Of a stretch of DNA of 64,000 nt, positions 1-64,000 are shown one piece after another. The notes beneath the pieces were generated by a model that ran no database searches, had not been told where the DNA came from, and worked only from the letters and a program-made list of their open reading frames with translations. Source of the DNA: Bifidobacterium breve (GTDB lineage: Bacteria > Actinomycetota > Thermoleophilia > Gaiellales > F1-60-MAGs149). The stretch covers positions 18,728-82,727 of the forward strand of contig CAMDVX010000001.1 of the NCBI GenBank assembly GCA_945877865.1, written 5' to 3'. The position numbers were made by a program, and so were the translations under genes. The first letter of the stretch is position 1; the number at the start of each line of letters is the position of its first letter.

Positions 1-1
1 C

Positions 2-991
2 GAGGACCTCGGCATTCTGTTCCTCGATACCGGCCAGGCTCTGCTGGAGCACGAGGACCTCTTTCGCGAGCACTTCGCCTCGATCATTCCGTCTGCGGAC
101 AACAAGTTCTCGGCGCTCAATTCGGCCGTCTGGTCTGGTGGCTCCTTCATCTACGTGCCACCTGGCGTCAGGGTCGAGCAGCCGCTGCAGGCCTACTTCC
201 GCATCAACGCGGAGAACATGGGCCAGTTTGAGCGGACGCTGATCATCGTCGACGAAGGCGCCTACGTGCACTACGTCGAAGGCTGCACCGCACCGACCTA
301 CTCCTCGGACTCGCTTCACTCGGCCGTCGTGGAGATCCTCGTCAAGAAGGGCGGCCGCTGCCGCTACACGACGATTCAGAACTGGTCGAACAACGTCTAT
401 AACCTCGTCACCAAGCGTGCAGTTGCCGAGGAGGACGCCACGATGGAGTGGGTCGATGGCAACCTCGGCTCGAAGGTGACCATGAAGTACCCGGCGGTGA
501 TTCTCAAGGGCGAGCGCGCCCATGGCGAAATTCTGTCGATCGCGTTCGCTGGCGAGGGCCAGCACCAGGATGCCGGCGGCAAGGTGACCCACGTGGCGCC
601 GAATACCACGAGCGTGATTACCTCCAAGTCGATCTCGAAGGACGGCGGGCGATCCTCGTATCGCGGGCTCCTGCGCGTCAACAAGACCGCTGAGGGCTCT
701 AAGTCGAAGGTCGTCTGCGATGCGCTCATCATCGATCCCCAGTCGCGCACCGACACGTACCCGTACATCAACATCATGGCCGACCAGGTGGATATCGGGC
801 ACGAGGCCACCGTCTCGAAGCTCGGTGCTGAGCACATCTACTACCTGATGAGCCGAGGCCTCTCTGAGGCCGAAGCCTCGGCGCTGATCGTGGCCGGCTT
901 CGTTGAGCCGATTACCAAGGAGCTTCCGCTGGAGTACGCGGTCGAGCTGAACCGACTGATCCAGCTGCAGATGGAAGGCTCGGTCGGATGA
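2..991 (+). CDS. sufB: Fe-S cluster assembly protein SufB (5' end cut by window edge)
   Basis: Frame 2 is open from the window edge. The translation (...[26 protein letters not shown]...[17 protein letters not shown]...) matches the conserved SufB core. ATGA stop/start overlap with the next gene. Confidence 0.93.
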
Positions 992-2208
992 CGGCTTGGC
1001 TCGAGGAACGGCGCCGCACTGCGGCGGAGCAGAACGAGGCGCTCGCGATCCCGTCGGGCGCTGACGAGCATTGGCGCTTCACCTCGCTACGTGGCATCGA
1101 CTTCGCCGCCTACGCGAGCTCGGAGCAGGCAGCAGCTGGCAGTCCGGAGGGTGCGATCCTCGCGGATGGCGACCACGCGGGCCGTGTCGTCATGCGCGAC
1201 GGCGGCGTGGTGCTCGAGCAAATCGACCCGTCGGTTACCGCCCAAGGAGTGGTGTTCGGCTCCATCAAGCGTCTCGCTGCAGAGCGCGGCGACCTCGTTG
1301 AGCCAGTGCTGGGCACCATCGTCGGCTACGACGAGAAGTTCGCGGCCGAGAATGGCGCCCTCTGGACGGATGGGGCCTTGCTCCACGTTCCGGCTGGCGT
1401 CAAGGTTGAGCTGCCGTTCCACGTCGCCTACGAGATCGCGACGGAAGGTGCTGCGCAGCACTGGCGCTTGATCATTTCGCTGGGCGAGGGTTCGGAAGCG
1501 ACGCTCGTCGAAGAGCACCTGCCCGGACGCCCTGGCTATGCCAACGGTGTTGCAGAGCTCGTGGTTGCCGATCGCTCCCACCTGACGTACGTCGTGGTGC
1601 AGGATCGTCATGATCAGTCGCTGCACTTTGCCGCTCATCGTGCCGAGATTGGGCACGACGCCACCCTCGAGTGGGCAGCTTGCTCAACCGGTTCGAAGAC
1701 GGGCAAGACCCGCATGGAGACGCGGCTGATTGGCGCCGGCTCGACGGGTCGCTTGAGCGGGGTCTTCGTTGTCGACCAGAAGCGGCATCTCGACCTTGAT
1801 ACGACGCAGGAGCACGACGCACCAAATGCCATCTCCGACCTCGCCTTCAAGGGCGTCCTGCTCGACCAGGCCCGCTCGGTCTGGCGTGGCGTCATTCGCG
1901 TGGCAGAGGGAGCGCACGGCACGGATGCCTATCAGGAGAACCGCAATCTGCTGCTCTCTCCGAATGCGCGAGCCGACAGCATTCCGGGGCTTGAGATCGA
2001 CACGAACGATGTGCGCTGCACGCATGGCGCCACGGCTGGCCCGGTTGACCCCATGCTCAAGTTCTACCTGAGGAGCCGTGGCATTCCGCCCCTTGAGGCA
2101 GAGCGGATGATCGTGGAGGGCTTTCTTGAGGATGCGCTGGAGCGCATTCCGAATGAGCGCATTCGCACCGCGCTGACCACCGCGGTGATGCGGCGCATCC
2201 CGCTGTAG
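988..2208 (+). CDS. sufD: Fe-S cluster assembly protein SufD
   Basis: 406 aa, translationally coupled to sufB. The C-terminal beta-helix region ([32 protein letters not shown]...YLRSRGI) is typical of SufD. Confidence 0.88.
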
Positions 2209-2255
2209 GGCTGCGCTATCAGCGACTGCCGTTCGGGACGCACGGCGGGGGCGGG

Positions 2256-2570
2256 CTAGGTGTCGGATACCACGAGCAGCTGGCGCCAGACACCCATGTA
2301 GATCTCCTGCTGGTGGCTGTCGCGCAGCGCGTGCTTGAAGCTCAGGTAGGTGACGTCCGTCAGCAGGATGGCCACGGCTCTGGCCCAGTCTGTCCGGGTG
2401 GCTTCGATCTGCCAAGAGTAGTCGGCGCTGCTAATTGGTACCGGCCGGCTAGGCAGGAGCCCGTTCAGGCCCGTGCTGTCTGCGAAGCAGCGCGAGCGCA
2501 CGAGCAACGCATCGGGATCCGTTGGCTGGGCGGCGATCGAGTAGAAGCCGCGGGACATTAGAAGCCACAT
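2256..2570 (-). CDS. hypothetical protein (104 aa), last gene of the minus-strand block
   Basis: Third codon positions are mostly G/C and the amino-acid composition is balanced. It lies 30 nt downstream of the phosphatase gene on the same strand. I recognise no family. Confidence 0.45.
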   Translation of the reverse strand: MWLLMSRGFYSIAAQPTDPDALLVRSRCFADSTGLNGLLPSRPVPISSADYSWQIEATRTDWARAVAILLTDVTYLSFKHALRDSHQQEIYMGVWRQLLVVSDT

Positions 2571-2600
2571 GCAGAGTGGTCGCTCGGATGGCGATCTGCC

Positions 2601-3035
2601 TTACAGCACGAGCCCCGCAAGCCACTGCTCCTGCTCGGCCGTCTCGACGGCATCGCTGCGATAGTGGCTTCGAACGTACGCAACCGCGTGCGTTGGCTCG
2701 ATGCCGTCGATGATCGCGAGCACGCTGAGCGCACATCCGGTGCGCCCCCGGCCAGCGGCGCAGGAAACCTCGACACGGTCACAGGTGAGACGCTCGTGGA
2801 CGCTGCGCAGCGTGTCGATCGCGAGGATCGGATTGAGCGGGAGTCCGAAGTCGAGCCAGGGCAGCCACAGCTGCTCCCAGACGGTGACGGGGGGCTCATG
2901 GTCGAGCACGAAGACAGCGAGCGTCGGCGTGGCGCTCGCCTGCCGCCGCGCCCCACTGCCGCGCACGCGGCGTCCTGACGGCAGCACCAGCACGCCCGCT
3001 TCGTCGCTCCACCCTGCCGTGGCGTGGGCGGTCAC
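2601..3035 (-). CDS. small Cys-based protein phosphatase (PTP/dual-specificity type)
   Basis: CX5R P-loop VSCAAGRGRTG, preceded about 35 aa upstream by a WPD-like loop LPWLDFGLP. 144 aa, no signal peptide. Confidence 0.72.
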   Translation of the reverse strand: MTAHATAGWSDEAGVLVLPSGRRVRGSGARRQASATPTLAVFVLDHEPPVTVWEQLWLPWLDFGLPLNPILAIDTLRSVHERLTCDRVEVSCAAGRGRTGCALSVLAIIDGIEPTHAVAYVRSHYRSDAVETAEQEQWLAGLVL

Positions 3036-3041
3036 GAAGCG

Positions 3042-4643
3042 CTACCTCCGACGGAGCAGCACGAGGCTACGCGAGTCTGCAGCGACGGCGCCGTTTGCAG
3101 GCGAGAAGGTGGTGCGTACGGTCAGGCTTAGCCGCGCGCGCCGAATGAGGACTCGCACCGCGTCGTTCAGCACGCACCGAATCTGGTAGTCGCCCGCAGT
3201 CAGAACGCGGCGGCTGACGCTGCAGCGACGCTTTCCTCGCTGGTTGACGGTCTGTGCGATCGTGCCCGCGGCGGTGGCGGTCACCAGCGTGGTGATGATG
3301 ACCCCGCCCTGCGTCACGGTTACCTGCGGCTGCCTGATGGTCAGGGCCAGCTTGCCGAGCACCCGCTGCGGCGTGACCGGACTTGACGAGACCCCTGCGG
3401 CTCCGAGGCCTTGCTCGGTCCGGGCACGCACCGTGAACCGATAGGACGTCCCGTTCGCCAAGCCGGTAAAGTCACACGCGGTGACGCCGGTCGCCGTACA
3501 GGTGGCTCCGCCGGGCTCGGCAGTGACCAGGTAGTCAAGCACCGGCCGCCCGCCGCTATTGGCGGGGGCAACCCACGCCACGCGCGCTGAGCCGTCCCCC
3601 GCAGTGGCCGCTGTGGTCGTCGGCGCATCCGCGACCGTGTACGGGCAGAAGGCCACGCTTCGGGCCGCTGTCGTTGGCAGGTCGACGGCGGCGACGCGTT
3701 CGCCCCGCGGACTCAGGATGATGGCTGCTGACGGCTGCAGCGCGTAGACCGCCCTGCCGTCGGGGGTCACGGCGACCGAGCGCACGGGGTCGGTTGTGCC
3801 AAGCGAAACTGGCGGCGCTGATCCTGACGCAAGCGTGGTCACCGTTGAGGCGGACTCGGTGCCGAGGTAGACCTGGCTACCATCCGGCGCCATGGCGATG
3901 GCGAGCGGACGGTTTGGAGCGCTGGTGGCGTAGGGCGAAGGCGTCACTGCCGCATCCGTGGCGGTGGAGATAACCAGCGTGCTGCCGTCCTCCACTGCCA
4001 CCAAGATGCTCTCGCCATCTGCTCCGAGAGTGAGCGCGGTGGCATTCGCTAGCCCAGCAATGGGAATCGTCGTCTGCAGCGACAGCGAGTCGCGGACCGT
4101 TGACAGCGCGTAGAGCGTGCCGTTGTTCCGGGCGACGTAGAGCTTATCGCCAGCTCCGCTGACGCTGACGGCATTGAGATCTGCGCCGGGCACGGCGATC
4201 GCCGTGCCGACGGCAGCGTTCGTCACGGTGCTGATGATCGTGATCGTGCGAGCGGTCTGGTTTGCCACGTAGACGCGGGACCCATCGGGAGAGATCGCCA
4301 GGGCCGTGGCGTCTCCCACGCCTGCGGTGATCGTCGCGGTCACGGTGAAGGTCGACGTGTCAATGGCGTACACCACGTGGTTGGTCGAGTCGGTGACGTA
4401 CGCGTGCAGGCCATCCGGGGCAATGGCCACCGCCGCGAACTGCGCCCCCGCTGTCCCGAGCGTGAGCGGTGCGCCCACGACGGTCCCCGCTGTGCTGGAG
4501 ATGCGGATGAGCGTGCCGTCGCCTGTCGACACGAAGCCGGTGCCGAAGCAGCTAGCGCCCTGGGCTGCACTTGCAGCACACAGGAGGAGGAACACGGCGA
4601 GAGCTGGGAGCGCGTAGCGTGGTGCGTTCCGCATCAATCTCAC
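3042..4643 (-). CDS. secreted YVTN-type beta-propeller repeat protein with an FN3 domain
   Basis: N-terminal signal peptide (ALPALAVFLLLCAASAAQGA). Repeated ~40-aa units (LHAYVTDSTNHVVYAIDT, SRVYVANQTARTITIIST, DKLYVARNNGTLYALST, SQVYLGTESAS, RAVYALQPS). FN3-like segment (ARVAWVAPANSGGRPVLDYLVTA...GLANGTSYRFTVRA). Confidence 0.8.
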   Translation of the reverse strand: MRLMRNAPRYALPALAVFLLLCAASAAQGASCFGTGFVSTGDGTLIRISSTAGTVVGAPLTLGTAGAQFAAVAIAPDGLHAYVTDSTNHVVYAIDTSTFTVTATITAGVGDATALAISPDGSRVYVANQTARTITIISTVTNAAVGTAIAVPGADLNAVSVSGAGDKLYVARNNGTLYALSTVRDSLSLQTTIPIAGLANATALTLGADGESILVAVEDGSTLVISTATDAAVTPSPYATSAPNRPLAIAMAPDGSQVYLGTESASTVTTLASGSAPPVSLGTTDPVRSVAVTPDGRAVYALQPSAAIILSPRGERVAAVDLPTTAARSVAFCPYTVADAPTTTAATAGDGSARVAWVAPANSGGRPVLDYLVTAEPGGATCTATGVTACDFTGLANGTSYRFTVRARTEQGLGAAGVSSSPVTPQRVLGKLALTIRQPQVTVTQGGVIITTLVTATAAGTIAQTVNQRGKRRCSVSRRVLTAGDYQIRCVLNDAVRVLIRRARLSLTVRTTFSPANGAVAADSRSLVLLRRR

Positions 4644-4711
4644 AGTACCCGCAGCAGCCGCGTTCTCCTGCGTTGGCGCCGACGAAGGAGCCGAGCATCG
4701 GGGGTGCTCGA

Positions 4712-6037
4712 CTAGCGCTGCGCCCGCTCGTGGATGACGGCTGCGTGTGCTGGAAAACCCTCGTGGTCGGCAAGCGCGATGATGTCTGGCGCGAGCCGGT
4801 CGAGCGCAGCCGCGCTGGCGTGGGCGATCGAGATCGTCTTCGTAAACGCTGCAGCCGTGACGCCGCTGGTGACCTGCGCATAGCCGCTCGTCGGCAGCGA
4901 GGCCGGAATGCCGATCAGGTAGTTGGCGGCACTGAACGGCGTGTGCTGGCCGAGCAGCACCTCGCCGGCGTGCACGATCCCCGCGAGCACTGCTTCGTCA
5001 TCGGCAGTGGCGAGCTGCATGTGCTCGGGGGCGTAGGCGTTTGCGACCTCGATCGCCTCGCTCTGGTCGCGGACGAGGATGGCGCCGCCGATCGTGCCGA
5101 TGGCGCTCGCTGCGTACGTCCTGCGGGGCTCGGGCAGCTGCGCTAAGCGGCGGGCCAGTTCGGGCTGGACGCGGGCGATGACCTCCTCGCTCCACGTGAC
5201 GAGCACGCTTGCGGAGTCGGCTCCGTGCTCTGCCTCGTTGAGCAGGTCCGCGGCCAGCAGGCCGACGTCGCAGCTGTCGTCCGCGATGATCAGGCTCTCC
5301 GAGGCCGCAAGGATCTGCATGCCGCTAACCCCTCGCCGCTGGATCTCCAGCTGCGCGGACGCGACAGGAGGGCTGCCGGGCCCGAGGACCTTGCGGCAGG
5401 CTGGGATCGACTCGGTGCCGAAGGCCAGCGCCGCAACCCCGGCGGGTCCGTTGGCGCGGAAGACGTCGCGCAGCCCCAGCTCCGCTGCCACGACGAGCAC
5501 CGCCGGATCCACCTTGCCGGCAGAGCCCGGTAGCGGTGGGACGACGACGGCGATCTGAGGAACCCCTGCCACGACGGCGGGGGTACCGATCTGAATCAGC
5601 ACGCTCGGGAACGAGCCCTTGCCGCTCGGCACGAAGAGGCCGGCGCTGGCGATCGCCGTGCGCTTCTCGCCGACGATGAGGCCAGGGTCGAGCTCGTGGC
5701 GCCAGTCACCATGGCGCTGGACCAGCTCGTTGAAGCGGCGAGAGTGATCGATGCCGTGGCGGATGGCGGTCTGCACGGCGGCGGGAGTTTCGCGCCGGGC
5801 TGCTGCAAACTCTGCCTCGGAAACCCGCAGCCCAGCCGGCTCGACAGTGCAGCCGTCAAAGCGCGCAAGCGCTCTGCAGACGGCTGCGTCGCCGTCACGT
5901 CGTACCTCGTCCACCAGCTCGGCGATTGCGGCCTGCAGCGCCGGGTCGAAGATGTCGGCCAGGCCCCGCTCGAGGATTGCCGCTCGCGCCTCGTCATCCA
6001 GCTCCGACCAGCGGTGGATGACGAGGGGTGCGAGCAT
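4712..6037 (-). CDS. histidinol dehydrogenase-family NAD-dependent dehydrogenase (divergent paralogue)
   Basis: 441 aa with HisD-family motifs NEAEHGADS and YAPEHMQL and a C-terminal PAHAAV. Several canonical HisD positions differ (see findings). No other his genes are nearby. Confidence 0.8.
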   Translation of the reverse strand: MLAPLVIHRWSELDDEARAAILERGLADIFDPALQAAIAELVDEVRRDGDAAVCRALARFDGCTVEPAGLRVSEAEFAAARRETPAAVQTAIRHGIDHSRRFNELVQRHGDWRHELDPGLIVGEKRTAIASAGLFVPSGKGSFPSVLIQIGTPAVVAGVPQIAVVVPPLPGSAGKVDPAVLVVAAELGLRDVFRANGPAGVAALAFGTESIPACRKVLGPGSPPVASAQLEIQRRGVSGMQILAASESLIIADDSCDVGLLAADLLNEAEHGADSASVLVTWSEEVIARVQPELARRLAQLPEPRRTYAASAIGTIGGAILVRDQSEAIEVANAYAPEHMQLATADDEAVLAGIVHAGEVLLGQHTPFSAANYLIGIPASLPTSGYAQVTSGVTAAAFTKTISIAHASAAALDRLAPDIIALADHEGFPAHAAVIHERAQR

Positions 6038-6082
6038 TGCGTGCAGTCTAGGGCGTAGCTTGCTGAGAGGCCTGCGGCGGGC

Positions 6083-9000
6083 CTACCGCCCGGAGACGGC
6101 CTGAACTTGGATCCGGCCCCCGGCGATGATCACCTTGTTCGACTGCTCGGACAGGCCGTCGGCGCTGAGGATGCGGACGCGGAACACGATGCGTCGCCCC
6201 TTGCCGATGACGAGCCTCGGCTGCGCGGACGTGGTGGTCATGACGAGCTTGCCATCGCGATAGATCTTGTAGAGAGCGCCCCGTCCGCCGGTCAGCACGA
6301 GCTGGAGCTTGCCACCTACGAGCCTTGCCGCGGCAACGCGGGGAGCGACAGTGGTCTCAGCCGCCGAGTGCCCGCCAGCGGGGGGCCGAGGCGAGCCAGT
6401 GCCGGGCGCCGGCGCGGGCGCGGGCGGTAGCTGCGGGACGGATGAGGAGCCGATGAACAGCAGGGTGTTCGGCGAGCCAGGGCCGGGGTCGCCGACGATC
6501 CCGGACGAGCCGTTGATCGAGACGGCGGCGGCAATCTGGGCTGGCGTGGCGCCCGGCGAAGCCTCAAGGAGGAGTGCGACTGCACCGACGACGTGTGGCG
6601 TCGCCATCGACGTGCCCGACATCGTGGCGGTTGCCGTGGGCGAGTCGAGGCCTGCCGAGAGGATGTCGACGCCGGGCGCGAAGACGTCGACGCACGGGCC
6701 GAAGTTCGAGAAGCTCGCCCGCCGGTCGTTGCTGTCGGTTGCACCGACGGTGATCGCCGCAGGTGTCGAGGACGGTGAGCCCTCGCAGGCGTTCGCGTCC
6801 TCGTTGCCGGCCGCGACCACGACGGTGACGCCATCGGCGATCAGGCCATTGACGGCGGCGTTGAGGGCCTCGGAGTAGCCTCCACCGAGGCTCATGTTGG
6901 CCACGGCGGGCGCGCCGGCGACGTGGTCGCGGGCAACCCAATCGAGCCCGGCGATCACGTCCGACAGGTAGCCAGAGCCAGTGCAGTCGAGCACGCGCAC
7001 GGGGACGATGGCGACGGCCGGTGCGACGCCGTAGTCACGGCCGCCGACGGTACCGGCGACGTGCGTCCCGTGGCCGTAGCAGTCCTCACTGCCGTGGCCG
7101 TCGTCAGACCCATTGTTGACGCTGACGAAGCCGCTCTGGATGCGTCCGCTGAACTGCGTGTGCTCGGACCAGACACCCGTGTCGACGATGTAGGCCGTCA
7201 CCCCAGCGCCACCAACGACGCCAGCCGCGTCAAGGCTCATGATCCCATCGAGCGGCAGGCTCCGCTGGTCGATGCGGTCGAGGCCCCACGACGCCGCGGC
7301 CGTTCGCTTGCTGGTGCCCGGCGTGACCGGAGCCGATGGGGAGGAGTCGACGCTCGTTCCTGAGGCGTTGGTTGCCGTCACCGTAATCGTGTAGGCGGTG
7401 CCATTGGCAAGACCTCTGATCGTGCAGGTGCGGGCGCCGGACGAGGAGCAGGTCGCCGTGCCGGGGGTGGCCTTGGCGGTGTAGCCAGTGATGGTGCTGC
7501 CCCCGTTGGAGACCGGTGCGGACCACGAGGCGATGATCTGGGCATTGCCGGCTGTGCCAGTCGCGTTGGTCGGTGCGCTTGGCACACCAGCCTCCGCGAA
7601 GCTGCGGTTGAGCGTGGTGGCGCCGCGCGTGCCGCCGTAGCCATCGATGGCGATTGCGTAGGACGTGCCGCTGGTGACGGTGATCACCACGCGGCTCCAC
7701 AGTCCGCCGGCGTCGTCGTTGTCGGCGAGGCGGGCGAGGCCGGCGATGGTGGTGCCGGTGTAGATGCCGAGCAGCGTGTCGAAGGTGCTGCCTTGCGTCG
7801 TGAGGGTGAGGGTGCCGTTGGCGGGAGCAGTCCAGCGGTACCAGATCGAGGCGCTGCCGCCTGCTCCGCCGTGCGTTGGCTCGCCTGCCTCGCGTGTGGC
7901 GGATGCCGTGGAGCCAACGGTGGCTCCGGTCGGTCCGCTGAGGGCGATCGCGCCGGCCAGGGGATCGTTGGCGGGCGCGGGTGGCGCCACGGCAAACGAG
8001 CGGTTGAGCGTCGTGGTGCCGCGCGTGCCGCCGTAGCCGTCGATGGCGATCGCGTAGGACGTGCCGCTGGTGACGGACACCGTGACCGTGCTCCAGAGCC
8101 CGCCAGGTGCGTCGTCGTTGTCGGCGAGGCGGGTGAGGCCGGCGATGGTGGTGCCGGTGTAGATGCCGAGCAGCGTGTCGAAGGTGCTGCCCAGCGTGGT
8201 CAGCGTGAGGGTGCCGTTATCGGGAGCAGTCCAGCGGTACCAGATCGAGGCGCTGGCACCCGCCCCGCCGTGCGTCGGCTCGCCTGCCTCGCGCGTCGCA
8301 GAGGCCGTGGTGCCAGCGGTTGTGCCGGTCGCTCCGGTGACGGTGGCGGCGTCGGCTAGGTCGTCGTTCGAAAGCCCAACTGCTGGCGTGGCGGAGCTGG
8401 AGGCCGTGAAGGTCCCCTGCCCTGCGCTATTGACGGCCGCGACGCGGAAGGCGTACGACGATCCGTTCGTCAGTCCCGTGATCGTTGCGCCCGTCGTGCC
8501 GCTGACGCCATCGTTGACCGTGGTCCACGCACCGCCGCTGAGCGACTGCTGAATCACGTAGTCGATGATCAAGCTCCCGCCCGCGTCGGTGGGCACATCA
8601 AAGCTGAGCGTGACACGCGCATTGCCTGCGACTGCAGCAAGACGGCTTGGTGCGCCCGGCAGGGTGACGGGCGGTGAGGCGAGCGCGCGTGAGGCGAGCA
8701 GCAGGTTCGGCGAACCCGTGCCAGCGCCGGAGATGACCGACGCTGTGGCATTTGCGATCAGCCGAGTGCGGATCGTGGCGGGTGAGGCCGTGGGGTCTGC
8801 GGCCAGCAGCAGCGCTGCGGCACCGGCGACGTGCGGCGTCGCCATCGAGGTGCCGGAGATCGTGTTCGTCGCGATCGTCGATGTCCACCACGAGGAGAGG
8901 ATGCCGGAGCCGGGCGCGAAGATGTCGAGGCACGTCCCGTAGTTGGAGTAGTAGGCCCGGGCATCCGTGCTGTCGGTCGCGCCAACGGTGATCGCGGCAG

Positions 9001-10135
9001 GGGCGCGAGCGGGCGACGCGGTGCAGGCATCGGTGCTGCTGTTGCCCGCGGCGACGGCGAAGACGACGCCGTCCGTGATGCCGCGCTGGACCGCATCATC
9101 CAGCGTGGCGGACGCGACGCCGCCGAGGCTCATGTTCGCCACCGCGGGCGTGCCGGCTGCATGGTCGGCGACCACCCAATCGATGCCGGCAACGACGCCG
9201 GCCGTGGAGCCGGAGCCGGAGCAGCTGAGCACGCGCACGGGGACCAGCGTGACGCCCTTGGCGACGCCGTAGGTCGAGCCGCCAACGGTACCGGCGACGT
9301 GGGTGCCGTGGCCATTGCAATCAGAGGTGCCCCCGCCGATCTTATCAACGCCGGTTCCCATCCGGCCCGTGAACTGGGTGTGAGTGCTGAGGATGCCTGT
9401 GTCGATGATGTACGCAGTCACGCCGCTGCCAGTGAGCGTGTAGTTGTACTGGCTATCAAGCGGCAGCAGGCGCTGGTCACTGCGGTCTAGTCCCCAGGGT
9501 GGGCTCGACTGGGTGGTGTCAATGCCGACGACCCGGTCGGGCTCAATGCGCACGACAGACGGGAGCTTGGCGAGCCGTGCGACCTGCGTTGCGCTGAGCT
9601 CGGCGGCAAAGCCGTTGATGGCGTGGGTGAAGACCGCAAATGGCGTGGCCCCGTTGGCGGCGGCCAGCGCGGTCGGCTCAGACCCTGCCGTCACGGTAAC
9701 GATGTATCGCCCAGGGATGACGGAGCCGACCTTCGCTCCAGCGGGCACGCCTCCGACGCCTGCACCGTCGAGGGTGTGGACGATTCGGTTGCGCTCCACG
9801 ACCTGCACCGCGGGGTCGGCTCGCAGGCGGGCGACATCACTGGCATCAAGCTCGGCAACGAAGCCGTCGACGCCGGATCGGAAGACATCGCTCACGGCGT
9901 TGCTGCGCGCCTCCTCAGCCCTGACCTTCGCCGAAACGTTCGTGCCCTCATCGAGGATGACGACGTACTCGCGATCGGCGGCCTGGGCGGCCGTCGGCAG
10001 CACGAGCAGGGCCAGTAGCGCGGCAAGGCCGAGCGATCGACGAGCGTTCCGAGTGCGGGAGGCGGGGTGAGTGATGGGAAGCTCCTTAGACTGTGGGGGG
10101 CCCGTAGGCGCGGGCTCTACCAACTGCTGACGCAC
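6083..10135 (-). CDS. secreted multidomain subtilase with two complete S8 catalytic domains
   Basis: 1350 aa with a GTG start and an RR-containing signal (NARRSLGLAALLALLVLPTAAQAA). Two I9-like propeptide units (aa ~56-120 and 143-205). S8 domain 1 has IIDTG / GHGTHVAG / GTSMATPHVAG (aa ~213-480). Then FN3, two ~130-aa PPC-like repeats, and a second FN3. S8 domain 2 has IVDTG / GHGTHVAG / GTSMATPHVVG (aa ~948-1228). It ends with a Pro-rich linker and a C-terminal beta domain. Confidence 0.9.
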   Translation of the reverse strand: MRQQLVEPAPTGPPQSKELPITHPASRTRNARRSLGLAALLALLVLPTAAQAADREYVVILDEGTNVSAKVRAEEARSNAVSDVFRSGVDGFVAELDASDVARLRADPAVQVVERNRIVHTLDGAGVGGVPAGAKVGSVIPGRYIVTVTAGSEPTALAAANGATPFAVFTHAINGFAAELSATQVARLAKLPSVVRIEPDRVVGIDTTQSSPPWGLDRSDQRLLPLDSQYNYTLTGSGVTAYIIDTGILSTHTQFTGRMGTGVDKIGGGTSDCNGHGTHVAGTVGGSTYGVAKGVTLVPVRVLSCSGSGSTAGVVAGIDWVVADHAAGTPAVANMSLGGVASATLDDAVQRGITDGVVFAVAAGNSSTDACTASPARAPAAITVGATDSTDARAYYSNYGTCLDIFAPGSGILSSWWTSTIATNTISGTSMATPHVAGAAALLLAADPTASPATIRTRLIANATASVISGAGTGSPNLLLASRALASPPVTLPGAPSRLAAVAGNARVTLSFDVPTDAGGSLIIDYVIQQSLSGGAWTTVNDGVSGTTGATITGLTNGSSYAFRVAAVNSAGQGTFTASSSATPAVGLSNDDLADAATVTGATGTTAGTTASATREAGEPTHGGAGASASIWYRWTAPDNGTLTLTTLGSTFDTLLGIYTGTTIAGLTRLADNDDAPGGLWSTVTVSVTSGTSYAIAIDGYGGTRGTTTLNRSFAVAPPAPANDPLAGAIALSGPTGATVGSTASATREAGEPTHGGAGGSASIWYRWTAPANGTLTLTTQGSTFDTLLGIYTGTTIAGLARLADNDDAGGLWSRVVITVTSGTSYAIAIDGYGGTRGATTLNRSFAEAGVPSAPTNATGTAGNAQIIASWSAPVSNGGSTITGYTAKATPGTATCSSSGARTCTIRGLANGTAYTITVTATNASGTSVDSSPSAPVTPGTSKRTAAASWGLDRIDQRSLPLDGIMSLDAAGVVGGAGVTAYIVDTGVWSEHTQFSGRIQSGFVSVNNGSDDGHGSEDCYGHGTHVAGTVGGRDYGVAPAVAIVPVRVLDCTGSGYLSDVIAGLDWVARDHVAGAPAVANMSLGGGYSEALNAAVNGLIADGVTVVVAAGNEDANACEGSPSSTPAAITVGATDSNDRRASFSNFGPCVDVFAPGVDILSAGLDSPTATATMSGTSMATPHVVGAVALLLEASPGATPAQIAAAVSINGSSGIVGDPGPGSPNTLLFIGSSSVPQLPPAPAPAPGTGSPRPPAGGHSAAETTVAPRVAAARLVGGKLQLVLTGGRGALYKIYRDGKLVMTTTSAQPRLVIGKGRRIVFRVRILSADGLSEQSNKVIIAGGRIQVQAVSGR
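7601..8338 (-). repeat. intragenic tandem duplication, 2 x ~342 bp homologous cores at a 396-bp (132-codon) period
   Basis: Copy 7601-7942 and copy 7997-8338 are near-identical at DNA level. For example gcggttgagcgt.gtgg.gccgcgcgtgccgccgtagcc.tcgatggcgat occurs at 7604 and again at 8000. They encode ASATREAGEPTHGGAG.SASIWYRWTAP.NGTLTLTT.GSTFDTLLGIYTGTTIAGL.RLADNDDA...SGTSYAIAIDGYGGTRG.TTLNRSFA. Confidence 0.9.
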
Positions 10136-10458
10136 GCACCGCCAAGATCTGACGCGTGCTAAGACGGCTAAAGGTTGATTCCAAGCCGCTGAATTTCCTC
10201 ACATACTAGCGTGCGTCGCAGAAACTGCTGGGGAACCTGTCGGCAGCGCTTTTCTCGCTACCGAGCGGTGGTGCGCTGCGCCGTGGCCTGCGCCGCGCCG
10301 ACGCTCAGGCCTGCTTGAGACCGTGAGCGCGTCGGCTTGTGGAGACGACGTCGGAAGGTGCCACGGCCGGCGACGGGAGTGGGGCATCGCGGGTGTGCCC
10401 GCTTCCTCTGGGCGGGGGCCTGCTCTGCGCGCTTTGGTCCGTTAGACTCCCCTAACAA

Positions 10459-11709
10459 ATGGCCGCCGCACCCACCCCCCTCCTCGACGTTGAGCTGGTC
10501 CGGCGGGACTTTCCAATCCTCGAGCGGATCATCCATGGCCAGCCGTTGGCCTACCTCGACTCGGCCTCCACAGCGCAGAAGCCGCAGCAGATGCTCGCTG
10601 CCGTGACGCGCTTCTACTCCACCTCAAACGCCAACGTGCACCGCGGCGTCTACACCCTCGGGGTCGAGAGCACCGATGCGTTTGAGGGTGCGCGTGATGC
10701 GGTCGCGCGCCTGCTTAACGCCCGCTCGCGCCGTGAGGTCATCTTCACCCGCAACACGACGGAGGCCATCAACCTCGTCGCGAAGACCTACGGCCTGCAG
10801 CACTGCGGCCCCGGCGACATCATCGTCAGCACGGTCCTCGAGCATCACGCCAACATCGTTCCGTGGCAGGTGCTGGCCCAGGCCACCGGCGCCACCCTCC
10901 GCTTCCTCGACTGTGACGACGCGGGTGTGCTTCAGCTCGACGCGCTCGACGGGATCGCGCGGGAGGGAAACGTGCGGATTGTCGCCGTCACGCACCAGTC
11001 GAACACGCTTGGTGTGCGGCCCCCGCTCGCCCAGCTCGTCGCCTGGGCGCATGCGCAAGACGCGATCGTTCTGCTCGACGCTGCCCAAACGGTGCCCAAT
11101 CGCCCCGTCGATGTGCAGGCGCTTGGCGTTGACTTCCTTGCCTTCTCGGGGCACAAGACCCTTGGCCCCACAGGCATCGGTGCGCTGTGGGGCCGCGAGG
11201 AGCTCTTGGCCGGGCTCGAGCCGTTCCTGACGGGTGGCGAGATGATTCGCAGCGTCCGCTTGGAGCGAACGGCGTGGAATACGCTGCCGTGGAAGTTTGA
11301 GGCGGGCACGCCAGCCTTCGCGGAGGCGGTCGGTCTCCACGCCGCCATCGACTACCTCGAAGGCGTTGGCCTGACGGCAATTGACGCGCATGAGCAGGCC
11401 ATCACCGAGTACGCGCTGGCGCGTCTGCAGGAGGTGCCCAAGCTGCGGATCATCGGGCCCACGAGCGCCGACCTCCGCGGCGGCGTCGTGTCGTTCGTGC
11501 TCGACGACGTTCACCCGCATGACATCGCTGAGATCCTTGATCGTCATGCCGTCTGCGTCCGTGCCGGACACCACTGCACCCAGCCGCTGATCGAGCGACT
11601 TGGTCTGCCCGCAACCGTGCGGGCCTCCTTCTACCTCTATACGACGACGGACGAGATCGACCGGCTGATCGTCGGCCTGCTCGACGTCCGGCGAATCATG
11701 GGAGTCTGA
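10459..11709 (+). CDS. sufS: cysteine desulfurase SufS (class V aminotransferase)
   Basis: 416 aa. PLP-lysine motif FSGHKTLGPTGIGALWG, active-site Cys loop RAGHHCTQP, and the N-terminal DFPIL...YLDSASTAQKP motif. Confidence 0.92.
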   Translation: MAAAPTPLLDVELVRRDFPILERIIHGQPLAYLDSASTAQKPQQMLAAVTRFYSTSNANVHRGVYTLGVESTDAFEGARDAVARLLNARSRREVIFTRNTTEAINLVAKTYGLQHCGPGDIIVSTVLEHHANIVPWQVLAQATGATLRFLDCDDAGVLQLDALDGIAREGNVRIVAVTHQSNTLGVRPPLAQLVAWAHAQDAIVLLDAAQTVPNRPVDVQALGVDFLAFSGHKTLGPTGIGALWGREELLAGLEPFLTGGEMIRSVRLERTAWNTLPWKFEAGTPAFAEAVGLHAAIDYLEGVGLTAIDAHEQAITEYALARLQEVPKLRIIGPTSADLRGGVVSFVLDDVHPHDIAEILDRHAVCVRAGHHCTQPLIERLGLPATVRASFYLYTTTDEIDRLIVGLLDVRRIMGV

Positions 11710-11710
11710 G

Positions 11711-12130
11711 ATGGACGAGCTCTATCGCGAGAATCTGATGGACCACTACCAGCACCCTCGGCACCATGGCGAGCTGCCGGACGCAGACGCCGAGGCCGAG
11801 GGGCAGAACCCGCTCTGCGGCGACCACGTCGTCGTGCAGGTTCGATTAACGGATGGAACCATCGGTGAGATGCGCTTTACCGGCCAGGGCTGCGCAGTCT
11901 CGCAGGCCGCAACCTCGATGCTGACCGAGCTCGTGCAGGGCTTGACGGTGGAGGAGGCCGCTGCGCTGCCGTCGAGCGCGATTCTCGACGAGCTGGCGAT
12001 CCCGCTGTCTCCGATGCGGGTCAAGTGTGCGGTGCTCGGTCTTGGCACGCTCAAGCTTGCATTGCATCGGTCCGTTGGCACGCCGCTGCCAGCAGAGTGG
12101 GGCGACACGGACGAGATCGTCTGGGGCTAG
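11711..12130 (+). CDS. sufU: SufU / NifU-like Fe-S cluster scaffold / sulfur acceptor
   Basis: 139 aa with LYRENLMDHYQHPRHHG, NPLCGD, GQGCAVSQA and RVKCAVL (the three conserved Cys). Starts 2 nt after sufS. Confidence 0.9.
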   Translation: MDELYRENLMDHYQHPRHHGELPDADAEAEGQNPLCGDHVVVQVRLTDGTIGEMRFTGQGCAVSQAATSMLTELVQGLTVEEAAALPSSAILDELAIPLSPMRVKCAVLGLGTLKLALHRSVGTPLPAEWGDTDEIVWG

Positions 12131-13170
12131 CCGCGCTGCGGCTGCGCCTGTGTGGCGAGCAGACGCTCTCCGCGGATTGCGAGATCAAGCCGAAAGCGAT
12201 CGTCGCCGTGCTGCAGGTCGAGCCCTGTCAGCTTGGCGATCCGAGCGAGGCGATAGCGGATCGTTCGCTCGTGTAGGCCGAGCGCCCGGGCGGTTGCGGC
12301 GATGCTGAGGCCCTCTTGAAGCCAGATGGCGACGGTCTCGATGTACGCCGGACCACCAGCCCGCGTGGTGCGCAGGGGATCGAGCGTGGAGGCTACGAGC
12401 TGAGTGAGCAGGTCCTCCTCCTGCCCGATTACGGCCTCGGCCAGCACGTCGACGTAGGGGACGACTCCTTGCAGCCCCAGCCGTCGGGCGATGTGCAGGG
12501 CCTGCTGCGCGTCCGCGTACGAGCTTCGAATGCCGGCGATGCCGATCCCGGGCCGACCGAGGCCAGCTGGCTCTGCTCCCCGCGGAACCCGACCGCTGAA
12601 GATCGCGACGGTGGTTCCGTCGCGGACCCCAGCGAGCTGCGCCGCGTCGAGCAACCGAAGAACGCTGGCCTCTGAGGCCGCGCCGATCACGATCACGCTA
12701 CGCCGTCCGGCTAGGTCTACGCCGAGCCGAGCGGCCGTCGACAGCACCTCGGCCTCGTCGCCGTCGCCAAGGACGGCGTCGAGCAGGAGGCCCAGCACGG
12801 CGGCGCGCTCGCGAACCACGCGGTCCCGAGCGGCGCCAAACCCCGTGGCAAGCGCTGACGACCCGACTCCGAGCGCCTCGAGCAGCTGGCCTGCGTGAGA
12901 CCACTCGGCGGACTCTGCTGAGGCGGCCGTGAGGACGGCTCGACCGACGGTAGACCACACGCTGAGCACCGCCGAGAGCTCGAGGCCGTCGCTGGCTGCC
13001 ACGGTGCCGGCGGCCACCAGCTGGCTCGTTGCGGCGGCGGTTAGTGGATTGCCCGTCCGGGCGGTGCGCGTCAGCAGCTGCAGCCAGCCTGCGGTGTTGA
13101 CCTGATTCGCGACGGGTCCCGTCGACGCAGTGATGGCTGCGACCTGGTCGTGTGCGAGCGGCGCCTTCAT
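12127..13170 (-). CDS. PucR/CdaR-family transcriptional regulator
   Basis: C-terminal PucR-type HTH (IETVAIWLQEGLSIAATARALGLHERTIRYRLARIAKLTGLDL). The track ORF (to 13731) has an Arg/Cys-rich N-terminal extension overlapping the upstream gene. I trimmed it to the ATG at 13170 (MKAPLAHDQ...). Confidence 0.72.
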   Translation of the reverse strand: MKAPLAHDQVAAITASTGPVANQVNTAGWLQLLTRTARTGNPLTAAATSQLVAAGTVAASDGLELSAVLSVWSTVGRAVLTAASAESAEWSHAGQLLEALGVGSSALATGFGAARDRVVRERAAVLGLLLDAVLGDGDEAEVLSTAARLGVDLAGRRSVIVIGAASEASVLRLLDAAQLAGVRDGTTVAIFSGRVPRGAEPAGLGRPGIGIAGIRSSYADAQQALHIARRLGLQGVVPYVDVLAEAVIGQEEDLLTQLVASTLDPLRTTRAGGPAYIETVAIWLQEGLSIAATARALGLHERTIRYRLARIAKLTGLDLQHGDDRFRLDLAIRGERLLATQAQPQRG

Positions 13171-13204
13171 CCGCCAAAACCTTACCGGGATCCGGCAAAG
13201 CGCG

Positions 13205-14893
13205 TTAGGAGGGTGCCACCTCAGCACGCACGGTCGCCGGGTCGAAGCGGAAGCGCACGACGCCGCCCACATCGCTTCGCTTGCCGCCGGCTTCACGGAG
13301 CAGCCCCGTCCACGGGCCGGGAGCTGCGCCATCGACGAGCACCCAGGAGGTCCCCGTGAAGGCCAGATAGCGGAGCAGCTCGTAGCGGGCATTTGCGGGT
13401 AGCTGATCGGAGTAGAAGCCCGCGACGATCGGAAAGCCCGCGTACGCCGCAGGCACGGCGGCGGCACTATAGCCGCCCGCCTGCCGATAGCGCATCCGGT
13501 CGAGCGCCTGCCAGTACATGCCGTTGCCCCGAAACGAGTAGGGCAGGAGCAGCACGACGGCATCGTCGGGGATGGCAGCCGTCGCGCTGCCCGACGAGAT
13601 ACCGGCTGGCGTGGCAAGGCCTGTCCGCCACCAGCTGGCGCTCGGCGCTGGCAGCAGCAGCGCGAGCGCTGCCACTGCGAGGGCCGCCCGCAGCAGCCAG
13701 CCGCGGGCAGAGCCGCCGGCCCGCGCGACAAAGAGGCTCGTCAGCAGGGCGATGGCGAGCCACGTGAAGACGACGATGCGGGCCGGCAACGCGTAGCCGA
13801 TCAACGGCAGCCGACCGACGAGCGACCAGGGCATCGTCAGCGAAGGAACGCCACCGCTGACCAGGTGCGAGCCTGCGGCGAGGGCGAGCGCGGCCAGACC
13901 CGTGGCGGCAATGGTCCACGCGAGACGCTCGCGGCGCCAGCGCAGGAAGCCTGCGAGCGCGACGACGGCGAGGAGCGGCCCCACGTACGCCAGCTGCTCC
14001 GTCAGGTTGCCGGCGAACGTCGCCGAGGTCGCGAGGTAGCGCTCGCCTCCCAGCCAGGTGATGGGAGTCGGCACGAGCAGGTTCTTGAAGTCGAGCGGAT
14101 AGAGCTCGGGTCGGATGCGATCCGTGAGGGGGTTCGGGTGTCGGAAGGCGGCGATCAGCAGCGGGGAGACGATCACCAGCGCTACGGCGTAGGCCGCGGC
14201 CAGCCAGGGGAGCGCCCGCCCAATGCGTATCCGGCTGTCGCTCGGCCCGAGCACGCAGGCCGCGACGAGGGCCACGCCGCCCACGAGCGTGGCCGTCGCT
14301 GCGACCTCAGTAAAGATCAGAAACTGCAGGGCAATCAGTCCCGCCAGCAGCAGCGTTGCGCGGACGCGTGGCAGCGACTCCTCAATCAGGCGGATCGCCA
14401 CCAGCAGGATCAGCGGAAGCGTCGCGACGAGGGCGAGGTTGAGGTGGTTCAGCGTCTCGCCCAGAACGTACGAGGAGAAGCCGAACGTCCAGCCGCCGAG
14501 GATCGCGGCCAGCGATTCGTCGGTGAGGTGGCGACACAGCAGGTAGGCCGCCCAGGCTGCCAGCGCGGGGGCGGCCAAGGCGAGCGTGTTGTAGGTGGCG
14601 AGCGGCCCGATCAGCGCGGTCAGCGGAGCGGCGAGGATCGCCGGGCCGGGAATCGTCGTGGCCCACGCTAGGTTGAAGCCCATGGGCGCATCGATGCGGT
14701 CCGTCAGAAACGGCGGCTGCCGCTGCTGCAGGACCTCCAGCCAGTGGACGAGCGACCAGGCGAAGAACCCCTGATCTCCGCCAAAGCTGCCAACAACTGC
14801 ATCCTGGGGGGCCCGCAGCAGGTGCCGCCCGATCAGCGCGAGCGAGCAGGCTGCGTAGCCGAGCAGCACGAGGACTGGCTCAAAGCGGCGCAT
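13205..14893 (-). CDS. large polytopic membrane protein, possible GT-C-like glycosyltransferase
   Basis: Many hydrophobic helices followed by a soluble C-terminal domain. Trimmed to the ATG at 14893 (MRRFEPVLVLLGYAA...), because the longer ORF begins with an Arg-rich non-membrane leader. The functional call is weak. Confidence 0.55.
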   Translation of the reverse strand: MRRFEPVLVLLGYAACSLALIGRHLLRAPQDAVVGSFGGDQGFFAWSLVHWLEVLQQRQPPFLTDRIDAPMGFNLAWATTIPGPAILAAPLTALIGPLATYNTLALAAPALAAWAAYLLCRHLTDESLAAILGGWTFGFSSYVLGETLNHLNLALVATLPLILLVAIRLIEESLPRVRATLLLAGLIALQFLIFTEVAATATLVGGVALVAACVLGPSDSRIRIGRALPWLAAAYAVALVIVSPLLIAAFRHPNPLTDRIRPELYPLDFKNLLVPTPITWLGGERYLATSATFAGNLTEQLAYVGPLLAVVALAGFLRWRRERLAWTIAATGLAALALAAGSHLVSGGVPSLTMPWSLVGRLPLIGYALPARIVVFTWLAIALLTSLFVARAGGSARGWLLRAALAVAALALLLPAPSASWWRTGLATPAGISSGSATAAIPDDAVVLLLPYSFRGNGMYWQALDRMRYRQAGGYSAAAVPAAYAGFPIVAGFYSDQLPANARYELLRYLAFTGTSWVLVDGAAPGPWTGLLREAGGKRSDVGGVVRFRFDPATVRAEVAPS

Positions 14894-14940
14894 GCCGGGA
14901 GTGTAAGCGTGACCTCGAGCCAGCCGCCTCCGCAATCGAA

Positions 14941-14971
14941 GAGGGCCGGGTGGTTGGTCCACCCGGCCCTC
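14941..14971 (-). promoter_or_regulatory. perfect 13-bp stem hairpin in the leader of the membrane-protein gene
   Basis: gagggccgggtgg-ttggt-ccacccggccctc lies 48 nt upstream of the ATG at 14893 and ~340 nt downstream of the dcd stop. It could be a terminator for dcd or a 5'-UTR element. Confidence 0.4.
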
Positions 14972-15307
14972 CGGTCGATCGCTGGTCATACGTAAGAGTC
15001 GCTGCGGCAGGCGCCGCGGCCCCAACGCTGGCTAGACGGTTCCCTGTCGGTCCAGGGGCACGCCCTTACGTGCGATGACCTCCACTTGCCGTACAGTCGC
15101 TATTCAGAACGGACCACCCCCTTTCCGCGGTCCTCAAAAAATACCAGCGACGCACCAAAAAGGGAAGGGACCGGACCAAGCTGCGGCGCAGTTCTGCTGG
15201 AGACCGAACGTGGCGCTCGCGCTCCTGCGCAGCTCGTTGCCGCGTTGGTCCCGACGCAGCCTCCGAAGCACCTCAGGCGACTGGCGGCTCGACGGACGCT
15301 GCTCCTG

Positions 15308-15871
15308 CTAGGTGAAGTTACGCCAGTAGGCGCTCGGCGTCGGGCCAACCTGCCCTTGGTACTTCGAGCCGAGGGCACCGGAACCGTATGGCTGCTCGGC
15401 TGGCCCGTCGAGGTCGAGGAACGAAAGCTGCCCGATCTTCATCTCCGGGTACAGGGTGATCGGGAGATTGGCCACGTTCGATAGCTCAAGCGTGACGTGG
15501 CCGTCAAAGCCCGGGTCGATGAAGCCCGCCGTTGAGTGGACCTGCAGCCCGAGCCGACCCAACGAGCTCTTGCCTTCCAGCCGCGACACGATGTCGTCAC
15601 CGAGGGTGACGCGCTCCAGCGTGGCACCGAGCACGAACTCGCCCGGATGCAGAATAAACGGCCCTCCGTCCGTGATCTCGATCAGCTCCGTCAGCTCTGC
15701 CTGCTCCTGCTTGACGTCGATGTAGCCGTAGCGGCTATTGCGAAAGACGCGAAACCGCCGATCGCAGCGGACATCAACGCTCGCCGGCTGGATCAACGCA
15801 GCGTCGAAGGGGTCGAGGGCAATGCGCCCAGCCGCCACGGCGGCGCGGATTCCACGATCGGAGAGAACCAT
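15308..15871 (-). CDS. dcd: dCTP deaminase (dUTPase-fold)
   Basis: [11 protein letters not shown]...IQPASVDVR...[12 protein letters not shown]...[28 protein letters not shown] matches the Dcd family. Trimmed to the family-typical MxLSD start. Confidence 0.9.
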
Positions 15872-15929
15872 GCTTGACGCAGTCTGGCACGCGGGGAAGA
15901 CGGGCGGGCGCAAGCGTTCCAGTACGCTT

Positions 15930-17330
15930 GTGGACGTGAGCAGCCGGGTCATTGCGCAGCGCTACGCCCTCGGCCTCCCTGAGCCCAGCGTGCCGGGCTG
16001 CACGCAGTGGCGAGCACGAGACGCTGTGACGGGGGGTGCAGTGATCGTCGCGCTGCTGGACCAGAGCCAGGCGGAGGACGTGGCGTTGGCTGCGCTGGCC
16101 GCTGCTCGACACCCGTCGCTGCCGGTCGTGCTGGACCATGGCGTCGACGGCAGCATCCGCTACGTGGTGACGCCCGCCCGCTCGGGAACTCCGCTCCGGG
16201 CTCGTCTGGCGCTGCGGGAGCAGCTGACACCGCTCGAGGTGGCAGACTTTGGCTCGCGGGTGGCGGACGCCCTCGCCGAGCTTCACAGCCGCGGCCTCGT
16301 GCAGGGGCGGCTGACGCCGGACACGCTGGTGCTCGACGAGACGGGGCTGCCCCGCATCGAGGATCCTGCGACGGCCGGGCTGGCCCATCCTCCGCTGGCG
16401 CAGAACGACGACCTGCATGCGCTCGGTCTGCTCTTGCGCACGGTGGCGCGGGCGCCTGACACCGGCAATCTGCTTGATGCTCCTGGCATTACTCCGCAGC
16501 TGGCGGCTCTCATTCAGAGCTTGGGGTCGGCCCAGCCACCGCCCGCAGCTGACGTCCGCGATGTCCTACGCAGGTCGACGCGCAGTGCACCCCACAGCGC
16601 TGCGGAATCGGCGTGGGAGCCGTTTGCTCCGCCCGTGGATGCTCTGCCTGCACGTCGCAGCGCAGCCGTGCCTCGCGGTCTCGTCATCCTCGTCAGCGGG
16701 TTGGTCCTGATCGTGGCCGTCCTCGCGGCGATTGCCGTCGCCACGCTCGTCGACCGTCGGGATGCTCGCCAGCGCGTTGAGGCGGGCGGCATGCCCGGGC
16801 TGGTGACGACGGTACCTGCCGCCGCACCTGATCCCGCGCCAGCAGTGCCGCCAGCCGTGGCGAGGCGGATTCGGCGCCTGCCGGTCGCCTCTGTGGCTGC
16901 CCGCGACCCGAGCGGCCTCGATGGCGAGAACTCCGAGCAGGCGGGCCTCGCTGTCGACAGCTCGCGCACGACAGCCTGGTCCACCGAGACCTACCGTGCT
17001 GCTGACATGAGCGGGAAGCTCGGCGTCGGGCTGATCCTCCGGCTCGCTGCCCCTGCGCAGGTCCGTCGTCTCGTCGTCCGTGCGGCTCCAGCCGGTGCGA
17101 CGGTCACCGTCTACGCAGCGAGCGGAGCCGAGCCAGCTGCCATTCCAGCCGGCTGGGACGTCGTCAGCGACACGGTCCGACTGGGCGGCAGCGTCACGAC
17201 GCTTCGACTTGATCGCCGACGGCCAGCGACGTCGCTGCTCGTCTGGGTCAGCCAGCTTCCGCCTGGTCCGGGTGGCTTTAGCGTCGCGATCAGCGACCTT
17301 CGTGTCTTCGGCCTGCCGCGCGGCGCCTAG
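15930..17330 (+). CDS. membrane pseudokinase with extracytoplasmic discoidin/CBM-like domain (MviN C-terminal-module-like)
   Basis: Kinase-like fold in which the HRD and DFG motifs are replaced ([28 protein letters not shown]) and there is no Gly-rich loop. One TM helix ([25 protein letters not shown]). C-terminal domain with [24 protein letters not shown]. The start is uncertain: GTG at 15930/15936, or ATG at 15870, which would overlap the dcd start. Confidence 0.6.
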
Positions 17331-18328
17331 CGGCGCAGCGCCGATTCGCTTGCATGCCGCTGCAGCGCTAGCTCGAGCAAGCGGTCAAGCAGCTCGCCGT
17401 AGCCGATACCGCTAGCCGCGAAGAGGCGCGCGTAGTAGCTCGTGGCGGTAAACCCGGGGATGGTGTTCAGCTCGTTGAGGACGATGCGCCCTGAGGTCGT
17501 GTAGAAGAAGTCGACCCGGGCCATGCCGTGGCAGGCGCAGGCAGCGAAGGCCTTCGCGGCCTGCGCCCTAATCTCTGTGCTCGTCGCCTCTGGCAGGTCG
17601 GCAGGGACCACGAGCGATGAGCCCCCTGCCGTGTATTTGGCTGCGTAGTCGTACCAATCGCTGGCAAATTGAATCTCGCCGACAACCGACACCACCAGCT
17701 CGGGGACGAGCCCGAGCACGCCGCACTCGACTTCGCTGCCGACCAGGAGCTCCTCGATGAGCACCTTGTCATCGTGGGCGAGAGCGAGCTCGAGCGCCGC
17801 CTCAAGCTCGAGGGCCGACGCCACGCGCGAGATGCCAACGCTCGAACCAAGCCGCGCTGGCTTCACGAAGACGGGGTACCCGAGCTCGTCACCGACCCGC
17901 TCCCGTAGCACGGCAGGGTCGTCGAGTGGCCCCACCAAGATTTGCCGCGCCACGTCGATGCCCGCGTCGCGGAGCTCCACCTTGCAGCGCTCCTTGTCCA
18001 TCGTCAGCGCAGAACCCAGCACGCCCGAGCCCACGTAGGGAACCCCGAGCATCTCCAGCAGTCCCTGGACGGTGCCGTCCTCGCCAAAGGGACCATGGAG
18101 CACGGGAAAGACGACGTCGCTCGCGAGCGGCCCGCCGCCGCCCGGCGTCAGGTGCACCTCTGCTCCGGCTGCATCGGTCCAGCGGCCCGCAGCGTCGATC
18201 GTGATGGAGACCACGTCGTAGCGCCTTGGATCGAGACCCTCGCTGACGCTGGCTGCAGACCGGAGCGAGACGTCGTGCTCGGACGAGCGGCCGCCGCCGA
18301 GGACGGCCACCCGGACCCGATCGGCCAC
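17327..18328 (-). CDS. ddl: D-alanine--D-alanine ligase
   Basis: 333 aa with VAVLGGGRSSEHDVSLRSA, VLHGPFGEDGTVQGLLE and an ATP-grasp C-terminal half (LNELNTIPGFT). The GTG start shares one nt with the pknB stop. Confidence 0.92.
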   Translation of the reverse strand: MADRVRVAVLGGGRSSEHDVSLRSAASVSEGLDPRRYDVVSITIDAAGRWTDAAGAEVHLTPGGGGPLASDVVFPVLHGPFGEDGTVQGLLEMLGVPYVGSGVLGSALTMDKERCKVELRDAGIDVARQILVGPLDDPAVLRERVGDELGYPVFVKPARLGSSVGISRVASALELEAALELALAHDDKVLIEELLVGSEVECGVLGLVPELVVSVVGEIQFASDWYDYAAKYTAGGSSLVVPADLPEATSTEIRAQAAKAFAACACHGMARVDFFYTTSGRIVLNELNTIPGFTATSYYARLFAASGIGYGELLDRLLELALQRHASESALRR

Positions 18329-20265
18329 TACGTGGCGCTTCCGGTGTAGCGCCCGATCACGATGCTGACCGGCGAGCCCTGCGGGCGCTTCGATTCGCCG
18401 GCGGGATTCTGCGAGATCACGATCCCGTCCTGGGCCGGATCGCCGACGGACTGCTCCTGCGTGTCTGCCGTGAAACCGGCGTCTGAGATCGCAGCCTCGG
18501 CGTCGCCACGGCTGAGGTTGAGGACGGAGGGGACGGTAGCCGTGGCTGGTCCGGAGGAGACGACGACGTTGACGGCTGCACCTACCGCGGCAGGAGATCC
18601 CGACGGCGGATCCTGCGAGACCACCTGACCGGCGGGCTCAGTGCCCGCGGCCTCGGTCTTTGAGCCGAGCGACAGCCCGCTCGCGATCAGCGTGTTCTCG
18701 GCATTGGTGACGTCCATACCGACGACGTTCGGAACGGTTTCCTGCGCCGTCCCCTTCGAGACCGTGAGCTCGACCGTGGTGCCTGGCTTCGCCTCGATGC
18801 CGCCGGATGGGGACTGTGAGATCACGCGCCCAGCCTCAACGGTGTCCGACGCCTGCTCGGTGACCCGCACGATCAGGTTGGCGGCCTCGAGCTTCGCACG
18901 GGCTTCAGCGGTGCTGAGGCCCGTGACATCGGGGACAGCGAGGGCATTTGGCCCCTGCGACACGTCGAGCTCAATGGTCGAACCGGACGGAGCGGACTCG
19001 CCGGCTCCTGGACGCTGTGCCATGACCTGCCCGATGGGCACGTCAGCCGCTGCGACCGGCACGACCCTGACCACGAAGCCTGCCTGCTCCAACGTGCTGG
19101 TCGCCTCGGCCTGCTGCATCCCAACCACACTGGGGATGCTGACCGAGAGGCCGGTGGTGATCAGTGGCTGGCCGCCGTCTTCGCCGCCACCGCCCAGAGC
19201 GAAGATGCCGCCGAGGATCGCGACGGCGATGACGCCAAGCACGGCAAGCAGCACCCAGAGCCGCCGGCGATTTGGATTGCCGTGGTAATGGGCTGGCCCG
19301 GCGTTGCGGGGAGGCCCGCTGCGTGGCGGCGGAGGCGGCGCGACCATCGTCTCCGTGTTCTCCGGCGCCCGTCGGCGCGGCGTGGCGATCGTCGCGGCGC
19401 TGACCAGCGTGGTCTCCTCGCTCACGGCCATCCCCTGGCGCACGCGATCGAGCTCGGCGCCCATCTCGTCTGCGCTCTGGTACCGATGAGCGGGGTTCTT
19501 CGTCAGTGCGCGCATCACGACCGCTTCGAGGTCTGACGACACGAGCGGATTGCGGTCGCTGAGCGGCTCTGGCGCCTCTTGCACCTGACGCATCGCGACC
19601 GTCACGGCAGCCTCGCCCTCAAAGGGCACGCGGCCAGAGAGCATCTCGTAGAGCACGATCCCGACTGCGTAGAGGTCGGCGGGTGGGCCAACGGGCAGCC
19701 CACGGGCCTGCTCGGGCGCAAGATACTGAGCGGTACCGACGATCGAGCCGGCCTCAGTCATCTCCGTCTCACCGGCGCGGGCAATGCCGAAGTCAGCCAC
19801 CTTCGCCTTGCCATCAGCCTGGACGAGAATGTTCTGGGGCTTGACGTCGCGGTGGATGACGCCTTCCTGGTGGGCGACGCGGAGCGCGGCGAGAATCTGC
19901 AGGGCGAAGCCGATTGCGCGCTTCGATTCGAGCGGTCCCTCGCGGCGGATCAGCTCCTTGAGCGTCTCACCATCGACGAACTCCTGCACGATGTACGACA
20001 CGCCGTCGGTCTGCGCATGGTCGTAGACCTGCACGATGTTCGAGTGGTTTAGCCGCGCGGCAGAGCGCGCCTCGCGCTGGAAGCGCTCGATGAAGTGGGG
20101 GTCGTCGCTGTAGCGGTCGGCGAGCACCTTGACTGCGACGTTCCGGTGCAGGGACTCGTCCTCCGCGAGGAACACCCGGGCCATCCCGCCCTGCCCAAGG
20201 CGCCCGATGATGCGATAGCGCCCATCGAACAGGGCGCCGGGAGAGGTGTCGTGAGTCTGGTTCAT
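18328..20265 (-). CDS. pknB: Ser/Thr protein kinase with PASTA repeats
   Basis: Kinase motifs VAVKVL, HRDVKPQNIL, DFGIA and YLAPEQ. One TM helix. Four PASTA-like repeats (VPSVVGM..., VPDVTGL..., VPNVVGM..., VPSVLNL...). Confidence 0.93.
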   Translation of the reverse strand: MNQTHDTSPGALFDGRYRIIGRLGQGGMARVFLAEDESLHRNVAVKVLADRYSDDPHFIERFQREARSAARLNHSNIVQVYDHAQTDGVSYIVQEFVDGETLKELIRREGPLESKRAIGFALQILAALRVAHQEGVIHRDVKPQNILVQADGKAKVADFGIARAGETEMTEAGSIVGTAQYLAPEQARGLPVGPPADLYAVGIVLYEMLSGRVPFEGEAAVTVAMRQVQEAPEPLSDRNPLVSSDLEAVVMRALTKNPAHRYQSADEMGAELDRVRQGMAVSEETTLVSAATIATPRRRAPENTETMVAPPPPPRSGPPRNAGPAHYHGNPNRRRLWVLLAVLGVIAVAILGGIFALGGGGEDGGQPLITTGLSVSIPSVVGMQQAEATSTLEQAGFVVRVVPVAAADVPIGQVMAQRPGAGESAPSGSTIELDVSQGPNALAVPDVTGLSTAEARAKLEAANLIVRVTEQASDTVEAGRVISQSPSGGIEAKPGTTVELTVSKGTAQETVPNVVGMDVTNAENTLIASGLSLGSKTEAAGTEPAGQVVSQDPPSGSPAAVGAAVNVVVSSGPATATVPSVLNLSRGDAEAAISDAGFTADTQEQSVGDPAQDGIVISQNPAGESKRPQGSPVSIVIGRYTGSAT

Positions 20266-20287
20266 TGGTGCGTCCTTAGGGATTGTC

Positions 20288-21730
20288 TCACGTCGGCTGC
20301 GAGGTCAGCGCCCGCAGCACCTCGGCAGCAATCGGAGCGGCCACGTCGCCACCCGTACCGGCGACGTCCTCCACGAGCACCGCGAAGGCGAAGCGGGGCG
20401 CATTCGAGGGAGCGAAGCCGATGAACCATGCGTCATTATGGCCCGCACGGCCCGTCTCTGCAGTGCCCGTCTTACCGGCGACATCGAGCCCTTGGACCGC
20501 TGCCGCCGCGCCGGTGCCTTCATCCACGACCTGACGCATGAGCGCGCGCAGGGTGGCGGCGGTTTCGGTTGTCATCGCACGGCCAAGATAGACCGTGGTC
20601 GGTCGGCGTGCCACGGAGCCATCGGGTGCGCGAACCTCCAGCACCGGCTCCGGCTGGACGAGCTGACCGCCGTTGGCCACCGCGGCCGCCACCTGCGCCA
20701 TCTGGAGCGGCGTGGCGAGCAGGCGCTCTTGCCCGATTGCGAGCCGCGGAACGTCAATTGGCGCCGTCGCCGGAAGCAGATTTCCGTTCCGATCGAAGAT
20801 GCCGGATGGCAGCGTCTGGTCGGGTGGGTAGTCGAAGGGAATTCGCCGGAAGAATCCGAATCCGCGCATGGTCGCCTCGAGGGCGTCTCGCCCGGTCTTG
20901 GCGCCGACGTCGGCGAAGGTGGTGTTGATCGAATGCACGAGCGCATAGGCGAACGTATGCGGTCCGTAGGCGCGGCTCTTGTAGTTGCAGAGCCTCTCGC
21001 CGCCAGAATCGATGCAGTCGGGTCCGGGGAACGAGGTGTCGGGCGTGACAGCGCCGGCGTCGAGCGCGCTGGCGGCGGTGACGACCTTAAACGTCGAGCC
21101 GGGCGGGTAGAGACCTTGGGTGGCCCGATTGAGCAGCGGAGACTCAGGATTGCTGAGCGCAGCGTCGAGGCCGTCATTTGGGTTGAACGTCGGGGTGGAG
21201 GCCATCACGAGCAGGCCTCCCGTGCTTGGGTCAAGCACGATCACGCTGCCACGCACGCCGAGCGCGGTCAGGCGCTCCATCGCCACGCGCTGCGCGGATG
21301 CCACGAGCCGGAGCACCACGTCGTCACCGTGGACGGTGTCGCCCCTGAGGCGATCGAAGGCGGTGCCAATGCCTGCCAGATCACTCGTGCTGCCGGTCAG
21401 CTCTGGGTCGAGCGATCGCTCCAGCCCGGCCCGGCCCGCCACCAGCGAGGAGTAGCCGACCAGCTGGGCCGCTAGGCCGTCCTGCGGATAGCGACGCACG
21501 AAGACGCTGCGGCCGTCCAGCCGCCCAGGAACTGACTGCGCGAGCACGACGCCGTCCGAGGACGTGATCGACCCACGCGCGATCTCAAGGTCGCGGTAGA
21601 CCAGGCGCACGTTCGCCCGGCGAGCCTCCAAGGAGCCACGGGCCACGACCTGCCAGTAGCTCGTCATCACGATCAGCGCGACGAGGGCGCCGCAGACCGC
21701 AAGGAAGACGTGGCTGATGCGCGCGTTCAC
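20288..21730 (-). CDS. pbpA: class B penicillin-binding protein (transpeptidase)
   Basis: Motifs STFK, HSINT and KTGTA. N-terminal membrane anchor. Position between rodA and pknB. Confidence 0.9.
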   Translation of the reverse strand: MNARISHVFLAVCGALVALIVMTSYWQVVARGSLEARRANVRLVYRDLEIARGSITSSDGVVLAQSVPGRLDGRSVFVRRYPQDGLAAQLVGYSSLVAGRAGLERSLDPELTGSTSDLAGIGTAFDRLRGDTVHGDDVVLRLVASAQRVAMERLTALGVRGSVIVLDPSTGGLLVMASTPTFNPNDGLDAALSNPESPLLNRATQGLYPPGSTFKVVTAASALDAGAVTPDTSFPGPDCIDSGGERLCNYKSRAYGPHTFAYALVHSINTTFADVGAKTGRDALEATMRGFGFFRRIPFDYPPDQTLPSGIFDRNGNLLPATAPIDVPRLAIGQERLLATPLQMAQVAAAVANGGQLVQPEPVLEVRAPDGSVARRPTTVYLGRAMTTETAATLRALMRQVVDEGTGAAAAVQGLDVAGKTGTAETGRAGHNDAWFIGFAPSNAPRFAFAVLVEDVAGTGGDVAAPIAAEVLRALTSQPT

Positions 21731-23067
21731 GCCCGCTCCCGATTGGCGCGCTGTGAGACGCAGAGCAGCAGCGCGGCGATGGCGAAGTTTGCGGTGACGC
21801 TCGAACCACCGTACGACACGAAGGGCAGCGTCAGGCCCGTGAGCGGCAGCAGGCGCAGAATGCCGCCCACGATGACGAACGCCTGAAAGGCGACTGCCGT
21901 GGCGAGCCCGGCCGCCAGCAGCTTCGAGAAGCCATCGTCTGCCGTGGTGGCGATGCGAAAGCCGCGCCAGGCCAGCAGCAGGTAGAGGAGGATCACGGCG
22001 GTCACCCCAACCAGCCCCAGCTCGTTAGCGATGACGGAGAAGATGAAGTCGGTCTGGGCGAAGGGGATGATCGTGTCACCGCTGCTGTTGAGGATGAGGC
22101 CCCGACCGAAGCCTGCGCCGAGGACGCCGCCGTCCGCGATCGTGTAGATCGACTGCGTAATCTGGTAGCAGCACTGGGCCTGCTCGTCGACCCACGGGTT
22201 GAGCCAGCCGTCGATGCGACCTTGCACCTGCGGAGCGACCTGCAGCGCCGCCGCCGCGCCGAGCGCAAAGAGCCCGAGCCCGGCGCCGACGTAGAGCAGC
22301 CGCCCCGTGGCGACGTAGATCATGGCGAGCGCGATCACGTAGAACAGCAGCGACGTCCCAAGGTCGTTCATGGCGACGAGCAGGACGAGGGCGAGCCCCG
22401 ACAGGATCAGCAGCGGCAGGGCGTGTCGCAGCGCCGGGATCCCGATCCCGAGCACCTGGCGAACCGGCGCGGCGAGCACCTCACGGCGCTCCCGCAGGTA
22501 GGCGGCGAGGAAGACGACGAGGAGGATCTTGGCGAACTCACCCGGTTGGATCTGAAGCCCGGCGACGCGGATCCAGAGCCGCGCGCCGTTGACCTCCGTG
22601 CCAAGCCCGATCGTCAGCAGCAGCAGCACGACGGCGAGCGCGCCGCAGGTGTACCGCAGCTCCTCCAGCCTGCGGATGTTGCGGAAGGCCACGACGACGG
22701 CAATGAACAAGGCGAGGCCGACGAGAATCCACACCCCCTGATCGCGCGCGAGCTGCGGCGAGATCCGGTAGATCTCGATTAGACCGATCGCCGTCAGCAC
22801 GGCGGTGATCGGCAGGACGTACGCATCTGCGTCAGGCAGCGCCGCTCGCATCACGATGTGGGCGCTGAGGTAGGCGGCGGCGAAGAGGCCGGCCGCGATT
22901 AAGGGATCAGAGGCGAACTCCTGCGCCCGCGCCAGCTGCACCGCGGCGAAGCCCGCGGTCGTGATGGCGAGGGCGAGGACGATCAGCCCGAGCTCACGGT
23001 TGCGGGCTGGCAGCGCCAGCAGGCCCCGGGATTCGCTCACCCGCTGCCCTGCGGCTGCTGCAGCCAT
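21727..23067 (-). CDS. rodA: SEDS-family peptidoglycan polymerase (RodA/FtsW)
   Basis: 446 aa, ~10 TM helices, conserved QPGEFAKI and TDFIFSVI..ELG motifs. 4-nt overlap with pbpA. Confidence 0.9.
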   Translation of the reverse strand: MAAAAAGQRVSESRGLLALPARNRELGLIVLALAITTAGFAAVQLARAQEFASDPLIAAGLFAAAYLSAHIVMRAALPDADAYVLPITAVLTAIGLIEIYRISPQLARDQGVWILVGLALFIAVVVAFRNIRRLEELRYTCGALAVVLLLLTIGLGTEVNGARLWIRVAGLQIQPGEFAKILLVVFLAAYLRERREVLAAPVRQVLGIGIPALRHALPLLILSGLALVLLVAMNDLGTSLLFYVIALAMIYVATGRLLYVGAGLGLFALGAAAALQVAPQVQGRIDGWLNPWVDEQAQCCYQITQSIYTIADGGVLGAGFGRGLILNSSGDTIIPFAQTDFIFSVIANELGLVGVTAVILLYLLLAWRGFRIATTADDGFSKLLAAGLATAVAFQAFVIVGGILRLLPLTGLTLPFVSYGGSSVTANFAIAALLLCVSQRANRERA

Positions 23068-24206
23068 GGCGAGGCCGTGACGAGCGAATCAATCTCACCC
23101 TGCGCGCGAGCTCTGGAGCCCAGCTGCTGGTTGAGCAGCCCGGTTCGCTGATCGACCGACAGCACGGCGATTGGGACGGAGGAGATCGCGACGACGCGGT
23201 ACAGGGCGATGCCGTTTGGAAGCTCTAGCGGCAGGCCCTGATAGACGCCCAGCTGGCCACCGGGCGTTGCTCCAATAAAGTGAACCCAGTGCAGGCCGGC
23301 GGCCAGCAGGCCTGCACAGGCGATTCCGATGACGCACGCGACGACCGCGAACATAACGAAGCGTCCGCGGCGCACCGGCGCAGGCTGTGGCGTCGAGTCG
23401 TCGGGGCCCGTCTGGTCATCCGCCGGGCCGACAGTCAGCGCAGTCGCCGGGAGGATCACGACGGGTGCCCGCTCGACCGGGGCAGCACCGTCAGCTTCGC
23501 TACGGACGCCCACGCGGAGCAGGACGGCCGTCGAGTTGTCCTCTCCACCAGCAGCGTTGGCAGCACGGACGAGCTCGCGTGCGGCCTCGTCAAGGCTCTT
23601 GGCGCTCTTCATGATGCGCGCGAGCTCGGGATCTGAAACCATGCCGGAGAGCCCGTCGCTGCAGAGCAGGAGCACGTCGTCTGGCTCAGCCGGGACGCGG
23701 ATGACGTCGACCTCAACGCCGATGTCAGCGCCGAGGGCGCGCGTGATCACGGAGCGCTGCGGGTGTCGCTCCGCCTGCGCCGGCGTGATCTCGCCACGCC
23801 GCACGAGCTCGCCGACGAGCGAGTGATCATCAGTGACCTGCCGAAGCTCGCCCGCTCGGTAGAGGTAGGCCCGCGAATCCCCCACGTGGGCGATCACGAG
23901 GGTCGACTCATGGACCAGCACGGCCGTGACGGTCGTGCCCATCCCCAGCAGCGAAGGATCCTCATGGGAGGCCTCAAAGATCCGCCCGTTAGCGCCCTCG
24001 ATCGCCTCTGCCAGGGACTGGCTGCTCTCTGACAGCCCATGCAGGGCGGCGACGGCCATGGCGCTGGCAACCTCGCCCGCCCGAGCCCCACCCATTCCGT
24101 CGGCAACCGCGAAGACCGGGTCGTCTAGGAGCAGCGCGTCCTCGTTGGACTGCCGAATCTGGCCGACGTCGCTGCACGCGCCTGTTTCGAGGACCACGAG
24201 CGTCAT
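23037..24206 (-). CDS. pstP: PP2C-family Ser/Thr phosphatase with C-terminal membrane anchor
   Basis: Motifs SDVGQIRQSNEDA, ADGMGGARAGEVAS, LLCSDGL and GGEDNSTAV. A TM helix follows a Pro-rich linker. Confidence 0.9.
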   Translation of the reverse strand: MTLVVLETGACSDVGQIRQSNEDALLLDDPVFAVADGMGGARAGEVASAMAVAALHGLSESSQSLAEAIEGANGRIFEASHEDPSLLGMGTTVTAVLVHESTLVIAHVGDSRAYLYRAGELRQVTDDHSLVGELVRRGEITPAQAERHPQRSVITRALGADIGVEVDVIRVPAEPDDVLLLCSDGLSGMVSDPELARIMKSAKSLDEAARELVRAANAAGGEDNSTAVLLRVGVRSEADGAAPVERAPVVILPATALTVGPADDQTGPDDSTPQPAPVRRGRFVMFAVVACVIGIACAGLLAAGLHWVHFIGATPGGQLGVYQGLPLELPNGIALYRVVAISSVPIAVLSVDQRTGLLNQQLGSRARAQGEIDSLVTASPWLQQPQGSG

Positions 24207-24685
24207 CGCTTGCCTCCTGTCTCGTAGATCATGCGCGTTGACCCCACGGACAGCTCATCGCCTGGTCGGAGGGCCGTCTCGGCGGAGATGCGCTCGCCGT
24301 TGACGAACGTCCCGTTCGTCGACCCGAGGTCCGAGACCGTTGGCGAGCCGTTGCGGGCCCGCACGAGCGCATGACGGGCCGAGACGAACGTGTCGCCCTC
24401 CAGCATGGCGGCGGCCGACGGGTCACGCCCGAGCAGCACCTCGTCCGCGTCGAGCACGACCGCGGCGCCGACGGGGAGCACGTCGCTCGCGACGACGAGC
24501 AGGCGGCCAGCAGGCTTGGGCGCCTCCACCTTCGGCAGCGCGTCAAAGCCGTGGCCCGGGCTGAGGATCATGCTCTCTGCGGAGCCACGGACATCGCGAA
24601 TGGCCGTCCTCGCGATGCGCCAGACGAACAGGTAGAGCAGGGCGAGAACCCCGATCCGAAGGAGGAGTAGGGCCTGATCGACCAC
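24203..24685 (-). CDS. fhaB: FHA-domain protein FhaB/FipA-like
   Basis: N-terminal TM helix plus a C-terminal FHA domain (LGRDP......VSARHA....NG...V.DLGSTNGTFVNG). Confidence 0.85.
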   Translation of the reverse strand: MVDQALLLLRIGVLALLYLFVWRIARTAIRDVRGSAESMILSPGHGFDALPKVEAPKPAGRLLVVASDVLPVGAAVVLDADEVLLGRDPSAAAMLEGDTFVSARHALVRARNGSPTVSDLGSTNGTFVNGERISAETALRPGDELSVGSTRMIYETGGKR

Positions 24686-24688
24686 GGC

Positions 24689-25510
24689 TCAGCCGTGCCG
24701 TCGCTCGATCCGCAGCGTGCTGGTCCCGATCGTGATCTCGTCGCCAGTTCCGATCGTGGCGCTGCGGATTCGACGGCCATTGACCATCGTCCCGTTCGTG
24801 GAGTCGAGATCACGCAGGACGAAGCCCTCATCGCTGCGACCGAGCTCTGCGTGGCGACGTGACGCGTTGCCGTCAGAGAGCGGAACGTCACAGTCTTGGC
24901 TGCGACCGATTACTACCGGCGTGGCGCCGATCGGGCAGACGCCCCCGCTCCAGACGACGGCCCAGTCTGCGACCGGGGCGCTGACACGTGCTGGCTCGGG
25001 CGAGCCCCCGAAGTACTCCTCCATGCTGTCGTCGGCCTCAAAGGCAGCCTGGGCCGCCAGGGCAGGCGTCGCAACCGGCGGCGCGTCCGGAGTGAACTCG
25101 GCGGGCGGGCGGGCTCTGGCGCTCGGCGATGGAGTCTCCTCCATCTGCGCGGCGATGCCGAACGAACCCACCTCAAGCTCCTCGGCCGTCTCGATCAGCA
25201 CGCGTGCCCGGCCGGGCAGCGAGAAGCCCTCACGACGAGCGTGCTCTGTGAGGTAGCCAGCGAGCTCTGTGCGCAGCCGTGCCTCGTAGGAGAAGAACTG
25301 GTCGCGATCGTCTGGTGCGAGGAAGACGGTGTAGACGTTCGGAACGTACACCTGCGAGACCGAGATGACCTTGTTGTCGTCCATCTCCTTGGTCAGCTTG
25401 CGTGCTAGCTCGACAGGCTGCACGTTGGAGCGAAAGGTCCGACCGATGCCGCCTTCGAAGACTCCCTCCAGCCGATTCTCGATTCGTCGCAGAAAACCCA
25501 TCTGATTCAT
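24689..25510 (-). CDS. fhaA: FhaA-like protein (DUF3662 N-domain + FHA)
   Basis: N-terminus MGFLRRIENRLEGVFEG..GRTFRSNVQPVELARKL, then a linker and a C-terminal FHA domain (IGRSQDCDV...ASRRHAEL...LRDLDSTNGTMVNG). Confidence 0.85.
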   Translation of the reverse strand: MNQMGFLRRIENRLEGVFEGGIGRTFRSNVQPVELARKLTKEMDDNKVISVSQVYVPNVYTVFLAPDDRDQFFSYEARLRTELAGYLTEHARREGFSLPGRARVLIETAEELEVGSFGIAAQMEETPSPSARARPPAEFTPDAPPVATPALAAQAAFEADDSMEEYFGGSPEPARVSAPVADWAVVWSGGVCPIGATPVVIGRSQDCDVPLSDGNASRRHAELGRSDEGFVLRDLDSTNGTMVNGRRIRSATIGTGDEITIGTSTLRIERRHG

Positions 25511-27366
25511 CCTCTAGTCGGTCGTTCCGGCGGCATGCCCGGATGGCGCTGCGAAGCCGTGGGCAGACGAGACCGCACTACGATGACTATACCTGCCACC
25601 CCTGCGCCCACGAGGATGGCAGCGGGGGCGACGACTGTCGTTCCGGCGAGCACAGCAGCTGCTGCGGTCCCGAGGGAGCCGAGGCCGAGCCACAGCATGG
25701 TGGCGATCAGCAGCCCGCGCCCGTGGGCTGCGAGGAGTCGAGGCGCTGTCACGGCCATGGCGGCCCAGATGAGGGCGACCACGAGCGGCGGATAGCCGAT
25801 TGCAGAACCAACGGCAGCTGCGGTCGCAATGGCATCGTCGCTGCTCTGGATGGCGGTGCCGAGGCCGCGCAGGCTCGGCATCGGGATCAGCGGCGAGCCC
25901 GTGCCCACCAGGCCAACGGCAACGGTCATGACGATGCCGCCGACCGCACCGAGCGCGGCACGCACGTGGCTGCGACGCGCGGTTCCGGCAAGCAGCGGAT
26001 AGAGGGCCCACGCGAAGCACACCGTTAGGATCGGCGCGAGCACAGGCAGAAGCACGCGTCTTCCATCGCGGGCCAGCAGCGCGATCCAGGCGACGATCAG
26101 CAGTGCTGCGCCGGGCACAAGGCCGAAGGCGAGATTGCCGAGCAGCGGCAGCGACGCCAGCAGCACCAGGCCGCCGGCCAGCAGCGGTAGCCGCAGCGCA
26201 ACGATCGCCAGCACCACGCCGATCGCGATTGGCCAGCCCGTGGGGTAGAACGGCAGCGCGCTCAGCGTCAGCGCCGCGCCGGCTCCGGTCAGACCCGCAG
26301 TCCACGGGATGCGGGCGAGGCGCTTGGGGCTCTGACGCGGCCGGGTCGAACCTGTCGGCTGCTGCTCCTCTGCGGCTGCCTCGGGCTCGGCCTCCTGCTC
26401 GAAAGCCTCCTCCTGCGGATCGGGGACGGCGCGCAGCCAGCGGTCCCGCATGCGAATGTGGAAGTCGTGGGCGGGAAGCTCAATGGAGCCTTCGCCGTCG
26501 GCGTCGCCCCGCTCGAGCGCGCTCGCGCCACGCAGCAGCGCGTCTCGCAGCTGTGCTGGCAGGGGCCTCCGCTGGTAGTCCAGGTCGAGCGCGCGGTCAA
26601 TCATCTTCGTGGTGATCGACGGGAGGTCAGGCCGCTCGGTGCGCAGCGAGAGCTGGAGGCTGCGGTGCCGCTCGGTCAGCTCGACGGGGTTCTTCGAGCG
26701 ATAGGGGTTCGTTCGCGTCAGGGCCTCATAGGCGACGAGCGCCGCCGCCCAGACGTCGACGGCACCGGTCTGCATCTCGCCGCGGACCTGCTCTGGGGCC
26801 ATGTACGAGAGCGTCCCGAGCAGGCTCTCGTCGACGGTCGCGTCCGGCTGATCGATCTGGGCGATGCCGAAATCGGTCAGCTTGAGAATGCCATCGTCGC
26901 GCAGCAGGATGTTGCCCGGCTTGACGTCGCGATGAATGACGTGGTTGGCATGGGCGTGCTCAAGCGCATCGCAGACAGCGGCGACTGCGCGCAAGATCTC
27001 CGACTCCTCGAGCCGCCGCTCCTTGAGGACGATCGCGAGGTCGCTACCGCGAACCAGCTCGAAGGCCACGTAGATGTAGTCCTCGTCCTCAATGCTGTCG
27101 ATCAGGCGCACGATGGCGGCGTGGTTGAGCGAGCTGACCGCCCGCATCTCACGGCGGGCGCGCTTGCGTAGCCGCTCCTCGGCGGGGATCGCCTTGAGTG
27201 CGACCATCTGTCCGTTCGTGAGGTCCTCTGCCTCGAAGACGGTCGCGCTGCCACCGAAGCCGATCGTCTCGACGATGCGGAAGCGGTTGCCGACGATCCC
27301 CTCCGGATAGAGCTGCGGCAGCACGCGCAATGGCGCCTTGCCGTTGCGCAGCGGATGGACCGTCAT
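25507..27366 (-). CDS. Ser/Thr protein kinase fused to a polytopic (~8-10 TM) C-terminal membrane domain
   Basis: Motifs VALKAI, HRDVKPGNILL, DFGIA and SYMAPEQ indicate an active kinase. The last ~280 aa are almost entirely hydrophobic helices. 4-nt overlap with fhaA. Confidence 0.85.
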   Translation of the reverse strand: MTVHPLRNGKAPLRVLPQLYPEGIVGNRFRIVETIGFGGSATVFEAEDLTNGQMVALKAIPAEERLRKRARREMRAVSSLNHAAIVRLIDSIEDEDYIYVAFELVRGSDLAIVLKERRLEESEILRAVAAVCDALEHAHANHVIHRDVKPGNILLRDDGILKLTDFGIAQIDQPDATVDESLLGTLSYMAPEQVRGEMQTGAVDVWAAALVAYEALTRTNPYRSKNPVELTERHRSLQLSLRTERPDLPSITTKMIDRALDLDYQRRPLPAQLRDALLRGASALERGDADGEGSIELPAHDFHIRMRDRWLRAVPDPQEEAFEQEAEPEAAAEEQQPTGSTRPRQSPKRLARIPWTAGLTGAGAALTLSALPFYPTGWPIAIGVVLAIVALRLPLLAGGLVLLASLPLLGNLAFGLVPGAALLIVAWIALLARDGRRVLLPVLAPILTVCFAWALYPLLAGTARRSHVRAALGAVGGIVMTVAVGLVGTGSPLIPMPSLRGLGTAIQSSDDAIATAAAVGSAIGYPPLVVALIWAAMAVTAPRLLAAHGRGLLIATMLWLGLGSLGTAAAAVLAGTTVVAPAAILVGAGVAGIVIVVRSRLPTASQRHPGMPPERPTRG

Positions 27367-27450
27367 GAGCGCCCGCGCTCGTTCCGAGCAGGAGCGGCTG
27401 GTATCGTGTCGAAGAGAGGGGGCGCGATCACGCTCCCCGATTCGCCATCT

Positions 27451-28629
27451 ATGCCTGCGTTCCTTTCATTCTTCGACGATCAAGACGAAGCGCCTCCGGA
27501 GCGCAAGGCGGCTCGACGTCCTTCAGCGCCTCCCAGCAACCGTGGCAAAGGCCCTCAGCGTCTGCTCGTGCTCGGGGTAGGCCTGCTCGTGGTGATCGTC
27601 GCCGGGTACTTCATGGTTCAGCGCTGTCAGCGCGACCAGGAGGTTGCGTCGTTCCAAGGGTTCGTCGCGAACTCCAACGAGGTCGCGAAGGCGTCGGGCA
27701 CCGTTGGCTCGGAGTTCTCGCTGGCGGTCCTCACGGCGGGCCAGACGCCCAACGGTCTTGATCAGGCGCTCTCGCGGCAGATTCAGACGCAGCAGCAGAT
27801 CGCCAAGAACGCCGCTAGCCTCGGTGCCCCTGACGACCTCAAGCCCTACAGCCCTTTCCTCGTCCAGTCCATGCAGTACCGGGTCAGCGGCTTGCAGGGC
27901 ATGCAGAAGGCGCTCAAGGATGCCTTCACTGCTGCCGGCACGTCAGGCCAGGTGCCGCTTGAGCAGGCCGCGTCCGTTGCCGCAACGTTCCAGCGTCTGA
28001 TCGCGTCTGACGTTGTCTACACCGACTCGTATCAGGACCCGACCAAGCAGGTGCTGGCGCAGAAGTCGATCAATGCGACCGTCGATCCGTCCCAGTTCGT
28101 CGATCCCAAGCTGATCGAGTTTGCTGCGCCGCAGCGCATGCAGTCGATCCTCAATGCGCTGCTCGGCGGAGCGCCGATCGATGGCGGCACCACCACGGAC
28201 GCGAGTGGTCAGACGATCCAGTCGCCGACGAGCTCGACTGGGGCGCTGCACGGCACGACGCTGGTGAGCACCTTCTTTACCCCGGGCGACAGCCAGCTTG
28301 ACCCTGCGAGCGTCAATGAGGTGGATAGCGCCAACTCGATGGCGTTTGCCGTGACCGTGCAGAACTCGGGTGACACCACCGAGGTTTCCGTGAAGGTCAA
28401 CATCGTGATCCGCGCCAAGGGCATGGACGATCGCACCCTCGCCACCGGCGAGATCACGACGATCGACCCGGGTGCCGAAGGCACGGTCCAGATCCCGTTC
28501 GGTCTCTCCGACATCGTCTTTGATGACATCGTCACCGTCAAGGTGACGGTCGAGAAGGTGCCGGGCGAGGAGAACATCGACAACAATCTCGGCGCCTACA
28601 AGATCCAGTTCCGACTCAAGCCCGCCTGA
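27451..28629 (+). CDS. membrane-anchored protein with C-terminal CARDB-like domain
   Basis: Trimmed to MPAFLSFFDD.... One TM helix (LLVLGVGLLVVIVAGYF). The C-terminus (FAVTVQNSGDTTEVSVKVNIVI...IDPGAEGTVQIPF...VKVTVEKVPGEENIDNN) resembles the CARDB consensus. Confidence 0.55.
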   Translation: MPAFLSFFDDQDEAPPERKAARRPSAPPSNRGKGPQRLLVLGVGLLVVIVAGYFMVQRCQRDQEVASFQGFVANSNEVAKASGTVGSEFSLAVLTAGQTPNGLDQALSRQIQTQQQIAKNAASLGAPDDLKPYSPFLVQSMQYRVSGLQGMQKALKDAFTAAGTSGQVPLEQAASVAATFQRLIASDVVYTDSYQDPTKQVLAQKSINATVDPSQFVDPKLIEFAAPQRMQSILNALLGGAPIDGGTTTDASGQTIQSPTSSTGALHGTTLVSTFFTPGDSQLDPASVNEVDSANSMAFAVTVQNSGDTTEVSVKVNIVIRAKGMDDRTLATGEITTIDPGAEGTVQIPFGLSDIVFDDIVTVKVTVEKVPGEENIDNNLGAYKIQFRLKPA

Positions 28630-28643
28630 GGAGGCTCGAGGCT

Positions 28644-29126
28644 ATGACCGTCGAGTCGGAGGTCGCCATCGCGGTCGGCGTGGGGGGGCTCCTCCTCGCT
28701 GTGGTGGCGCTCGCCATCGCCGTTCGCACTGCGCTGTGGGCCAAGCGCTTGCGCGGTGCGGAGCAGGCGCTGCTCGCGGGTGAGCCGGTTGATCTGGTGG
28801 AGTTCGCCGTTGGCATGCAGGCCCGGATGGAGCGCATCGAGGGCGATGCCAATCGCCTGCGGGATGAGGTCGTCTCCGCGCTCGGTACGCTCGATGTGCT
28901 CCTGCGACACCGCGCCATTGTTCGCTACGACGCGACGGGTGAGGAGGAGGGGCGCCGCTCGACCTCGCTGGCCCTGCTCGACCGGCAGGGGTCGGGGATC
29001 GTCGTCAGCGCCGTGCACGCTGGAGCCTCCACGAGCGTCTTCGTCAAGGACGTCCTGCGTGGTGATGCCGGGTCGGTGGCCCTGACGGCTGAGGAGCAGC
29101 AGGCCGTCACCCACGCCTTGCGCTGA
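28644..29126 (+). CDS. DUF4446-family membrane protein
   Basis: 160 aa. N-terminal TM helix, a coiled region, then RHRAIVRYDATGEEEGRRSTSLALLD..GSGIVVSAV, which is typical of DUF4446 as I recall it. Confidence 0.65.
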   Translation: MTVESEVAIAVGVGGLLLAVVALAIAVRTALWAKRLRGAEQALLAGEPVDLVEFAVGMQARMERIEGDANRLRDEVVSALGTLDVLLRHRAIVRYDATGEEEGRRSTSLALLDRQGSGIVVSAVHAGASTSVFVKDVLRGDAGSVALTAEEQQAVTHALR

Positions 29127-29270
29127 CGTGTCGTCGCTCCGATCGCCGCCGCCCCTGTGCGCATCGTCGATAGCTGGCAGCACCTGCGTAGGTTCGACCG
29201 AGGCGGTCGCCGCACCGGGCCAGTCAGGCAGGGCTGTTCGAGTGGGCGTGCTACCGTCGCGACGAGGGAC

Positions 29271-30773
29271 ATGACGGATACCGAGGTGACATCGACGACC
29301 CGCGCCGCGCGCCATCTGAGCCTGCTGTCGGAGACGGTGGGAGCCGTTACCAGCTCGCTGGATCTGGCCAAGGTGACCGAAGCCGTGGCGGTCGCCGTGG
29401 CTCGTGCGTTTGGAACGGACGCCTGCTTCGTGTACAGCTACGACGACGCGACGAATGATCTGGTGCTTCAGGCGGTCCACGGCACGCACGTTGAGGCCAC
29501 CGCGGGACCACCGCGCATGCAGGTCGGCGAGGGGCTCACCGGCTGGGCCGCCGAGACGCGCCAGCCCGTGGCGATTGCGGCAGATGCCCACCTCGATGCG
29601 CGCTTCAAGGAGTTTCCTAATCTGCCTGAGCGGCGCTTTCAGAGCCTCCTCGCGGTGCCGATCCTCGATCGCCGAGAGCGTCTCGCTGGCGCGATGAACG
29701 TCCGTACCGTCGAGCCACGGGAGTACCACCCTGACGAGATCGAGCTGCTCGAGACGATCGCGCGGCAGGTGGCGCAGGCGATTGAGAACGCCCGGCTCTA
29801 CGAGCGTTCCCAGCGCCGCGTGGCAGAGCTCGAGGCGCTGGGCAGCATCTCGCAGGCGGTTGCCGAATCGCTCTACCTCGAAGAGGCGTTAGCCCACATT
29901 GCTGATGCTGCTGCCCGCGCGGCGCATGCTGAGGTCTGCGCGCTCGTCCTCGATGGACCCGAGGGGTCTGCCGTCGCTCGGCGGTCCACGCTGGATGGGC
30001 CTGCGGACGCGGAGCTTGCCGCCCTCGGGCTGCGGGCGCCGGTCGAGGAGCCTGGCGTCTTCGCAGTGCCGCTCGCGTGGAAGGCGCGGCGCCTCGGAGC
30101 GCTCGTCGCGACGACGACCGACGCTCGGCAGTTCACGCCAGAGGAGAAGCTGCTGCTGCGATCTGTGGCCAACCAGGCGGCGGCAGCTGTCGAATCCGGC
30201 CGCGGCGTGATGCGGGGGATCGTCGCGCAGGAGATCCACCACCGCGTCAAGAACAACCTCCAGACGGTTGCGTCGCTGCTGCGGCTGCGCTCAGGGGGGC
30301 CCGACCCGGCCCGTGCGCTGGCCGACTCGGTGGACCGGATCCTCTCGATTGCAGAGGTGCACGATCTCCTCACCGCGAGCCGCGAGGGTGACGTTGACCT
30401 GTCGGATCTGGTGCGCCGAGTCTCTGCGATGCTCGGCCGCGGAATTGGCACGCGTCCGGCAGAGGAGACGATCGCGCACGTCGTGGTGCCGGGCGACGCA
30501 GCCACTGCCGTGGCGCTGATCTTCACCGAGCTGTATGCGAATGCCCTCGAGCACGGCGGAGGTGACGTCCGCGTTGCGCTGGGCCAGCGGGCCGGGGAGA
30601 TCGAGCTGATCGTCTCGGACAGCGGCCCAGGCCTGCCGGCCGACTTCGACCCCGCTAGCTCGCTGGGCCTCAAGATTGCGACCGCGCTTGCGGTCGACCA
30701 GCTGCACGGCCGGCTCGCGATTGAGGATGGCCGTCCGGGCGTCGTGGCGCGGCTCACCTGGGGTGCCGGATGA
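29271..30773 (+). CDS. pdtaS: cytoplasmic GAF-containing sensor histidine kinase (HisKA_2 type), PdtaS-like
   Basis: Trimmed to MTDTEVTS.... GAF-like regions, H-box EIHHRVKNNLQTVASLLRL, and an ATPase domain (ELYANALEHG...DSGPGLP). No TM segment. Coupled to an ANTAR regulator. Confidence 0.82.
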   Translation: MTDTEVTSTTRAARHLSLLSETVGAVTSSLDLAKVTEAVAVAVARAFGTDACFVYSYDDATNDLVLQAVHGTHVEATAGPPRMQVGEGLTGWAAETRQPVAIAADAHLDARFKEFPNLPERRFQSLLAVPILDRRERLAGAMNVRTVEPREYHPDEIELLETIARQVAQAIENARLYERSQRRVAELEALGSISQAVAESLYLEEALAHIADAAARAAHAEVCALVLDGPEGSAVARRSTLDGPADAELAALGLRAPVEEPGVFAVPLAWKARRLGALVATTTDARQFTPEEKLLLRSVANQAAAAVESGRGVMRGIVAQEIHHRVKNNLQTVASLLRLRSGGPDPARALADSVDRILSIAEVHDLLTASREGDVDLSDLVRRVSAMLGRGIGTRPAEETIAHVVVPGDAATAVALIFTELYANALEHGGGDVRVALGQRAGEIELIVSDSGPGLPADFDPASSLGLKIATALAVDQLHGRLAIEDGRPGVVARLTWGAG

Positions 30774-31348
30774 GGGTCCTGATTGCCGAGGATGAGACGA
30801 TCATCCGGCTGGACGTTCGTGCGCTGCTTGAGAAGGCGGGGCATCAGGTCGTCGCCGAGGCCCGCGACGGCGTGGAGGCGGTGGCGCTCGCAGCCGAGCA
30901 CGAGCCCGACCTGATCGTGATGGACGTCCGCATGCCGCAGCTCGACGGCATCGCCGCCGCGCGCGAGATCACGGCCGCCCGCGCGGTGCCGATCGTCATG
31001 CTGACGGCTCATGCCGAGGGTGATCTCGTCGCCCGTGCCTCGGAGGCAGGTGCCTTCGGATATCTCGTCAAGCCGTTTCGCGAGGTGGACCTGCTGCCGG
31101 CGATCGACACCGCGCGGGCGCGCTTCGACGAGCTGGCCGCCCTGCGGGGCGAGGCCGCTGACCTCGCCGAGGCGCTCGCCTCGCGCAAGGCGGTCGAGCG
31201 GGCGAAGGGCATCCTGATGCGCCAGGAGGGAATCGATGAGGCCGAGGCGTTCCGACGGATTCGCTCAGCCAGCCAGAAGACTGGGCGCCAGATGCGCGTC
31301 GTCGCCGAGGCGCTGATCGCCACGTATGCGCCAGCGGGTGAGGCATGA
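30770..31348 (+). CDS. pdtaR: response regulator with ANTAR RNA-binding output domain, PdtaR-like
   Basis: REC domain (MRVLIAEDE...DLIVMDVRMPQLDG...YLVKPF) followed by an ANTAR domain (LASRKAVERAKGILM...EAEAFRRIRSASQKTGRQMRVVAEALI). ATGA overlap with pdtaS. Confidence 0.88.
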   Translation: MRVLIAEDETIIRLDVRALLEKAGHQVVAEARDGVEAVALAAEHEPDLIVMDVRMPQLDGIAAAREITAARAVPIVMLTAHAEGDLVARASEAGAFGYLVKPFREVDLLPAIDTARARFDELAALRGEAADLAEALASRKAVERAKGILMRQEGIDEAEAFRRIRSASQKTGRQMRVVAEALIATYAPAGEA

Positions 31349-31638
31349 GCGCACCGCCAGACGTCGTTGAGCGCCGCAGCGGTGGCACCGGGACTGCGCT
31401 CGGTCCGCCCTGGCGGGTCATCGTTCTCAACGATGAGCACAACACCTTCGAGGGCGTCGCTCGCTCGCTGTCCGCGGTGCTACCGAACGTGGACTACCGG
31501 CGCGGGCTCACGTTTGCAAACCGCATTCATCAGTCTGGGCGGGCCATCGTTTGGACGGGGCACCAGGAGCTGGCGGAGCTCTACCACGAGCAGCTCGCGA
31601 GCCGCGGGCTGACGATGGCGCCGCTTGAGCAGGGCTAG
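31345..31638 (+). CDS. clpS: ATP-dependent Clp protease adaptor ClpS
   Basis: 97 aa. WRVIVLNDEHNTFEGVARSL...A....IHQSGRAIVWTG..ELAE matches the ClpS core. ATGA overlap with pdtaR. Confidence 0.82.
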   Translation: MSAPPDVVERRSGGTGTALGPPWRVIVLNDEHNTFEGVARSLSAVLPNVDYRRGLTFANRIHQSGRAIVWTGHQELAELYHEQLASRGLTMAPLEQG

Positions 31639-31645
31639 CGCGCGC

Positions 31646-32539
31646 TTACTGCGTCTGAAAGGAGAAGAGGCGCTGCACAATCGCCTCTGGTGTCGCCAGC
31701 CACACGCCCCGGTCGCGAAGACCGCTGAGCGTGGCGTTGTAGTCGGCCAATACGTCGGGCCGCGCGCCGTCAAAGCGTTGGATCGGCACGCTTAGCACGG
31801 CTGCACCGCCGGCGGCAAGCAGCTCCGTGAGTCCGGCCGTCGGACCACGGCCCAGCACAGGCAGCTCGACGAGCTCGACGGGCCGCTCCGTTGCGGAGTC
31901 CCAGCCGCGGGCAGGGAAGGCAGTGCCCCGACCGAAGCCCTCTCGGCTCGCGATGAGAATGCCGTCGCCCAGACCGAGCACGAAGCCGAGCGCGCGGACG
32001 TGCTCCTGCTCGCTCGCTGTCAGCAGGTCGAATGAGCGTACGGTGGAAACAACGCCGTGCCGCTGCTCGATCTCTGCGACATGCGCGTACGGCGCGATGA
32101 CGTCGGGTGGCTGTGGACGCCGAATGCGTGCCCGCAGACCAGCCGGCTCGGGTGGTGGCGGCGTGGCCTCGTGCAGCACAGCGACGGCGCAGGCTGCTCC
32201 CTGAGGCCACGGTGGTGTGACGAGCAGACGCTCGCTGCGGACCCAAGCGGCGACTCGCTGGCGGACCTCATCGACGGGGTTACGCCACGGCTCCTCGTGT
32301 GAGCGGCCGCAGAGCGCGTGATGGGCAAAGGCGATCGGATCCGCCTCCAACGGCAGCGAGCCTGGGGTGAGCCAGGCGTCTGCGGCGTACGGAAGGGCCG
32401 GGCACGGCCAATCGAGGATGACGCTCCCGGTGCGATTGACGCGGACGCCGCTGGAGGCCAGCAGCTCGGTCAGCGTCGCCTTCGCCTTCGTCCCGATGCT
32501 GCCAGGGGCGCCGATCGCCAGACGAACGACCTCGCTCAT
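31646..32539 (-). CDS. hypothetical protein (297 aa), co-operonic with the GT2 gene
   Basis: Coding-like composition and a 4-nt overlap with the upstream GT2 gene. No family recognised. Confidence 0.5.
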   Translation of the reverse strand: MSEVVRLAIGAPGSIGTKAKATLTELLASSGVRVNRTGSVILDWPCPALPYAADAWLTPGSLPLEADPIAFAHHALCGRSHEEPWRNPVDEVRQRVAAWVRSERLLVTPPWPQGAACAVAVLHEATPPPPEPAGLRARIRRPQPPDVIAPYAHVAEIEQRHGVVSTVRSFDLLTASEQEHVRALGFVLGLGDGILIASREGFGRGTAFPARGWDSATERPVELVELPVLGRGPTAGLTELLAAGGAAVLSVPIQRFDGARPDVLADYNATLSGLRDRGVWLATPEAIVQRLFSFQTQ

Positions 32540-33504
32540 CGAGCCACCGCGTGCGCGGCATTCCAGTCGGCGGCGCTCTCGCGCAGACCTGGTCCGGTTG
32601 GTCCGTGCAGGGCGTTGGTGAGGTGCAGCCGCAGCTCCTCCGCAGGCAGGCCGGGTCCCAGCCGTCCCAGCCGTCCCGTTCGCCCTGCAACGCGTGCGAC
32701 CCCGTTCATCGCTCCGTACTGGCCGACCAGCGCGAGCCGTGCGACGTCGCCGCCAAGGCCTGGGTGGTGCTTGGCCCAGTAGCGGCGACGGCTGCGCCAG
32801 AACTCAACGATGCGGCGTGCAGGGTCTGCCGCCGTGGAGGCGCGGACGTGGTGGCGCACGACGGCGCCCTGCACGATGTGCGTCTCGCCACCGCGGGCGG
32901 CGAGCCTTCGCTGCAGATCCGTCTCTTCGGAGAACATGTAGAAGCCCTCGTCGAAGGGGCCGACCGCGTCGATGCTCTCCTGCCGCAGGAGCAGCGCGCA
33001 GCCACTGGCCCAGTCGACCCGAGCCGCTGCAGCGCTTGGACGCTGCTCGATGCCTGCTTGTCCCAGCGTGGCGAGGCTGCGTAGGCAGGTCGCAGGGGTG
33101 GGGAAGCGAAAGGCCGTGGGCTGGTGGCGGCCATCGGGATAGGTGACGATCGGGGCGGCCACCGCCGCCTCTGGCACCGTCTCGAGGTGGCGAACGAGCT
33201 GATCGACCGCGCCGGGCTCTACGGTGGCGTCGTCGTTGAGGAGCAGGTACAGCGGCGCACCCGCACGCGCCATCAGCCGATTGTGGTTCGCTCCGAAGCC
33301 GTCACGGAACGTCTGCTGGATGAGCTCGACGTCAGGAAACCGAGCACGCACGGCGTCGCACGTCCCGTCCTCTGAGGCGTTGTCGAGCACGTGGATGGTG
33401 TGCGCAACGGAGGGCTTGCCCGCTTCGGTCAAGGCCGTGAGCGCCTCCAGCAGGAGGTCTCGGTTGCCGTGGGCGACGATCCCGACGGCGAGCCGCGTGC
33501 TCAC
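32536..33504 (-). CDS. family-2 glycosyltransferase
   Basis: Trimmed to the GTG at 33504, which forms a GTGA overlap with the epimerase stop. VGIVAHGNRDLL..L..L...........HVLDNASEDGT, LLNDDATVEPG and the GT-A fold pattern support the call. The track's longer N-terminus is an Arg/His-rich artefact. Confidence 0.8.
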   Translation of the reverse strand: MSTRLAVGIVAHGNRDLLLEALTALTEAGKPSVAHTIHVLDNASEDGTCDAVRARFPDVELIQQTFRDGFGANHNRLMARAGAPLYLLLNDDATVEPGAVDQLVRHLETVPEAAVAAPIVTYPDGRHQPTAFRFPTPATCLRSLATLGQAGIEQRPSAAAARVDWASGCALLLRQESIDAVGPFDEGFYMFSEETDLQRRLAARGGETHIVQGAVVRHHVRASTAADPARRIVEFWRSRRRYWAKHHPGLGGDVARLALVGQYGAMNGVARVAGRTGRLGRLGPGLPAEELRLHLTNALHGPTGPGLRESAADWNAAHAVAR

Positions 33505-34613
33505 CGCTCGAGGCCCCGCCGACGCAGCTCGTCCATGGCCTGGTCTACCCGATCGACGGCCTCTTGCCCGGACAACCACTGTGCGAGCTCTCCAAGCCCG
33601 TGGGCAACTTCGACCTCGGCCCGAAACCCGAGCACCTCGGCGGTGCGGGTGGGATCGCCGATGCAGTGGCGGATGTCGCCGGCGCGGTAGCGCCCCACGA
33701 CGTCGCACTCGATCGCTAGCCCGAGCCCGGAGGCGAGGCCGTTGGCCACATCGATGACGCTTGCTGGCCGGCCGGTGCAGACGTTGAGCGCATGGCCCGT
33801 GACGGTCGACTCCGTGGCCAGCTGGAAGGCGCGGGCGACGTCGGTGACGTGCACGAAGTCGCGCGTCTGGTGACCATCCTCGAACGCCACCGGTGCGTGG
33901 CCGTTGAGGAGTCGGCTGGCGAAGATCGCGCCGACGCCGGTGTAGGGATTGCTGAGCGCTTGGCGCGGTCCGTAGACGTTGAAGAGGCGCAGCGCCAGCG
34001 TGGGGATGGCGTAGGCCGCGCCGACCGAGAGGCACAGCTCCTCGTGGTCGCGCTTCGTCACGGCGTAGACGCTGGTTGGTCGCAGCGGCTTGTCCTCGCC
34101 GGTCGGCTCGGAGACGAGCCGCTCACCGGCCTCCGTCTCGAGCTCCCAGCGACGCTCCGCGAGCTGGTTCTCCGGGCGCAGGTTTGGCGCGAGTCCACGC
34201 TCACCCGTGACCGAGTTCGCATACTGGCCCTCACCGTAGATCGACATCGACGACGCCACGACGAGGCGTTTGATGCGAGCTCGGCGCTCGACTAGCTGCT
34301 CGAGCAGCACGGCGCAGCCCGTCGAGTTGACGTCGACGTAGCGCCGGATCTCGTACATCGACTGGCCGACGCCGACGACGGCTGCGAGATGGACGACCGC
34401 GTCGATGTCGTCGAGCGCGCGGCCGACCGCCGATTCGTCGCGAATGTCACCCACCACGAGCTCGACGGCGGGGTCGAGGTAGTCGGGTGCGCCGCTCGGG
34501 TGCACCTGCGGATCGAGAGCGTCGAAGGCCCGCACGTGATGGCCCGCAGCGAGCAGGCGATCCGCCAGATGCGAGCCGATGAAGCCGGCTCCGCCAGTGA
34601 CCAAGACGCGCAT
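33501..34613 (-). CDS. NAD-dependent sugar-nucleotide epimerase/dehydratase (SDR family)
   Basis: MRVLVTGGAGFIGSHLADRLL Rossmann motif, catalytic SVYAVTKRDHE (YxxxK), 370 aa. Confidence 0.88.
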   Translation of the reverse strand: MRVLVTGGAGFIGSHLADRLLAAGHHVRAFDALDPQVHPSGAPDYLDPAVELVVGDIRDESAVGRALDDIDAVVHLAAVVGVGQSMYEIRRYVDVNSTGCAVLLEQLVERRARIKRLVVASSMSIYGEGQYANSVTGERGLAPNLRPENQLAERRWELETEAGERLVSEPTGEDKPLRPTSVYAVTKRDHEELCLSVGAAYAIPTLALRLFNVYGPRQALSNPYTGVGAIFASRLLNGHAPVAFEDGHQTRDFVHVTDVARAFQLATESTVTGHALNVCTGRPASVIDVANGLASGLGLAIECDVVGRYRAGDIRHCIGDPTRTAEVLGFRAEVEVAHGLGELAQWLSGQEAVDRVDQAMDELRRRGLER

Positions 34614-34666
34614 TGCCTAATCGTACGGGGGCGGCCGCAGGCTGGGCGTCGGATCGCCCCCGCGCG

Positions 34667-36154
34667 CTAGCGCAGAGGCTTTGGTCGCGCCGTCGCGTCG
34701 CTGATCGCCCGCAGCGGCGCAAGCTGGGCGATGGGCGGTGCGACGTGACGGTCGAGGGTGATCGCGCTCGCTGACCGAATGGCGCGCTGCTGCAGGCTGG
34801 CGTTGTCGAGCAGGAGCACCTGGCCGCCACGCGCCACGAACGCACGCAGCCGCTGAAAGAGCCCGTCGGTCCAGACGGACGCGCCGCTGATCACCACGAT
34901 TCGTGCTGCTGCCGGCACTCCGTGGTCTTCGATGAACTGGTCGGAGACGGCGCCAACACGGCCGCCAAGGCCAGCCTGGACGGCCGCCGCCGTCCGCGCC
35001 AGCGCTGCTAGCGGCGTGGTGATGGAGGGATCGAACGGGCGGTCGAGGGCGAGCGGCTGTGGGGGTAGGTCGGGGTACCCAGAGAGGTCCGCATCGGCGG
35101 GGTTGACGGCCTGCCACGAGTAGAGGGGCAGCAGCATCAGGGTGCGGGCCTGTCCGGCGACGCCTTCGGGCGCCCAGCCCTGCCAGCCACCGCCGGCGAT
35201 CGTGACGGCGTAGAGACCGGGCTTGGGGCGGGGCAGTGCGACGGCACCAGGAGCACCCTTGGCCTGCCCGACGACGCGGCCGGGGAAGCTCATGCCCGGC
35301 TCGTGTCGGACGAGCTGGACGTCGGAGAGGAGGGTGACGGGCTGGAGCGAAGGCTGCAGCGCGACCGTTTCGACGCCGACCACGCGGGCCGGGGCGAGCT
35401 GGCCGGAGTCGACCACGGCCGGGGCATCAATGCGGTTGCCCCCGCGGTCTTCTGCCTGCCAGCCGACGATGTAGGAGCCGGGCCCGACGAAGGGGCCGGT
35501 CGTGGTCAGCGGCTGCCCACCCTTGTCGGCGGGCCATTGCATCAGCTTGCGCTGCGTCCACTTCAGCCCAGACTCCCGTCGGATCAGGCGAGCCGTGCCG
35601 TCCGTCTGGACCTGACGCACGACGAGCCGGAGGCGCACAGGCTCGTTGGCGCTGAGCGTGAAGCTGTAGACGCCTATGCCGCCGGCGACGCCCGGTGTGA
35701 TCCGCTGCCCCGCCTTCGCCGTTGAGCCGACCTCCGGCGGTGTGGCGTCGAGTCGGAGCGCATCAGGAATTCGGATCGAGCGGTGCTCCTGCTTGAGCTC
35801 GATTGCGAAGCGGTAACTGCCATCCGCGGCGCGTCCGCCACCGGGGAGGGAGCCGTCCCAGGTCGCGCGGATGCGCCTTCCCGTCTGCTGGGTCTCGGCG
35901 AGCGCGATCTGGTGATCGTCGCTGTCGAGGATCACGACGCTCGCGGTGCCGGTCGCCCGTAGACCAACCGTGAGTGTGGCGGCACGTCGCTCAGGCTTGA
36001 AGGCGTCGGGTGAGAACGTCTGGTTGCTGATGGTAGGCGCGATGATCGGTGACGGGGCATTCTTGACGAGCTGAGCCCGTACGAACACGATGCCCGCTCC
36101 GAGCAACAGGACGACTACGAGGAGGGCGGCCAGCATCCGAACGAGTCTCTCCAC
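34667..36154 (-). CDS. membrane-anchored extracytoplasmic protein with FlgD-Ig-like domain
   Basis: N-terminal TM helix (MLAALLVVVLLLGAGIVFV). FlgD-Ig-like segment (FSPDAF....ATLTVGL..TGTASVVILDSDDHQI......TGRRIRATWDG......ADGSYRFAIEL). The remainder is unassigned. Confidence 0.5.
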   Translation of the reverse strand: MERLVRMLAALLVVVLLLGAGIVFVRAQLVKNAPSPIIAPTISNQTFSPDAFKPERRAATLTVGLRATGTASVVILDSDDHQIALAETQQTGRRIRATWDGSLPGGGRAADGSYRFAIELKQEHRSIRIPDALRLDATPPEVGSTAKAGQRITPGVAGGIGVYSFTLSANEPVRLRLVVRQVQTDGTARLIRRESGLKWTQRKLMQWPADKGGQPLTTTGPFVGPGSYIVGWQAEDRGGNRIDAPAVVDSGQLAPARVVGVETVALQPSLQPVTLLSDVQLVRHEPGMSFPGRVVGQAKGAPGAVALPRPKPGLYAVTIAGGGWQGWAPEGVAGQARTLMLLPLYSWQAVNPADADLSGYPDLPPQPLALDRPFDPSITTPLAALARTAAAVQAGLGGRVGAVSDQFIEDHGVPAAARIVVISGASVWTDGLFQRLRAFVARGGQVLLLDNASLQQRAIRSASAITLDRHVAPPIAQLAPLRAISDATARPKPLR

Positions 36155-36193
36155 GCCGCTAATCGTAGGGGCGGCTCGTGCTCCGAGCCCTCG

Positions 36194-36640
36194 CTACTCG
36201 TCTGCCAGCAGCCGGCGAGCGGCATCGCGGAGGCCACGCAGCACGGCAAGTGCCTCTGGCCACGCGGAGCCGGGGACTATCACGTGGTCGCGCGAGGCCG
36301 TACCGACGAGGATGATCGGGACGCTGCGCTCGGCGAGCGCGCCGCTGATCGTGGACGCGAACCCGGTCAGGTCGGGTGGCAGCGGCGCCAGCAGCAGGAT
36401 TACGCGGAGGTCGTCCTGCCGCGTGTCTGCTGCCGGCAGCGTGTTGGCGAGCACGGTGCGAATGACGAAGGTCGTCTCCACTGGATCGTCGATGCGGGCG
36501 CCGAAGGCATCCGCCAAGAGCTCGGGCGGGGTCGCTGGCGCGCAGCCGCGGGAGTAGCCGAGCAGGGTGAACTCGTCGTCAAGCAGCATCGGCTCAAGCG
36601 CCGCGAGCGCCTCAACCAACGGTGGCGGCTGCTCGGTCAT
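36194..36640 (-). CDS. hypothetical protein, possible ACT-like ligand-binding domain
   Basis: 148 aa with a 4-nt overlap with the upstream FAD oxidoreductase. The C-terminal VPIILVGTASRDHVIVPGSAWPEALAVL resembles the ACT_7-type motif. This is a weak call. Confidence 0.4.
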   Translation of the reverse strand: MTEQPPPLVEALAALEPMLLDDEFTLLGYSRGCAPATPPELLADAFGARIDDPVETTFVIRTVLANTLPAADTRQDDLRVILLLAPLPPDLTGFASTISGALAERSVPIILVGTASRDHVIVPGSAWPEALAVLRGLRDAARRLLADE

Positions 36641-37713
36641 GGCAGCTCGTCGAGCTCCTCTGCTCGCAGCACTTGGAGGTAGCGGTGGCGGCCAAGCTCG
36701 ACCTCGGGCGGCGGACCGCTGCGGGCGCCTGGGCCAATGCGCTTCGTTGCCATTCGACGAATGGCAAACTCGGGCAGCAGCCGAATCCAGCGCTGCGCCT
36801 GGTTGAGGCGGTCGTAGCCTGGTCTATGCGAGGCATGCAGCGCTGCGTAGCGGGCGTGGGCGTCGGTCGCTGTGAGCCGACCGTCGAGCGAGGCGGCCAG
36901 CAGCCGGCCCGCAGCGGCACCGAAGTAGGCTGCCGGCCTGATGCCTTCGAGCGTCACGGGCAGGGCCTGGCCGGCGGCATCGCCAACGAACACGACGGGA
37001 CCCTGCACTGGCTCGCGTGGCGTGCAGGCGATGGCGCCGCCATGGTGCTCTGTGCCTGCGCCGATCTGCTCGCGCTGGCGGAGACCGGCCATGGCCGGCT
37101 GCAGTGGCTCGCGGGTAAAGGAGCCGACGCCGGCCCGGACATGGCTGCCAGCCGGAAACGACCAGCCGTAGCCCGCCTTCAGCAGCGACTTGGCGACGTA
37201 GAAGGCGAAGCCATTCGTCGTGGGGGCGGCTCCTGCTGGCACGTGGTCCTCCGTGCCGATGACGAGCCCGTCGTGCGACCCGCGCGTTGGCCCGCCGGCG
37301 TCAAGCACCCGCCGCCAGCCAGAGGCGTCGATCAGGTGGGTGGCTGCGAGCCGCTCTCCACCGGCACCAACTGCGCTGTCGCCGTCTCGTCCAACGACGC
37401 GAATCTGCTCGAAGCGGGCGTCGCACTGGGCGGCGAGCGCGCGGCAGCAGGCCTCGTAGTCGATCACGCAGTACGCCTCGGGCAGGTTGAGGTTCCACGC
37501 CGAGGAGCCGATCCGAAGGTGCATGCGCGTGTCCTCGTGGAGCACCGCTTCGGCGGCGCCGAGCCACTCGATCAGGCGCGTCGGCAGGGCACACGCCGAG
37601 GTCTGATGGGCGCCGATGGGTGAGCGGTCGACGATCAGCACGTCGTGGCCGCGTAGCTCTCGTGCGGCCACGAGGCCGGCGAACGACGCACCAACGATTA
37701 GACAGTCCGTCAT
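36637..37713 (-). CDS. FAD-dependent oxidoreductase (geranylgeranyl-reductase-like family)
   Basis: N-terminal dinucleotide motif DCLIVGASFAGLVAARELRG..VLIVDR and a later DASGWRRVL segment. 358 aa. Confidence 0.68.
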   Translation of the reverse strand: MTDCLIVGASFAGLVAARELRGHDVLIVDRSPIGAHQTSACALPTRLIEWLGAAEAVLHEDTRMHLRIGSSAWNLNLPEAYCVIDYEACCRALAAQCDARFEQIRVVGRDGDSAVGAGGERLAATHLIDASGWRRVLDAGGPTRGSHDGLVIGTEDHVPAGAAPTTNGFAFYVAKSLLKAGYGWSFPAGSHVRAGVGSFTREPLQPAMAGLRQREQIGAGTEHHGGAIACTPREPVQGPVVFVGDAAGQALPVTLEGIRPAAYFGAAAGRLLAASLDGRLTATDAHARYAALHASHRPGYDRLNQAQRWIRLLPEFAIRRMATKRIGPGARSGPPPEVELGRHRYLQVLRAEELDELP

Positions 37714-37716
37714 CGT

Positions 37717-38898
37717 CTACCTCGTCGCCGCGGCTGCTGCACCGGCTCGTCGTCCAAACACGCAGACGTCGAGCAGCGAGTTGCCCATCATGCGGTTGCG
37801 TCCGTGCACGCCGCCTGTAATCTCGCCAGCTGCCCAGATGCCAGGGACGGAGGTGCGGCCGTCTTCGTCGATGATCAGACCGCCATTTTGGTAGTGCAGG
37901 ACGGGATAGACGAGGATAGGCTCGGTCAGCGGATCGATGCCAGCCTTGCGGTAGCGCTTGAGCATGTAGGGGAATGAGATCTCAGCATCCGCTGCGGCCA
38001 CCGGCCGGCAGTCGAGGTGGACGGCAGGGCGGCCGGCGGGCGTCGTCAGCCCGCGGCCCTCAGCACACTCGCGGGTGATTGCCTCGGCCACGACGTCGCG
38101 TGGCGCGAGCTCGTCGACGAACTGCTCGCCCGCCGCGTTCCGCAGCAGCGCACCGTAGGCACGGGTCGTCTCGGGCACGGCGTAGCCAGCCAGCCCTGCC
38201 GGCCAGGCTGCTCCGGTGGGATGGCGCTGCAGCGAGTCGTGGTCGCGCTCGGCGCAGCCTGCGGCAACGGCGAGCGCGGCTACCTCGCCGGTTGCACCAT
38301 CGCCGTTGGTGGAGAGCTCGCCCGTCTCCTCGGCGGCTCGCTTGCAGCGACCCCCGGCGGCCAGCACGATTGCGCCTGCCTCGATCAGCACCTGCTCGCC
38401 GTTGCGCTCGATCAGCGCTGCGCCATCGCTGGCCAGTGCCACCAGCGGCGCGTGATCGAGCACCACGATGCCGTCGCGTAGGGCCACGGCCTCGCGGAGG
38501 GCCGAGGCGATGGCGAGCCCGGTACGGTCGCCGACCTGAAGCAGCCGCTGCCGGGTTGCGCCGCCGCAGCGGGCGCGCCGCAGCGAGCCGTCGCTCTCGC
38601 GGGTAAAGGTGACGCCAAGGGAAGCGAGCCACGCGATCGTCGCCGGGCCCTCCTCGACGAGGCGCCGCGCCAGCACGGCGTCGGCCGTGTCATGCGACGA
38701 GCGCATCACGTCGGCAAAGTGCGTCGCGACATCGTCGTCGCTACCGACTGCGGCCTGAATGCCGCCTTGCGCCTTGGCCGTGTTGCAGGAGGCGACGCCG
38801 AGCTTCGTCGCGATGACGACGGAGGCACCGGCATCGCAGGCGGCGATCGCGGCCGCGAGGCCGGCGCCACCCGAGCCGATCACGAGCACGTCGGGCAT
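37717..38898 (-). CDS. fumarate reductase / succinate dehydrogenase / L-aspartate oxidase-type flavoprotein (short form)
   Basis: DVLVIGSGGAGLAAAIAA FAD motif, NTAKAQGGI, LQRHPTG (the family's HPT motif) and GGVHGRNRMMGNSLLD. It lacks the long C-terminal helical domain. Confidence 0.75.
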   Translation of the reverse strand: MPDVLVIGSGGAGLAAAIAACDAGASVVIATKLGVASCNTAKAQGGIQAAVGSDDDVATHFADVMRSSHDTADAVLARRLVEEGPATIAWLASLGVTFTRESDGSLRRARCGGATRQRLLQVGDRTGLAIASALREAVALRDGIVVLDHAPLVALASDGAALIERNGEQVLIEAGAIVLAAGGRCKRAAEETGELSTNGDGATGEVAALAVAAGCAERDHDSLQRHPTGAAWPAGLAGYAVPETTRAYGALLRNAAGEQFVDELAPRDVVAEAITRECAEGRGLTTPAGRPAVHLDCRPVAAADAEISFPYMLKRYRKAGIDPLTEPILVYPVLHYQNGGLIIDEDGRTSVPGIWAAGEITGGVHGRNRMMGNSLLDVCVFGRRAGAAAAATR

Positions 38899-38900
38899 CG

Positions 38901-39671
38901 CTACGTGTCGAGGCCGAGGATGAACGACATCGTGTCGCTCCTCAGGCCGCGTCGCAGCGTCTCGAGTGGGATGACCTCATCTGGCGGGATGTTGCCGAGG
39001 TTGACGTCCGGCCCGAGGTGCTTGATGAACCATGCCTGCTGCGCCTTCTGCGGTGCCTCGAAGAGCAGGTTGGAGATGTCGATCTCGTGAGCGATCTCGT
39101 CGATCAGGCCGCTGCGGACCTCGCCCGAGGTGCGGAAGATGCCCGCCGTTCCCGATTCGCGCGCCTCGGTAATGACCTTCCAGGCGCCAGCGGCCTGCTC
39201 CTCCTTGATCCACTCGACCCACTGGTACGGCGCGAAGATCTCCTCGGCATCCTTGGAGCCAACCTCGCTGAGGACCTGGAAGTCCTCGGCGAACATGCTG
39301 ATCAGCTCGAGCTTACGTTCGCGAGGCATGTCGATCGTGCCGTCGGAGACCTCGACGCACGCGAAGCCCTGTGCCGACAGCCACTGGCGATACTCGTTGA
39401 TGCGCCCGCGGGCCTCCGCTACCTCCAGCAGGGTGCCGCCGCAGACGACGGGGATTCCGAGCGAGCTGTAGAGGTCGAGCTTCTCCCGCAGCATGCCGGT
39501 AACGTACGACGTCCCCCAGCCGAGCTTGACGATGTCAATGAAGCCACCGGACATCTCAACCATGGAGCGGATATCGGCGAGGCCGAGCCCCTTGTCCATC
39601 ACGTGCGTGAGCCCGACGTTGCGAGGCTTTGTCACCCGCGGGGGCAGGCCGAGGAAATCGGGTGCACTCAT
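38901..39671 (-). CDS. comA: (2R)-phospho-3-sulfolactate synthase (ComA) family protein
   Basis: 256 aa. PPRVTKPRNVGLTHVMDKGLG......M.E.SGGFIDIVKLGWGTSYV and VEVSDGTIDMP match the ComA/YitD family pattern as I recall it. Confidence 0.82.
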   Translation of the reverse strand: MSAPDFLGLPPRVTKPRNVGLTHVMDKGLGLADIRSMVEMSGGFIDIVKLGWGTSYVTGMLREKLDLYSSLGIPVVCGGTLLEVAEARGRINEYRQWLSAQGFACVEVSDGTIDMPRERKLELISMFAEDFQVLSEVGSKDAEEIFAPYQWVEWIKEEQAAGAWKVITEARESGTAGIFRTSGEVRSGLIDEIAHEIDISNLLFEAPQKAQQAWFIKHLGPDVNLGNIPPDEVIPLETLRRGLRSDTMSFILGLDT

Positions 39672-39718
39672 GGGGCAAGCGTACCAATCGGCGGGTGGTG
39701 CGCTGGCGGCTGCGGGCG

Positions 39719-41074
39719 TTAAGCCCAGTCGACGGTGCTTGCGGCTGGCAGGCTGATCACGACGCGGCAGCCACCGCCTGGTGCGTCGGCAATCGTCACG
39801 GTCCCGCCATGGGCTGTAATGTCTTGCCGGACGATTGCCAGCCCGAGGCCCGAGCCCGGCCGATTCTGCACGTCCCGGCCGCGACGGAAGCGGTCGAACA
39901 TGGCATCTCGGTCGTCGAGTGGGATACCCGAGCCACTATCGTCGACGGTAATTCCTTCGGGTCGGACCGTCACGGTGACGGGCGCACCGCCATGAAGCAG
40001 CGCGTTCTCTACGAGGTTGCCGACGGCGCGCTCCAGCCGGTTTGGGTCTCCTGTGAACGTCACCGCTTCGGTGTCAAGGCGTATCTCGGCCTGTGGGCGC
40101 CGGGCGCGGGCACGGGCCACCACGTCGGCGGCGAGGTCGTCTAGCCGCAGCACCTCGGACTCCTCAACGGGGCGTGCGCCGCGAGCGAGGTCAACGATGC
40201 TCGTGATCATGCGGGACACCTCATCGATCTCTCGGCCGAGGGCGATCGCAAGGTGCTGCCGATCCTCGCCGCTGAGCGCGCTGCTCGGGTCGCCGAGGGT
40301 CTCAACGTCGGTTCGCAGCGCCGTCAGCGGCGTGCGAAGCTCGTGCGCCGCATCGGCGACGAGGTGATCCTGCGCGTTGCGCGCCTCCTCGAGGCCTTTC
40401 AGCAGGGCATTGACTGCGCCGGCCAGGCGGGCTGACTCTGCGCCGCCTTGCTCTGGCAGGCGGCGGGAGAGGTCGCGGTCGCGGGCGGCGTCCTCCACGT
40501 TGCTTGCGAGCCGGCGCAGCGGTGCAAGGCCGCGTTCGGCAACGGCGATGCCGAGGATGATCGCTGCCACGACGCCGCCGATTCCCGCTAGCAGCAGCAG
40601 GCGCTGCAGGCGCGTCAGGGTCGACTCAACCTCCGTGACCGGGCGCCCCACCTGGAGCGCGAGGTCCTTGCGGAGCCCCGCCACGAGCACCCGGACGGGC
40701 ATGCCATCGACGATCACGGTGCCCAGCGACGTGCCGCCCCTCTGTGCGATCTCGGCGGCGTTTGGGCCGATCGGGATTGCCTGCTCGCCTGCCGGTAGGC
40801 GGATCACCTTGCCGGCGCCGCTGATGAGCTCGGCGAAGATGCCGGGCGCACCAAAGCGGCCGCTCTGCTGGCCGCCGAAGTTGGCTCCACCGGCGCCTCC
40901 GGTGCCGCTCCGTGCCGCATCCCGGGCCTCGCGCACTGCCGCTGCCCGCAGCGAGTCGTCGATCTCCGTATAGAGGGACCGCTTCGTCACCTGGTACGTG
41001 ACGACGCTGCCGACGCCGAAGGTGATGATCACCGCGAGCGAGGCGGCGATGGCGATGCGTACCCTTAGGCTCAT
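39719..41074 (-). CDS. sensor histidine kinase (2 TM, HAMP, HisKA, HATPase_c)
   Basis: H-box VADAAHELRTPLTAL, N/G boxes (NLVENALLHG, DSGSGIP, GSGLGLAIV), and two TM helices flanking a ~130-aa sensor loop. 4-nt overlap with the regulator gene. Confidence 0.88.
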   Translation of the reverse strand: MSLRVRIAIAASLAVIITFGVGSVVTYQVTKRSLYTEIDDSLRAAAVREARDAARSGTGGAGGANFGGQQSGRFGAPGIFAELISGAGKVIRLPAGEQAIPIGPNAAEIAQRGGTSLGTVIVDGMPVRVLVAGLRKDLALQVGRPVTEVESTLTRLQRLLLLAGIGGVVAAIILGIAVAERGLAPLRRLASNVEDAARDRDLSRRLPEQGGAESARLAGAVNALLKGLEEARNAQDHLVADAAHELRTPLTALRTDVETLGDPSSALSGEDRQHLAIALGREIDEVSRMITSIVDLARGARPVEESEVLRLDDLAADVVARARARRPQAEIRLDTEAVTFTGDPNRLERAVGNLVENALLHGGAPVTVTVRPEGITVDDSGSGIPLDDRDAMFDRFRRGRDVQNRPGSGLGLAIVRQDITAHGGTVTIADAPGGGCRVVISLPAASTVDWA

Positions 41075-41751
41075 CGGGAGGGCCGCAGCACGTAGCCGAC
41101 GCCGCGGACCGTCTCAATGAGGCGCGACCCGCCTTCGTCCTCGAGCTTGCGACGAAGGTAGCCAACGTAGACCTCCACGCCGTTTGAGGAGGTGCGCGCG
41201 TCCATGCCCCAGACGCGGTCGAGGATGACCTCGCGGGTCAGAACGCGCTCCGGGTTGCGGAGGAACAGCTCGAGCAGGAGGCGTTCGGTCCGAGTCAGGT
41301 CGAGGATCCGGTCGCCGCGTGCCGCTGTGTGGGCCGCTAGGTCGAGGCGGACGCCAGCCACGTCCAGCACGTCGTCCTGCTGCCCGGGGTCGGCGAGAGA
41401 TCGCCGGCAGATGGCGCGCAGGCGGGCATCAAGCTCGACGGTGGCAAACGGCTTGACGAGGTAGTCGTCGGCCCCGGCGTCGAGGCCCTCGACTCGATCA
41501 GCGACGGCATCGCGAGCCGTCAGCATGAGGATCGGCGTTCGCACGCCGTTCTCGCGGAGGGTCCGACATATATCGAAGCCGCTGCCGTCGGGTAGGTTGA
41601 CGTCGAGGACGATCGCCTCGAGGTCGTCGGCCACGGCCAGCCGAGCCTCGGCGGCCGTCGCAGCCTCGACGATGTCGTGCCCGCGCGCGCGCAGGGCACG
41701 GCGGATGGCAGATCGGACTGCCTCGTTGTCTTCGACGATGAGTATGCGCAT
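41071..41751 (-). CDS. OmpR/PhoB-family response regulator
   Basis: Trimmed to MRILIVEDNE. REC domain (D..LDVNLPDGSG, YLVKPF) followed by a winged helix (LT.TE..LLELF..N...V.TRE.I...VWG......SN.VEVYVGYLRRKL). Confidence 0.9.
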   Translation of the reverse strand: MRILIVEDNEAVRSAIRRALRARGHDIVEAATAAEARLAVADDLEAIVLDVNLPDGSGFDICRTLRENGVRTPILMLTARDAVADRVEGLDAGADDYLVKPFATVELDARLRAICRRSLADPGQQDDVLDVAGVRLDLAAHTAARGDRILDLTRTERLLLELFLRNPERVLTREVILDRVWGMDARTSSNGVEVYVGYLRRKLEDEGGSRLIETVRGVGYVLRPSR

Positions 41752-41811
41752 GATGATTGCCAAGTAGCGGCGGCTGGCCACGAGTATGCCGGGTGGGGCC
41801 GCCGGCGGTTG

Positions 41812-42843
41812 CTAGGGCTGGCCTCCAGCTGCGGCCCCACCCGCAGGCTTGGGTGGTGGAGGGCTTCCGTCCTGCTGCGGCCGGCCTGCTCCCTGATTTC
41901 CATCCACTCGATGGTGGCCGCCTTGTCCACTCTGGCCCGCTTGGCCGGTCTGGCCTGCTTGACCGCTCTGACCGCTCTGACCGCCCTGGGCGCCCTGACC
42001 ACCCTGTTCGCCTTGGCTTGCCGGGCGGCTCTGCGTGCTCTGCCCGCCCTGATCTGCCGGGCTGCTCTGCGTGCCTTGTCCGCCTTGGCCTTGCTGGCCG
42101 CTCTGACCAGCCGGAGCCTGCGGCTCCCGCACGGTGATCGGAGCGCCGCTGTCAATCAGCTCTGCGATCTGATTGGACTGCTCCTGCGTGATGGTCTTCG
42201 CCGCGACGAGGGCATCCAGCCGCTGCCCGGCGAGAGCCGAGAGGAGGGCGCTGTCGGCCTCGGCGAGTCGTCCGGCAGCGATCAGGGCGGTGACGTCGGT
42301 GGCCTGATTCGCGGAGAGTGCGCCAGCCTGTTGACCGCGCCGAACCTTGGCTGTCAGCTCGGCAGCGCTCGCGAGGCGCGTCACCTCTCCGGGCTTGGGC
42401 CCGCCGATGCCGATTGGCACGCCGGCGCCGACGAGGCTCGCAATCTGGGCAGACTGATCGCTGCTAATGGCGCTGGCGGTCACGAGCTCATCGAGACGCT
42501 GCGTCACTGAGGACGACCGCAGAGACTGCATTGCCTGCACGAAGTCGCCGTTCGTGATCTGCGTCTTGATGGTGGTGGCCTCCGCAGGGGTGAGGGTCCC
42601 GGCCTGCGCAAGCTCGTCGATGCGGGCGGCGAGCTGCTCGGCCTGAGCCTCCGTGAGCGGCTTGCTGACCGCCTCCTGCGGCACGCCGAGCTTGGCTGCG
42701 AGCGCCTGCTCAAACTCCTGCTGCCGCTGGCTCTGATCATCGTTCGAGCCAATGCCCGAGGCGAGGACGGGACCACCGATGCCGGCGAGCCCAATGCCAG
42801 CGGCGACGATGCCAATGACGATGTTTCTCTTGCTGCGTCGCAC
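41812..42843 (-). CDS. secreted/anchored LTXXQ-repeat protein with Gly/Gln-rich C-terminal tail
   Basis: Re-annotated start GTG at 42843, preceded by GAAGGAGG (revcomp of 42849-42856). N-terminal hydrophobic segment NIVIGIVAAGIGLAGIGGPVLA. Repeated motifs: LTEAQAEQL, LTPAEATTI, ISSDQSAQI, LSANQATDV, ITQEQSNQI. The track's 710-aa ORF upstream part is antisense to fabF. Confidence 0.6.
   Translation of the reverse strand: MRRSKRNIVIGIVAAGIGLAGIGGPVLASGIGSNDDQSQRQQEFEQALAAKLGVPQEAVSKPLTEAQAEQLAARIDELAQAGTLTPAEATTIKTQITNGDFVQAMQSLRSSSVTQRLDELVTASAISSDQSAQIASLVGAGVPIGIGGPKPGEVTRLASAAELTAKVRRGQQAGALSANQATDVTALIAAGRLAEADSALLSALAGQRLDALVAAKTITQEQSNQIAELIDSGAPITVREPQAPAGQSGQQGQGGQGTQSSPADQGGQSTQSRPASQGEQGGQGAQGGQSGQSGQAGQTGQAGQSGQGGHHRVDGNQGAGRPQQDGSPPPPKPAGGAAAGGQP
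41911..42121 (-). repeat. coding low-complexity (GQ/SGQ) microsatellite-like tract
   Basis: Reiterated ctgacc/ctggcc/ctgccc hexamers encode ...GQSGQQGQGGQGTQ...GQGAQGGQSGQSGQAGQTGQAGQSGQGG. Confidence 0.8.
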
Positions 42844-42948
42844 GATGGTCCTCCTTCTCGCGTACGGATAGGGTGGCGAATCAACCTGAAGAGATTCTGA
42901 GAGTAGTCGGTGCAGGTCGGGGGCGGGTCCGTGCGCCACACTCTGGCT

Positions 42949-44151
42949 ATGCGGCGACGCGTGGTGGTAACTGGTCTTGGGCTGGTCTCGGCCTTTGGCA
43001 ACGAGGTGGATGGATTCTGGGACGCGCTGCTGGCTGGGCGCTCGGCGGCGACGGAGACGCTGCTCGAGGGCCTGCCGCCGGTGCCGACGTGTCGCGTGCC
43101 CGAGTTCCCCCTGGACGACGTGATCAGCCGCCGTGACGCCAAGCGGATGGATCGCGTGGGCGTGTTCGCAGCCGTGGCGACTGCCGCCGCGTTGGCCGAC
43201 GCTGGGCGGCACGGCATCCCCGGCGAGCGCTTTGGCGCGGCCATCGGCTGCGCTCACGGAGGCGCCGCGACCGTCGAGGAGGCGCAGCGGACGCTGCGCG
43301 AGCGTGGCCTCGACCGGGTCAGCCCGTTTGCGGTGCCGCTCGGTCTCGTCAACTCTGCCGTTGCTGGCGTTGCCCGGGTCCACGGCCTGCGGGGTCCGTC
43401 GTCCGCGCCAGCGACAGCGTGTGCAGCGGGCTCGGATGCCATCGGTTTCGCGTACGAGCGCATCCGCGACGGACGAGCCGACGCGATGGTAGCGGGTGGA
43501 GCAGAGGCGGCAATCGTGCCCTCGGTCATCGCGGGCTATCTGCGGCTTGGGGCGATCGCCTCGCTCGAGCGCGGAGCAGCAGCGGCCTCCCGTCCGTTTG
43601 ACGCGGCGCGCGATGGGTTCGTGATGGCGGAGGGTGCCGGGGTCCTCGTGTTGGAGGAGCGCGAGCACGCCGAGGCGCGTGGGGCCCGCATCTATGCCGA
43701 GCTCGTCGGCTACGGCCAGAGCTGCGACGCGGGGCACATGACGAGCCCGGACGACACGGGCGATGGTCCGGCCCGTGCGGTGGCCGAGGCGCTCGCGGAG
43801 GCCGGCATTGAGGCGAGCACGGTCGGGTACGTAAACGCCCACGCCACGTCGACGCCGGTCGGCGACCGGGCTGAGGCGATCGCGCTGCGCCGCGCCGGGC
43901 TGGCCGCTGTGCCGGTCTCGTCGACGAAGGGTCAGCATGGCCACACGCTGGGCGCAGCGGGTGGGATCGAGGCGATTGCGACTCTGGTCTGCTTCGCCCG
44001 CGACCAGCTGCCGCCGTGTGCCAACCTCGACGTGTCAGACGTCGAGCTAGACCTCGTGCGAACGGCACGCTCCGCAGCGCCCGAGTACGCCATGTCGACT
44101 GGCTTTGGCTTTGGTGGCCACGACGCGGCGCTCGTCTTTCGCCGCGGCTAG
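42949..44151 (+). CDS. fabF: beta-ketoacyl-ACP synthase II
   Basis: Trimmed to MRRRVVVTGLGLVSAFG. Active-site Cys (PATACAAGSDAIG) and the two His (NAHATSTPVGD, KGQHGHTLGAAG). Confidence 0.88.
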   Translation: MRRRVVVTGLGLVSAFGNEVDGFWDALLAGRSAATETLLEGLPPVPTCRVPEFPLDDVISRRDAKRMDRVGVFAAVATAAALADAGRHGIPGERFGAAIGCAHGGAATVEEAQRTLRERGLDRVSPFAVPLGLVNSAVAGVARVHGLRGPSSAPATACAAGSDAIGFAYERIRDGRADAMVAGGAEAAIVPSVIAGYLRLGAIASLERGAAAASRPFDAARDGFVMAEGAGVLVLEEREHAEARGARIYAELVGYGQSCDAGHMTSPDDTGDGPARAVAEALAEAGIEASTVGYVNAHATSTPVGDRAEAIALRRAGLAAVPVSSTKGQHGHTLGAAGGIEAIATLVCFARDQLPPCANLDVSDVELDLVRTARSAAPEYAMSTGFGFGGHDAALVFRRG

Positions 44152-44186
44152 AGCGTTCTGCTGAGCGGTGGCGCTGAGGCTGATCC

Positions 44187-44783
44187 CTACGGGGAGCGGT
44201 CGAGCCAGCGGGCGGTCACCCCGCCGACACCGACGAGCAGGAGCAGCAGGGCGAGCACGGCGAGCATCACCACGATCAGCGGGGTGTGGCTCTCGACGGC
44301 CGGCAGCGGGCTGGCCGCCTGCTCGGCCACTGACGTGGCGCCAAGATCGATCCGTCGCACCTCCCGCTGGAGCGAGTCGCTCTCCGGCGTCGGCAGCGCT
44401 GCTGCCTCCTCGCCCTGCACCGGCACGGCCTCAGGCGCAACAAAGGCTGGTGTCGGTGTCGGTGTCGGCGTGTCGGCGTCGGCCGTCGGAGCGGTCGTTG
44501 GCTCCTTGTCGGGTGGCTTAGAATCGGCGGCCTTGTCGCGCGCCCGCGCGGCCCGGATGGCTCCCATGATGCCGGAGTACATGCGGGCGTCAGGGTCAAC
44601 CTGCCTGAGCGCCGACGCGTAGCAATCCTGTGAGTGGTACTCCGCGAGCTTGCCCGTGTTGAAGTACTGGTCGATGATCTGCGCGCCGCACTCCTTGGCG
44701 CCGGCCGCCGGGGCGGCGATCACGACGACCGCAGCCACGAGCAGGGCTACGAGCAGACGTCCTCTGATGGTGCTCTCCCCCAT
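44187..44783 (-). CDS. hypothetical exported protein with C-terminal membrane anchor
   Basis: Trimmed to MGESTIRGRLLVALLVAAVVVIAAPAAGA (signal). A Cys-containing globular part, a Pro/Thr-rich linker, and a C-terminal TM helix (LIVVMLAVLALLLLLVGVGGV). Confidence 0.5.
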   Translation of the reverse strand: MGESTIRGRLLVALLVAAVVVIAAPAAGAKECGAQIIDQYFNTGKLAEYHSQDCYASALRQVDPDARMYSGIMGAIRAARARDKAADSKPPDKEPTTAPTADADTPTPTPTPAFVAPEAVPVQGEEAAALPTPESDSLQREVRRIDLGATSVAEQAASPLPAVESHTPLIVVMLAVLALLLLLVGVGGVTARWLDRSP

Positions 44784-44827
44784 TCCGTCAAACACTAGTC
44801 GCTCCCGAACGGCGTGGTGCGGTGTGC

Positions 44828-46804
44828 CTAGGGTGCCGGGACGCTCTCGAGGACGCTCTGGATGGCGGGGTCGCTGCCCGACAGGCGCAGCGCTCGGCTC
44901 AGCGCCGCTCGGCCGGCCTCTGGCTGATCCCACGAGAACGCGAGGTACGTGCCGTAGACGAGCCACGGCTCGAAGTTGAACGGCTCCTGTTCGAGTGCCT
45001 TGATCAGCGCGGCCTGTGCGCCGGTGCGGTCGCCGAGGGCCTCGCGCGCGTCCGCCTCGGCGAGCAATGGGGCGACGGCCCAAGGGTTGTAGCGCTCGGC
45101 GCTGACTGCGAGCTCGAGCGACTTCTGAGGGTCGACGCCGAGCAGGCCGGTGCTCTGCTCTGCCTGCCGCTCTCCCAGCCAGAAGGGCAGCGCAAGCAGC
45201 CCGGCGACCAGCAGCGCGACGCAGAGGGCACTCGCGACGATTCGTCCGGGCGGTGGGATTGGTCCGGACGGTGGGTTTGCGCTCGGCTCGCTACGGCTTG
45301 CGGCGATTGCTCCGATCGAGGCGTAGACGAGGACGCCCTGAGCGGCGAGGCTCCAGTCCACGTCAACGAGGCCTTGCGTCAGGAAGGCGACACCGCCGAT
45401 CGCGACGACCGCCGCGCCGATTGCATCGTCGGGACGGGCTCTGCGGATGCCCCCGACGGCCATCCCGACGAGCGCGACGCCACCAACGAGGAAGGGAATT
45501 CCGCCGAGCAGGCCCGTGCCAGCGAGCGCGCCGAGGATGGCGTGATGCGCCGAGTCTGTCACGCGCGCGGGGTTGCGGGTCGTCTCCTCGAGCAGGCGGA
45601 AGGTGCCTGCTCCCCAGCCTTGGACGGGCCGCTCGGTGAAGCCCTGCCAGGCGGTCGCCCACCAGTGGTCCCGCAGGTTCGAGCCGATTCCGATGCGCAC
45701 GCCTCCCTGGCCGACTGGGCCGGTAAAGCCGGCCCGAATCGCCTCGACGGTGCCGACGGGTCCGCCGGTGCGAATCACGAGCGCCGTGATGAGCAGCAGG
45801 AGCAGCGCTCCGGCGATCAGCAGCGTGCGGCGCGAGGCGCGTCCACGATGGCCCGTGGGGTCGGCGCCGGGGAGCACGCGTGCGGCGACGACGGCGATCA
45901 GGGCTCCGAGCACGGCGACGGCCAAGGTGGCGAAGACGAGGCCCCAGCCGGCGGCAGTTGCGACCTTAGTCATGTCTGCCACCGTGGTGATCTCGGCGAA
46001 CGTCTGCCAGGTGGCGATGCGGAATCCCAGCAGCACGGCGGGGATAGCCGCGAAGATGCCAACGAGGCGCATGCGGGGCGCTGTTGGCAGGATCAGCTGG
46101 AGGACCATGATGCCGAGGAGCGCAATGCCGAGCCCGGAGCGCGACGACGTCAGCACGAGCGCGAGCATGTTGAGGCCGATGACGCTGCCACCGACGGCGC
46201 GCCAGCGTTGATCGGCGTGAGCGCAGAGGGCGAGTCCGCCGAAGACGCCTGCGAGGGTGAGCACGGCAAGCGCGTTTGGCAGCGACAGCGTGCCGGAGAG
46301 CCGAGGGGTGAACTGGATGCCGGTCGTTCCGGGGAACGAGCGGCCGATCAGGGCCGCGAGGCTGGCGACCGTGGCGATGGTGGTGATGCCGGCGGTGAAG
46401 ACGGTGCCGGGTCGGGCCAGCACCGGCCCCAGCAGGACGCCGAGGGCGAGGGCTCCGAGATAGCCTGAGGCGAGGATGGCGTCGTCGAGCGACGCTGTTG
46501 TGGAGAGCGACCAGAGGCTCGAGGCCGCGGCGACGATGGCAAAGAGCGCTAGCCCTCCAGCCGCCACCAGCGTTGTCGCCGGAGGGCGGGCGTATGGCCA
46601 GCGTCCGCCGGCGATCAGACCAAGCACGACGGCTGCGGGTAGCGTCGTCCCGGCGGCGATCAGGCTGGCGGCGCCGGGGGTGAGCCCGCCGGCTGCAAAG
46701 AGCAGCCCCCACGCTGCCAGCATGACGCCGGGCAGTGCGAGCAGCAGGGCCGACGACGAGCTGAGGCGTGGAAGCGCGGACACAGGCCCGATACTAGGCG
46801 TCAT
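44828..46804 (-). CDS. O-antigen ligase (Wzy_C)-like polytopic membrane protein with C-terminal TPR region
   Basis: About 12 TM helices. The LTSSRSGLG loop plus a large extracytoplasmic loop are typical of O-antigen ligase-like proteins. TPR-like C-terminal end (ALIKALEQEPFNFEPWLVYGTYL...). Confidence 0.72.
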   Translation of the reverse strand: MTPSIGPVSALPRLSSSSALLLALPGVMLAAWGLLFAAGGLTPGAASLIAAGTTLPAAVVLGLIAGGRWPYARPPATTLVAAGGLALFAIVAAASSLWSLSTTASLDDAILASGYLGALALGVLLGPVLARPGTVFTAGITTIATVASLAALIGRSFPGTTGIQFTPRLSGTLSLPNALAVLTLAGVFGGLALCAHADQRWRAVGGSVIGLNMLALVLTSSRSGLGIALLGIMVLQLILPTAPRMRLVGIFAAIPAVLLGFRIATWQTFAEITTVADMTKVATAAGWGLVFATLAVAVLGALIAVVAARVLPGADPTGHRGRASRRTLLIAGALLLLLITALVIRTGGPVGTVEAIRAGFTGPVGQGGVRIGIGSNLRDHWWATAWQGFTERPVQGWGAGTFRLLEETTRNPARVTDSAHHAILGALAGTGLLGGIPFLVGGVALVGMAVGGIRRARPDDAIGAAVVAIGGVAFLTQGLVDVDWSLAAQGVLVYASIGAIAASRSEPSANPPSGPIPPPGRIVASALCVALLVAGLLALPFWLGERQAEQSTGLLGVDPQKSLELAVSAERYNPWAVAPLLAEADAREALGDRTGAQAALIKALEQEPFNFEPWLVYGTYLAFSWDQPEAGRAALSRALRLSGSDPAIQSVLESVPAP

Positions 46805-47073
46805 CGCCGTCGGACTCGGCGGGTCCTTGAGTCAAACTCGTGGGTGCATCAGCCGACACGGCTCGTTGGCGGCCTGCTGCGTCGGCACCTTCGGGCCTGC
46901 TGTGACGGCCCGCGGCTGCCTGCCTCTTGGCCCCCACGTGTCGAGGCGCCCGCTCGGCCGCGTTGATCACCACGTGCCTGCCGTGCGGCTCATGGGCGCT
47001 GGGCAGTGCCGATCCCGCCGATCGTGGCTCTCGGCCCTCCTCCCGCGCCGTCGTCCGGGGGTACGCTGATGGC

Positions 47074-47661
47074 ATGTTCATCAGCCTGGAGGGTCCGGAT
47101 GGCGTCGGCAAGACGACGCAGGTGGCGTTGCTCGCTGAGCGCCTTCGGGCCGCTGGGGTCGCCGTCGTCGAGTGCCGCGAGCCGGGTGGCACGGACCTTG
47201 GCGAGCGGGTACGGGCGCTGCTGCTGGGTGGTGATGTCGCAATCAGCGACCGGTCCGAGGCGCTGCTCTTTGCGGCGGCACGGGCTCAGCTCGTTGACGA
47301 GGTCATCCGGCCGGCGCTGGCTGAGGGCGCGTGGGTCGTCTGTGACCGGTTCATCGATAGCTCGGTGGTGTATCAGGGCGTGGCGCGGGGGCTCGGGGTC
47401 GAGTCGGTCCTGCAGGCGTCGCTGTTTGCGACTGGCGGGCTGCTGCCCGAGCGGACGCTGGTGCTCGAGGGCACTGCGCGGAGGGATGCGGTGCCCGATC
47501 GCATGGAGGCCGCGGGCGAGGCCTTTCATGCTCGCGTGAGGGAGGGCTTTGGCCAGCTGGCTGGGCAGTTTCCGGAGCGGGTGCTGCGTATTGATGCGAG
47601 CGGGGCGCCCGCCGCTGTTGCTGCGCGGGTCTGGGCTGTCGTCGCCCCGGATGTTCGCTGA
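47074..47661 (+). CDS. tmk: thymidylate kinase
   Basis: Trimmed to MFISLEGPDGVGKTTQ (P-loop). Also REPGGT and DRFIDSSVVYQG. Confidence 0.92.
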   Translation: MFISLEGPDGVGKTTQVALLAERLRAAGVAVVECREPGGTDLGERVRALLLGGDVAISDRSEALLFAAARAQLVDEVIRPALAEGAWVVCDRFIDSSVVYQGVARGLGVESVLQASLFATGGLLPERTLVLEGTARRDAVPDRMEAAGEAFHARVREGFGQLAGQFPERVLRIDASGAPAAVAARVWAVVAPDVR

Positions 47662-48779
47662 TGCTGTCTCTGCCGGGGCAGCCACGGGCGGAGGCGCTGC
47701 TGAACGCCGCGCTCCAGCAGCCCGTGCACGCGTACCTTCTGCACGGTGCTCCGGGGTCGGGCAAGCGCGATGCCGCGCTCGGCTTTGCCGCTCTGCTGCT
47801 TGGCTGTGACGTGCGGCGCATCGTGCCGGGTAGCCACCCTGATCTCGCGATGATCGAGCCGGAGGGCGAGAGCCTGCTCGTCGATCAGGTGCACGAGCTT
47901 GGTGCCAAGCTGCGCTATCGGCCGCAGGAGGCGACGCGGCGGGTCGGCATCGTCGACGAGGCGGATCGTCTCAATCGCGATGCCGCGAACGCGTTTCTCA
48001 AGACGCTTGAGGAGCCGCCGGGGGAGGTCGTCCTGATCCTCGTGGCCGATGATCTCACCCGCGTGCTGCCGACGGTCCGCTCGCGCTGCCAGACGATTGC
48101 GTTTCCACCGCTCGCTGCGAGCGCGCTGACGGAGCGCCTGGTGGCTGACGGCTGCGACCGGGCTACGGCCGAGCAGGTTGGGCGGCGTGCGCGCGGCGAT
48201 CTCGCGTTCGCGCGGCGGCTGGCAGTCGACGATGGGGTGCGGTCGTGGCTGGCTGCGCTGGAGGAGCAGGTCGTCCTCGCGCTAACGTCGGGGCTCGCCG
48301 CGGAGGACGCAGCCGTGCAGGCGACCCTGGCCGGCATTAAGGCGGCGGGCGATCGGGCCGAGGCCGCGGCTGCCGAGGAGACGGCTGCGACCTTGGCGCG
48401 CTTTGAGAAGCTGCCTGCCTCTCGCGAGCTTGATCGCGAGCGCCGTCGGGTTGAGGCGCTTGGCAAGGCGACTGCGGCCCGGCGCAGGCGCAGGGCAGAG
48501 ACCGACATGATGCGTGCCGTGGTCGCTACCGTGCAGCTGGTCCTTCGCGATGTTCTCTGCGTGCAGGCCGGTGCGTCCGATCGCGTCGTCTCGCCGCTCG
48601 ACCCGGCTGTGCTGGCGGAGATCGCCGAGCAGGTGCCGCGCTCGCGGATCGAGCGCGCGCTCGCTTCGATCGATGAGGTTCGTCGCGCGCTGGCGCAGCC
48701 GATCAACGTCGGCTTGGCGCTGGCGGCGGTGTTCGCCCGCGTGGCGCTCGTGCGTCGTGGCGAGCGGGTGTCGGCATGA
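47661..48779 (+). CDS. holB: DNA polymerase III delta' subunit
   Basis: HAYLLHGAPGSGKRDAA, HPDL, EADRLN..AANAFLKTLEEPP and RSRCQ motifs. Position after tmk. Confidence 0.85.
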   Translation: MLSLPGQPRAEALLNAALQQPVHAYLLHGAPGSGKRDAALGFAALLLGCDVRRIVPGSHPDLAMIEPEGESLLVDQVHELGAKLRYRPQEATRRVGIVDEADRLNRDAANAFLKTLEEPPGEVVLILVADDLTRVLPTVRSRCQTIAFPPLAASALTERLVADGCDRATAEQVGRRARGDLAFARRLAVDDGVRSWLAALEEQVVLALTSGLAAEDAAVQATLAGIKAAGDRAEAAAAEETAATLARFEKLPASRELDRERRRVEALGKATAARRRRRAETDMMRAVVATVQLVLRDVLCVQAGASDRVVSPLDPAVLAEIAEQVPRSRIERALASIDEVRRALAQPINVGLALAAVFARVALVRRGERVSA

Positions 48780-49576
48780 TCGTCGTTGGCGTCGTCTTCT
48801 CCTCGGGGGGTCAGCTGGAGCTGCTCAATCCGCATGGCAACGAGCTGGCGTGGAACGACCGGGTCATCTGCGAGACGGCTCGCGGCGAGGAGTATGGTCG
48901 CGTCGTGCAGCCAGCGCACGAGCCGACGGGGAAGCTGCCGGAGCGCGTGCATCGCGTGATTCGCAAGGCGACGCCGGAGGATGACGTGAGGCGTCGCCAG
49001 CAGCGGGAGCGCGCTGCGGAGGTGCGCCGAGAGTTTCGGCGCCTCGTGGTGCAAAGGTACCCGCTCGTCAAGGTCAACGGCGCCGAGATGCCGTTTGATG
49101 GCCGCCGCGTGGTGGTTGGCTACACGTCAGAGGAGCGGGTCGATCTTGTGCCTGTGGCGCAGGATCTCAGCCGCCGCATCGGCCTGCGCGTCGAGGCTCG
49201 GCAGATGGGTCCGCGCGATGGTGCCCGCATCACGGGAGGCTATGGCCTCTGCGGCGATGTCCTCTGCTGCACGCGCTTTCCGGCGAACGAGCGGCGCGTC
49301 ACGCTGCGGATGGCGAAGGATCAGGAGCTTCCCGTCAACCCTGGTCGTGTGACTGGTCTGTGTGGTCGGCTGCGCTGCTGCCTTGCCTTTGAGCATCCGG
49401 TGTATCGCAGCTTCCGCGATCGGGCGCCGGCGGTTGGCCGTTCGGTCACGACTCCAGAGGGGCGCGGTGTTGTCCGCTCGTTTCAGGTTCCGGCGGACGC
49501 AGTCCTCGTTCGCCTTGACGACGATCGCGAGGTCTCGGTGCGGCTGGACGACCTCTCTGACGTCCAGCGCGGCTAG
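48776..49576 (+). CDS. ricT: PSP1-domain protein (YaaT/RicT-like)
   Basis: PSP1 C-terminal domain with Cys cluster (GLCGDVLCC..., LCGRLRCCLAFE). Conserved tmk-holB-yaaT order. 4-nt overlap with holB. Confidence 0.82.
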   Translation: MIVVGVVFSSGGQLELLNPHGNELAWNDRVICETARGEEYGRVVQPAHEPTGKLPERVHRVIRKATPEDDVRRRQQRERAAEVRREFRRLVVQRYPLVKVNGAEMPFDGRRVVVGYTSEERVDLVPVAQDLSRRIGLRVEARQMGPRDGARITGGYGLCGDVLCCTRFPANERRVTLRMAKDQELPVNPGRVTGLCGRLRCCLAFEHPVYRSFRDRAPAVGRSVTTPEGRGVVRSFQVPADAVLVRLDDDREVSVRLDDLSDVQRG

Positions 49577-49664
49577 CGCGTCACCGCTGCGTCGCCCCGA
49601 CCGTTCGGGCCACCAATCGCGCTGGGGTCGCCTATCGTTGCTGTACACCCCGAAGGAGGCCCGC

Positions 49665-50096
49665 ATGGGCGTAATCGCAGTTGGCGTTGATGGTTCGGAT
49701 CGCTCGGTTCCCGCTCTAAACTGGGCTGCGCAGGAGGCCGCTGTGCACGGGCACGTGCTGCGTGTCGTGACGGCTTGGTCGATTCCTGTCACCGCCCTCA
49801 GCCCGGGCGGGCTGCCGGCTCCGTATCCGGCGGACGAGCTGATGACCGACGCGCGCGCGGCGCAGGACGCCGTCGTTGCGAAGGCGACGATTCCCGAGGG
49901 CGTCACGCTCGAGCACGTGATCATGGAGGGTGGGCCGGGTGCTGCGCTGATGGAGGCGGCGAAGTCGGTCGAGCTGCTCGTGATCGGCAGCCGTGGCCAT
50001 GGCGGCTTCGCTGGCCTTCTGCTCGGCTCCGTCGGCCAGCAGCTGACGGGCCATGCGGCCTGCCCCGTGGTCGTCGTGCCGACTGCGAAGCACTAG
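49665..50096 (+). CDS. universal stress protein (UspA family)
   Basis: Trimmed to MGVIAVGVDGS, preceded by GAAGGAGG (49652-49659). C-terminal LLVIGSRGHGGFAGLLLGSV...GHAACPVVVV motif. Confidence 0.88.
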   Translation: MGVIAVGVDGSDRSVPALNWAAQEAAVHGHVLRVVTAWSIPVTALSPGGLPAPYPADELMTDARAAQDAVVAKATIPEGVTLEHVIMEGGPGAALMEAAKSVELLVIGSRGHGGFAGLLLGSVGQQLTGHAACPVVVVPTAKH

Positions 50097-50173
50097 CGCC
50101 CGCCAAGGCAGCGCTGACGGCTCGACCCTCAGCTGCTCGCCGTCGCTGAGCCCGACGCTGAGCGCCAGCGAAT

Positions 50174-50207
50174 CGTGGGCTGTGGTTGCGTAAGCACCCA
50201 CAGCCCA
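50174..50207 (+). terminator. hairpin downstream of usp (11-bp perfect stem, no U-tract)
   Basis: gtgggctgtgg-N12-ccacagcccac, 78 nt after the usp stop. Confidence 0.35.
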
Positions 50208-50273
50208 CGAGCCGCTCGGCCGCGCAGCACGGCCTGATCGACGGCGTGCAATCGCTGTGGTGCATTTAGACCT

Positions 50274-50331
50274 AGCGCCGTAGGCCGACGTAGCTCAGCT
50301 GGTCGAGCACTGCACTCGTGATGAAGGGGCC
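50274..50331 (+). repeat. 5' half-copy of tRNA-Thr(CGU), including 10 nt of upstream flank
   Basis: agcgccgtaG-gccgacgtagctcagctggtcgagcactgcactcgtgatgaaggggcc aligns to 52630-52687. By eye, 43/48 positions are identical within the tRNA body and 9/10 in the flank. It ends after the variable region and has no T-arm. Confidence 0.8.
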
Positions 50332-50362
50332 TGACCCTTCTGGACACTCGCCTTCCTGCTAC

Positions 50363-52450
50363 CTAGCGCCTCGTGCCTGCTGAACGTAGCAGCGCGGCAT
50401 GCGCAGTTCGGATCGCTGTGGCCTTCGCCCTGGCTCGCAGCTTCGCGGTCGCGATCGAACCTGAGCGGGCAGTTGCCACGGCCGTCGTGGTCGAGGCGAC
50501 CTCGGCGACGCTGACGACAGTCGGCTCGCCGGTGCCGGTTGCGCAGAAGCCAAAGGCCGCGACGCTCGTGCGTGGGGCGACGACGGCCGCCCAGCTCGGA
50601 GCGATCACCGTTACGACGTTGCCGCTACGGGTCAGGGTGCCGCTCCAACTATCGCTGATCTTGACGCTGCTCGGCAGCGTGAAGACCAGCTTCCAGCTGG
50701 TCGACGACCGCGTTCCCGCGTTCGCGATCGTGAAGCTCCGGCAGAAGCCGGCAGCCCAGGTCGAGTCCTTCGCCACGGTGGCCGTGAGAGCCACCGTTCC
50801 GGGTGCCGGTGCGGGTGCGGGTGCCGGAGTCGGCGTTGGCGTCGGTGTCGGCGTTGGGTATGGGGTTGGGGTTGGCGTCGTTCCGACCGGGTGGGTCGTC
50901 ACCACAACCGTGTGCAATTGTCCCGCGCTGGAGCCCGACACGCAAAGACCCGTGTCGGAGTAGCTTCCTCCTGCGAGGGCCTTCGCCCAGCTGGGTGTGA
51001 CTACCGAGTAGTCAGCACCGGTACGGGTGAAGGTACCGCCCCACGTGCTCGCCACCGTGCCGCCGGTCGGAAGCGAGAAGGCGATCCCGTCGATGATCAG
51101 ATCGTTCGAGGTCGCATTGCCGATCACGATCTTGCCGCACCAGCCGCCCGTCCACTGCGAGTCAATCACGACCCGGGTGCTGATTGCGCCCGGGGTTGGC
51201 GTCGGCGTCGGAGCCGGTGCCGGTGTCGGGGTTGGCGTCGGTGTTGGCGTTGGAATGGGTGGCGGAGCCGTGCCGCCATCGGCCGGTCGACGCATCAGGC
51301 GCGCTAGCAGCGCCAGTTTGTCGGCGTGCACGGTGCGCCAGTCGTCTTGGAGGACGCCACCGGTATCTCCAGAGTTGGGGTTCCAGGCCCAGAAGGTCCA
51401 GCTGATGCCCTGCTGCTCAAGATAGGCAGTGAACTGGTTGATCCAGCGGCCCTCGACGGTGTCGCTGCCGACGTTCTTGGCGCCGAACTCGCCGATCAGA
51501 AGCGGGGCGATGCCTGCCTCCTTGATGTAGCCGAAGCCCTTCTGCCAACGGTCGGCCAAGATCGCCGCCATGTTTGGGTCGGAGAACCAGGGTTGGGCGA
51601 AGACGCCGGGGCCGTATTCGTGGGGCGAGTAGACGACGCGGTTAGCAATCGAAAGACGGACGGGGTTGTTGCGTACTCCTTCGAGGTTGCCGCCCCACCA
51701 GTGGCGGTCGAGCTGTCCGCCGGCGACGGGTCCTTCGATGCCCTCGACGAGGATCAGCCAGTTTGGTGCGCTGGCGAGTACCGCGTTGCCGCCGCGTTCG
51801 GCGGCGCGGCGCCAGTCGTTGGCCGCGCCGGTGCCCCAGGTGGCTTCGCCGTGGGGCTCGTTTTTGAGGTCGGCGCCGATCACGTTTGGCGTGTTGGCAT
51901 AGCGTGCTGCGAGCTTCGTCCAGGCTGCGACCCAGTTGTCTTCGGTGTAGCCGCCAAGGCCGTACCAGAGGGGGTGCATAAACGAATCGTCAGTGGTCGA
52001 GTGGTTGTCGAGGATGATCATTAGGCCTTGCCGTCCGGCCTCCGCGATGATGATGTCCATCACCTGTTGTGGTGTCTTGCCTTGCAGGGCGGCGTTGCGC
52101 CCGTTGCCGTAGTCGATGCCACTCGTTGTGGTCGAGTCGAGCATTTGGAGCGAGAAGGGCATGCGGATCGTGTTGAATCCCTGCGCTTTGATCTGGGCGA
52201 GCATGTCTATGTAGTCGCGGGTCCAGAGTCCGTGGGGTGCGTGGTTGGCAGTTTCGAAGCCGAACCAGTTGACGCCCTGGAGGACGACTTCTTTGCCGGC
52301 CGCATCAACGATCGTGCCGCCCTGTGTTTTGAGAGGCAGCTGTGGTGCGGCTTGCGCGGCGGTCGCTTGGATGAGAAGAAAGGCCAGCACGGCGCTGATC
52401 ATCAGCAGGGTTACGTGCTGGCGTAAATCTGGTCGGGTGATTGTGTGCAT
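50363..52450 (-). CDS. secreted GH5 endoglucanase with two CBM2 modules
   Basis: GH5 motifs GVNWFGFE, DLKNEPHG (acid/base Glu) and LIGEFG (nucleophile Glu). Two Pro/Thr linkers. Two CBM2-like modules (WTGGWCGKIVIGN...; WAAGFCRSFTIAN...). The start is moved to the ATG at 52450 because AAGGAG lies 8 nt upstream; the track start is 52474. Confidence 0.9.
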   Translation of the reverse strand: MHTITRPDLRQHVTLLMISAVLAFLLIQATAAQAAPQLPLKTQGGTIVDAAGKEVVLQGVNWFGFETANHAPHGLWTRDYIDMLAQIKAQGFNTIRMPFSLQMLDSTTTSGIDYGNGRNAALQGKTPQQVMDIIIAEAGRQGLMIILDNHSTTDDSFMHPLWYGLGGYTEDNWVAAWTKLAARYANTPNVIGADLKNEPHGEATWGTGAANDWRRAAERGGNAVLASAPNWLILVEGIEGPVAGGQLDRHWWGGNLEGVRNNPVRLSIANRVVYSPHEYGPGVFAQPWFSDPNMAAILADRWQKGFGYIKEAGIAPLLIGEFGAKNVGSDTVEGRWINQFTAYLEQQGISWTFWAWNPNSGDTGGVLQDDWRTVHADKLALLARLMRRPADGGTAPPPIPTPTPTPTPTPAPAPTPTPTPGAISTRVVIDSQWTGGWCGKIVIGNATSNDLIIDGIAFSLPTGGTVASTWGGTFTRTGADYSVVTPSWAKALAGGSYSDTGLCVSGSSAGQLHTVVVTTHPVGTTPTPTPYPTPTPTPTPTPAPAPAPAPGTVALTATVAKDSTWAAGFCRSFTIANAGTRSSTSWKLVFTLPSSVKISDSWSGTLTRSGNVVTVIAPSWAAVVAPRTSVAAFGFCATGTGEPTVVSVAEVASTTTAVATARSGSIATAKLRARAKATAIRTAHAALLRSAGTRR

Positions 52451-52523
52451 CGTTGTGCTCCTTTCGTCGCTCATGTCTGCGACGAGTCGTCTAGAGAGGC
52501 AGACGGGTGAGGACTCATTCTCT

Positions 52524-52537
52524 GACGCAGTTGCGTC
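52524..52537. promoter_or_regulatory. 14-bp palindrome upstream of the cellulase gene (candidate operator)
   Basis: gacgca-gt-tgcgtc lies ~75 nt upstream of the cellulase ATG at 52450. It does not match the TGGGAGCGCTCCCA CebR/CelR box that I recall. Confidence 0.25.
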
Positions 52538-52639
52538 GGAAAAGGCGGGTCGTCGTACGCGGGCTTACACCTTCTGCTCGCAACGAGTGGTGTGGCCGAC
52601 GCGCCAACCTGCGTCGTGCAACTAAACTCAGCGCCGTAC

Positions 52640-52712
52640 GCCGACGTAGCTCAGTTGGTAGAGCACTTCACTCGTAATGAAGGGGTCCGCGGTTCGAATC
52701 CGCGCGTCGGCT
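52640..52712 (+). tRNA. tRNA-Thr (anticodon CGU)
   Basis: A 73-nt cloverleaf folded by hand. Acceptor gccgacg/cgtcggc; D-arm gctc-agttggta-gagc; anticodon arm cttca-ctCGTaa-tgaag; variable region gggtc; T-arm cgcgg-ttcgaat-ccgcg; discriminator t. No encoded CCA. Confidence 0.93.
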
Positions 52713-52992
52713 CTGCGCGGTGGCGTCGAGCGAAAACCACGCAGGTCGGGAGGGGCTTGGGGAATGGCACCTTGCCACGAGGCGGGGGCGTCGGCCTCGC
52801 TCCTTGCTGAAAGCGGGAAGGCGGCCCTTGGCGGCCCTGCGCGGGCTTCGCGAGGGGCAACTTCACAGCGAGCGAACGCGGCGCATCCACGTTGCGCAAA
52901 CGTTCGGCCGTGGCGTCAGGGGCGTTCTTCCTGCCAACCGCAACCTCCCTCCCAGCACCAGAGCCGGGTGCGCATCGCGCGGCTGCCGTGGC

Positions 52993-53418
52993 TCAGGAGG
53001 CACTGCGGCGGAGCGTCGCCGTGGCGCTCTGGCCACCGCCCTGCAGCCGCCAGGCGTAGCCGAGGCGGCCGTCTGCACGCGGGGTGAAGATCGCCGTGCC
53101 ACGCGACAGCGTGCAGCCTGCCGAGGTGCTGTTGGTGATGTGCTCGATGAAGCGGTAGGCGGCCGCGCCTCTGCCGACGAAGGTGAGTGGCCCGTCGCAA
53201 TTGATGCCCCCTGCGAGGACGATGCGCGAGCCATTCCACTGGCCCGTGAGGTCGACCGTTACCGTGATCTTCGGCTTCGCACCGTTGAGGACGCCGATCC
53301 ACCTGCCGGCGAGGCTGTGTAGCGGGGTGGTGGCGGCCGAGGCGGCGGGAGTGAAGGCTGCGATCGTGGTGGTGATCGCGATCGCGATAGTGATAGTGAG
53401 CAGGCGGCGGCGCTTCAT
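52993..53418 (-). CDS. small secreted hypothetical protein
   Basis: Trimmed to MKRRRLLTITIAIAITTTIAAFTPAASAA (signal peptide). The ~115-aa mature part is beta-rich with two Cys. No family recognised. Confidence 0.5.
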   Translation of the reverse strand: MKRRRLLTITIAIAITTTIAAFTPAASAATTPLHSLAGRWIGVLNGAKPKITVTVDLTGQWNGSRIVLAGGINCDGPLTFVGRGAAAYRFIEHITNSTSAGCTLSRGTAIFTPRADGRLGYAWRLQGGGQSATATLRRSAS

Positions 53419-53614
53419 GGCGCGGATTGTACCGGGGGCTTCCATGTCTTCGCCAGCGGTCGATCACCTGATCGGACGGCTCGGTGCGCCCAAAGGCACC
53501 GCCGAAGCTTCGGCACCTGCAGCAGCGGTAAACCGCTCCCACGTAGATTCTCAAGGACCCGTCGGCTAGATGCGTATGCTCGTTTCTGAGCCAAACGCAA
53601 GCGTGGCATCGTGC

Positions 53615-53658
53615 CTCGTAACGAAGGGGTCCGCGCTTCGAATCCGCGCGTCGGCTCT
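53615..53658 (+). repeat. 3' half-copy of tRNA-Thr(CGU), anticodon loop to 3' end
   Basis: ctcgtaacgaaggggtccgcgcttcgaatccgcgcgtcggctct aligns to 52671-52714 with 42/44 identities by eye. It is in the same orientation as the intact tRNA. Confidence 0.8.
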
Positions 53659-53772
53659 CACGCTCTCGTCGAGCCCGTACCTCTCTCGCTTCGAACGAGA
53701 ACGCTTAGCAATTTCCCCAAACCAGCCACGTTGGCGATGGTGCTGCGTAAAACCAGCGTGTACCGTGGCTGC

Positions 53773-54504
53773 ATGCATAGATGCAAATGGCTCCCGCTGC
53801 CCGTCGTCGTCGTCCTCATGCTCGTGCTTGCGACCGGCTCGCTGGCTGCGACGACCACGGTCTACGTGGGCGGACCCGACGCTGATGGTCCGGCGGGACA
53901 CACGTTTGCCGAGGCGCACGTCACCATCTACGTCGGAGACTCGATCTCGTTCACGATGGCGGCGAACGCGGGAGCAGCTCCACACCTGGTGCAGTTCAAC
54001 CCTGCGAACCCGGCCGTGATCGCCAATTGCTGGGGGCCCGGTGGAAACTCCATGGTCGGGCGCGCACCCGCTCTATCGGCCTGTGAGCGGCAGTTTACCG
54101 TCGCTGGCGACTATCCCTACGCGTGCAACTGGCACGACTCGGGCGTCGGTGGAGAGAACATGCATGGCATCATCCACGTCGTGGCCAGAGCGGCTGCAGA
54201 TGCTGCGGCGCCACCAGCGGCGCTCGCCTTCACCGCCGCGGGGCTGGCGACCAATGGCGGCAGGGGAGGCGTGGGGGTTTCGCTGACGGCCTCAGGCGCG
54301 GGCTGGGTGACGGGGACCATCACCTCGAAGGTCAAGCAGAAGCCGAAGGTCCAGAGGATCAAGCGCTTTCGCGTCGCTGCGGGCACGCAGACGGTCAAGA
54401 TCAAGGTGGCGACGGGCGCTCCACCGAAGGGCGCGGCCACGATCAAGCTGATGCTGATGACGGACGATGGGCGGATGGCCAACCTCGCAATCGCCGTCAA
54501 GTAG
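53773..54504 (+). CDS. secreted cupredoxin (blue-copper) domain protein with C-terminal Ig-like extension
   Basis: Signal MHRCKWLPLPVVVVLMLVLATGSLAA. Candidate Cu ligands: APHLVQF (His), YACNWH (Cys, His), NMHG (Met). The start could also be the ATG at 53737. The track's 5' extension is just the translated tRNA fragment. Confidence 0.72.
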   Translation: MHRCKWLPLPVVVVLMLVLATGSLAATTTVYVGGPDADGPAGHTFAEAHVTIYVGDSISFTMAANAGAAPHLVQFNPANPAVIANCWGPGGNSMVGRAPALSACERQFTVAGDYPYACNWHDSGVGGENMHGIIHVVARAAADAAAPPAALAFTAAGLATNGGRGGVGVSLTASGAGWVTGTITSKVKQKPKVQRIKRFRVAAGTQTVKIKVATGAPPKGAATIKLMLMTDDGRMANLAIAVK

Positions 54505-54589
54505 GACGATGGGCGGGGCGATCGCTGCCATGACCACGGCAGGCTCTCGCCTGCCCGGCAACGCGCTGCAGCACTCGGTGACCCGCGGA

Positions 54590-54642
54590 AGGACCTGCGC
54601 CTGCCCGAGCCTCGTCGCAGGCTCGCACAGGGCGCAGGTCCT
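54590..54642. terminator. bidirectional hairpin between convergent genes
   Basis: aggacctgcgcc ... ggcgcaggtcct forms a 12-bp stem enclosing an inner gagcc/ggctc stem. It lies between the cupredoxin stop (54504) and the reductase stop (54678). Confidence 0.45.
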
Positions 54643-54677
54643 CCCGCAGCGCCGCCCACAGGGTGCTGCTGCACGCG

Positions 54678-56708
54678 CTAGATTCGGCGCCCCGAGCGAT
54701 GGCCTTCGTAGACGGCCTCGAAGGTTCCACGGGGGGCGATTGCGTCGCCGATCATCTCAACGCTGATGCCACGCTCCTTGAGGACGTGGTACAGCCGGTT
54801 CTCGGAGTAGCGGCCGGTGTTGAAGACGATCGCATCGGCTTCGAGGGTGGTGACGCGCTCGGGTGCGTAGACGTTGACGAGCTCGACGGTGCGTCCGTCG
54901 ATGCGGGTGCAGGCGTGGTCGGTAATCGTGGGGATGTTCGCCTTCGTCAGAGCCTCGCGCGTCCACAGGTAGTAGACCTCCGGCATCGTCTCCATCGCGA
55001 TCATCGGCCAGCGCGAGACGATCGTCACGTCGCAGCCCTCGCGGGCCAGCTTGACCGCGGTCATCGGGCCCGTGATGTCCTGCAGGTCGTCGATCACGAC
55101 GACCTTGCCCGCAGCCGTCGCCTTGCCATCGATGACGTCGTACCAGCTCATGCAGTTGCCAGTCTCCCAGCCGGCCACCGGGCTGACGGTCTGCCCGTTC
55201 CAGCCGTCGCGCCGATTGACGCAGCCGGTAGCGACGACGACGTGGTCGGGAGCCTCCGCAGCGAGGACCTCGTCCAGCCGGGCCTCGGTGACGTCGACCC
55301 CTGTGCGGATCTCCGCACCGTTCTTGCTCGCCTGTGCCGCCAGCCACGTCGCGATAAAGCCGAACTCCTCGCGATCTGGCAGGCCCGCCTGCACGCGGAC
55401 GTGCCCGCCGGTCTCCTGCTCGCGCTCGAGCACGGTGACGCCATGGCCACGGGCGGCCGCCACCCGGGCGAACTCAAGCGCCGCTGGGCCACCACCGATG
55501 ACGAGCACCTTCTTGGGGTCTGCGACCGGCGTCAGCGTCTCGCCATTCCACTGGCGCTCGCGCCCCTGCTCGGGGTTGTAGATGCACTGGACCCTGCCGC
55601 CTGCCGTCGCCGTGCGCCAGCAGTAGTTGGCGGCAACGCAGCGGCGGATGTCGTCCTCACGACCCTCCTTGACCTTCGTCACCCACTCCGCATCCGCGAA
55701 GAACTGACGGGCAAGCAGGATCGCATCGGCCTCGCCTGCCGCGAGGATCTCCTCGGCAATCGACGGGTTGGTGATGCGGCCGACGGCCAGCACGGGCTTC
55801 GTTGAGACCTGCTTGGCCGCGCGGGTGTACTCGCGCTCCCAGCCGGGCGGATAGGTCATCGGCGTATGAATGAACGAGTGGTGGACTCCTGCCGACACGC
55901 TGACGTAGTCGATGTCGGCGCTGTCTTGGATCGCCTCGATCACCTCGTTGAGATCCTTGGGCTCGAGGTCGCCATGCCAGAACGACGTGGAGTTGATGCG
56001 ATAGCCAATGAAGAGGTCATCGCCGCCCTGCTCGCGCATCGCCTTGAACGAATCGAGCGAGAACCGCAGGCGGTTCTCCAGCGACCCGCCCCAGCGATCC
56101 GTACGGTGGTTGTAGAGCGGCGACAGGAACTGCCACGGCAGGTAGCCATGCGCGAGGTGGTACTCGATGCCGTCGAGCCCGGCCTCGGCGGCCCGCCGAG
56201 CGGCAGAGCCGAACGAGTCGATGATGTCGGTGATCTCGTGGTCCTCAAGCTCCTTTGGCATCGGCGCGTTCGGCCACTCGCCCGGCGGCACCTGGCTCGG
56301 CGCGACGGTATGCCAGGCCGCGTCGAAGTCATAGGCCGAGTCCTTCTGGATCACGGCCATCGAGCGCATCCCGGGGTGGAGCAGCTGGACGGCAACCTTG
56401 CAGCCGTGGCGGTGGCACGCCTCACGAATCCGCGCCAGACCCTCGATCTGCCGATCGTCCCAGAGCCCGGGAAACAGCAGGTGCGCCAGCAAGGCATCCT
56501 GACGGATCACGTTGCTGCCGATGATGATGAGGCCGCACCCGTTGCGCGCGCGCTCCTCGTAGTAGGCGACGGCCTGATCGGTGAAGGACCCATCGACCGG
56601 GTTCGTCACCCACGTCGGACAGGTGGGAGCGAAGACAACGCGGTTCGAAATCGTCGTTCGGCGCAGCTGCCACTCGGAAAACAGCAGGGGATAATCGCTG
56701 GCGGCCAT
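54678..56708 (-). CDS. NADH:flavin oxidoreductase (OYE TIM-barrel) fused to an FAD/NAD(P)-binding domain, 2,4-dienoyl-CoA reductase-like
   Basis: 676 aa. N-terminal OYE-like barrel (ISNRVVFAPT..., HLAHGYLPWQFLSP..N.RTD.WGGSLENR). Cys cluster region. KKVLVIGGGPAALEFARVAAARGH Rossmann motif. Confidence 0.85.
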   Translation of the reverse strand: MAASDYPLLFSEWQLRRTTISNRVVFAPTCPTWVTNPVDGSFTDQAVAYYEERARNGCGLIIIGSNVIRQDALLAHLLFPGLWDDRQIEGLARIREACHRHGCKVAVQLLHPGMRSMAVIQKDSAYDFDAAWHTVAPSQVPPGEWPNAPMPKELEDHEITDIIDSFGSAARRAAEAGLDGIEYHLAHGYLPWQFLSPLYNHRTDRWGGSLENRLRFSLDSFKAMREQGGDDLFIGYRINSTSFWHGDLEPKDLNEVIEAIQDSADIDYVSVSAGVHHSFIHTPMTYPPGWEREYTRAAKQVSTKPVLAVGRITNPSIAEEILAAGEADAILLARQFFADAEWVTKVKEGREDDIRRCVAANYCWRTATAGGRVQCIYNPEQGRERQWNGETLTPVADPKKVLVIGGGPAALEFARVAAARGHGVTVLEREQETGGHVRVQAGLPDREEFGFIATWLAAQASKNGAEIRTGVDVTEARLDEVLAAEAPDHVVVATGCVNRRDGWNGQTVSPVAGWETGNCMSWYDVIDGKATAAGKVVVIDDLQDITGPMTAVKLAREGCDVTIVSRWPMIAMETMPEVYYLWTREALTKANIPTITDHACTRIDGRTVELVNVYAPERVTTLEADAIVFNTGRYSENRLYHVLKERGISVEMIGDAIAPRGTFEAVYEGHRSGRRI

Positions 56709-56925
56709 CGGTTCCTCTCAGGTGGATGCCTGATCGTCTCCAATTGGTCGGACCACGTCAAGTGCTGCGTCGGCAAATCCGACCGTGCGTGGCTCGTGGC
56801 TGGACCACCTGCGCCGCTGGCACGCCGCTGTGGGGCTCGCCGAGGAGTCCCGGCAGGGCGGCCAGCGGTCGGGCGGCCACTCCCTGCCGGGAATCACCCG
56901 TCAGCAACCCCACTAAACTAGAGGG

Positions 56926-58008
56926 ATGACCGCCACGACGCCCAGCGGCACCGCCGCCCGCAGCCATCGCATCGCCGCCATTCCGGGAGACGGGATTGGG
57001 GTGGAGGTCATGGCCTCCGCGCGCGAGGTCTTGGACGCACTGGCCCAGGTCGAAGGGTTCTCCATCGACTGGGTCGACTACCCGTGGGGCTGCGACCACT
57101 ACGTCGCAACGGGGCTGATGATGGACGCTGATGGCATCGAGCGGCTCGCCGACTCTGATGCCATTCTGCTCGGCGCCGTCGGCCGGCCCGACGTGCCAGA
57201 TCACGTATCGCTGTGGGGCCTGCTGATTCCGATTCGTCGGCACTTCGACCAGTACGTGTGCCTGCGGCCCGCGCGGCTGCTGGAGGGGATCACCAGCCCG
57301 CTGGCCGAGGGTCGCGGGGCGATCGATCTCGTCATCGTGCGCGAGAACTCGGAGGGGGAGTACAGCGAGGTCGGCGGCCGCTTTCATCAGGGGCAGCCGA
57401 GCGAAATGGCGGTGCAGCAGGCGATCTTCACGCGCCCTGGCGTCGAGCGGATCGCCCGCTACGCCTTCGACCTCGCCCGCACGCGCAGCGGCCGCCTCGC
57501 ATCGGCGACCAAGTCGAACGGCATCGTCCACACGCTCCCCTTCTGGGACGAGGTGGTCGAGGAGGTCGCGGCCGAGTATCCAGACGTCGCGTACGCCAAG
57601 TACCACGTCGATGCGCTCGCAGCCCTGCTCGTGCTGGATCCGGCGCGGTTCGACGTGATCGTCGGCTCGAACCTCTTTGGCGACATCCTGTCGGACATCG
57701 CCGCGGCCCTCGCGGGGAGCATTGGCATCGCGCCGTCTGGCAACATCGACCCGTCGGGGAGGTACCCGTCGATGTTCGAGCCCGTGCACGGGTCGGCGCC
57801 CGACATCGTCGGTCAAGGCATCGCCAATCCGCTTGGCCAGCTCTGGTCGTCGGCAATGATGCTCGAGCACCTTGGCGAGGCCGCCGCTGCTACGCGGCTG
57901 CTCGCTGCCATTGAGCAGGTCGTCGCTGCCGGCACCATTACGCCGGACCTTGGTGGTGCTCACTCGACCGTAGACGTCACCCGCGCGGTCATCGCGACGT
58001 TCGCGTAG
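56926..58008 (+). CDS. tartrate dehydrogenase/decarboxylase-like (isopropylmalate/isocitrate dehydrogenase family)
   Basis: IAAIPGDGIGVEV, DAILLGAVGRPDVPDHVSLWGLLIPIRR.FDQYVCLRP, VRENSEGEYS and NLFGDILSD are family motifs. Confidence 0.82.
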   Translation: MTATTPSGTAARSHRIAAIPGDGIGVEVMASAREVLDALAQVEGFSIDWVDYPWGCDHYVATGLMMDADGIERLADSDAILLGAVGRPDVPDHVSLWGLLIPIRRHFDQYVCLRPARLLEGITSPLAEGRGAIDLVIVRENSEGEYSEVGGRFHQGQPSEMAVQQAIFTRPGVERIARYAFDLARTRSGRLASATKSNGIVHTLPFWDEVVEEVAAEYPDVAYAKYHVDALAALLVLDPARFDVIVGSNLFGDILSDIAAALAGSIGIAPSGNIDPSGRYPSMFEPVHGSAPDIVGQGIANPLGQLWSSAMMLEHLGEAAAATRLLAAIEQVVAAGTITPDLGGAHSTVDVTRAVIATFA

Positions 58009-58017
58009 CGCCTCCGG

Positions 58018-58881
58018 CTAGCCCAGCTCGAGGGCAGCGGCGACGGCTGCCAGCACCTCGAGATGCGCCGAGACCGGACCGAGCTTCGAGCCCATCGTGT
58101 TGATGGCGATGTGCGTCGCGCCGACGGCGCGCCACTGCTCGGCCTCGGTGCGGACGTGGTCGAGGTCGCCGCGCCAGGTGATGCGCCCCTCCAGCCCGAT
58201 TACCGCTGGATCACGGCCGGCCTCAACCGCGGCCGCGGCGATCGTGGCCATCGCCGTATCCAGCTCGGGCCCTGGCGTCATCATCGGAAACCAGCCGTCG
58301 GCGAGGCGGCCCATCCTGCGCAGAGCAGGCACCGATGCGCCGCCAAACCAGATCGGGATCGGTCGCTGAATCGGGAGGGGAGCGATGCCGGCGCCGGTGA
58401 TGCGATCGAACCGGCCCTCGAACGTGACGGAGCGCTCAGTCCAGAGACGGCGCAGGAGCAGCACCTGCTCATCGGCGCGCTTGCCGCGCGTGGCGAAGTC
58501 TTGACCCAGCGCCTCAAACTCAACGCGGTTCCAGCCGAGCCCGACGCCGAAGCGAAAGCGCCCCTCGGTCAGCAGATCAAGCTCTGCCGCCTGCTTTGCG
58601 ACGAGCGCGGTCTGCCGCTGGGGCAGGATGATGATGCCGGGGACGAGCTCCAGCCGGGTGATGCCGGCCAGAAAGCCAAACATCACCATCGGCTCGTGAA
58701 ACGTCGAGTCGATGTCGTACGGTCCCGTCCAGTTCTCGTGAACCGTGGTGTCAGCACCAACGACGTGGTCGTAGGCGACGATGTGGCGATAGCCGAGCTG
58801 CTCTACGCCGACGGCGTAGGCGCGGAGGTCGGCGACGGCTCCGCCAAGCTCGGTCTGGGGTAGCACGGCTCCAATGCGCAT
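58018..58881 (-). CDS. LLM-class (luciferase-like) F420/flavin-dependent oxidoreductase
   Basis: Trimmed to MRIGAVLPQTELGG.... FGVGLGWNRVEFEALG and RLADGWFP are patterns of the LLM family. The track's upstream 152 aa are Arg-rich and overlap the divergent promoter region. Confidence 0.78.
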   Translation of the reverse strand: MRIGAVLPQTELGGAVADLRAYAVGVEQLGYRHIVAYDHVVGADTTVHENWTGPYDIDSTFHEPMVMFGFLAGITRLELVPGIIILPQRQTALVAKQAAELDLLTEGRFRFGVGLGWNRVEFEALGQDFATRGKRADEQVLLLRRLWTERSVTFEGRFDRITGAGIAPLPIQRPIPIWFGGASVPALRRMGRLADGWFPMMTPGPELDTAMATIAAAAVEAGRDPAVIGLEGRITWRGDLDHVRTEAEQWRAVGATHIAINTMGSKLGPVSAHLEVLAAVAAALELG

Positions 58882-58974
58882 GTGGCTCCTCTTCGCCGCT
58901 GGCTGAGGCCAACGCACGCTCGCGAGCAGCGTAGCCGACGCGATGGCCCTGCTGCGACCACGCTGGGCTAGGGT

Positions 58975-60609
58975 TTGTCTGCATCCGAGGAGGCGCTCTT
59001 GGCAACCTGTGGCGAAGCGGCGATCCGCCTGCTTGAGCAGTACGACGTTGACACGATCTTCGGAATCCCCGGCGTGCATACGCTGGAGTACTACCGTGGG
59101 CTTGCGGACTCGCCGATTCGGCACGTCACGCCGCGGCACGAGCAGGGCGCGGGCTACATGGCGCTCGGCTATGCGCGCGTGACAGGCAAGCCTGGCGTCT
59201 GCTGCCTGATCACCGGGGCCGGTCTGACGAATGCGGCGACAGCAATCGCCACTGCGCACCACGACTCGCTGCCGCTGCTGATCATCTCGAGCGGCACCGC
59301 CATTGAGGATGCCGAGCAGGGGCATGGATCGCTGCACGACCTTCCGGATCAGCCGGCGTTCATGTCCACGATCTGCGCCGTCTCAATCGACGTCCGCGAC
59401 CCGTCCGAGCTGCCCGAGGCCTTCGCCACGGCGTTCGAGCTGTTCGCCTCGGAGCGCCCGCGGCCCGTGCACATCAGCGTGCCGATCGACATTCTGTCCC
59501 TGCCTGCCGCCGGCGACCAGCGCCTGCCCGAGCGAGCGATCCGCCCTCTGCCTGACGCAGCGCTCCTCGCGCGGGCTGCTGAGGTGCTCGCAGGTGCCGT
59601 CCGCCCGATGGTGCTCCTCGGTGGTGGCACGACGGGTGCTCAGACCGAGGCCATTGCGTTCGTGGAGCGCCTCGGCGCTCCCGTCGCCATGACCATCGCG
59701 GCCAAGGGCGTGGTTCCCGATGGTCATCCGCTCGCGCTCGGCACCACCGCGACGATCTCACCGATCTTCGAAGCGCTTGAGCAGGCCGACGTGGTTGTCG
59801 CCGTTGGCACCGAGTTCTCGGAGACCGATTACTTCTACTCGCCGACGCTGGCCCCGCCAGCTTTCGGTGGCACGCTGATCCGCATCGACATCGACCCGGA
59901 GCAGCTCGATAAGCGCCGCGCGGCAACGATCGGACTGCACGGCGATGCCGCCCTCACGCTGGCAGCGTTGACGACGGAGCTCACAGCTCGCGGCAGCCAA
60001 GGCGCTGGGGATGAGCGCGCGGCTGCGCTGCGTGCTGCCAATGCTTGGTGGCCCGGGGTCGAGGAGTTCCAGCCGTTTCTCGCAGCGCTTGCGGCCGCGC
60101 TCCCCGCGGATGGCGTGCTCGCAGTCGACTCAACGCAGCCCGTCTACGCGGCCGCGCACCTCTGGCGTGGCCTGCGACCAAACGCGTACCTCCCGTACGG
60201 CGGCTTCGGCACCCTCGGGCCCGCGCTGCCGATGGCGATCGGGGCCAAGCTCGGGGCGCCCGAGCGGCCCGTGATGGCGCTGGCCGGTGACGGCGGCTTC
60301 CTGTTCACGATCCAAGAGCTCGCAACGGCTGTCGACCTCGGACTGCCCTTGGCAATCGTGGTGTGGCAGAACCACGGCTACGGTGAGATCAAGGACTCGA
60401 TGGAGCGCGTCAACGTGCCACCCGTTGGCGTCGACACGTCCGCCCGCGATTTCCTGAAGATCGCCGAGGGCTTTGGCTGCCGCGCGGTCCGCGCGGAGTC
60501 GCTGGACGCGCTCGGCGGGCTGGTCGCGGAGGCGTTTGCTGCCGACCGACCGACGCTGATCGAGGTCGTGGCCGATCGGGTCGCGCCAGCGGCGCTGCCA
60601 GTGCGGTGA
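58975..60609 (+). CDS. thiamine-diphosphate-dependent enzyme (acetolactate-synthase superfamily; 5-guanidino-2-oxopentanoate decarboxylase-like)
   Basis: IFGIPGVHTLEYYRGL....IRHVTPRHEQGAGYMALGYARVTGKPGVC.ITGAGLTNA and the ThDP motif GDGGFLFT.QELAT. 544 aa. Confidence 0.82.
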   Translation: MSASEEALLATCGEAAIRLLEQYDVDTIFGIPGVHTLEYYRGLADSPIRHVTPRHEQGAGYMALGYARVTGKPGVCCLITGAGLTNAATAIATAHHDSLPLLIISSGTAIEDAEQGHGSLHDLPDQPAFMSTICAVSIDVRDPSELPEAFATAFELFASERPRPVHISVPIDILSLPAAGDQRLPERAIRPLPDAALLARAAEVLAGAVRPMVLLGGGTTGAQTEAIAFVERLGAPVAMTIAAKGVVPDGHPLALGTTATISPIFEALEQADVVVAVGTEFSETDYFYSPTLAPPAFGGTLIRIDIDPEQLDKRRAATIGLHGDAALTLAALTTELTARGSQGAGDERAAALRAANAWWPGVEEFQPFLAALAAALPADGVLAVDSTQPVYAAAHLWRGLRPNAYLPYGGFGTLGPALPMAIGAKLGAPERPVMALAGDGGFLFTIQELATAVDLGLPLAIVVWQNHGYGEIKDSMERVNVPPVGVDTSARDFLKIAEGFGCRAVRAESLDALGGLVAEAFAADRPTLIEVVADRVAPAALPVR

Positions 60610-61388
60610 GCGGGCGCCTGCTGCTGCCTCGCGTGCTGCTCGGCCTGGTGGCCCTGCTCGCCTTCGGCGCGGGCCAGGCCGCGGCCGCGCCCACTGCCGC
60701 GTGGACGCTGATTGCCACGCGGCCGCACGACGCGACGGCGTTCACCGAGGGGCTCGTTGCCGATCGGGGAGACCTGCTGGAGAGCACGGGCCTCAACGGG
60801 CAGTCAGCCGTGCGGCGCCTAGACGCCCGCACTGGTGCCATCCTTGCCACGACGGCGCTCTCGCCGAGCGAGTTTGGCGAGGGCCTGACGGTGCTTGGCG
60901 GCAGCGCCATTCAGCTGACGTGGACCCAGCACCTGCTCCACGTCTATGACCCGACGACCCTGGCGTTGATCCGCACGCGCCGCTATCGCTTCGATGGCTG
61001 GGGGCTCACCACGAATGGGCGGCAGCTGATTGCGAGCGACGGCTCGTCCACCCTGCGGTGGCTCGACCCGGTATCGCTGCGCGTCGTCCGGCGCGTCACG
61101 GTCAGAGACGGTGCACGGCCCGTGGTCGACCTCAACGAGCTGGAGTACCGTCACGGCGTGATCTGGGCGAACGTCTGGCACTCGGACCGCATCGCGCTGA
61201 TCGACCCGGCGTCGGGGCGCGTGCGCGCCTGGGTCGATCTACGGTCGCTGCGGCGCCGCCTCAGCACGCCCGGCGAGGTGCTCAACGGCATTGCGCGCGA
61301 CCCCGTCACGGGGCAGATCGCGGTGACCGGAAAGCTCTGGTCGGAGCTCTTCGTGATCCGTCTCGTCGACGGCGTGCCTGCGGCCTAG
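60606..61388 (+). CDS. glutaminyl-peptide cyclotransferase (bacterial/plant beta-propeller type), secreted
   Basis: GTG start in a GTGA overlap with the upstream stop. Signal LLLPRVLLGLVALLAFGAGQAAA. HD..AFTEGL......LLESTGLNGQS, FGEGLT, DGWGLT, LNELEY..G.IWANVW and LNGIA.D matches. Confidence 0.83.
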   Translation: MSGRLLLPRVLLGLVALLAFGAGQAAAAPTAAWTLIATRPHDATAFTEGLVADRGDLLESTGLNGQSAVRRLDARTGAILATTALSPSEFGEGLTVLGGSAIQLTWTQHLLHVYDPTTLALIRTRRYRFDGWGLTTNGRQLIASDGSSTLRWLDPVSLRVVRRVTVRDGARPVVDLNELEYRHGVIWANVWHSDRIALIDPASGRVRAWVDLRSLRRRLSTPGEVLNGIARDPVTGQIAVTGKLWSELFVIRLVDGVPAA

Positions 61389-61436
61389 GTGGTCAGCACA
61401 CCGGCTCAGGCGTGCTGACCACCTACGGCTCCTCGC

Positions 61437-61856
61437 CTACGCCAGCTCGAAGCGGATCGGCAACGCACCAACCTGCAGCGTGCTGGCGCCGAGGGCGTGC
61501 AGCTGCTCCAGGCCGTCGACGATCGTCAGGAAGTGGTTGCCTGCCAGCGGCCCGGCCTTCGAGGCGAAGCTGCAGGGCCCGTACGGAAACAGCAGCTCGC
61601 ACTCAGAGATCCCGCCGGGATACCAGAGGATCTCACCCGGCGACGGGTAGGAGGTGGCGTCCTCGAATGGCACGCCGAGATCGAAGTCGCCGAGTGGAAT
61701 CCAGCACGACTCACCGCTCCAGCGCACGTGGATCATGCGGTTCTCGTAGGGCAGCAGGCTCAGAAACGCCGCGCAGGTCTTCGGTGCGCGCTCCTGCTCT
61801 AGGCGCGCCGTAAACGCGGTCTTGCCGCTCGTGATGCGGATCAGCTGCTCGGCCAT
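61437..61856 (-). CDS. DUF3830-family (cyclophilin-like fold) protein
   Basis: Trimmed to MAEQLIRITSGKTAFTARLEQERAPKTCAAF.... Family assignment is from memory of the DUF3830 N-terminal pattern. Confidence 0.6.
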   Translation of the reverse strand: MAEQLIRITSGKTAFTARLEQERAPKTCAAFLSLLPYENRMIHVRWSGESCWIPLGDFDLGVPFEDATSYPSPGEILWYPGGISECELLFPYGPCSFASKAGPLAGNHFLTIVDGLEQLHALGASTLQVGALPIRFELA

Positions 61857-61952
61857 CTCGTGTCTCCTCGGGGATTGCGTGAGGAAAGTCTGCCGGACCG
61901 CACGCGCGTGGGAAGCATGTCCATGCGGACCTCTGCCACGATGGGAGCCACG

Positions 61953-62519
61953 ATGGCGCGCCTGCCCGATCCCAGCCAGCACGAGCTCTCGCCACGGTCG
62001 CGCGAGGTGCTCGACGCGCTACCGCCAAATAACGTGTTTCGCACGCTGGCCCACGCTGACGCCGCGTTTCCTCCGCTGATGGCGCTGACTGCGAGCCTGT
62101 GGAACGACGCGGTGCTGAGCCAGCGCCACCGCGAGCTCGCGATCCTCCGCACCGCGCGCCTCGTGGATTCTGCCTACGAGTGGATGCACCACATCGAGGT
62201 AGCGCGCATGGTCGGCATCAGCGAGGACGAGCTTGACGCCATCGACGTTGGCAGGCTCGAGCTCGCTGCGTTCGGCACGGCTGATCGGCTGCTGCTCGCT
62301 GCCGTGCCCGACATCCTCGCCCACCGTCGCTCCGACGACGCGGTGTTTGCCGAGCTGAGCCGCTGCTTCAGCAGGCGCGAGCTCGTCGAGCTGCACCTCG
62401 TCGTCGGTCTGTACGCGACCATCGCAGGTGTCGTTGCGGACTTCGACGTGGAGCACGACGCACGGTCTGGCGCCTTCGATCTTGAGCACGACGATCGCGG
62501 GCCGCGGCTCGGCGGCTAG
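61953..62519 (+). CDS. carboxymuconolactone decarboxylase (AhpD-like) family protein
   Basis: RELAILRTARLVDSAYEWMHHIEVARMVGIS is typical of CMD-family proteins. The start is uncertain: candidate starts also occur at 61860, 61917 and 61941. Confidence 0.7.
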   Translation: MARLPDPSQHELSPRSREVLDALPPNNVFRTLAHADAAFPPLMALTASLWNDAVLSQRHRELAILRTARLVDSAYEWMHHIEVARMVGISEDELDAIDVGRLELAAFGTADRLLLAAVPDILAHRRSDDAVFAELSRCFSRRELVELHLVVGLYATIAGVVADFDVEHDARSGAFDLEHDDRGPRLGG

Positions 62520-62534
62520 CGGCTGCGCAGCGAT

Positions 62535-63188
62535 CTACAGCGCGCGCGTCAGCCGCTCGACGGTCTTGCCGCGACCGATGATGACCTCGTGCACCATCGA
62601 CGCGGGAAAGATCCCGTGCTCGACGACCCCGGGGACGCTGCTGAGCCAGACGGCAAGGCGCTCAGGGTCGGCGGCGCTGCCCGTGTAGTCGGCGATCACG
62701 CCGCCGTCGGGGCTGCGCGGCACGTCACGGAGCGTCACGTGGCCGATCCGCTTGAGGGTTGCGGCTAGCCCGAACGGCAGGAGCTCAAGCGGAATGGGCG
62801 TCGCGATCTCGGCGACGAGCTTGGACGAGTCGGCGATCACGACGAAGCGATCGGCCGCCGCGGCAATGATCTTCTCGCGGGTCTGGGCGGCCCCACCGCC
62901 CTTGACGAGCCAGTGGTCCGGCGCGATCTGGTCTGCACCATCGATGGCGAGGTCGAGCCGGTCCACCTCGTCGGCGCTCTCCACGGCGAGACCGAGCGCA
63001 CGAGCGGCCTCCTCGGTGGCGGCAGAGGTGGCAACGCAGCGAATATCGAGCTTGCGCTTCGCGATGGCTGGCAGCAAGAACGCGACCGTCGAGCCGGTGC
63101 CGAGCCCGACGATCATGCCGTCTTCGATCAGCAGCGCGGCGGCCTCAGCCGCGGCCTTCTTCTCCGTGTCTTGGCTCATAGGCGGCAC
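62535..63188 (-). CDS. rpiA: ribose-5-phosphate isomerase A
   Basis: Motifs GMIVGLGTGSTVAF, IDGADQI and KGGGAAQTREKI..AAADRFVVIADSSK. Confidence 0.9.
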   Translation of the reverse strand: MPPMSQDTEKKAAAEAAALLIEDGMIVGLGTGSTVAFLLPAIAKRKLDIRCVATSAATEEAARALGLAVESADEVDRLDLAIDGADQIAPDHWLVKGGGAAQTREKIIAAAADRFVVIADSSKLVAEIATPIPLELLPFGLAATLKRIGHVTLRDVPRSPDGGVIADYTGSAADPERLAVWLSSVPGVVEHGIFPASMVHEVIIGRGKTVERLTRAL

Positions 63189-63268
63189 CGTAGCGGCAGC
63201 GGCGGGATCACGGGCGGGGCGGGCTCGGAGATCGCCGCTCGGGTCGCGCCGACGACGGTGCTGCGGCC

Positions 63269-63937
63269 TCAGCTTCCGGCGGCAGCGGCGTCCGCGATCA
63301 CGAGCGATCGGGGACCGACGACGCGCCCTGCGGGAATTGCCAGATCGCCGGCGAGCAGCTGCACGAGCGCCTCGCGCTTATCGGCGCCCGTGACGAGCCA
63401 GAGCAGCAGCCCGCAGTGCGTGAGGGCCGGATACGTCAGCGTCATCCGCTTGGTGCCTTGGTACGTCGTTGCCGTGAGCGCTACCCGGCGGTCTGCCACG
63501 TCGAGCACGTCATCGCCAGGCACGAGCGAGGCGGTGTGGCCATCTGGGCCGAGGCCGAGCTGAATGACGTCGATGATCGTGGGCAGCGCGCCAGCGTAGC
63601 GTGCCGCCGCCGCCACCAGGTCGGCGTCGTTGACGGGCATGGGGCAGATGGCAACGGGCACCGTCGGTCCGAGGCTGCCCTCAAGCGACGTCAGGTTGCG
63701 CTGCGGATCGCCCGCAGGCGCGATGCGTTCGTCGACCTGAAAGATCGAGGTCTCCACCCACGGCAGCTGCTCGTCGAGCAGGTCGGCGAACATGGCCTGT
63801 GGCGTTCGGCCTCCGCTAACCGCCAACGAGAATGCTCCGTGAGCGGCCACGGCTCGCCGCGCCTCCTCCGCTATCCGGGTTGCCGCCGCGCGAGCGGCCG
63901 CCGCAGCATCCGACGCCACCACGAGCTCGTGGTGCAT
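63269..63937 (-). CDS. pgl: 6-phosphogluconolactonase
   Basis: Motifs SLAVSGGRTP, FQVDER and LGLGPDGHTASL.PG. Confidence 0.88.
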   Translation of the reverse strand: MHHELVVASDAAAAARAAATRIAEEARRAVAAHGAFSLAVSGGRTPQAMFADLLDEQLPWVETSIFQVDERIAPAGDPQRNLTSLEGSLGPTVPVAICPMPVNDADLVAAAARYAGALPTIIDVIQLGLGPDGHTASLVPGDDVLDVADRRVALTATTYQGTKRMTLTYPALTHCGLLLWLVTGADKREALVQLLAGDLAIPAGRVVGPRSLVIADAAAAGS

Positions 63938-64000
63938 CAGTCCTTCCTCTCGGCGTGGCCGCCGAACTCGCTGCGCATCGCAGACAGCACCCGACCGGTG
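63937..64000 (-). CDS. 3' end of an upstream gene, possibly a 6-phosphogluconate dehydrogenase-like protein (partial)
   Basis: The reverse frame reads ...TGRVLSAMRSEFGGHAERKD*, with its TGA overlapping the pgl ATG. The LSAMR.EFGGH ending resembles the short Gnd-type C-terminus as I recall it. Only 21 codons are visible. Confidence 0.35.
   Translation of the reverse strand, partial: TGRVLSAMRSEFGGHAERKD

Follow-up and report, generated by a model that had tools for sequence, protein, structure and literature searches.

A phosphosulfolactate synthase homologue and a short fumarate reductase-like flavoprotein form a conserved gene pair that may belong to a sulfonated-acid cassette

What might a homologue of the (2R)-phospho-3-sulfolactate synthase ComA produce when its gene is followed by that of a fumarate reductase (FRD)-type flavoprotein and lies on the same strand as a block of envelope-glycan genes? 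The question is raised by a 64,000-nt stretch of DNA (the window) from an uncultured Gaiellales actinobacterium, which corresponds to forward-strand positions 18,728–82,727 of contig CAMDVX010000001.1 in the Bifidobacterium breve-labelled assembly GCA_945877865.1 (GTDB: Gaiellales, F1-60-MAGs149). Four genes lie in tight succession on the minus strand between positions 36194 and 39671. An initial annotation regarded them as one module, heading an envelope gene run and possibly encoding an undescribed organosulfonate pathway. The comparisons described below indicate that the four genes are two juxtaposed units: ComA with the short flavoprotein, and a geranylgeranyl reductase (GGR)-fold protein with an ACT_7-domain protein.

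Gene organization of the locus

The first gene encodes ComA (38901–39671, 256 amino acids) and is followed by those for the short flavoprotein (37717–38898, 393 amino acids), the GGR-fold FAD protein (36637–37713, 358 amino acids) and its constant partner, the ACT_7-domain protein (36194–36640, 148 amino acids). As read from the sequence, the ComA TAG codon is separated from the flavoprotein ATG by ‘cg’ (2 nt), the flavoprotein TAG is separated from the GGR-fold ATG by ‘acg’ (3 nt), and the GGR-fold and ACT_7 genes share an ATGA overlap of 4 nt. These junctions and the open reading frame (ORF) coordinates match the initial annotation, and its four family calls are upheld by Pfam and NCBIfam profiles together with an AlphaFold model.

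Downstream on the same strand lie genes for a membrane-anchored FlgD-Ig-like protein (34667–36154), a predicted short-chain dehydrogenase/reductase (SDR) nucleotide-sugar epimerase/dehydratase (33501–34613), a predicted GT2 glycosyltransferase (32536–33504, 322 amino acids in the public gene call, overlapping the SDR gene by 4 nt) and, as the final gene of the block, a 297-amino acid protein (31646–32539). The 39-nt and 53-nt gaps that were reported for the FlgD-Ig and SDR genes are those between the longest ORFs; in the public gene call, the FlgD-Ig protein begins 18 nt further on. By profile, the SDR epimerase (PF01370, 175 bits) and GT2 (PF00535, PF13641) assignments are solid, and the last gene indeed has no Pfam or NCBIfam match, but the FlgD-Ig assignment is weak: its FlgD_ig match of 20.4 bits falls below the cut-off, and the protein carries an N-terminal hydrophobic segment. 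The closest solved relatives of the SDR protein are of the GalE, WbpP and UDP-GlcA-epimerase types, and SQD1 is absent among those listed. A profile built from five homologues of the 297-amino acid protein, which is conserved in relatives of arrangement A and at locus L103, found no match in the PDB.

Contrary to the initial description, ComA does not head the run. A HisKA sensor kinase gene (39719–41074, minus strand; PF00512, PF02518) ends 47 nt before the ComA start, a position that is conserved in arrangement A, and overlaps by 4 nt the gene for an OmpR-type response regulator (41071–41751, minus strand, 226 amino acids in the public gene call; PF00072, PF00486) that is 82–88% identical among arrangement-A relatives. 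A 343-amino acid protein with no assigned family is also encoded upstream on this strand.

ComA is paired with an unusual short flavoprotein

The ComA assignment withstands profile search, with a full-length match to PF02679 (294 bits, E value 1e-87) and a score of 260 bits against TIGR03849, slightly below the archaeal equivalog cut-off of 280. The protein scores 207 bits against Bacillus subtilis YitD (1u83, deposited as a phosphosulfolactate synthase) and 166 bits against Methanocaldococcus jannaschii ComA (1qwg). It is the best-conserved protein of the run, at 85–89% identity among arrangement-A relatives. The annotated genes of the window include no member of the ComB or ComC family, as the initial annotation had noted.

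The short flavoprotein matches PF00890 (211 bits), and its top NCBIfam matches are TfrA, NadB and SdhA, all of these equivalogs scoring far under their cut-offs. The HPT and HGxNR motifs claimed for it are present, at residues 226–228 and 365–369 (HGRNR). Alignment with Escherichia coli FrdA and NadB places H226, E243, R246, R267, H335 and R369 at the positions of FrdA H232, E245, R248, R287, H355 and R390, whose roles have been described together with that of Thr244 (PMC5773532). Position 244 of FrdA is occupied by P242, which is a proline throughout the short clade; N39 stands in place of the covalent-FAD histidine (FrdA H44) and C111 in place of NadB E121. Furthermore, a 4-residue insertion with an invariant Trp-Pro follows HPTG, and the protein ends immediately past VFGRRAG and lacks the C-terminal helical domain. 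From these alignments we infer that the protein has retained what fumarate reductase uses for hydride and proton transfer, with the substrate-clamping Thr244 replaced by proline.

The pairing of these two genes is real and deeply conserved. Among 80 species-representative Gaiellales loci, 74 have ComA 0–1.7 kb from the short flavoprotein, the other six being cut contigs, and in the proline clade ComA lies within 1.74 kb in 65 of the 66 loci that have sufficient flank (both counts being uncorrected for shared ancestry). Look-ups starting from ComA returned the same flavoprotein pairing every time, and the adjacency is kept through four rearrangements on contigs with GC contents of 0.35–0.73. 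The related long FRD-like clade, which retains the threonine, pairs with FumN and FumC and has ComA in none of 17 loci. Thus, the association of ComA with an FRD-type flavoprotein that had been noticed in this one genome recurs widely.

The GGR-fold and ACT_7 genes belong to the envelope block

The same is not true of the proposed four-gene module: 57 of the 80 loci lack the GGR-like and ACT genes, as do L099, L100, L101 and L105, which represent other occurrences of sulfonate genes. The GGR-like and ACT pairing is retained in arrangements A and D (with the 4-nt overlap of the window also seen in L096) and in L103, where GGR-like, ACT, FlgD-Ig, SDR, GT2 and 297-amino acid-type genes follow in order with no ComA–FRD pair in the 983 nt upstream. 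The GGR-fold and ACT_7 pair therefore belongs with the envelope block and can occur without ComA–FRD.

The GGR-fold protein, for which only 90 homologues were found, matches the GG-red-SF model TIGR02032 with an E value of 9e-20 (71.5 bits, under the cut-off of 158.8) and has the motifs GYGWSFP and GDAAG and an invariant Cys41. Its AlphaFold model (pLDDT 94.7) is best matched in Foldseek searches by the geranylgeranyl reductases 3oz2 (TM 0.79) and 3atq (Sulfolobus GGR). Because of this modelled fold, our best guess is that the protein reduces an isoprenoid carrier or lipid. The ACT_7 protein matches PF13840 over residues 75–135 (30.8 bits, cut-off 27), and its single-sequence structure model is poor (pLDDT 46).

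Relatives place lyase, sulfite and glycan genes beside the pair

Genes adjoining the pair in relatives offer candidates for the missing steps. Forty of the 80 Gaiellales loci have the order FRD-FumN-FumC-ComA, where FumN and FumC correspond to the alpha and beta subunits of a class-I fumarase, and this order appears again at L099 (on a contig of GC 0.47) together with a His_Phos_1 phosphatase gene. An XcbC-like lyase is encoded instead at L101 (FRD, lyase, ComA), L105 (ComA, FRD, lyase) and L100 (FRD, lyase), with scores of 461 and 429 bits against NCBIfam XcbC and 265 and 273 bits against ArgH. Experiments have established that XcbC forms sulfoacrylate from phosphosulfolactate (PMC9457059). 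The XcbC-type loci have no phosphatase gene and the fumarase-type L099 has one, which matches the prediction of a model in which both lyases yield sulfoacrylate. The fumarase pair could nevertheless be an ordinary fumarase, since FumN scores above the NCBIfam cut-off for the fumarate-hydratase equivalog (322 versus 276 bits) and the beta subunit retains the TTxxR and K substrate motifs. No lyase was found near ComA–FRD in arrangements A and D, nor near the ComA, PHP phosphoesterase and flavoprotein genes of arrangement B.

In arrangement C, genes for PAPS reductase, APS kinase, ATP sulfurylase and TauE follow ComA, and a HIT protein is also encoded. ComA can consequently be called an orphan in the lineage of the window only; in most relatives it is accompanied by these four genes. 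Within 10–12 kb of the pair, the window and the arrangement-A lineage have no gene for a lyase, phosphatase, sulfate activation, PIG-L or non-Ddl ATP-grasp protein.

The suggested link to envelope glycans recurs in rearranged loci and in unrelated low-GC organisms, in the form of Wzy_C, FlgD-Ig, SDR, glycosyltransferase, flippase, PIG-L and ATP-grasp genes. Assembly and export genes near the pair include Wzy_C, a Wzx-type flippase (Polysacc_synt), Bac_transf and glycosyltransferases of families GT2, GT4 and GT9. In arrangements B and C, FlgD_ig proteins are encoded after the sulfonate operon, beside Wzy_C genes, and arrangement C carries, divergently and upstream of the ComA operon, a 55–58% identical copy of the SDR gene accompanied by a GT2 gene whose product is 37–42% identical to that of the window. 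Deacetylases (PIG-L or, at L101, a weak below-cut-off match to Polysacc_deac_1) and ligases (ATP-grasp, or an AMP-binding domain fused to the XcbC-like lyase) are also encoded nearby.

A proposed route to a sulfonated surface glycan

We give an approximately even chance to a model in which ComA and the short flavoprotein form the conserved centre of a set of genes for making a C3 sulfonated acid, 3-sulfopropionate, that is ligated onto a surface glycan, with the GGR-fold and ACT_7 genes forming a separate envelope-block pair. By family membership, ComA would join PEP and sulfite to form phosphosulfolactate. In relatives, an XcbC-like lyase would then eliminate phosphate directly to give sulfoacrylate, or a phosphatase followed by a fumarase-like dehydratase would reach the same compound by way of (R)-sulfolactate. 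Sulfoacrylate is the sulfonate analogue of fumarate, as (R)-sulfolactate is of L-malate, and the flavoprotein would reduce it to 3-sulfopropionate. Two non-homologous lyase types are encoded beside the pair in relatives, and elimination and redox chemistry on a fumarate-mimicking sulfonate, as initially suggested, is strongly favoured by this gene context. An ATP-grasp or adenylating ligase may activate the acid for joining to a de-N-acetylated sugar of a glycan that neighbouring genes would build and export; a sugar polymer of the cell surface is thus the probable carrier of the small sulfonated acid. The window encodes the ComA and flavoprotein steps only, and the lyase, phosphatase, sulfite supply and ligase must either be encoded in another part of the genome or be absent. 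If the model is correct, this way of making a small sulfonated acid would be undescribed: in the searchable literature we found no description of a ComA–FRD cassette and no report of a 3-sulfopropionyl glycan substituent.

Flavoproteins of the SDH/FRD type oxidise malate to enol-oxaloacetate, and the resemblance of (R)-sulfolactate to L-malate raises the alternative that the short flavoprotein acts as a dehydrogenase on sulfolactate or phosphosulfolactate. In that case it would take the place of ComC, and sulfopyruvate or the corresponding enol phosphate would be made for cysteate-, sulfoacetaldehyde- or taurine-type products. The lyase-free surroundings in arrangements A, B and D would suit this function, but in the majority of loci, and in three further lineages, a lyase gene of one of two unrelated types adjoins that of the flavoprotein. 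Moreover, no conserved sulfopyruvate decarboxylase- or aminotransferase-like gene occurs near the pair, and the sole TPP enzyme of the window, 20 kb away, is of the 5-guanidino-2-oxopentanoate decarboxylase type. We therefore consider a dehydrogenase unlikely. It is rather doubtful, too, that all four genes serve a single pathway in which the GGR-fold and ACT proteins perform the missing elimination or a second redox reaction where a lineage has no fumarase genes. Such a role is hinted at by the tight packing, by the presence of GGR-like and ACT genes within 6 kb of ComA–FRD also in L034, L035 and L043, and by the fact that none of the 80 loci has both the GGR-like gene (23 loci) and FumN (40 loci). 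This exclusivity tracks lineage, however, and may reflect simple synteny; the frequent absence of the two genes and the arrangement at L103 argue against a shared pathway, and the modelled fold points to isoprenoid-type reductases.

Could the flavoprotein and fumarase instead represent ordinary central metabolism (a soluble fumarate reductase or L-aspartate oxidase with fumarase) lying beside ComA by chance, or a catabolic operon that releases sulfite? The FumN score and the ComA-free long clade are compatible with the former, and the naming of TauE as a sulfite exporter with the latter. Against chance stand the survival of FRD–ComA adjacency through the four rearrangements across so wide a range of GC content, the substitution of a phosphate-eliminating XcbC-like lyase for fumarase, and the loss of both NadB Glu121 and FrdA Thr244, with no nadA or nadC near the pair. 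ATP sulfurylase, APS kinase and PAPS reductase fix the direction as sulfate to sulfite, and we judge both versions very unlikely. Variant coenzyme M biosynthesis is the least probable reading, and a highly improbable one. ComA (XcbB) and, in some relatives, an XcbC-like lyase do correspond to steps one and two of the bacterial route (PMC9457059), but the loci examined have no equivalent of XcbD, the PLP enzyme XcbE or XcbA. The XcbD model gives only 37–48 bits against a cut-off of 600, and these matches are to the XcbC-like lyases themselves. The surroundings indicate glycan assembly rather than alkene or epoxide metabolism or methanogenesis.

Comparison with known systems

The preferred model, a sulfopropionate cassette, resembles the XcbABCDE pathway of Xanthobacter autotrophicus (PMC9457059), where the ComA homologue XcbB also acts first, making phosphosulfolactate, and where an aspartase/fumarase-superfamily lyase like those of L100, L101 and L105 yields sulfoacrylate. 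It differs in lacking XcbD, XcbE and XcbA (and, in the window, an XcbC-like gene), in its surface-glycan context, and in the proposed delivery of sulfoacrylate to an FRD-like flavoprotein rather than to a cysteine-adding lyase. With the archaeal ComA-ComB-ComC-ComDE coenzyme M route it shares the first enzyme family, but ComB, ComC and ComDE were not found here and the host is an actinobacterium. The yisZ-yitABCD genes of B. subtilis form a sulfolactate operon; like them, arrangement C joins ATP sulfurylase, APS kinase and PAPS reductase with ComA, but it has the fumarase subunits, an FRD-like flavoprotein and a HIT protein in place of ComB, and its proposed end product is not sulfolactate.

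The flavoprotein itself resembles FrdA, SdhA, NadB, TfrA and Fcc3 in its FAD_binding_2 fold and capping domain, and has in common with them the two His and two Arg residues of the substrate set and the Glu/Arg path for protons. Unlike them, it has about 400 amino acids and lacks the C-terminal helical domain, the covalent-FAD histidine and an Fe-S partner, and it is set apart from FrdA and NadB by the Pro and Cys replacements, the insertion after HPTG and scores under all curated cut-offs. Finally, mycothiol and bacillithiol synthesis uses an MshB/BshB PIG-L deacetylase and then an ATP-dependent ligase. Neither gene is present in the window and the ligase family differs, but relatives carry a PIG-L deacetylase gene adjoining an ATP-grasp ligase gene close to the sulfonate genes. 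This proximity suggests that an amino sugar is de-N-acetylated and then re-acylated, and nearby Wzy_C, flippase and glycosyltransferase genes indicate that the acceptor is a polymer.

Organization and family assignment of the gene run

The ComA gene of the window (38901-39671, minus strand; 256 aa; PF02679) is followed on the same strand by genes for a short fumarate reductase (FRD)-like flavoprotein (37717-38898, minus strand; 393 aa; FAD_binding_2, PF00890), a geranylgeranyl reductase (GGR)-like FAD protein (36637-37713, minus strand; 358 aa) and an ACT_7 protein (36194-36640, minus strand; 148 aa; PF13840). When read directly from the sequence, the junctions are TAG-cg-ATG between ComA and the flavoprotein, TAG-acg-ATG between the flavoprotein and the GGR-like protein, and an ATGA overlap between the GGR-like and ACT genes. 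The four ORFs described in the initial annotation therefore agree with the sequence in their coordinates, gaps and overlap, and profile searches uphold the four family calls, with the GGR-like protein falling below the TIGR02032 cut-off and the ACT_7 match being borderline.

Beyond the ACT gene, the order continues with a membrane-anchored protein that matches FlgD-Ig weakly, an SDR epimerase, a 322-aa GT2 protein and a 297-aa protein without a family (31646-32539, minus strand). ComA had been placed at the head of the same-strand run, but genes for a 343-aa protein and for an OmpR-type regulator and HisKA kinase precede it, and 47 nt separate the kinase stop codon from the ComA start. A promoter and terminator scan of positions 31000-42500 returned nothing exceeding shuffled expectation. 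The 343-aa protein (41812-42843, minus strand), directly upstream of the regulator-kinase pair, has no family match and a low-complexity C terminus rich in Gln, Gly and Ser. At the other end, genes for a GAF/HWE histidine kinase, an ANTAR response regulator and ClpS (29157-31638, plus strand) converge on the end of the glycan block formed by the FlgD-Ig, SDR, GT2 and 297-aa proteins; this trio also follows the block in four related loci (L011-L013 and L103).

The assignment of ComA as a phosphosulfolactate synthase (EC 4.4.1.19) was put to a profile search. Its PF02679 match reaches 294 bits where 25.2 are required and spans the full length of the profile (positions 2-243 of 243), though it scores 260 bits against the NCBIfam model TIGR03849 (arch_ComA), under the equivalog cut-off of 280. 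Its name suggests that this model was probably built from archaeal sequences, and the ComA of L101, a locus from outside the Gaiellales, reaches 266 bits against the same cut-off. Among solved proteins deposited as phosphosulfolactate synthase, the window ComA matches Bacillus subtilis YitD (1u83; residues 7-248) with 207 bits and the Methanocaldococcus jannaschii protein (1qwg) with 166 bits.

A shortened fumarate-reductase-like flavoprotein

The flavoprotein matches PF00890 with 211 bits, and its top NCBIfam matches (TfrA, NadB and SdhA) all fall far under their cut-offs; none of the curated models covers the short form. We aligned it with 116 family members and with the FrdA and NadB proteins of Escherichia coli. 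Six FrdA residues are kept: His232 (H226 in the window protein), Glu245 (E243), Arg248 (R246), Arg287 (R267), His355 (H335) and Arg390 (R369). In FrdA, fumarate is positioned by His232, His355 and Arg390 and receives its proton from Arg287, and Thr244 imposes the twist that brings it to the transition state (PMC5773532). The position of the covalent FAD ligand, FrdA His44, is occupied by Asn39, and that of NadB Glu121 by Cys111, which lies in an RCGGA motif that is invariant in the family. The C-terminal helical domain is absent, with the protein ending at residue 393, just past the HGxNR...VFGR motif, and no gene for an SdhB- or FrdB-like Fe-S partner adjoins the flavoprotein gene.

FrdA Thr244, in the capping domain, is replaced by Pro242 in the window protein and by proline in every member of the short clade. 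This residue sits in PETTRAYGA, which is invariant across the family and whose FrdA counterpart is TEGCRGEGG. A four-residue insertion after HPTG contains an invariant Trp-Pro. The protein is predicted to work in a fumarate-reductase-like manner, but several features of membership in the FrdA, SdhA and NadB families are missing. Assignment as NadB itself was rejected on the loss of Glu121, a TIGR00551 score of 242 against a cut-off of 453, and neighbours that include neither nadA nor nadC.

The ComA-flavoprotein pair is the conserved core

A scan for the flavoprotein with one genome per species yielded 80 loci, all from metagenome-assembled genomes (MAGs); those with specific labels are Gaiellales or Thermoleophilia, and one was deposited as Bifidobacterium sp. 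Named homologues assign the source organism of the window to the Gaiellales (class Thermoleophilia). Neighbour content was assessed by tblastn with proteins of the window and of its relatives. ComA lies 0-1.7 kb from the flavoprotein in 74 of the 80 loci; in the remaining six, the contig breaks off on the side concerned.

Four gene orders recur. Arrangement A, found in the window and about 20 species with flavoproteins of 78-86% identity, reads regulator, kinase, ComA, FRD, GGR-like, ACT, FlgD-Ig, SDR, GT2 and an uncharacterized protein. Arrangement B (12 species) has FRD, ComA, a PHP phosphoesterase, PAPS reductase and an uncharacterized protein, with FlgD-Ig and Wzy_C further on. Arrangement C (40 species) begins with HIT, FRD, fumarase alpha (PF05681), fumarase beta (PF05683) and ComA and proceeds to PAPS reductase, APS kinase, ATP sulfurylase, TauE, FlgD-Ig and two Wzy_C genes; many members carry a divergent set upstream, comprising an uncharacterized protein, GNAT, SDR and GT2. 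In arrangement D (L034/L096 and L035), ComA and FRD are accompanied a few kb away by the GGR-like/ACT pair beside Wzy_C genes, and in L034/L096 an aldo-keto reductase follows ComA and FRD. Look-ups starting from ComA recovered the same pairing. Together, the proximity in 74 loci, the four arrangements and the ComA-first look-ups identify the ComA-FRD pair as a conserved core. The sulfite that ComA is predicted to use is consistent with the neighbouring PAPS reductase, APS kinase and ATP sulfurylase genes of the relatives.

In one long-read assembly, found from its ComA, the flavoprotein gene is frameshifted and lacks a gene call. Frameshifts in FRD-like and fumarase genes occur in the long-read MAG loci L001 (8793-9936), L006 and L082 (10045-13447). 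Because public gene calls miss or split such genes, the ComA-FRD link would be hidden from annotation-based neighbourhood surveys.

In L056 (9506-9952) and 30 other arrangement-C loci, the first gene of the sulfonate operon encodes a small HIT-family protein. It is HinT-like (93 bits, below the cut-off) and may process APS or a different nucleotide, or else the phosphoester.

A proline marks the ComA-linked subfamily

A metagenome scan using an alignment of distant short forms supplied 80 more loci, in which the FRD-like proteins divide by the residue at the FrdA Thr244 position. Pro-type proteins are 390-421 aa long where complete (one over-extended ORF call was set aside); Thr-type proteins, with Ser in a few and usually a TEKxR motif, are 530-580 aa where complete, and fumarase genes follow many of them. 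Counting only loci with at least 3.5 kb of flank on each side, ComA is present in 65 of 66 Pro-clade loci and 0 of 17 Thr-clade loci (Fisher's exact p of roughly 9e-17, a value that ignores kinship among loci), and none lies within 10 kb of the Thr-type proteins. The lone Pro-clade exception is L100, whose relative L105 has ComA. The proline substitution and short length are a usable marker of the ComA-linked subfamily.

A separate clade that retains FrdA Thr244, in a TEKxR motif, comes from low-GC and human-gut metagenome contigs (L126, L151, L153, L158, L159, L161, L162 and L167; flank permitting, the match falls at about 10001-11176). Its members measure 530-560 aa and are extended at the N terminus by about 90 aa; fumarase alpha and beta are often next, ComA never. 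A relative of this clade, P0252, has an N-terminal Fer2/Fer4 domain.

Two lyase types accompany the pair

An exhaustive HMMER search of cluster representatives uncovered further clusters of short flavoproteins (about 400 aa) at 35-46% identity, and the contexts of four such loci are informative. L099 (GC 0.47) carries GT4, methyltransferase, GT9, CapD-like and Wzy_C genes followed by FRD, fumarase alpha, fumarase beta, ComA, a His_Phos_1 phosphatase, PIG-L and ATP-grasp. L101 (GC 0.54) starts with Bac_transf, an epimerase, a Polysacc_synt (Wzx-type) flippase and a protein with a weak polysaccharide-deacetylase match, and goes on to FRD, Lyase_1/ASL_C2, ComA, a weak ATP-grasp-like protein, Wzy_C and a sulfotransferase. 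The gene order of L100 (GC 0.35) is sulfotransferase, methyltransferases, epimerase, PAPS reductase, ATP-grasp, FRD, Lyase_1, GT2 and DegT aminotransferase. In L105 (GC 0.37; metagenome contig Ga0233438_10013345), ComA and FRD directly precede a single 1007-aa ORF (2371-5394) that fuses an XcbC-like Lyase_1/ASL_C2 region to an AMP-binding (adenylate-forming) domain.

Lyase_1 proteins score 461 and 429 bits against the NCBIfam XcbC model (cut-off 575) and just 265 and 273 against ArgH; XcbC-like genes are found in L100, L101 and L105. In the bacterial synthesis of coenzyme M (CoM), XcbC forms sulfoacrylic acid by eliminating the phosphate of phosphosulfolactate (PMC9457059). These contexts and model scores reveal two unrelated lyase types in the same spot beside the flavoprotein. 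One solution combines a phosphatase with a class-I fumarase-like dehydratase, the other uses XcbC-like phosphate elimination and lacks a phosphatase, and the two routes would meet at sulfoacrylate, which is fumarate's sulfonate analogue. By our own CIP bookkeeping, (R)-sulfolactate would be the spatial analogue of L-malate. The fumarase beta subunit conserves its TTxxR and K motifs and consequently yields nothing diagnostic; a search of it for diagnostic substrate-site changes found none.

Genes elsewhere in the window and the GGR-like/ACT pair

By tblastn, the whole 64 kb contains no homologue of fumarase, XcbC, HIT, PHP, His_Phos_1, PAPS reductase, ATP sulfurylase, TauE, PIG-L or the cassette-type ATP-grasp. 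The rest of the window is housekeeping: SUF, hisD, a Ddl/PknB/PBP/FtsW/PP2C/FHA division cluster, a TPP decarboxylase, an OYE-type flavoenzyme, rpiA and pgl. The division cluster (17327-27366, minus strand) is a contiguous set of wall and division genes that encodes D-Ala-D-Ala ligase, a PASTA Ser/Thr kinase, a PBP transpeptidase, FtsW/RodA, a PP2C phosphatase, two FHA proteins and a second Ser/Thr kinase. The TPP enzyme (58975-60609, plus strand) was considered as a sulfopyruvate decarboxylase or sulfoacetaldehyde acetyltransferase (Xsc) and rejected; its 606 bits clear the NCBIfam threshold of 500 for the 5-guanidino-2-oxopentanoate decarboxylase subfamily. The two-domain OYE/FadH-type flavoenzyme (54678-56708, minus strand) best matches the mycofactocin-system OYE_2 with 489 bits, well below the cut-off of 793. 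Two ORFs with coding-like GC3 (13205-15025, minus strand, 606 aa; 27355-28629, plus strand, 424 aa) match no Pfam or NCBIfam model.

The GGR-like protein scores 71.5 bits against TIGR02032 (cut-off 158.8; E of 9e-20). Its AlphaFold model (pLDDT 94.7) has the archaeal geranylgeranyl reductases 3oz2 (TM 0.79) and 3atq/4opu as top Foldseek matches, and a PDB profile search also recovers 3oz2. The sequence carries GASFAG, Cys41, GYGWSFP at 181 and GDAAG at 244; a dinucleotide-binding motif, a conserved Cys, GYGWxFP and GDAAG are what we take to be the family signature. Identity to solved geranylgeranyl reductases is 17-19%, and just 90 homologues are detectable. For the ACT protein, PF13840 scores 30.8 bits against a cut-off of 27 over residues 75-135, and a single-sequence structure model has a pLDDT of 46.

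The initial annotation treated the four genes as one module and proposed a neighbourhood check of its recurrence. The ComA-FRD half recurs, whereas GGR-like and ACT genes are present in just 23 of the 80 loci. Moreover, L103, whose GGR-like protein is 50% identical to that of the window, retains GGR-like, ACT_7, FlgD-Ig, SDR, GT2 and an uncharacterized protein, then ClpS, the ANTAR regulator and the GAF kinase as in the window, with no ComA-FRD pair in the 983 nt available upstream, where an oppositely oriented adh_short gene lies. Distant GGR-like homologues stand alone in unrelated contexts. We therefore assign the pair to the envelope block, which argues against the four genes as one unit; our guess from the modelled fold is that the GGR-like protein may reduce an isoprenoid carrier or lipid. 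Less probably, the pair could stand in for a missing step in lineages A and D, since GGR-like and fumarase genes never occur together in any of the 80 loci.

A probable link to surface glycan

Comparative evidence also connects the cassette to envelope polysaccharide. Where the retrieved flank is long enough, loci of arrangements B and C carry a PIG-L deacetylase of the L099 type (52-57% identical; 27 loci) and an ATP-grasp ligase of the L099 type (39-42% identical; 12 loci) 6-8 kb downstream of ComA, and a subgroup of arrangement C has an ATP-grasp-like gene of the L101 type divergent from the flavoprotein gene. Several arrangement-C loci that were checked have FlgD-Ig and Wzy_C after TauE, and several have upstream SDR and GT2 genes related to those of the window (55-58% and 37-42% identical). 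Three ligase types are paired with the deacetylase theme, namely two ATP-grasp kinds and the adenylating domain fused to a lyase. This recurrence suggests that the carboxylate product, once activated, may be attached to a sugar whose amine has been freed.

Within the window, the SDR gene was considered as a UDP-sulfoquinovose synthase (SQD1/SqdB) and rejected: the best 60 of its 77 solved relatives are of GalE, WbpP, dTDP-glucose dehydratase and UDP-GlcA epimerase types and include no SQD1 entry. The 297-aa protein was likewise dismissed as the missing deacetylase or ligase, as it has no match in Pfam, NCBIfam or PDB-profile searches, and hhalign shows no relation to the deacetylase-like protein of L101.

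Proposed pathway and comparison with known systems

In the proposed pathway, phosphosulfolactate or sulfolactate would be converted to sulfoacrylate and then to 3-sulfopropionate, a sulfonate counterpart of the reductive branch of the TCA cycle, with sulfoacrylate reduction carried out by the dedicated family of shortened fumarate-reductase-like flavoproteins. The 3-sulfopropionate could be used as an N-acyl or similar substituent through which a glycan of the cell surface becomes permanently negatively charged. Two earlier suggestions, chemistry on a sulfonate that mimics fumarate and an envelope component as the product, gain substantial comparative support, the former from the fumarase or XcbC-like lyase beside the pair in relatives and the latter from their PIG-L, ATP-grasp, Wzy_C and SDR/GT2 neighbours. 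As a whole, the proposal that Gaiellales and scattered bacteria of other phyla possess this sulfonate counterpart, with the first sulfoacrylate reductases and a product that decorates surface glycan, is tentative, and we place it somewhat short of an even chance.

If the proposal is true, the cassette represents a fourth branch of phosphosulfolactate synthase use and brings either a further natural C3 sulfonate, new to biology, or a novel role for sulfoacrylate, together with a novel type of anionic modification of bacterial envelopes. It would also add a substrate class to the fumarate reductase superfamily, marked by Thr244 to Pro, a length of about 400 aa and no C-terminal domain. Gaiellales are abundant soil and freshwater actinobacteria, and since most sampled species representatives carry the cassette, it could play a part in the sulfur cycling and surface chemistry of soils and lakes.

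To our knowledge, the established uses of phosphosulfolactate synthase are only archaeal CoM, bacterial CoM and Bacillus spore sulfolactate. In the searchable literature, which excludes subscription journals, we found no description of ComA paired with fumarate reductase, fumarase or polysaccharide genes, and searches of the same literature for sulfoacrylate, 3-sulfopropionate, sulfopropionyl, or Gaiellales with sulfolactate returned no description of the pairing either. No XcbC homologue accompanies ComA in the 64-kb window, and XcbD, XcbE and XcbA are absent among annotated neighbours in every locus examined; the XcbD model gives only weak matches, to the XcbC-like lyases. The cassette appears to be a sulfonate pathway initiated by phosphosulfolactate synthase, with a new reductive step and, probably, a new destination. 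It has its first enzyme in common with the Xcb CoM pathway, the Bacillus yit sulfolactate operon and archaeal ComABC, and in some relatives it also shares the second enzyme, an XcbC-like lyase, with the Xcb pathway, but everything downstream and the genomic setting differ from all three.

Follow-up and report, generated by a model that had tools for sequence, protein, structure and literature searches.

Two partial tRNA-Thr copies as probable scars of the insertion of a cellulase gene and a gene for a small secreted protein into an actinobacterial chromosome

Three co-oriented (+ strand) tRNA-Thr copies, i.e., a 5' part (fragment A), an intact gene (B), and a 3' part (fragment C), lie with two islets between them in the 64-kb stretch of DNA analysed here (the window), the host of which is an uncultured freshwater actinobacterium of the Gaiellales. 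In the reading we favour, at a probability of roughly 55%, A and C have two origins and mark where a GH5 cellulase gene from a related lineage and a gene for a small secreted protein (smallsec) were spliced in; import of a GH5 block would have left A, and a separate integrase element would have left C. The features of the locus, in window coordinates, are:

49665-50096, + strand: usp (universal stress protein), last gene of the native tmk-holB-PSP1-usp block (Pfam Usp, E=1.7e-26)
50134-50250: long imperfect palindrome with 57-nt arms, lineage-specific (inverted repeats I9 and I21)
50257-50329, + strand: fragment A, flank -27 to -1 (50257-50283) plus tRNA positions 1-46 (50284-50329)
50330-50352: Clade I hairpin, right half only (TGTCCAGA..TCTGGACA family), at which the imported block begins
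50363-52450, - strand: signal peptide-bearing GH5 endoglucanase with two CBM2 domains (Pfam), the imported cargo
52451-52639: GH5-tRNA intergenic region (GH5 5' UTR and promoter, tRNA promoter), which came in with GH5
52640-52712, + strand: B, the only functional tRNA-Thr(CGU) (ARAGORN; Rfam tRNA, 72.6 bits)
52714-53614: B-C islet, 0.9 kb, with a single gene
52993-53445, - strand: smallsec, small secreted protein of 150 aa, the only gene of the B-C islet
53615-53658, + strand: fragment C, tRNA positions 32-73 plus 2 nt, an attR-like scar
53737-54504, + strand: secreted protein of 255 aa, from a nearly orphan family
54678-56708, - strand: OYE-type NADH:flavin oxidoreductase (Pfam), native and outside the import
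56926-58008, + strand: isocitrate/isopropylmalate-type dehydrogenase (IDH; Pfam Iso_dh; dS 1.04-1.16)

Over the 64 kb, ARAGORN calls a single tRNA, tRNA-Thr(cgt) at 52640-52713, and it makes no call on A alone or C alone. A chimera of A (positions 1-31) and C (positions 32-73) is called as tRNA-Thr(cgt), with stem defects, as a preliminary description of the locus had anticipated for the joined halves. That description's three tRNA-Thr segments are borne out by ARAGORN, Rfam, and alignments, as well as by a Smith-Waterman search of the entire window on both strands, in which A scores 91 and C 85 against 30 for the top unrelated tile; the half-copies are thus significantly similar to the tRNA. 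Fragment A (50257-50329) matches the B region at 52613-52685 at 85% over 73 nt, ungapped, such that its make-up of flank plus 5' tRNA part holds with revised limits, the start being at 50257 rather than 50274 and the tRNA part ending at position 46. Its flank includes the conserved -10 region, and its tRNA part carries substitutions at positions 16, 21, 29, and 37 and has lost T47. Fragment C has the extent first given for it, matching 52671-52714 at 95% over 44 nt, with a weaker, possible extension to ~53674; its substitutions T39C and G53C break the structure. B is 100% identical to its orthologs in six relatives (L001, L009, L014, L015, L016, and L027), with tRNA-Thr identity across clades at 97-100%. 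Since every junction was recovered in independent assemblies from other samples and different assemblers (L081, 99.985%; L083, 100% over usp-A-GH5; L180, 99.1% over A-GH5-B-smallsec-C), misassembly is ruled out; fragment A was also found in other strains. Given these scores and reproduced junctions, the idea that A and C reflect chance similarity or an assembly artefact is refuted, with a residual probability that is practically nil.

Pfam searches confirmed Usp, PSP1, holB, and tmk along with GH5 and its two CBM2 domains (PF00150 Cellulase, E=1e-53; two PF00553 CBM_2 stretches), and a hydrophobic N-terminus is visible in the GH5 translation. Acquisition of this cellulase at the tRNA, as proposed in the preliminary description, in a block bracketed by A and B, is supported by a dS contrast and tree incongruence rather than by composition. 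Between the window and Clade I, a related lineage that includes L001, L002, L005, L106, and others, Nei-Gojobori dS is 1.04-1.15 for holB, 1.05-1.24 for PSP1, 1.0-1.17 for usp, 1.2-1.8 for tmk, 1.04-1.16 for IDH, 1.08-1.29 for ALS, and 0.99 for OYE, versus 0.39-0.51 for the catalytic part and 0.41 for the CBM part of GH5; as values near 1 are close to saturation, this contrast is qualitative. OYE shows 93% amino acid identity to L120, yet has that dS of 0.99. Within Clade I, GH5 dS (0.51-0.58) is on par with housekeeping dS (0.55-0.74), making this the clade in which GH5 is at home. NJ trees of PSP1 and holB place the window on a long branch outside Clade I (100% for PSP1, 88% for holB), whereas the GH5 tree places it inside the clade (100% bootstrap) on a short branch. 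Binning error is excluded, as L106 and L005 each hold GH5 and the housekeeping genes on a single contig. The order usp-hairpin-GH5-tRNA is found in about ten related species, and an early impression from this synteny that GH5 was vertically inherited here was overruled by the dS contrast and tree conflict; the shared order belongs to the donor clade. Identical arrangement with the same cargo across relatives, which the preliminary description would have read as an old, inherited structure, was seen for the cargo in part, these species having GH5 beside the tRNA, but none has A or C. Codon-usage deviation, which had been proposed as a check, did not appear; GC3 and synonymous codon use are native-like for GH5, smallsec, the gene following C, and OYE. 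Counting against our favoured reading, the nearest GH5 is at dS 0.39 and the donor lineage itself is unsampled; the Clade I members nearest in the catalytic domain (L106 and L002) have lost the CBM2 domains; and no empty-site strain of this species was found.

At the left edge of the imported block, 50326-50365 spans the hairpin half and the GH5 3' flank and shows 92.5% identity to L005 and L006, in which the hairpin's left half and then usp directly continue the sequence; the full Clade I hairpin is absent from the window. At the right, 52451-52639 is alignable over its full length to L002 (85%), L001 (80%), L007 (77%), and L106 (73%). Other intergenic regions near the feature gave no alignment to relatives beyond a 36-nt stretch, and homology to relatives is undetectable outside both block edges. 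The left edge falls exactly at the right junction of A, where tRNA homology stops at position 46 in the variable region and is fused to mid-hairpin, the joint reading GAAGGGG/CCTGACC versus GATCGGG/CCTGACC in the donor hairpin (3-7 nt of microhomology). The border between A and the cargo is therefore not an anticodon-loop att junction. With the import edge coinciding with A's right junction, and microhomology in place of an anticodon-loop crossover, the decayed pseudogene A is most likely the 5' end of the recipient's own tRNA, displaced from its gene. The 17-nt (15-17 nt) overlap between A and C, one end of which is the microhomology joint, had been pointed out in the preliminary description; it is probably not a recombination core but the product of two unrelated end points, 46 and 32.

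Two more distant relatives, L009 and L015, have a cellulase-free usp-tRNA order, the left part of the contiguity that had been suggested as a check, which counts for A being native. Upstream of -27, A and B show no significant homology, and alignments of tRNA promoters between orthologs of different clades also end at about -27. In comparison with relatives, only this lineage has the 160 nt that separate usp from A; the palindrome at 50134-50250 (self reverse-complement match of 77% over 120 nt) has a homolog in none of the relatives compared, and probably serves as the terminator region of native usp, preceding the native tRNA promoter. Metagenome contigs break at the centre of this palindrome. 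Against our reading of A, both A and B have AGCGCC at -9 to -4, a stretch that reads CCGGCC or CGGGCC in every relative; this is unexpected if A is native and the B promoter donor-derived, and looks as though A was copied from B or underwent later A/B gene conversion. The A copy of strain L086 resembles B more closely at 6 of 9 variable sites, from which the ancestral A flank may have been of the B type, again counting against our explanation.

At the other end of the locus, the first tRNA position in C is 32, at the anticodon loop's 5' edge. Four independent 3' fragments start at position 31/32, with those of L016, L053, and L055 at 31/32; the 3' fragment of provirus L182 starts at the same tRNA position as C; and the IMG/VR provirus UViG_3300047467_000008 has a tRNA-Thr(CGU), an adjacent tyrosine integrase (phrog_1, E=6e-39), and a 3' fragment from position 32. 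Because three Gaiellales loci and an integrase-bearing provirus share this start, C would be an integrase-type scar, a reading by position and analogy for an islet in which no element gene is left; the recurrence agrees with the initial likening of B and C to an attL/attR pair. Nothing equivalent to the B-C islet occurs at this locus in 80 genome loci; on the three contigs read for context, smallsec homologs (61-74%) are neighbours of a MoxR-DUF58-TgpA operon. GH5 and the 150-aa secreted protein are the only ORFs of the two islets. As first stated, integrases are lacking: no integrase Pfam turned up among the genes called in the roughly 10 kb to either side, tblastn with the tRNA-Thr integrase of L184 returned nothing in the window or related loci, and none was found in the GH5 block, the window neighbourhood, or 175 related loci. 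The further proposal that mobility genes had since been lost is not supported for the GH5 block.

The gene following C had been called a cupredoxin, a label that our searches did not bear out. Its product matches no Pfam family even at E<=5 and no PDB relative at E<0.03, and the N-terminal domain in its AlphaFold2 model is of low confidence (pLDDT ~30). Only 2 homolog clusters occur among 5.8 billion proteins, and a 54% homolog sits just after IDH in L178 and L179; IDH itself is directly 3' of the tRNA in L005 and L016. A C..H..M-like motif is seen by eye only.

The three copies and their limits, the import of GH5 and the size of its block, the lack of an integrase, and the recurrence of position 32 are observed; the mode of joining, the native origin of A (as opposed to a copy of B), and the order of events are inferred, and for these we propose the following history. 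The native order would have been usp, a long hairpin, promoter and tRNA-Thr(CGU), then downstream genes, with usp-hairpin-GH5-tRNA being the vertically inherited order in Clade I. A 2.4-kb block from that clade would have brought half of the donor hairpin, GH5-CBM2-CBM2, the 189-nt spacer, and the donor tRNA promoter with the start of the tRNA. Its right end would have joined through tRNA sequence identical in donor and recipient, and its left end illegitimately, by microhomology-mediated end joining of GAAGGGG at positions 40-46 of the recipient tRNA with the GGG(G) run of the donor hairpin loop. The recipient promoter and tRNA positions 1-46 would thus have been stranded upstream as A, leaving B as an intact, partly donor-derived tRNA. 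Fragment C would be of separate origin, as the 3' end (attR) displaced by a tyrosine-integrase element through an anticodon-loop crossover, the 0.9 kb between B and C being the remnant of that element, now with only the smallsec gene. Today, B alone is functional; A and C would be decaying and swapping patches by gene conversion.

An alternative that we consider unlikely, while granting it some weight, would fold all of this into one step, in modified form of what the preliminary description had offered as its own alternative. A linear donor fragment of ~3.28 kb (50330-53614), made up of the half hairpin, GH5, the complete donor tRNA B, the small islet, and a 3' tRNA scar already present in the donor, would have inserted into the recipient tRNA, joining on the left at recipient position 46 by microhomology and on the right by recombination of the donor 3' fragment with the recipient tRNA 3' half. 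A and C (the latter partly donor-derived) would then be the halves of a destroyed native tRNA and B its replacement, which explains all three copies without duplicating recipient DNA and suits both the folding of the A+C chimera as tRNA-Thr and the similar decay of A (4 substitutions and 1 deletion in 46 nt) and C (2-3 substitutions in 42 nt). A parallel exists in tRNA-dependent lysogeny, where the host tRNA is destroyed and a same-isotype replacement is brought in (PMC10865867). The right-hand part speaks against it: no sampled Clade I genome has anything homologous to 52714-53614, that clade instead having a GS-like/M20 peptidase block or IDH downstream of the tRNA, and on the contigs read from relatives, smallsec homologs are at an unrelated locus. 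This history would also need a donor arrangement that is unsampled and a homology anchor of 42 nt.

The shared AGCGCC motif is better accommodated if A is not an import scar at all, a reading that we hold to be quite improbable. Here, GH5 would have arrived earlier (by replacement) or be old at the site, the stretch from mid-hairpin to tRNA position 46 would have been tandemly duplicated, and the first GH5 copy deleted, such that A is a copy of the B promoter plus 5' half. Both copies share the derived motif; the L086 A flank differs from B at 4 of 27 positions and from L002 and L001, the only orthologs counted position by position, at 7 of 27, and the junction of position 46 with mid-hairpin is exactly how a tandem-duplication joint would look. 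This history needs three events (import, duplication, and deletion), a deletion that by chance ended at -27, where between-clade promoter conservation stops, and an import edge that by chance matches the duplication joint, while the motif is also explicable by A/B gene conversion, a process that draws some support from strain polymorphism. Less probable still, and in our estimation very unlikely, is a classical integrase-mobilised island of the rare 5'-fragment type, with an attP containing tRNA -27 to +46, an anticodon-loop crossover, and an integrase either lost or acting in trans. Side and orientation are right for this class, in which a 5' tDNA fragment precedes the tDNA and which makes up 159 of the 3919 islands in Islander (PMC4383910), and the tRNA-Thr(CGU) anticodon loop is an att site in use in this group. 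Yet A homology reaches position 46, eight nt beyond the loop; A ends in mid-hairpin, in sequence contiguous with usp in donor-clade chromosomes; the integrase searches above came back empty; and the entire "island" is ordinary Clade I chromosomal sequence.

Among known systems, the tDNA islands catalogued by Islander are defined by the presence of an integrase, and include 2083 anticodon-centred attP sites (the 'A' class, of 3919 islands) and 3760 islands with 3' fragments (PMC4383910). Our locus resembles these in pairing an intact tRNA with fragments that share its orientation and lie on the expected sides (C downstream, A upstream), in the start of C at the anticodon loop, the 'A'-class crossover site, and in being a hot spot with different content in every related species. 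Its content is foreign, as judged by the GH5 dS/tree conflict and by a B-C islet without counterpart, with codon usage that is not deviant. It differs in that neither islet has an integrase, both are tiny (0.9 and 2.4 kb) with one gene each, and cargo composition is native-like. Crossover sublocation sets the two scars apart, C being at position 32 in the anticodon loop and A at 46 in the variable region, fused to the hairpin. As in the 159 5'-fragment islands, A precedes B, is co-oriented with it, and joins it in bracketing an acquired gene; unlike in them, its junction is at 46 in a donor hairpin, with microhomology and no att core, and the "island" is a piece of a relative's chromosome.

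The tRNA-dependent lysogeny of actinobacteriophages (Guerrero-Bustamante and Hatfull 2024, PMC10865867) shares the host phylum, Actinomycetota, and, were the one-step insertion true, a destroyed native tRNA complemented by a same-isotype tRNA on the insert. In contrast, our locus lacks phage genes, an integrase, and a short common core (about 10 bp), and the replacement tRNA would be the donor chromosome's own gene. On the matter of a split tRNA, A and C make a plausible former tRNA with B between them, and the right-hand 0.9 kb has no donor-clade homology.

Homology-facilitated illegitimate recombination, in which a one-sided homologous anchor is combined with a microhomology join, occurs upon natural transformation in Acinetobacter and Streptococcus. 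As a candidate mechanism for the GH5 import it departs from our locus in two respects, as the anchor here is only 27-74 nt and recipient sequence was kept as A rather than deleted. The likeness lies in one end within perfectly conserved tRNA, the other at a GC-rich microhomology joint of 3-7 nt adjoining the anchor, and a foreign segment from a diverged relative, such that this process may have made the left and right joins. The locus is a known kind of feature in an uncommon, probably integrase-free variant.

A single tRNA gene, a tRNA-Thr(CGU) scoring 72.6 bits against the Rfam tRNA model, was called by ARAGORN in the 64-kb window (B). When the entire window was scanned on both strands by Smith-Waterman alignment, two partial copies co-oriented with it (A and C) scored 91 and 85, respectively, against 30 for the top unrelated tile; no further tRNA fragments were detected in the window, e.g., before the IDH-type dehydrogenase gene. 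The three segments are as follows.

50257-50329, forward strand: fragment A, 85% identical over 73 nt to 52613-52685; 27 nt of upstream flank plus tRNA positions 1-46
52640-52713, forward strand: B, the complete tRNA-Thr(CGU) gene
53615-53658, forward strand: fragment C, 95% identical to tRNA positions 32-73 plus 2 nt

Upstream of position -27 (for A) and left of position 32 (for C), homology to B was not significant against shuffled sequences. Neither fragment alone is called as a tRNA; a chimera of A (positions 1-31) and C (positions 32-73) is called as tRNA-Thr, with stem defects. Every junction recurs in independent assemblies from other samples (L081, L083, L091, and L180; L-numbers denote related genome, metagenome, or viral loci), and with these analyses the three-segment arrangement noticed in the preliminary description is confirmed.

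The local gene order is tmk, holB, PSP1, and usp, then A, the cellulase gene GH5-CBM2-CBM2 (GH5; reverse strand), B, a gene for a 150-aa secreted protein (smallsec; reverse strand), and C, followed by genes for a 255-aa secreted protein, an OYE-type flavin oxidoreductase (reverse strand), an IDH-type dehydrogenase, a luciferase-like monooxygenase (reverse strand), and a TPP enzyme. The 255-aa protein (53737-54504) had been labelled a cupredoxin, which could not be verified. It belongs to a nearly orphan family (2 clusters among 5.8 billion proteins), its only distant homolog (54%; L178 611-1333) lies directly after the IDH ortholog of another relative, and its AlphaFold2 prediction, with a β-sandwich in the C-terminal half (pLDDT ~75) and no model for the N-terminal half, is too low in confidence to justify a fold search.

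A PSP1 query against 185,579 species genomes placed the window in freshwater Gaiellales/Thermoleophilia, with a top identity of 83% (aa). A genome scan for closer relatives or empty-site strains returned none nearer than this PSP1 match, a metagenome scan with GH5 yielded mostly unrelated GH5 contexts (informative only for L100, L106, L120, and L156), and exact-protein look-ups returned only same-species contigs with a layout identical to that of the window. Housekeeping trees resolve three groups, i.e., Clade I (L001, L002, L003, L005, L006, L007, and L106), Clade II (L008-L010 and L014-L016), and L004 alone, with the window as a separate long branch. Across the whole order, tRNA-Thr(CGU) lies downstream of tmk-holB-PSP1-usp at a highly variable distance. 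In Clade I, a 31-nt hairpin (TGTCCAGA..TCTGGACA) lies only a few bases past usp and precedes GH5, which is encoded on the other strand; a 189-nt spacer then separates GH5 from the tRNA. Both orientations of this hairpin are found, as are 71-nt tandem units (three in L005, two in L006), and it may act as a bidirectional terminator or belong to a small repeat family. Only its right half is kept in the window. In Clade I, the hairpin lies directly after usp at the following positions.

L005: 2412-2584
L006: 11304-11405
L002: 11304-11335
L003: 5044-5074
L007: 6722-6752

GH5 shows decay within Clade I, being frameshifted in L002, reduced to a 138-aa fragment in L007, and devoid of CBM2 domains in L001 and L106; in the more distant L009 and L015, usp is followed by the tRNA without GH5. 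On the 3' side of the tRNA, content differs group by group: a GS-like/M20 peptidase block (L001, L002, L106, L156, and L007), IDH directly (L005 and L016), a lyase gene (L100), or, in the window, smallsec, C, the gene for the 255-aa protein, and OYE. A fragment resembling A was found in no relative examined.

The usp-hairpin-GH5-tRNA synteny of L001, L002, L005-L008, L014, and L016, together with the conserved spacer, was the basis of a first reading in which GH5 is ancestral and A a purely local duplication. Synonymous divergence and gene trees have overturned this reading, leaving it as a minor rival. The genes flanking GH5 in the window share 70-80% nucleotide identity with those of all relatives; for GH5 the figure is 84-91%, and even the non-coding spacer between GH5 and the tRNA reaches 85% with L002. 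The dS values set GH5 apart from its neighbours.

Synonymous divergence (dS, Nei-Gojobori) between the window and Clade I
tmk: 1.2-1.8
holB: 1.04-1.15
PSP1: 1.05-1.24
usp: 1.0-1.17
IDH: 1.04-1.16
ALS: 1.08-1.29
LLM: 0.84
OYE: 0.99
GH5, catalytic part: 0.39-0.51
GH5, CBM part: 0.41

Within Clade I, GH5 dS (0.51-0.58) is on par with that of housekeeping genes (0.55-0.74); GH5 is thus vertically inherited there and not merely a slowly evolving gene. In neighbour-joining trees, the window falls outside Clade I for PSP1 (100% support) and holB (88%), and inside it for GH5 (100%), where its branch is short and adjoins L106 and L156. Binning artefacts are excluded, since a single contig holds both GH5 and the housekeeping genes in L005, and likewise in L106. 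Import of the window GH5 from a relative's lineage, despite the shared synteny, is therefore supported by sequence comparison, and so is the core of the preliminary description, namely a cellulase acquisition at a tRNA hot spot that is marked by half-tRNA scars; evidence of this kind was beyond the reach of that description. Composition was uninformative as a marker of foreign DNA: in GC3 and synonymous codon use, GH5, smallsec, the gene for the 255-aa protein, and OYE match their neighbours, as expected with a donor of similar composition, and amino-acid composition accounts for the low G+C of the catalytic part of GH5. Between L008 and L014 of Clade II, GH5 dS is 0.16 versus ~0.6 for holB, PSP1, and usp, which points to a second, more recent cellulase exchange at the same locus. 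The Pro/Thr-rich cellulase linkers of L180 and the window (50802-50860) differ by three 6-nt indels, pointing to slippage in GGTGTCGGCGTTGG-type repeats.

Clade I homology begins at 50330, mid-hairpin, so that the left edge of the import coincides exactly with the right junction of A. Positions 50326-50365 are 92.5% identical to L005 and L006, in which the left half of the hairpin and then usp follow. The homology spans GH5 and the entire spacer and ends in the tRNA, past which nothing aligns. At the left junction (tRNA ...ATGAAGGGG / CCTGACCCTTCTGGACA versus donor ...AGATCGGG / CCTGACCCCTTCTGGACA), the joint is a 3-7 nt microhomology at tRNA position 46, 8 bases past the anticodon loop. The similarity of A to B ends at -27, and between clades orthologous tRNA promoters stop aligning near the same point. 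On the simplest reading, A would be the recipient's native promoter plus tRNA positions 1-46. Donor DNA would then have joined on one side via the tRNA, identical in donor and recipient, whereas on the other side tRNA positions 40-46 and the loop of the hairpin would have recombined illegitimately. This inferred step could reflect a break at position 46 that was repaired from a donor fragment, or a circularised fragment that integrated via 5' tRNA homology; both would yield the observed structure. To the left of A lie 160 nt absent from all relatives, mostly a palindrome:

50134-50250, directly after usp: 117-nt imperfect palindrome, 57-nt arms, 77% complementary, no relative having a homolog

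Five independent metagenome contigs (L082, L084, L088, L089, and L180) end or start near its centre (50179-50204), and strain L089 carries a 12-nt deletion within it (50140-50151).

Two observations are at odds with a native origin of A. Positions -9 to -4 read AGCGCC in both A and B and CCGGCC or CGGGCC in all relatives. Moreover, between A of strain L086 (992-1058) and window A (50256-50322), 9 of 67 positions differ, compared with 6 of 991 flanking ones; of these nine sites, six are B-like and one matches C. A is a strain-level hot spot, and its mosaic of B- and C-like states suggests ectopic gene conversion or local hypermutation; we attribute both observations to gene conversion among A, B, and C. 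Tandem duplication followed by deletion after the import would also leave a shared AGCGCC and the L086 pattern, and is kept as a rival.

The first tRNA position in fragment C is 32, at the 5' edge of the anticodon loop. A start at position 31/32 is shared by independent 3' fragments of L016, L053, and L055 and by one on the IMG/VR contig UViG_3300047467_000008, where a complete tRNA-Thr(CGU) directly precedes a tyrosine integrase gene (phrog_1, E=5.6e-39) as well as phage-like genes. The exact 42-nt tRNA 3' half was not found in viral contigs; a degenerate pattern for it identified five loci there. Such a start is that of the anticodon-centred class of tDNA integration, which is common in Islander (2083 of 3919 islands, with 3' fragments in 3760; PMC4383910), and C is therefore best explained, by analogy, as an attR scar. 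The sole gene of the islet (52714-53614) is smallsec, whose homologs (61-74% identity overall) adjoin a MoxR-DUF58-TgpA operon, not this tRNA, in the three relatives' contigs read. Relatives of the L184 integrase were not found in the L016, L053, and L055 islets or the window (tblastn and pattern search). The classical integrase mechanism considered earlier fits C only.

We favour two events, with import of the GH5 block leaving A and a separate integrase element leaving C, at a probability of roughly 55%. The single 3.28-kb insertion carrying its own tRNA, as originally proposed, survives in modified form. There, the donor would have possessed the tRNA, the islet, and a 3' fragment, and a linear piece running from mid-hairpin to the 3' fragment would have entered the recipient tRNA at position 46, its right end recombining with the recipient tRNA 3' half. 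A and C would thus be the halves of a destroyed native tRNA and B a replacement arriving with the cargo. However, no sampled Clade I genome has islet-like content after the tRNA, and we regard this version as unlikely.

Other insertions occur near this tRNA. The apparent lack of a tRNA between GH5 and OYE in L120 (Clade I; 1004-3190) is resolved as an insertion of OYE, whose product shares 93% aa identity with that of the window (dS 0.99), between GH5 and the gene for a secreted protein, X, the tRNA probably lying beyond the contig end; this OYE is on the opposite side of the tRNA from that of the window. L005 (4841-6112), L100, and L156 have X without OYE, and all of these loci share one break point in the GH5-tRNA spacer (~window 52570-52582). 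In L016 (14254-17018), 2.7 kb separates two complete tRNA-Thr(CGU) genes, each with a promoter, and a 3' fragment derived from another allele lies in the interval; a secreted pentapeptide-repeat protein and a P450 make up the cargo, and an integrase is absent. In L100 (reverse strand), a 1.6-kb insert directly after the tRNA and before IDH carries an aromatic amino-acid ammonia-lyase-like gene; its borders are the tRNA 3' end and a 7-nt copy thereof (CGGCTCT), and it is another small integrase-less insertion at the same tRNA. A 5' fragment in L029, another Gaiellales MAG, was considered as a second A-type scar or a group I intron and is not comparable: the tRNA-Thr(CGU) there (15297-15832) is split at position 26/27 by a ~460-nt insert that matches no Rfam intron family, the ARAGORN call scoring only 24.9 bits in Rfam. 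Candidate identities for this insert are an unrecognised intron, a small mobile element, and a dead gene.

A broader, tentative reading, to which we give limited credence, is that the invariant tRNA-Thr(CGU) serves streamlined freshwater Gaiellales as a universal homology anchor by which integrase-free single-gene cassettes, mostly for secreted enzymes or proteins, cross genus-level lineages. Recombination within the tRNA would secure one end of a cassette, and microhomology, often at hairpins, would join the other, with entry on both sides of the tRNA; half-tRNA scars would be the footprint, as in A and possibly some integrase-less 3' fragments of L016, L053, and L055. The L008-L014 exchange fits this reading.

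Horizontal transfer can thus hide under conserved synteny: the cellulase occupies the same tRNA-linked spot in about a dozen related species and is imported here from one of them, as revealed only by the dS contrast and the half-tRNA scar. If the joining occurred as proposed, tRNA genes would aid gene flow in two ways, serving integrases as targets and offering diverged genomes a short tract of perfect homology, the second of which would bear on the trade of polysaccharide-degrading enzymes in uncultured freshwater Actinomycetota, which are poor in mobile elements. Island finders requiring an integrase would miss both islets.

Compared with known systems, the B/C pair is an ordinary member of the tDNA-island scars, save for the absent integrase. 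The A/B pair resembles homology-facilitated illegitimate recombination, as known from Acinetobacter and Streptococcus. Its configuration is the same as that of the rare Islander 5'-fragment class (159 of 3919 islands; PMC4383910), from which it differs in the absence of an integrase and in a junction outside the crossover sublocation. The single-event version would be functionally akin to tRNA-dependent lysogeny (PMC10865867). The kind of feature is already known; what is uncommon is the variant, a probably integrase-free, tRNA-anchored import with a 5' scar at a hairpin and a transfer hidden by conserved synteny.
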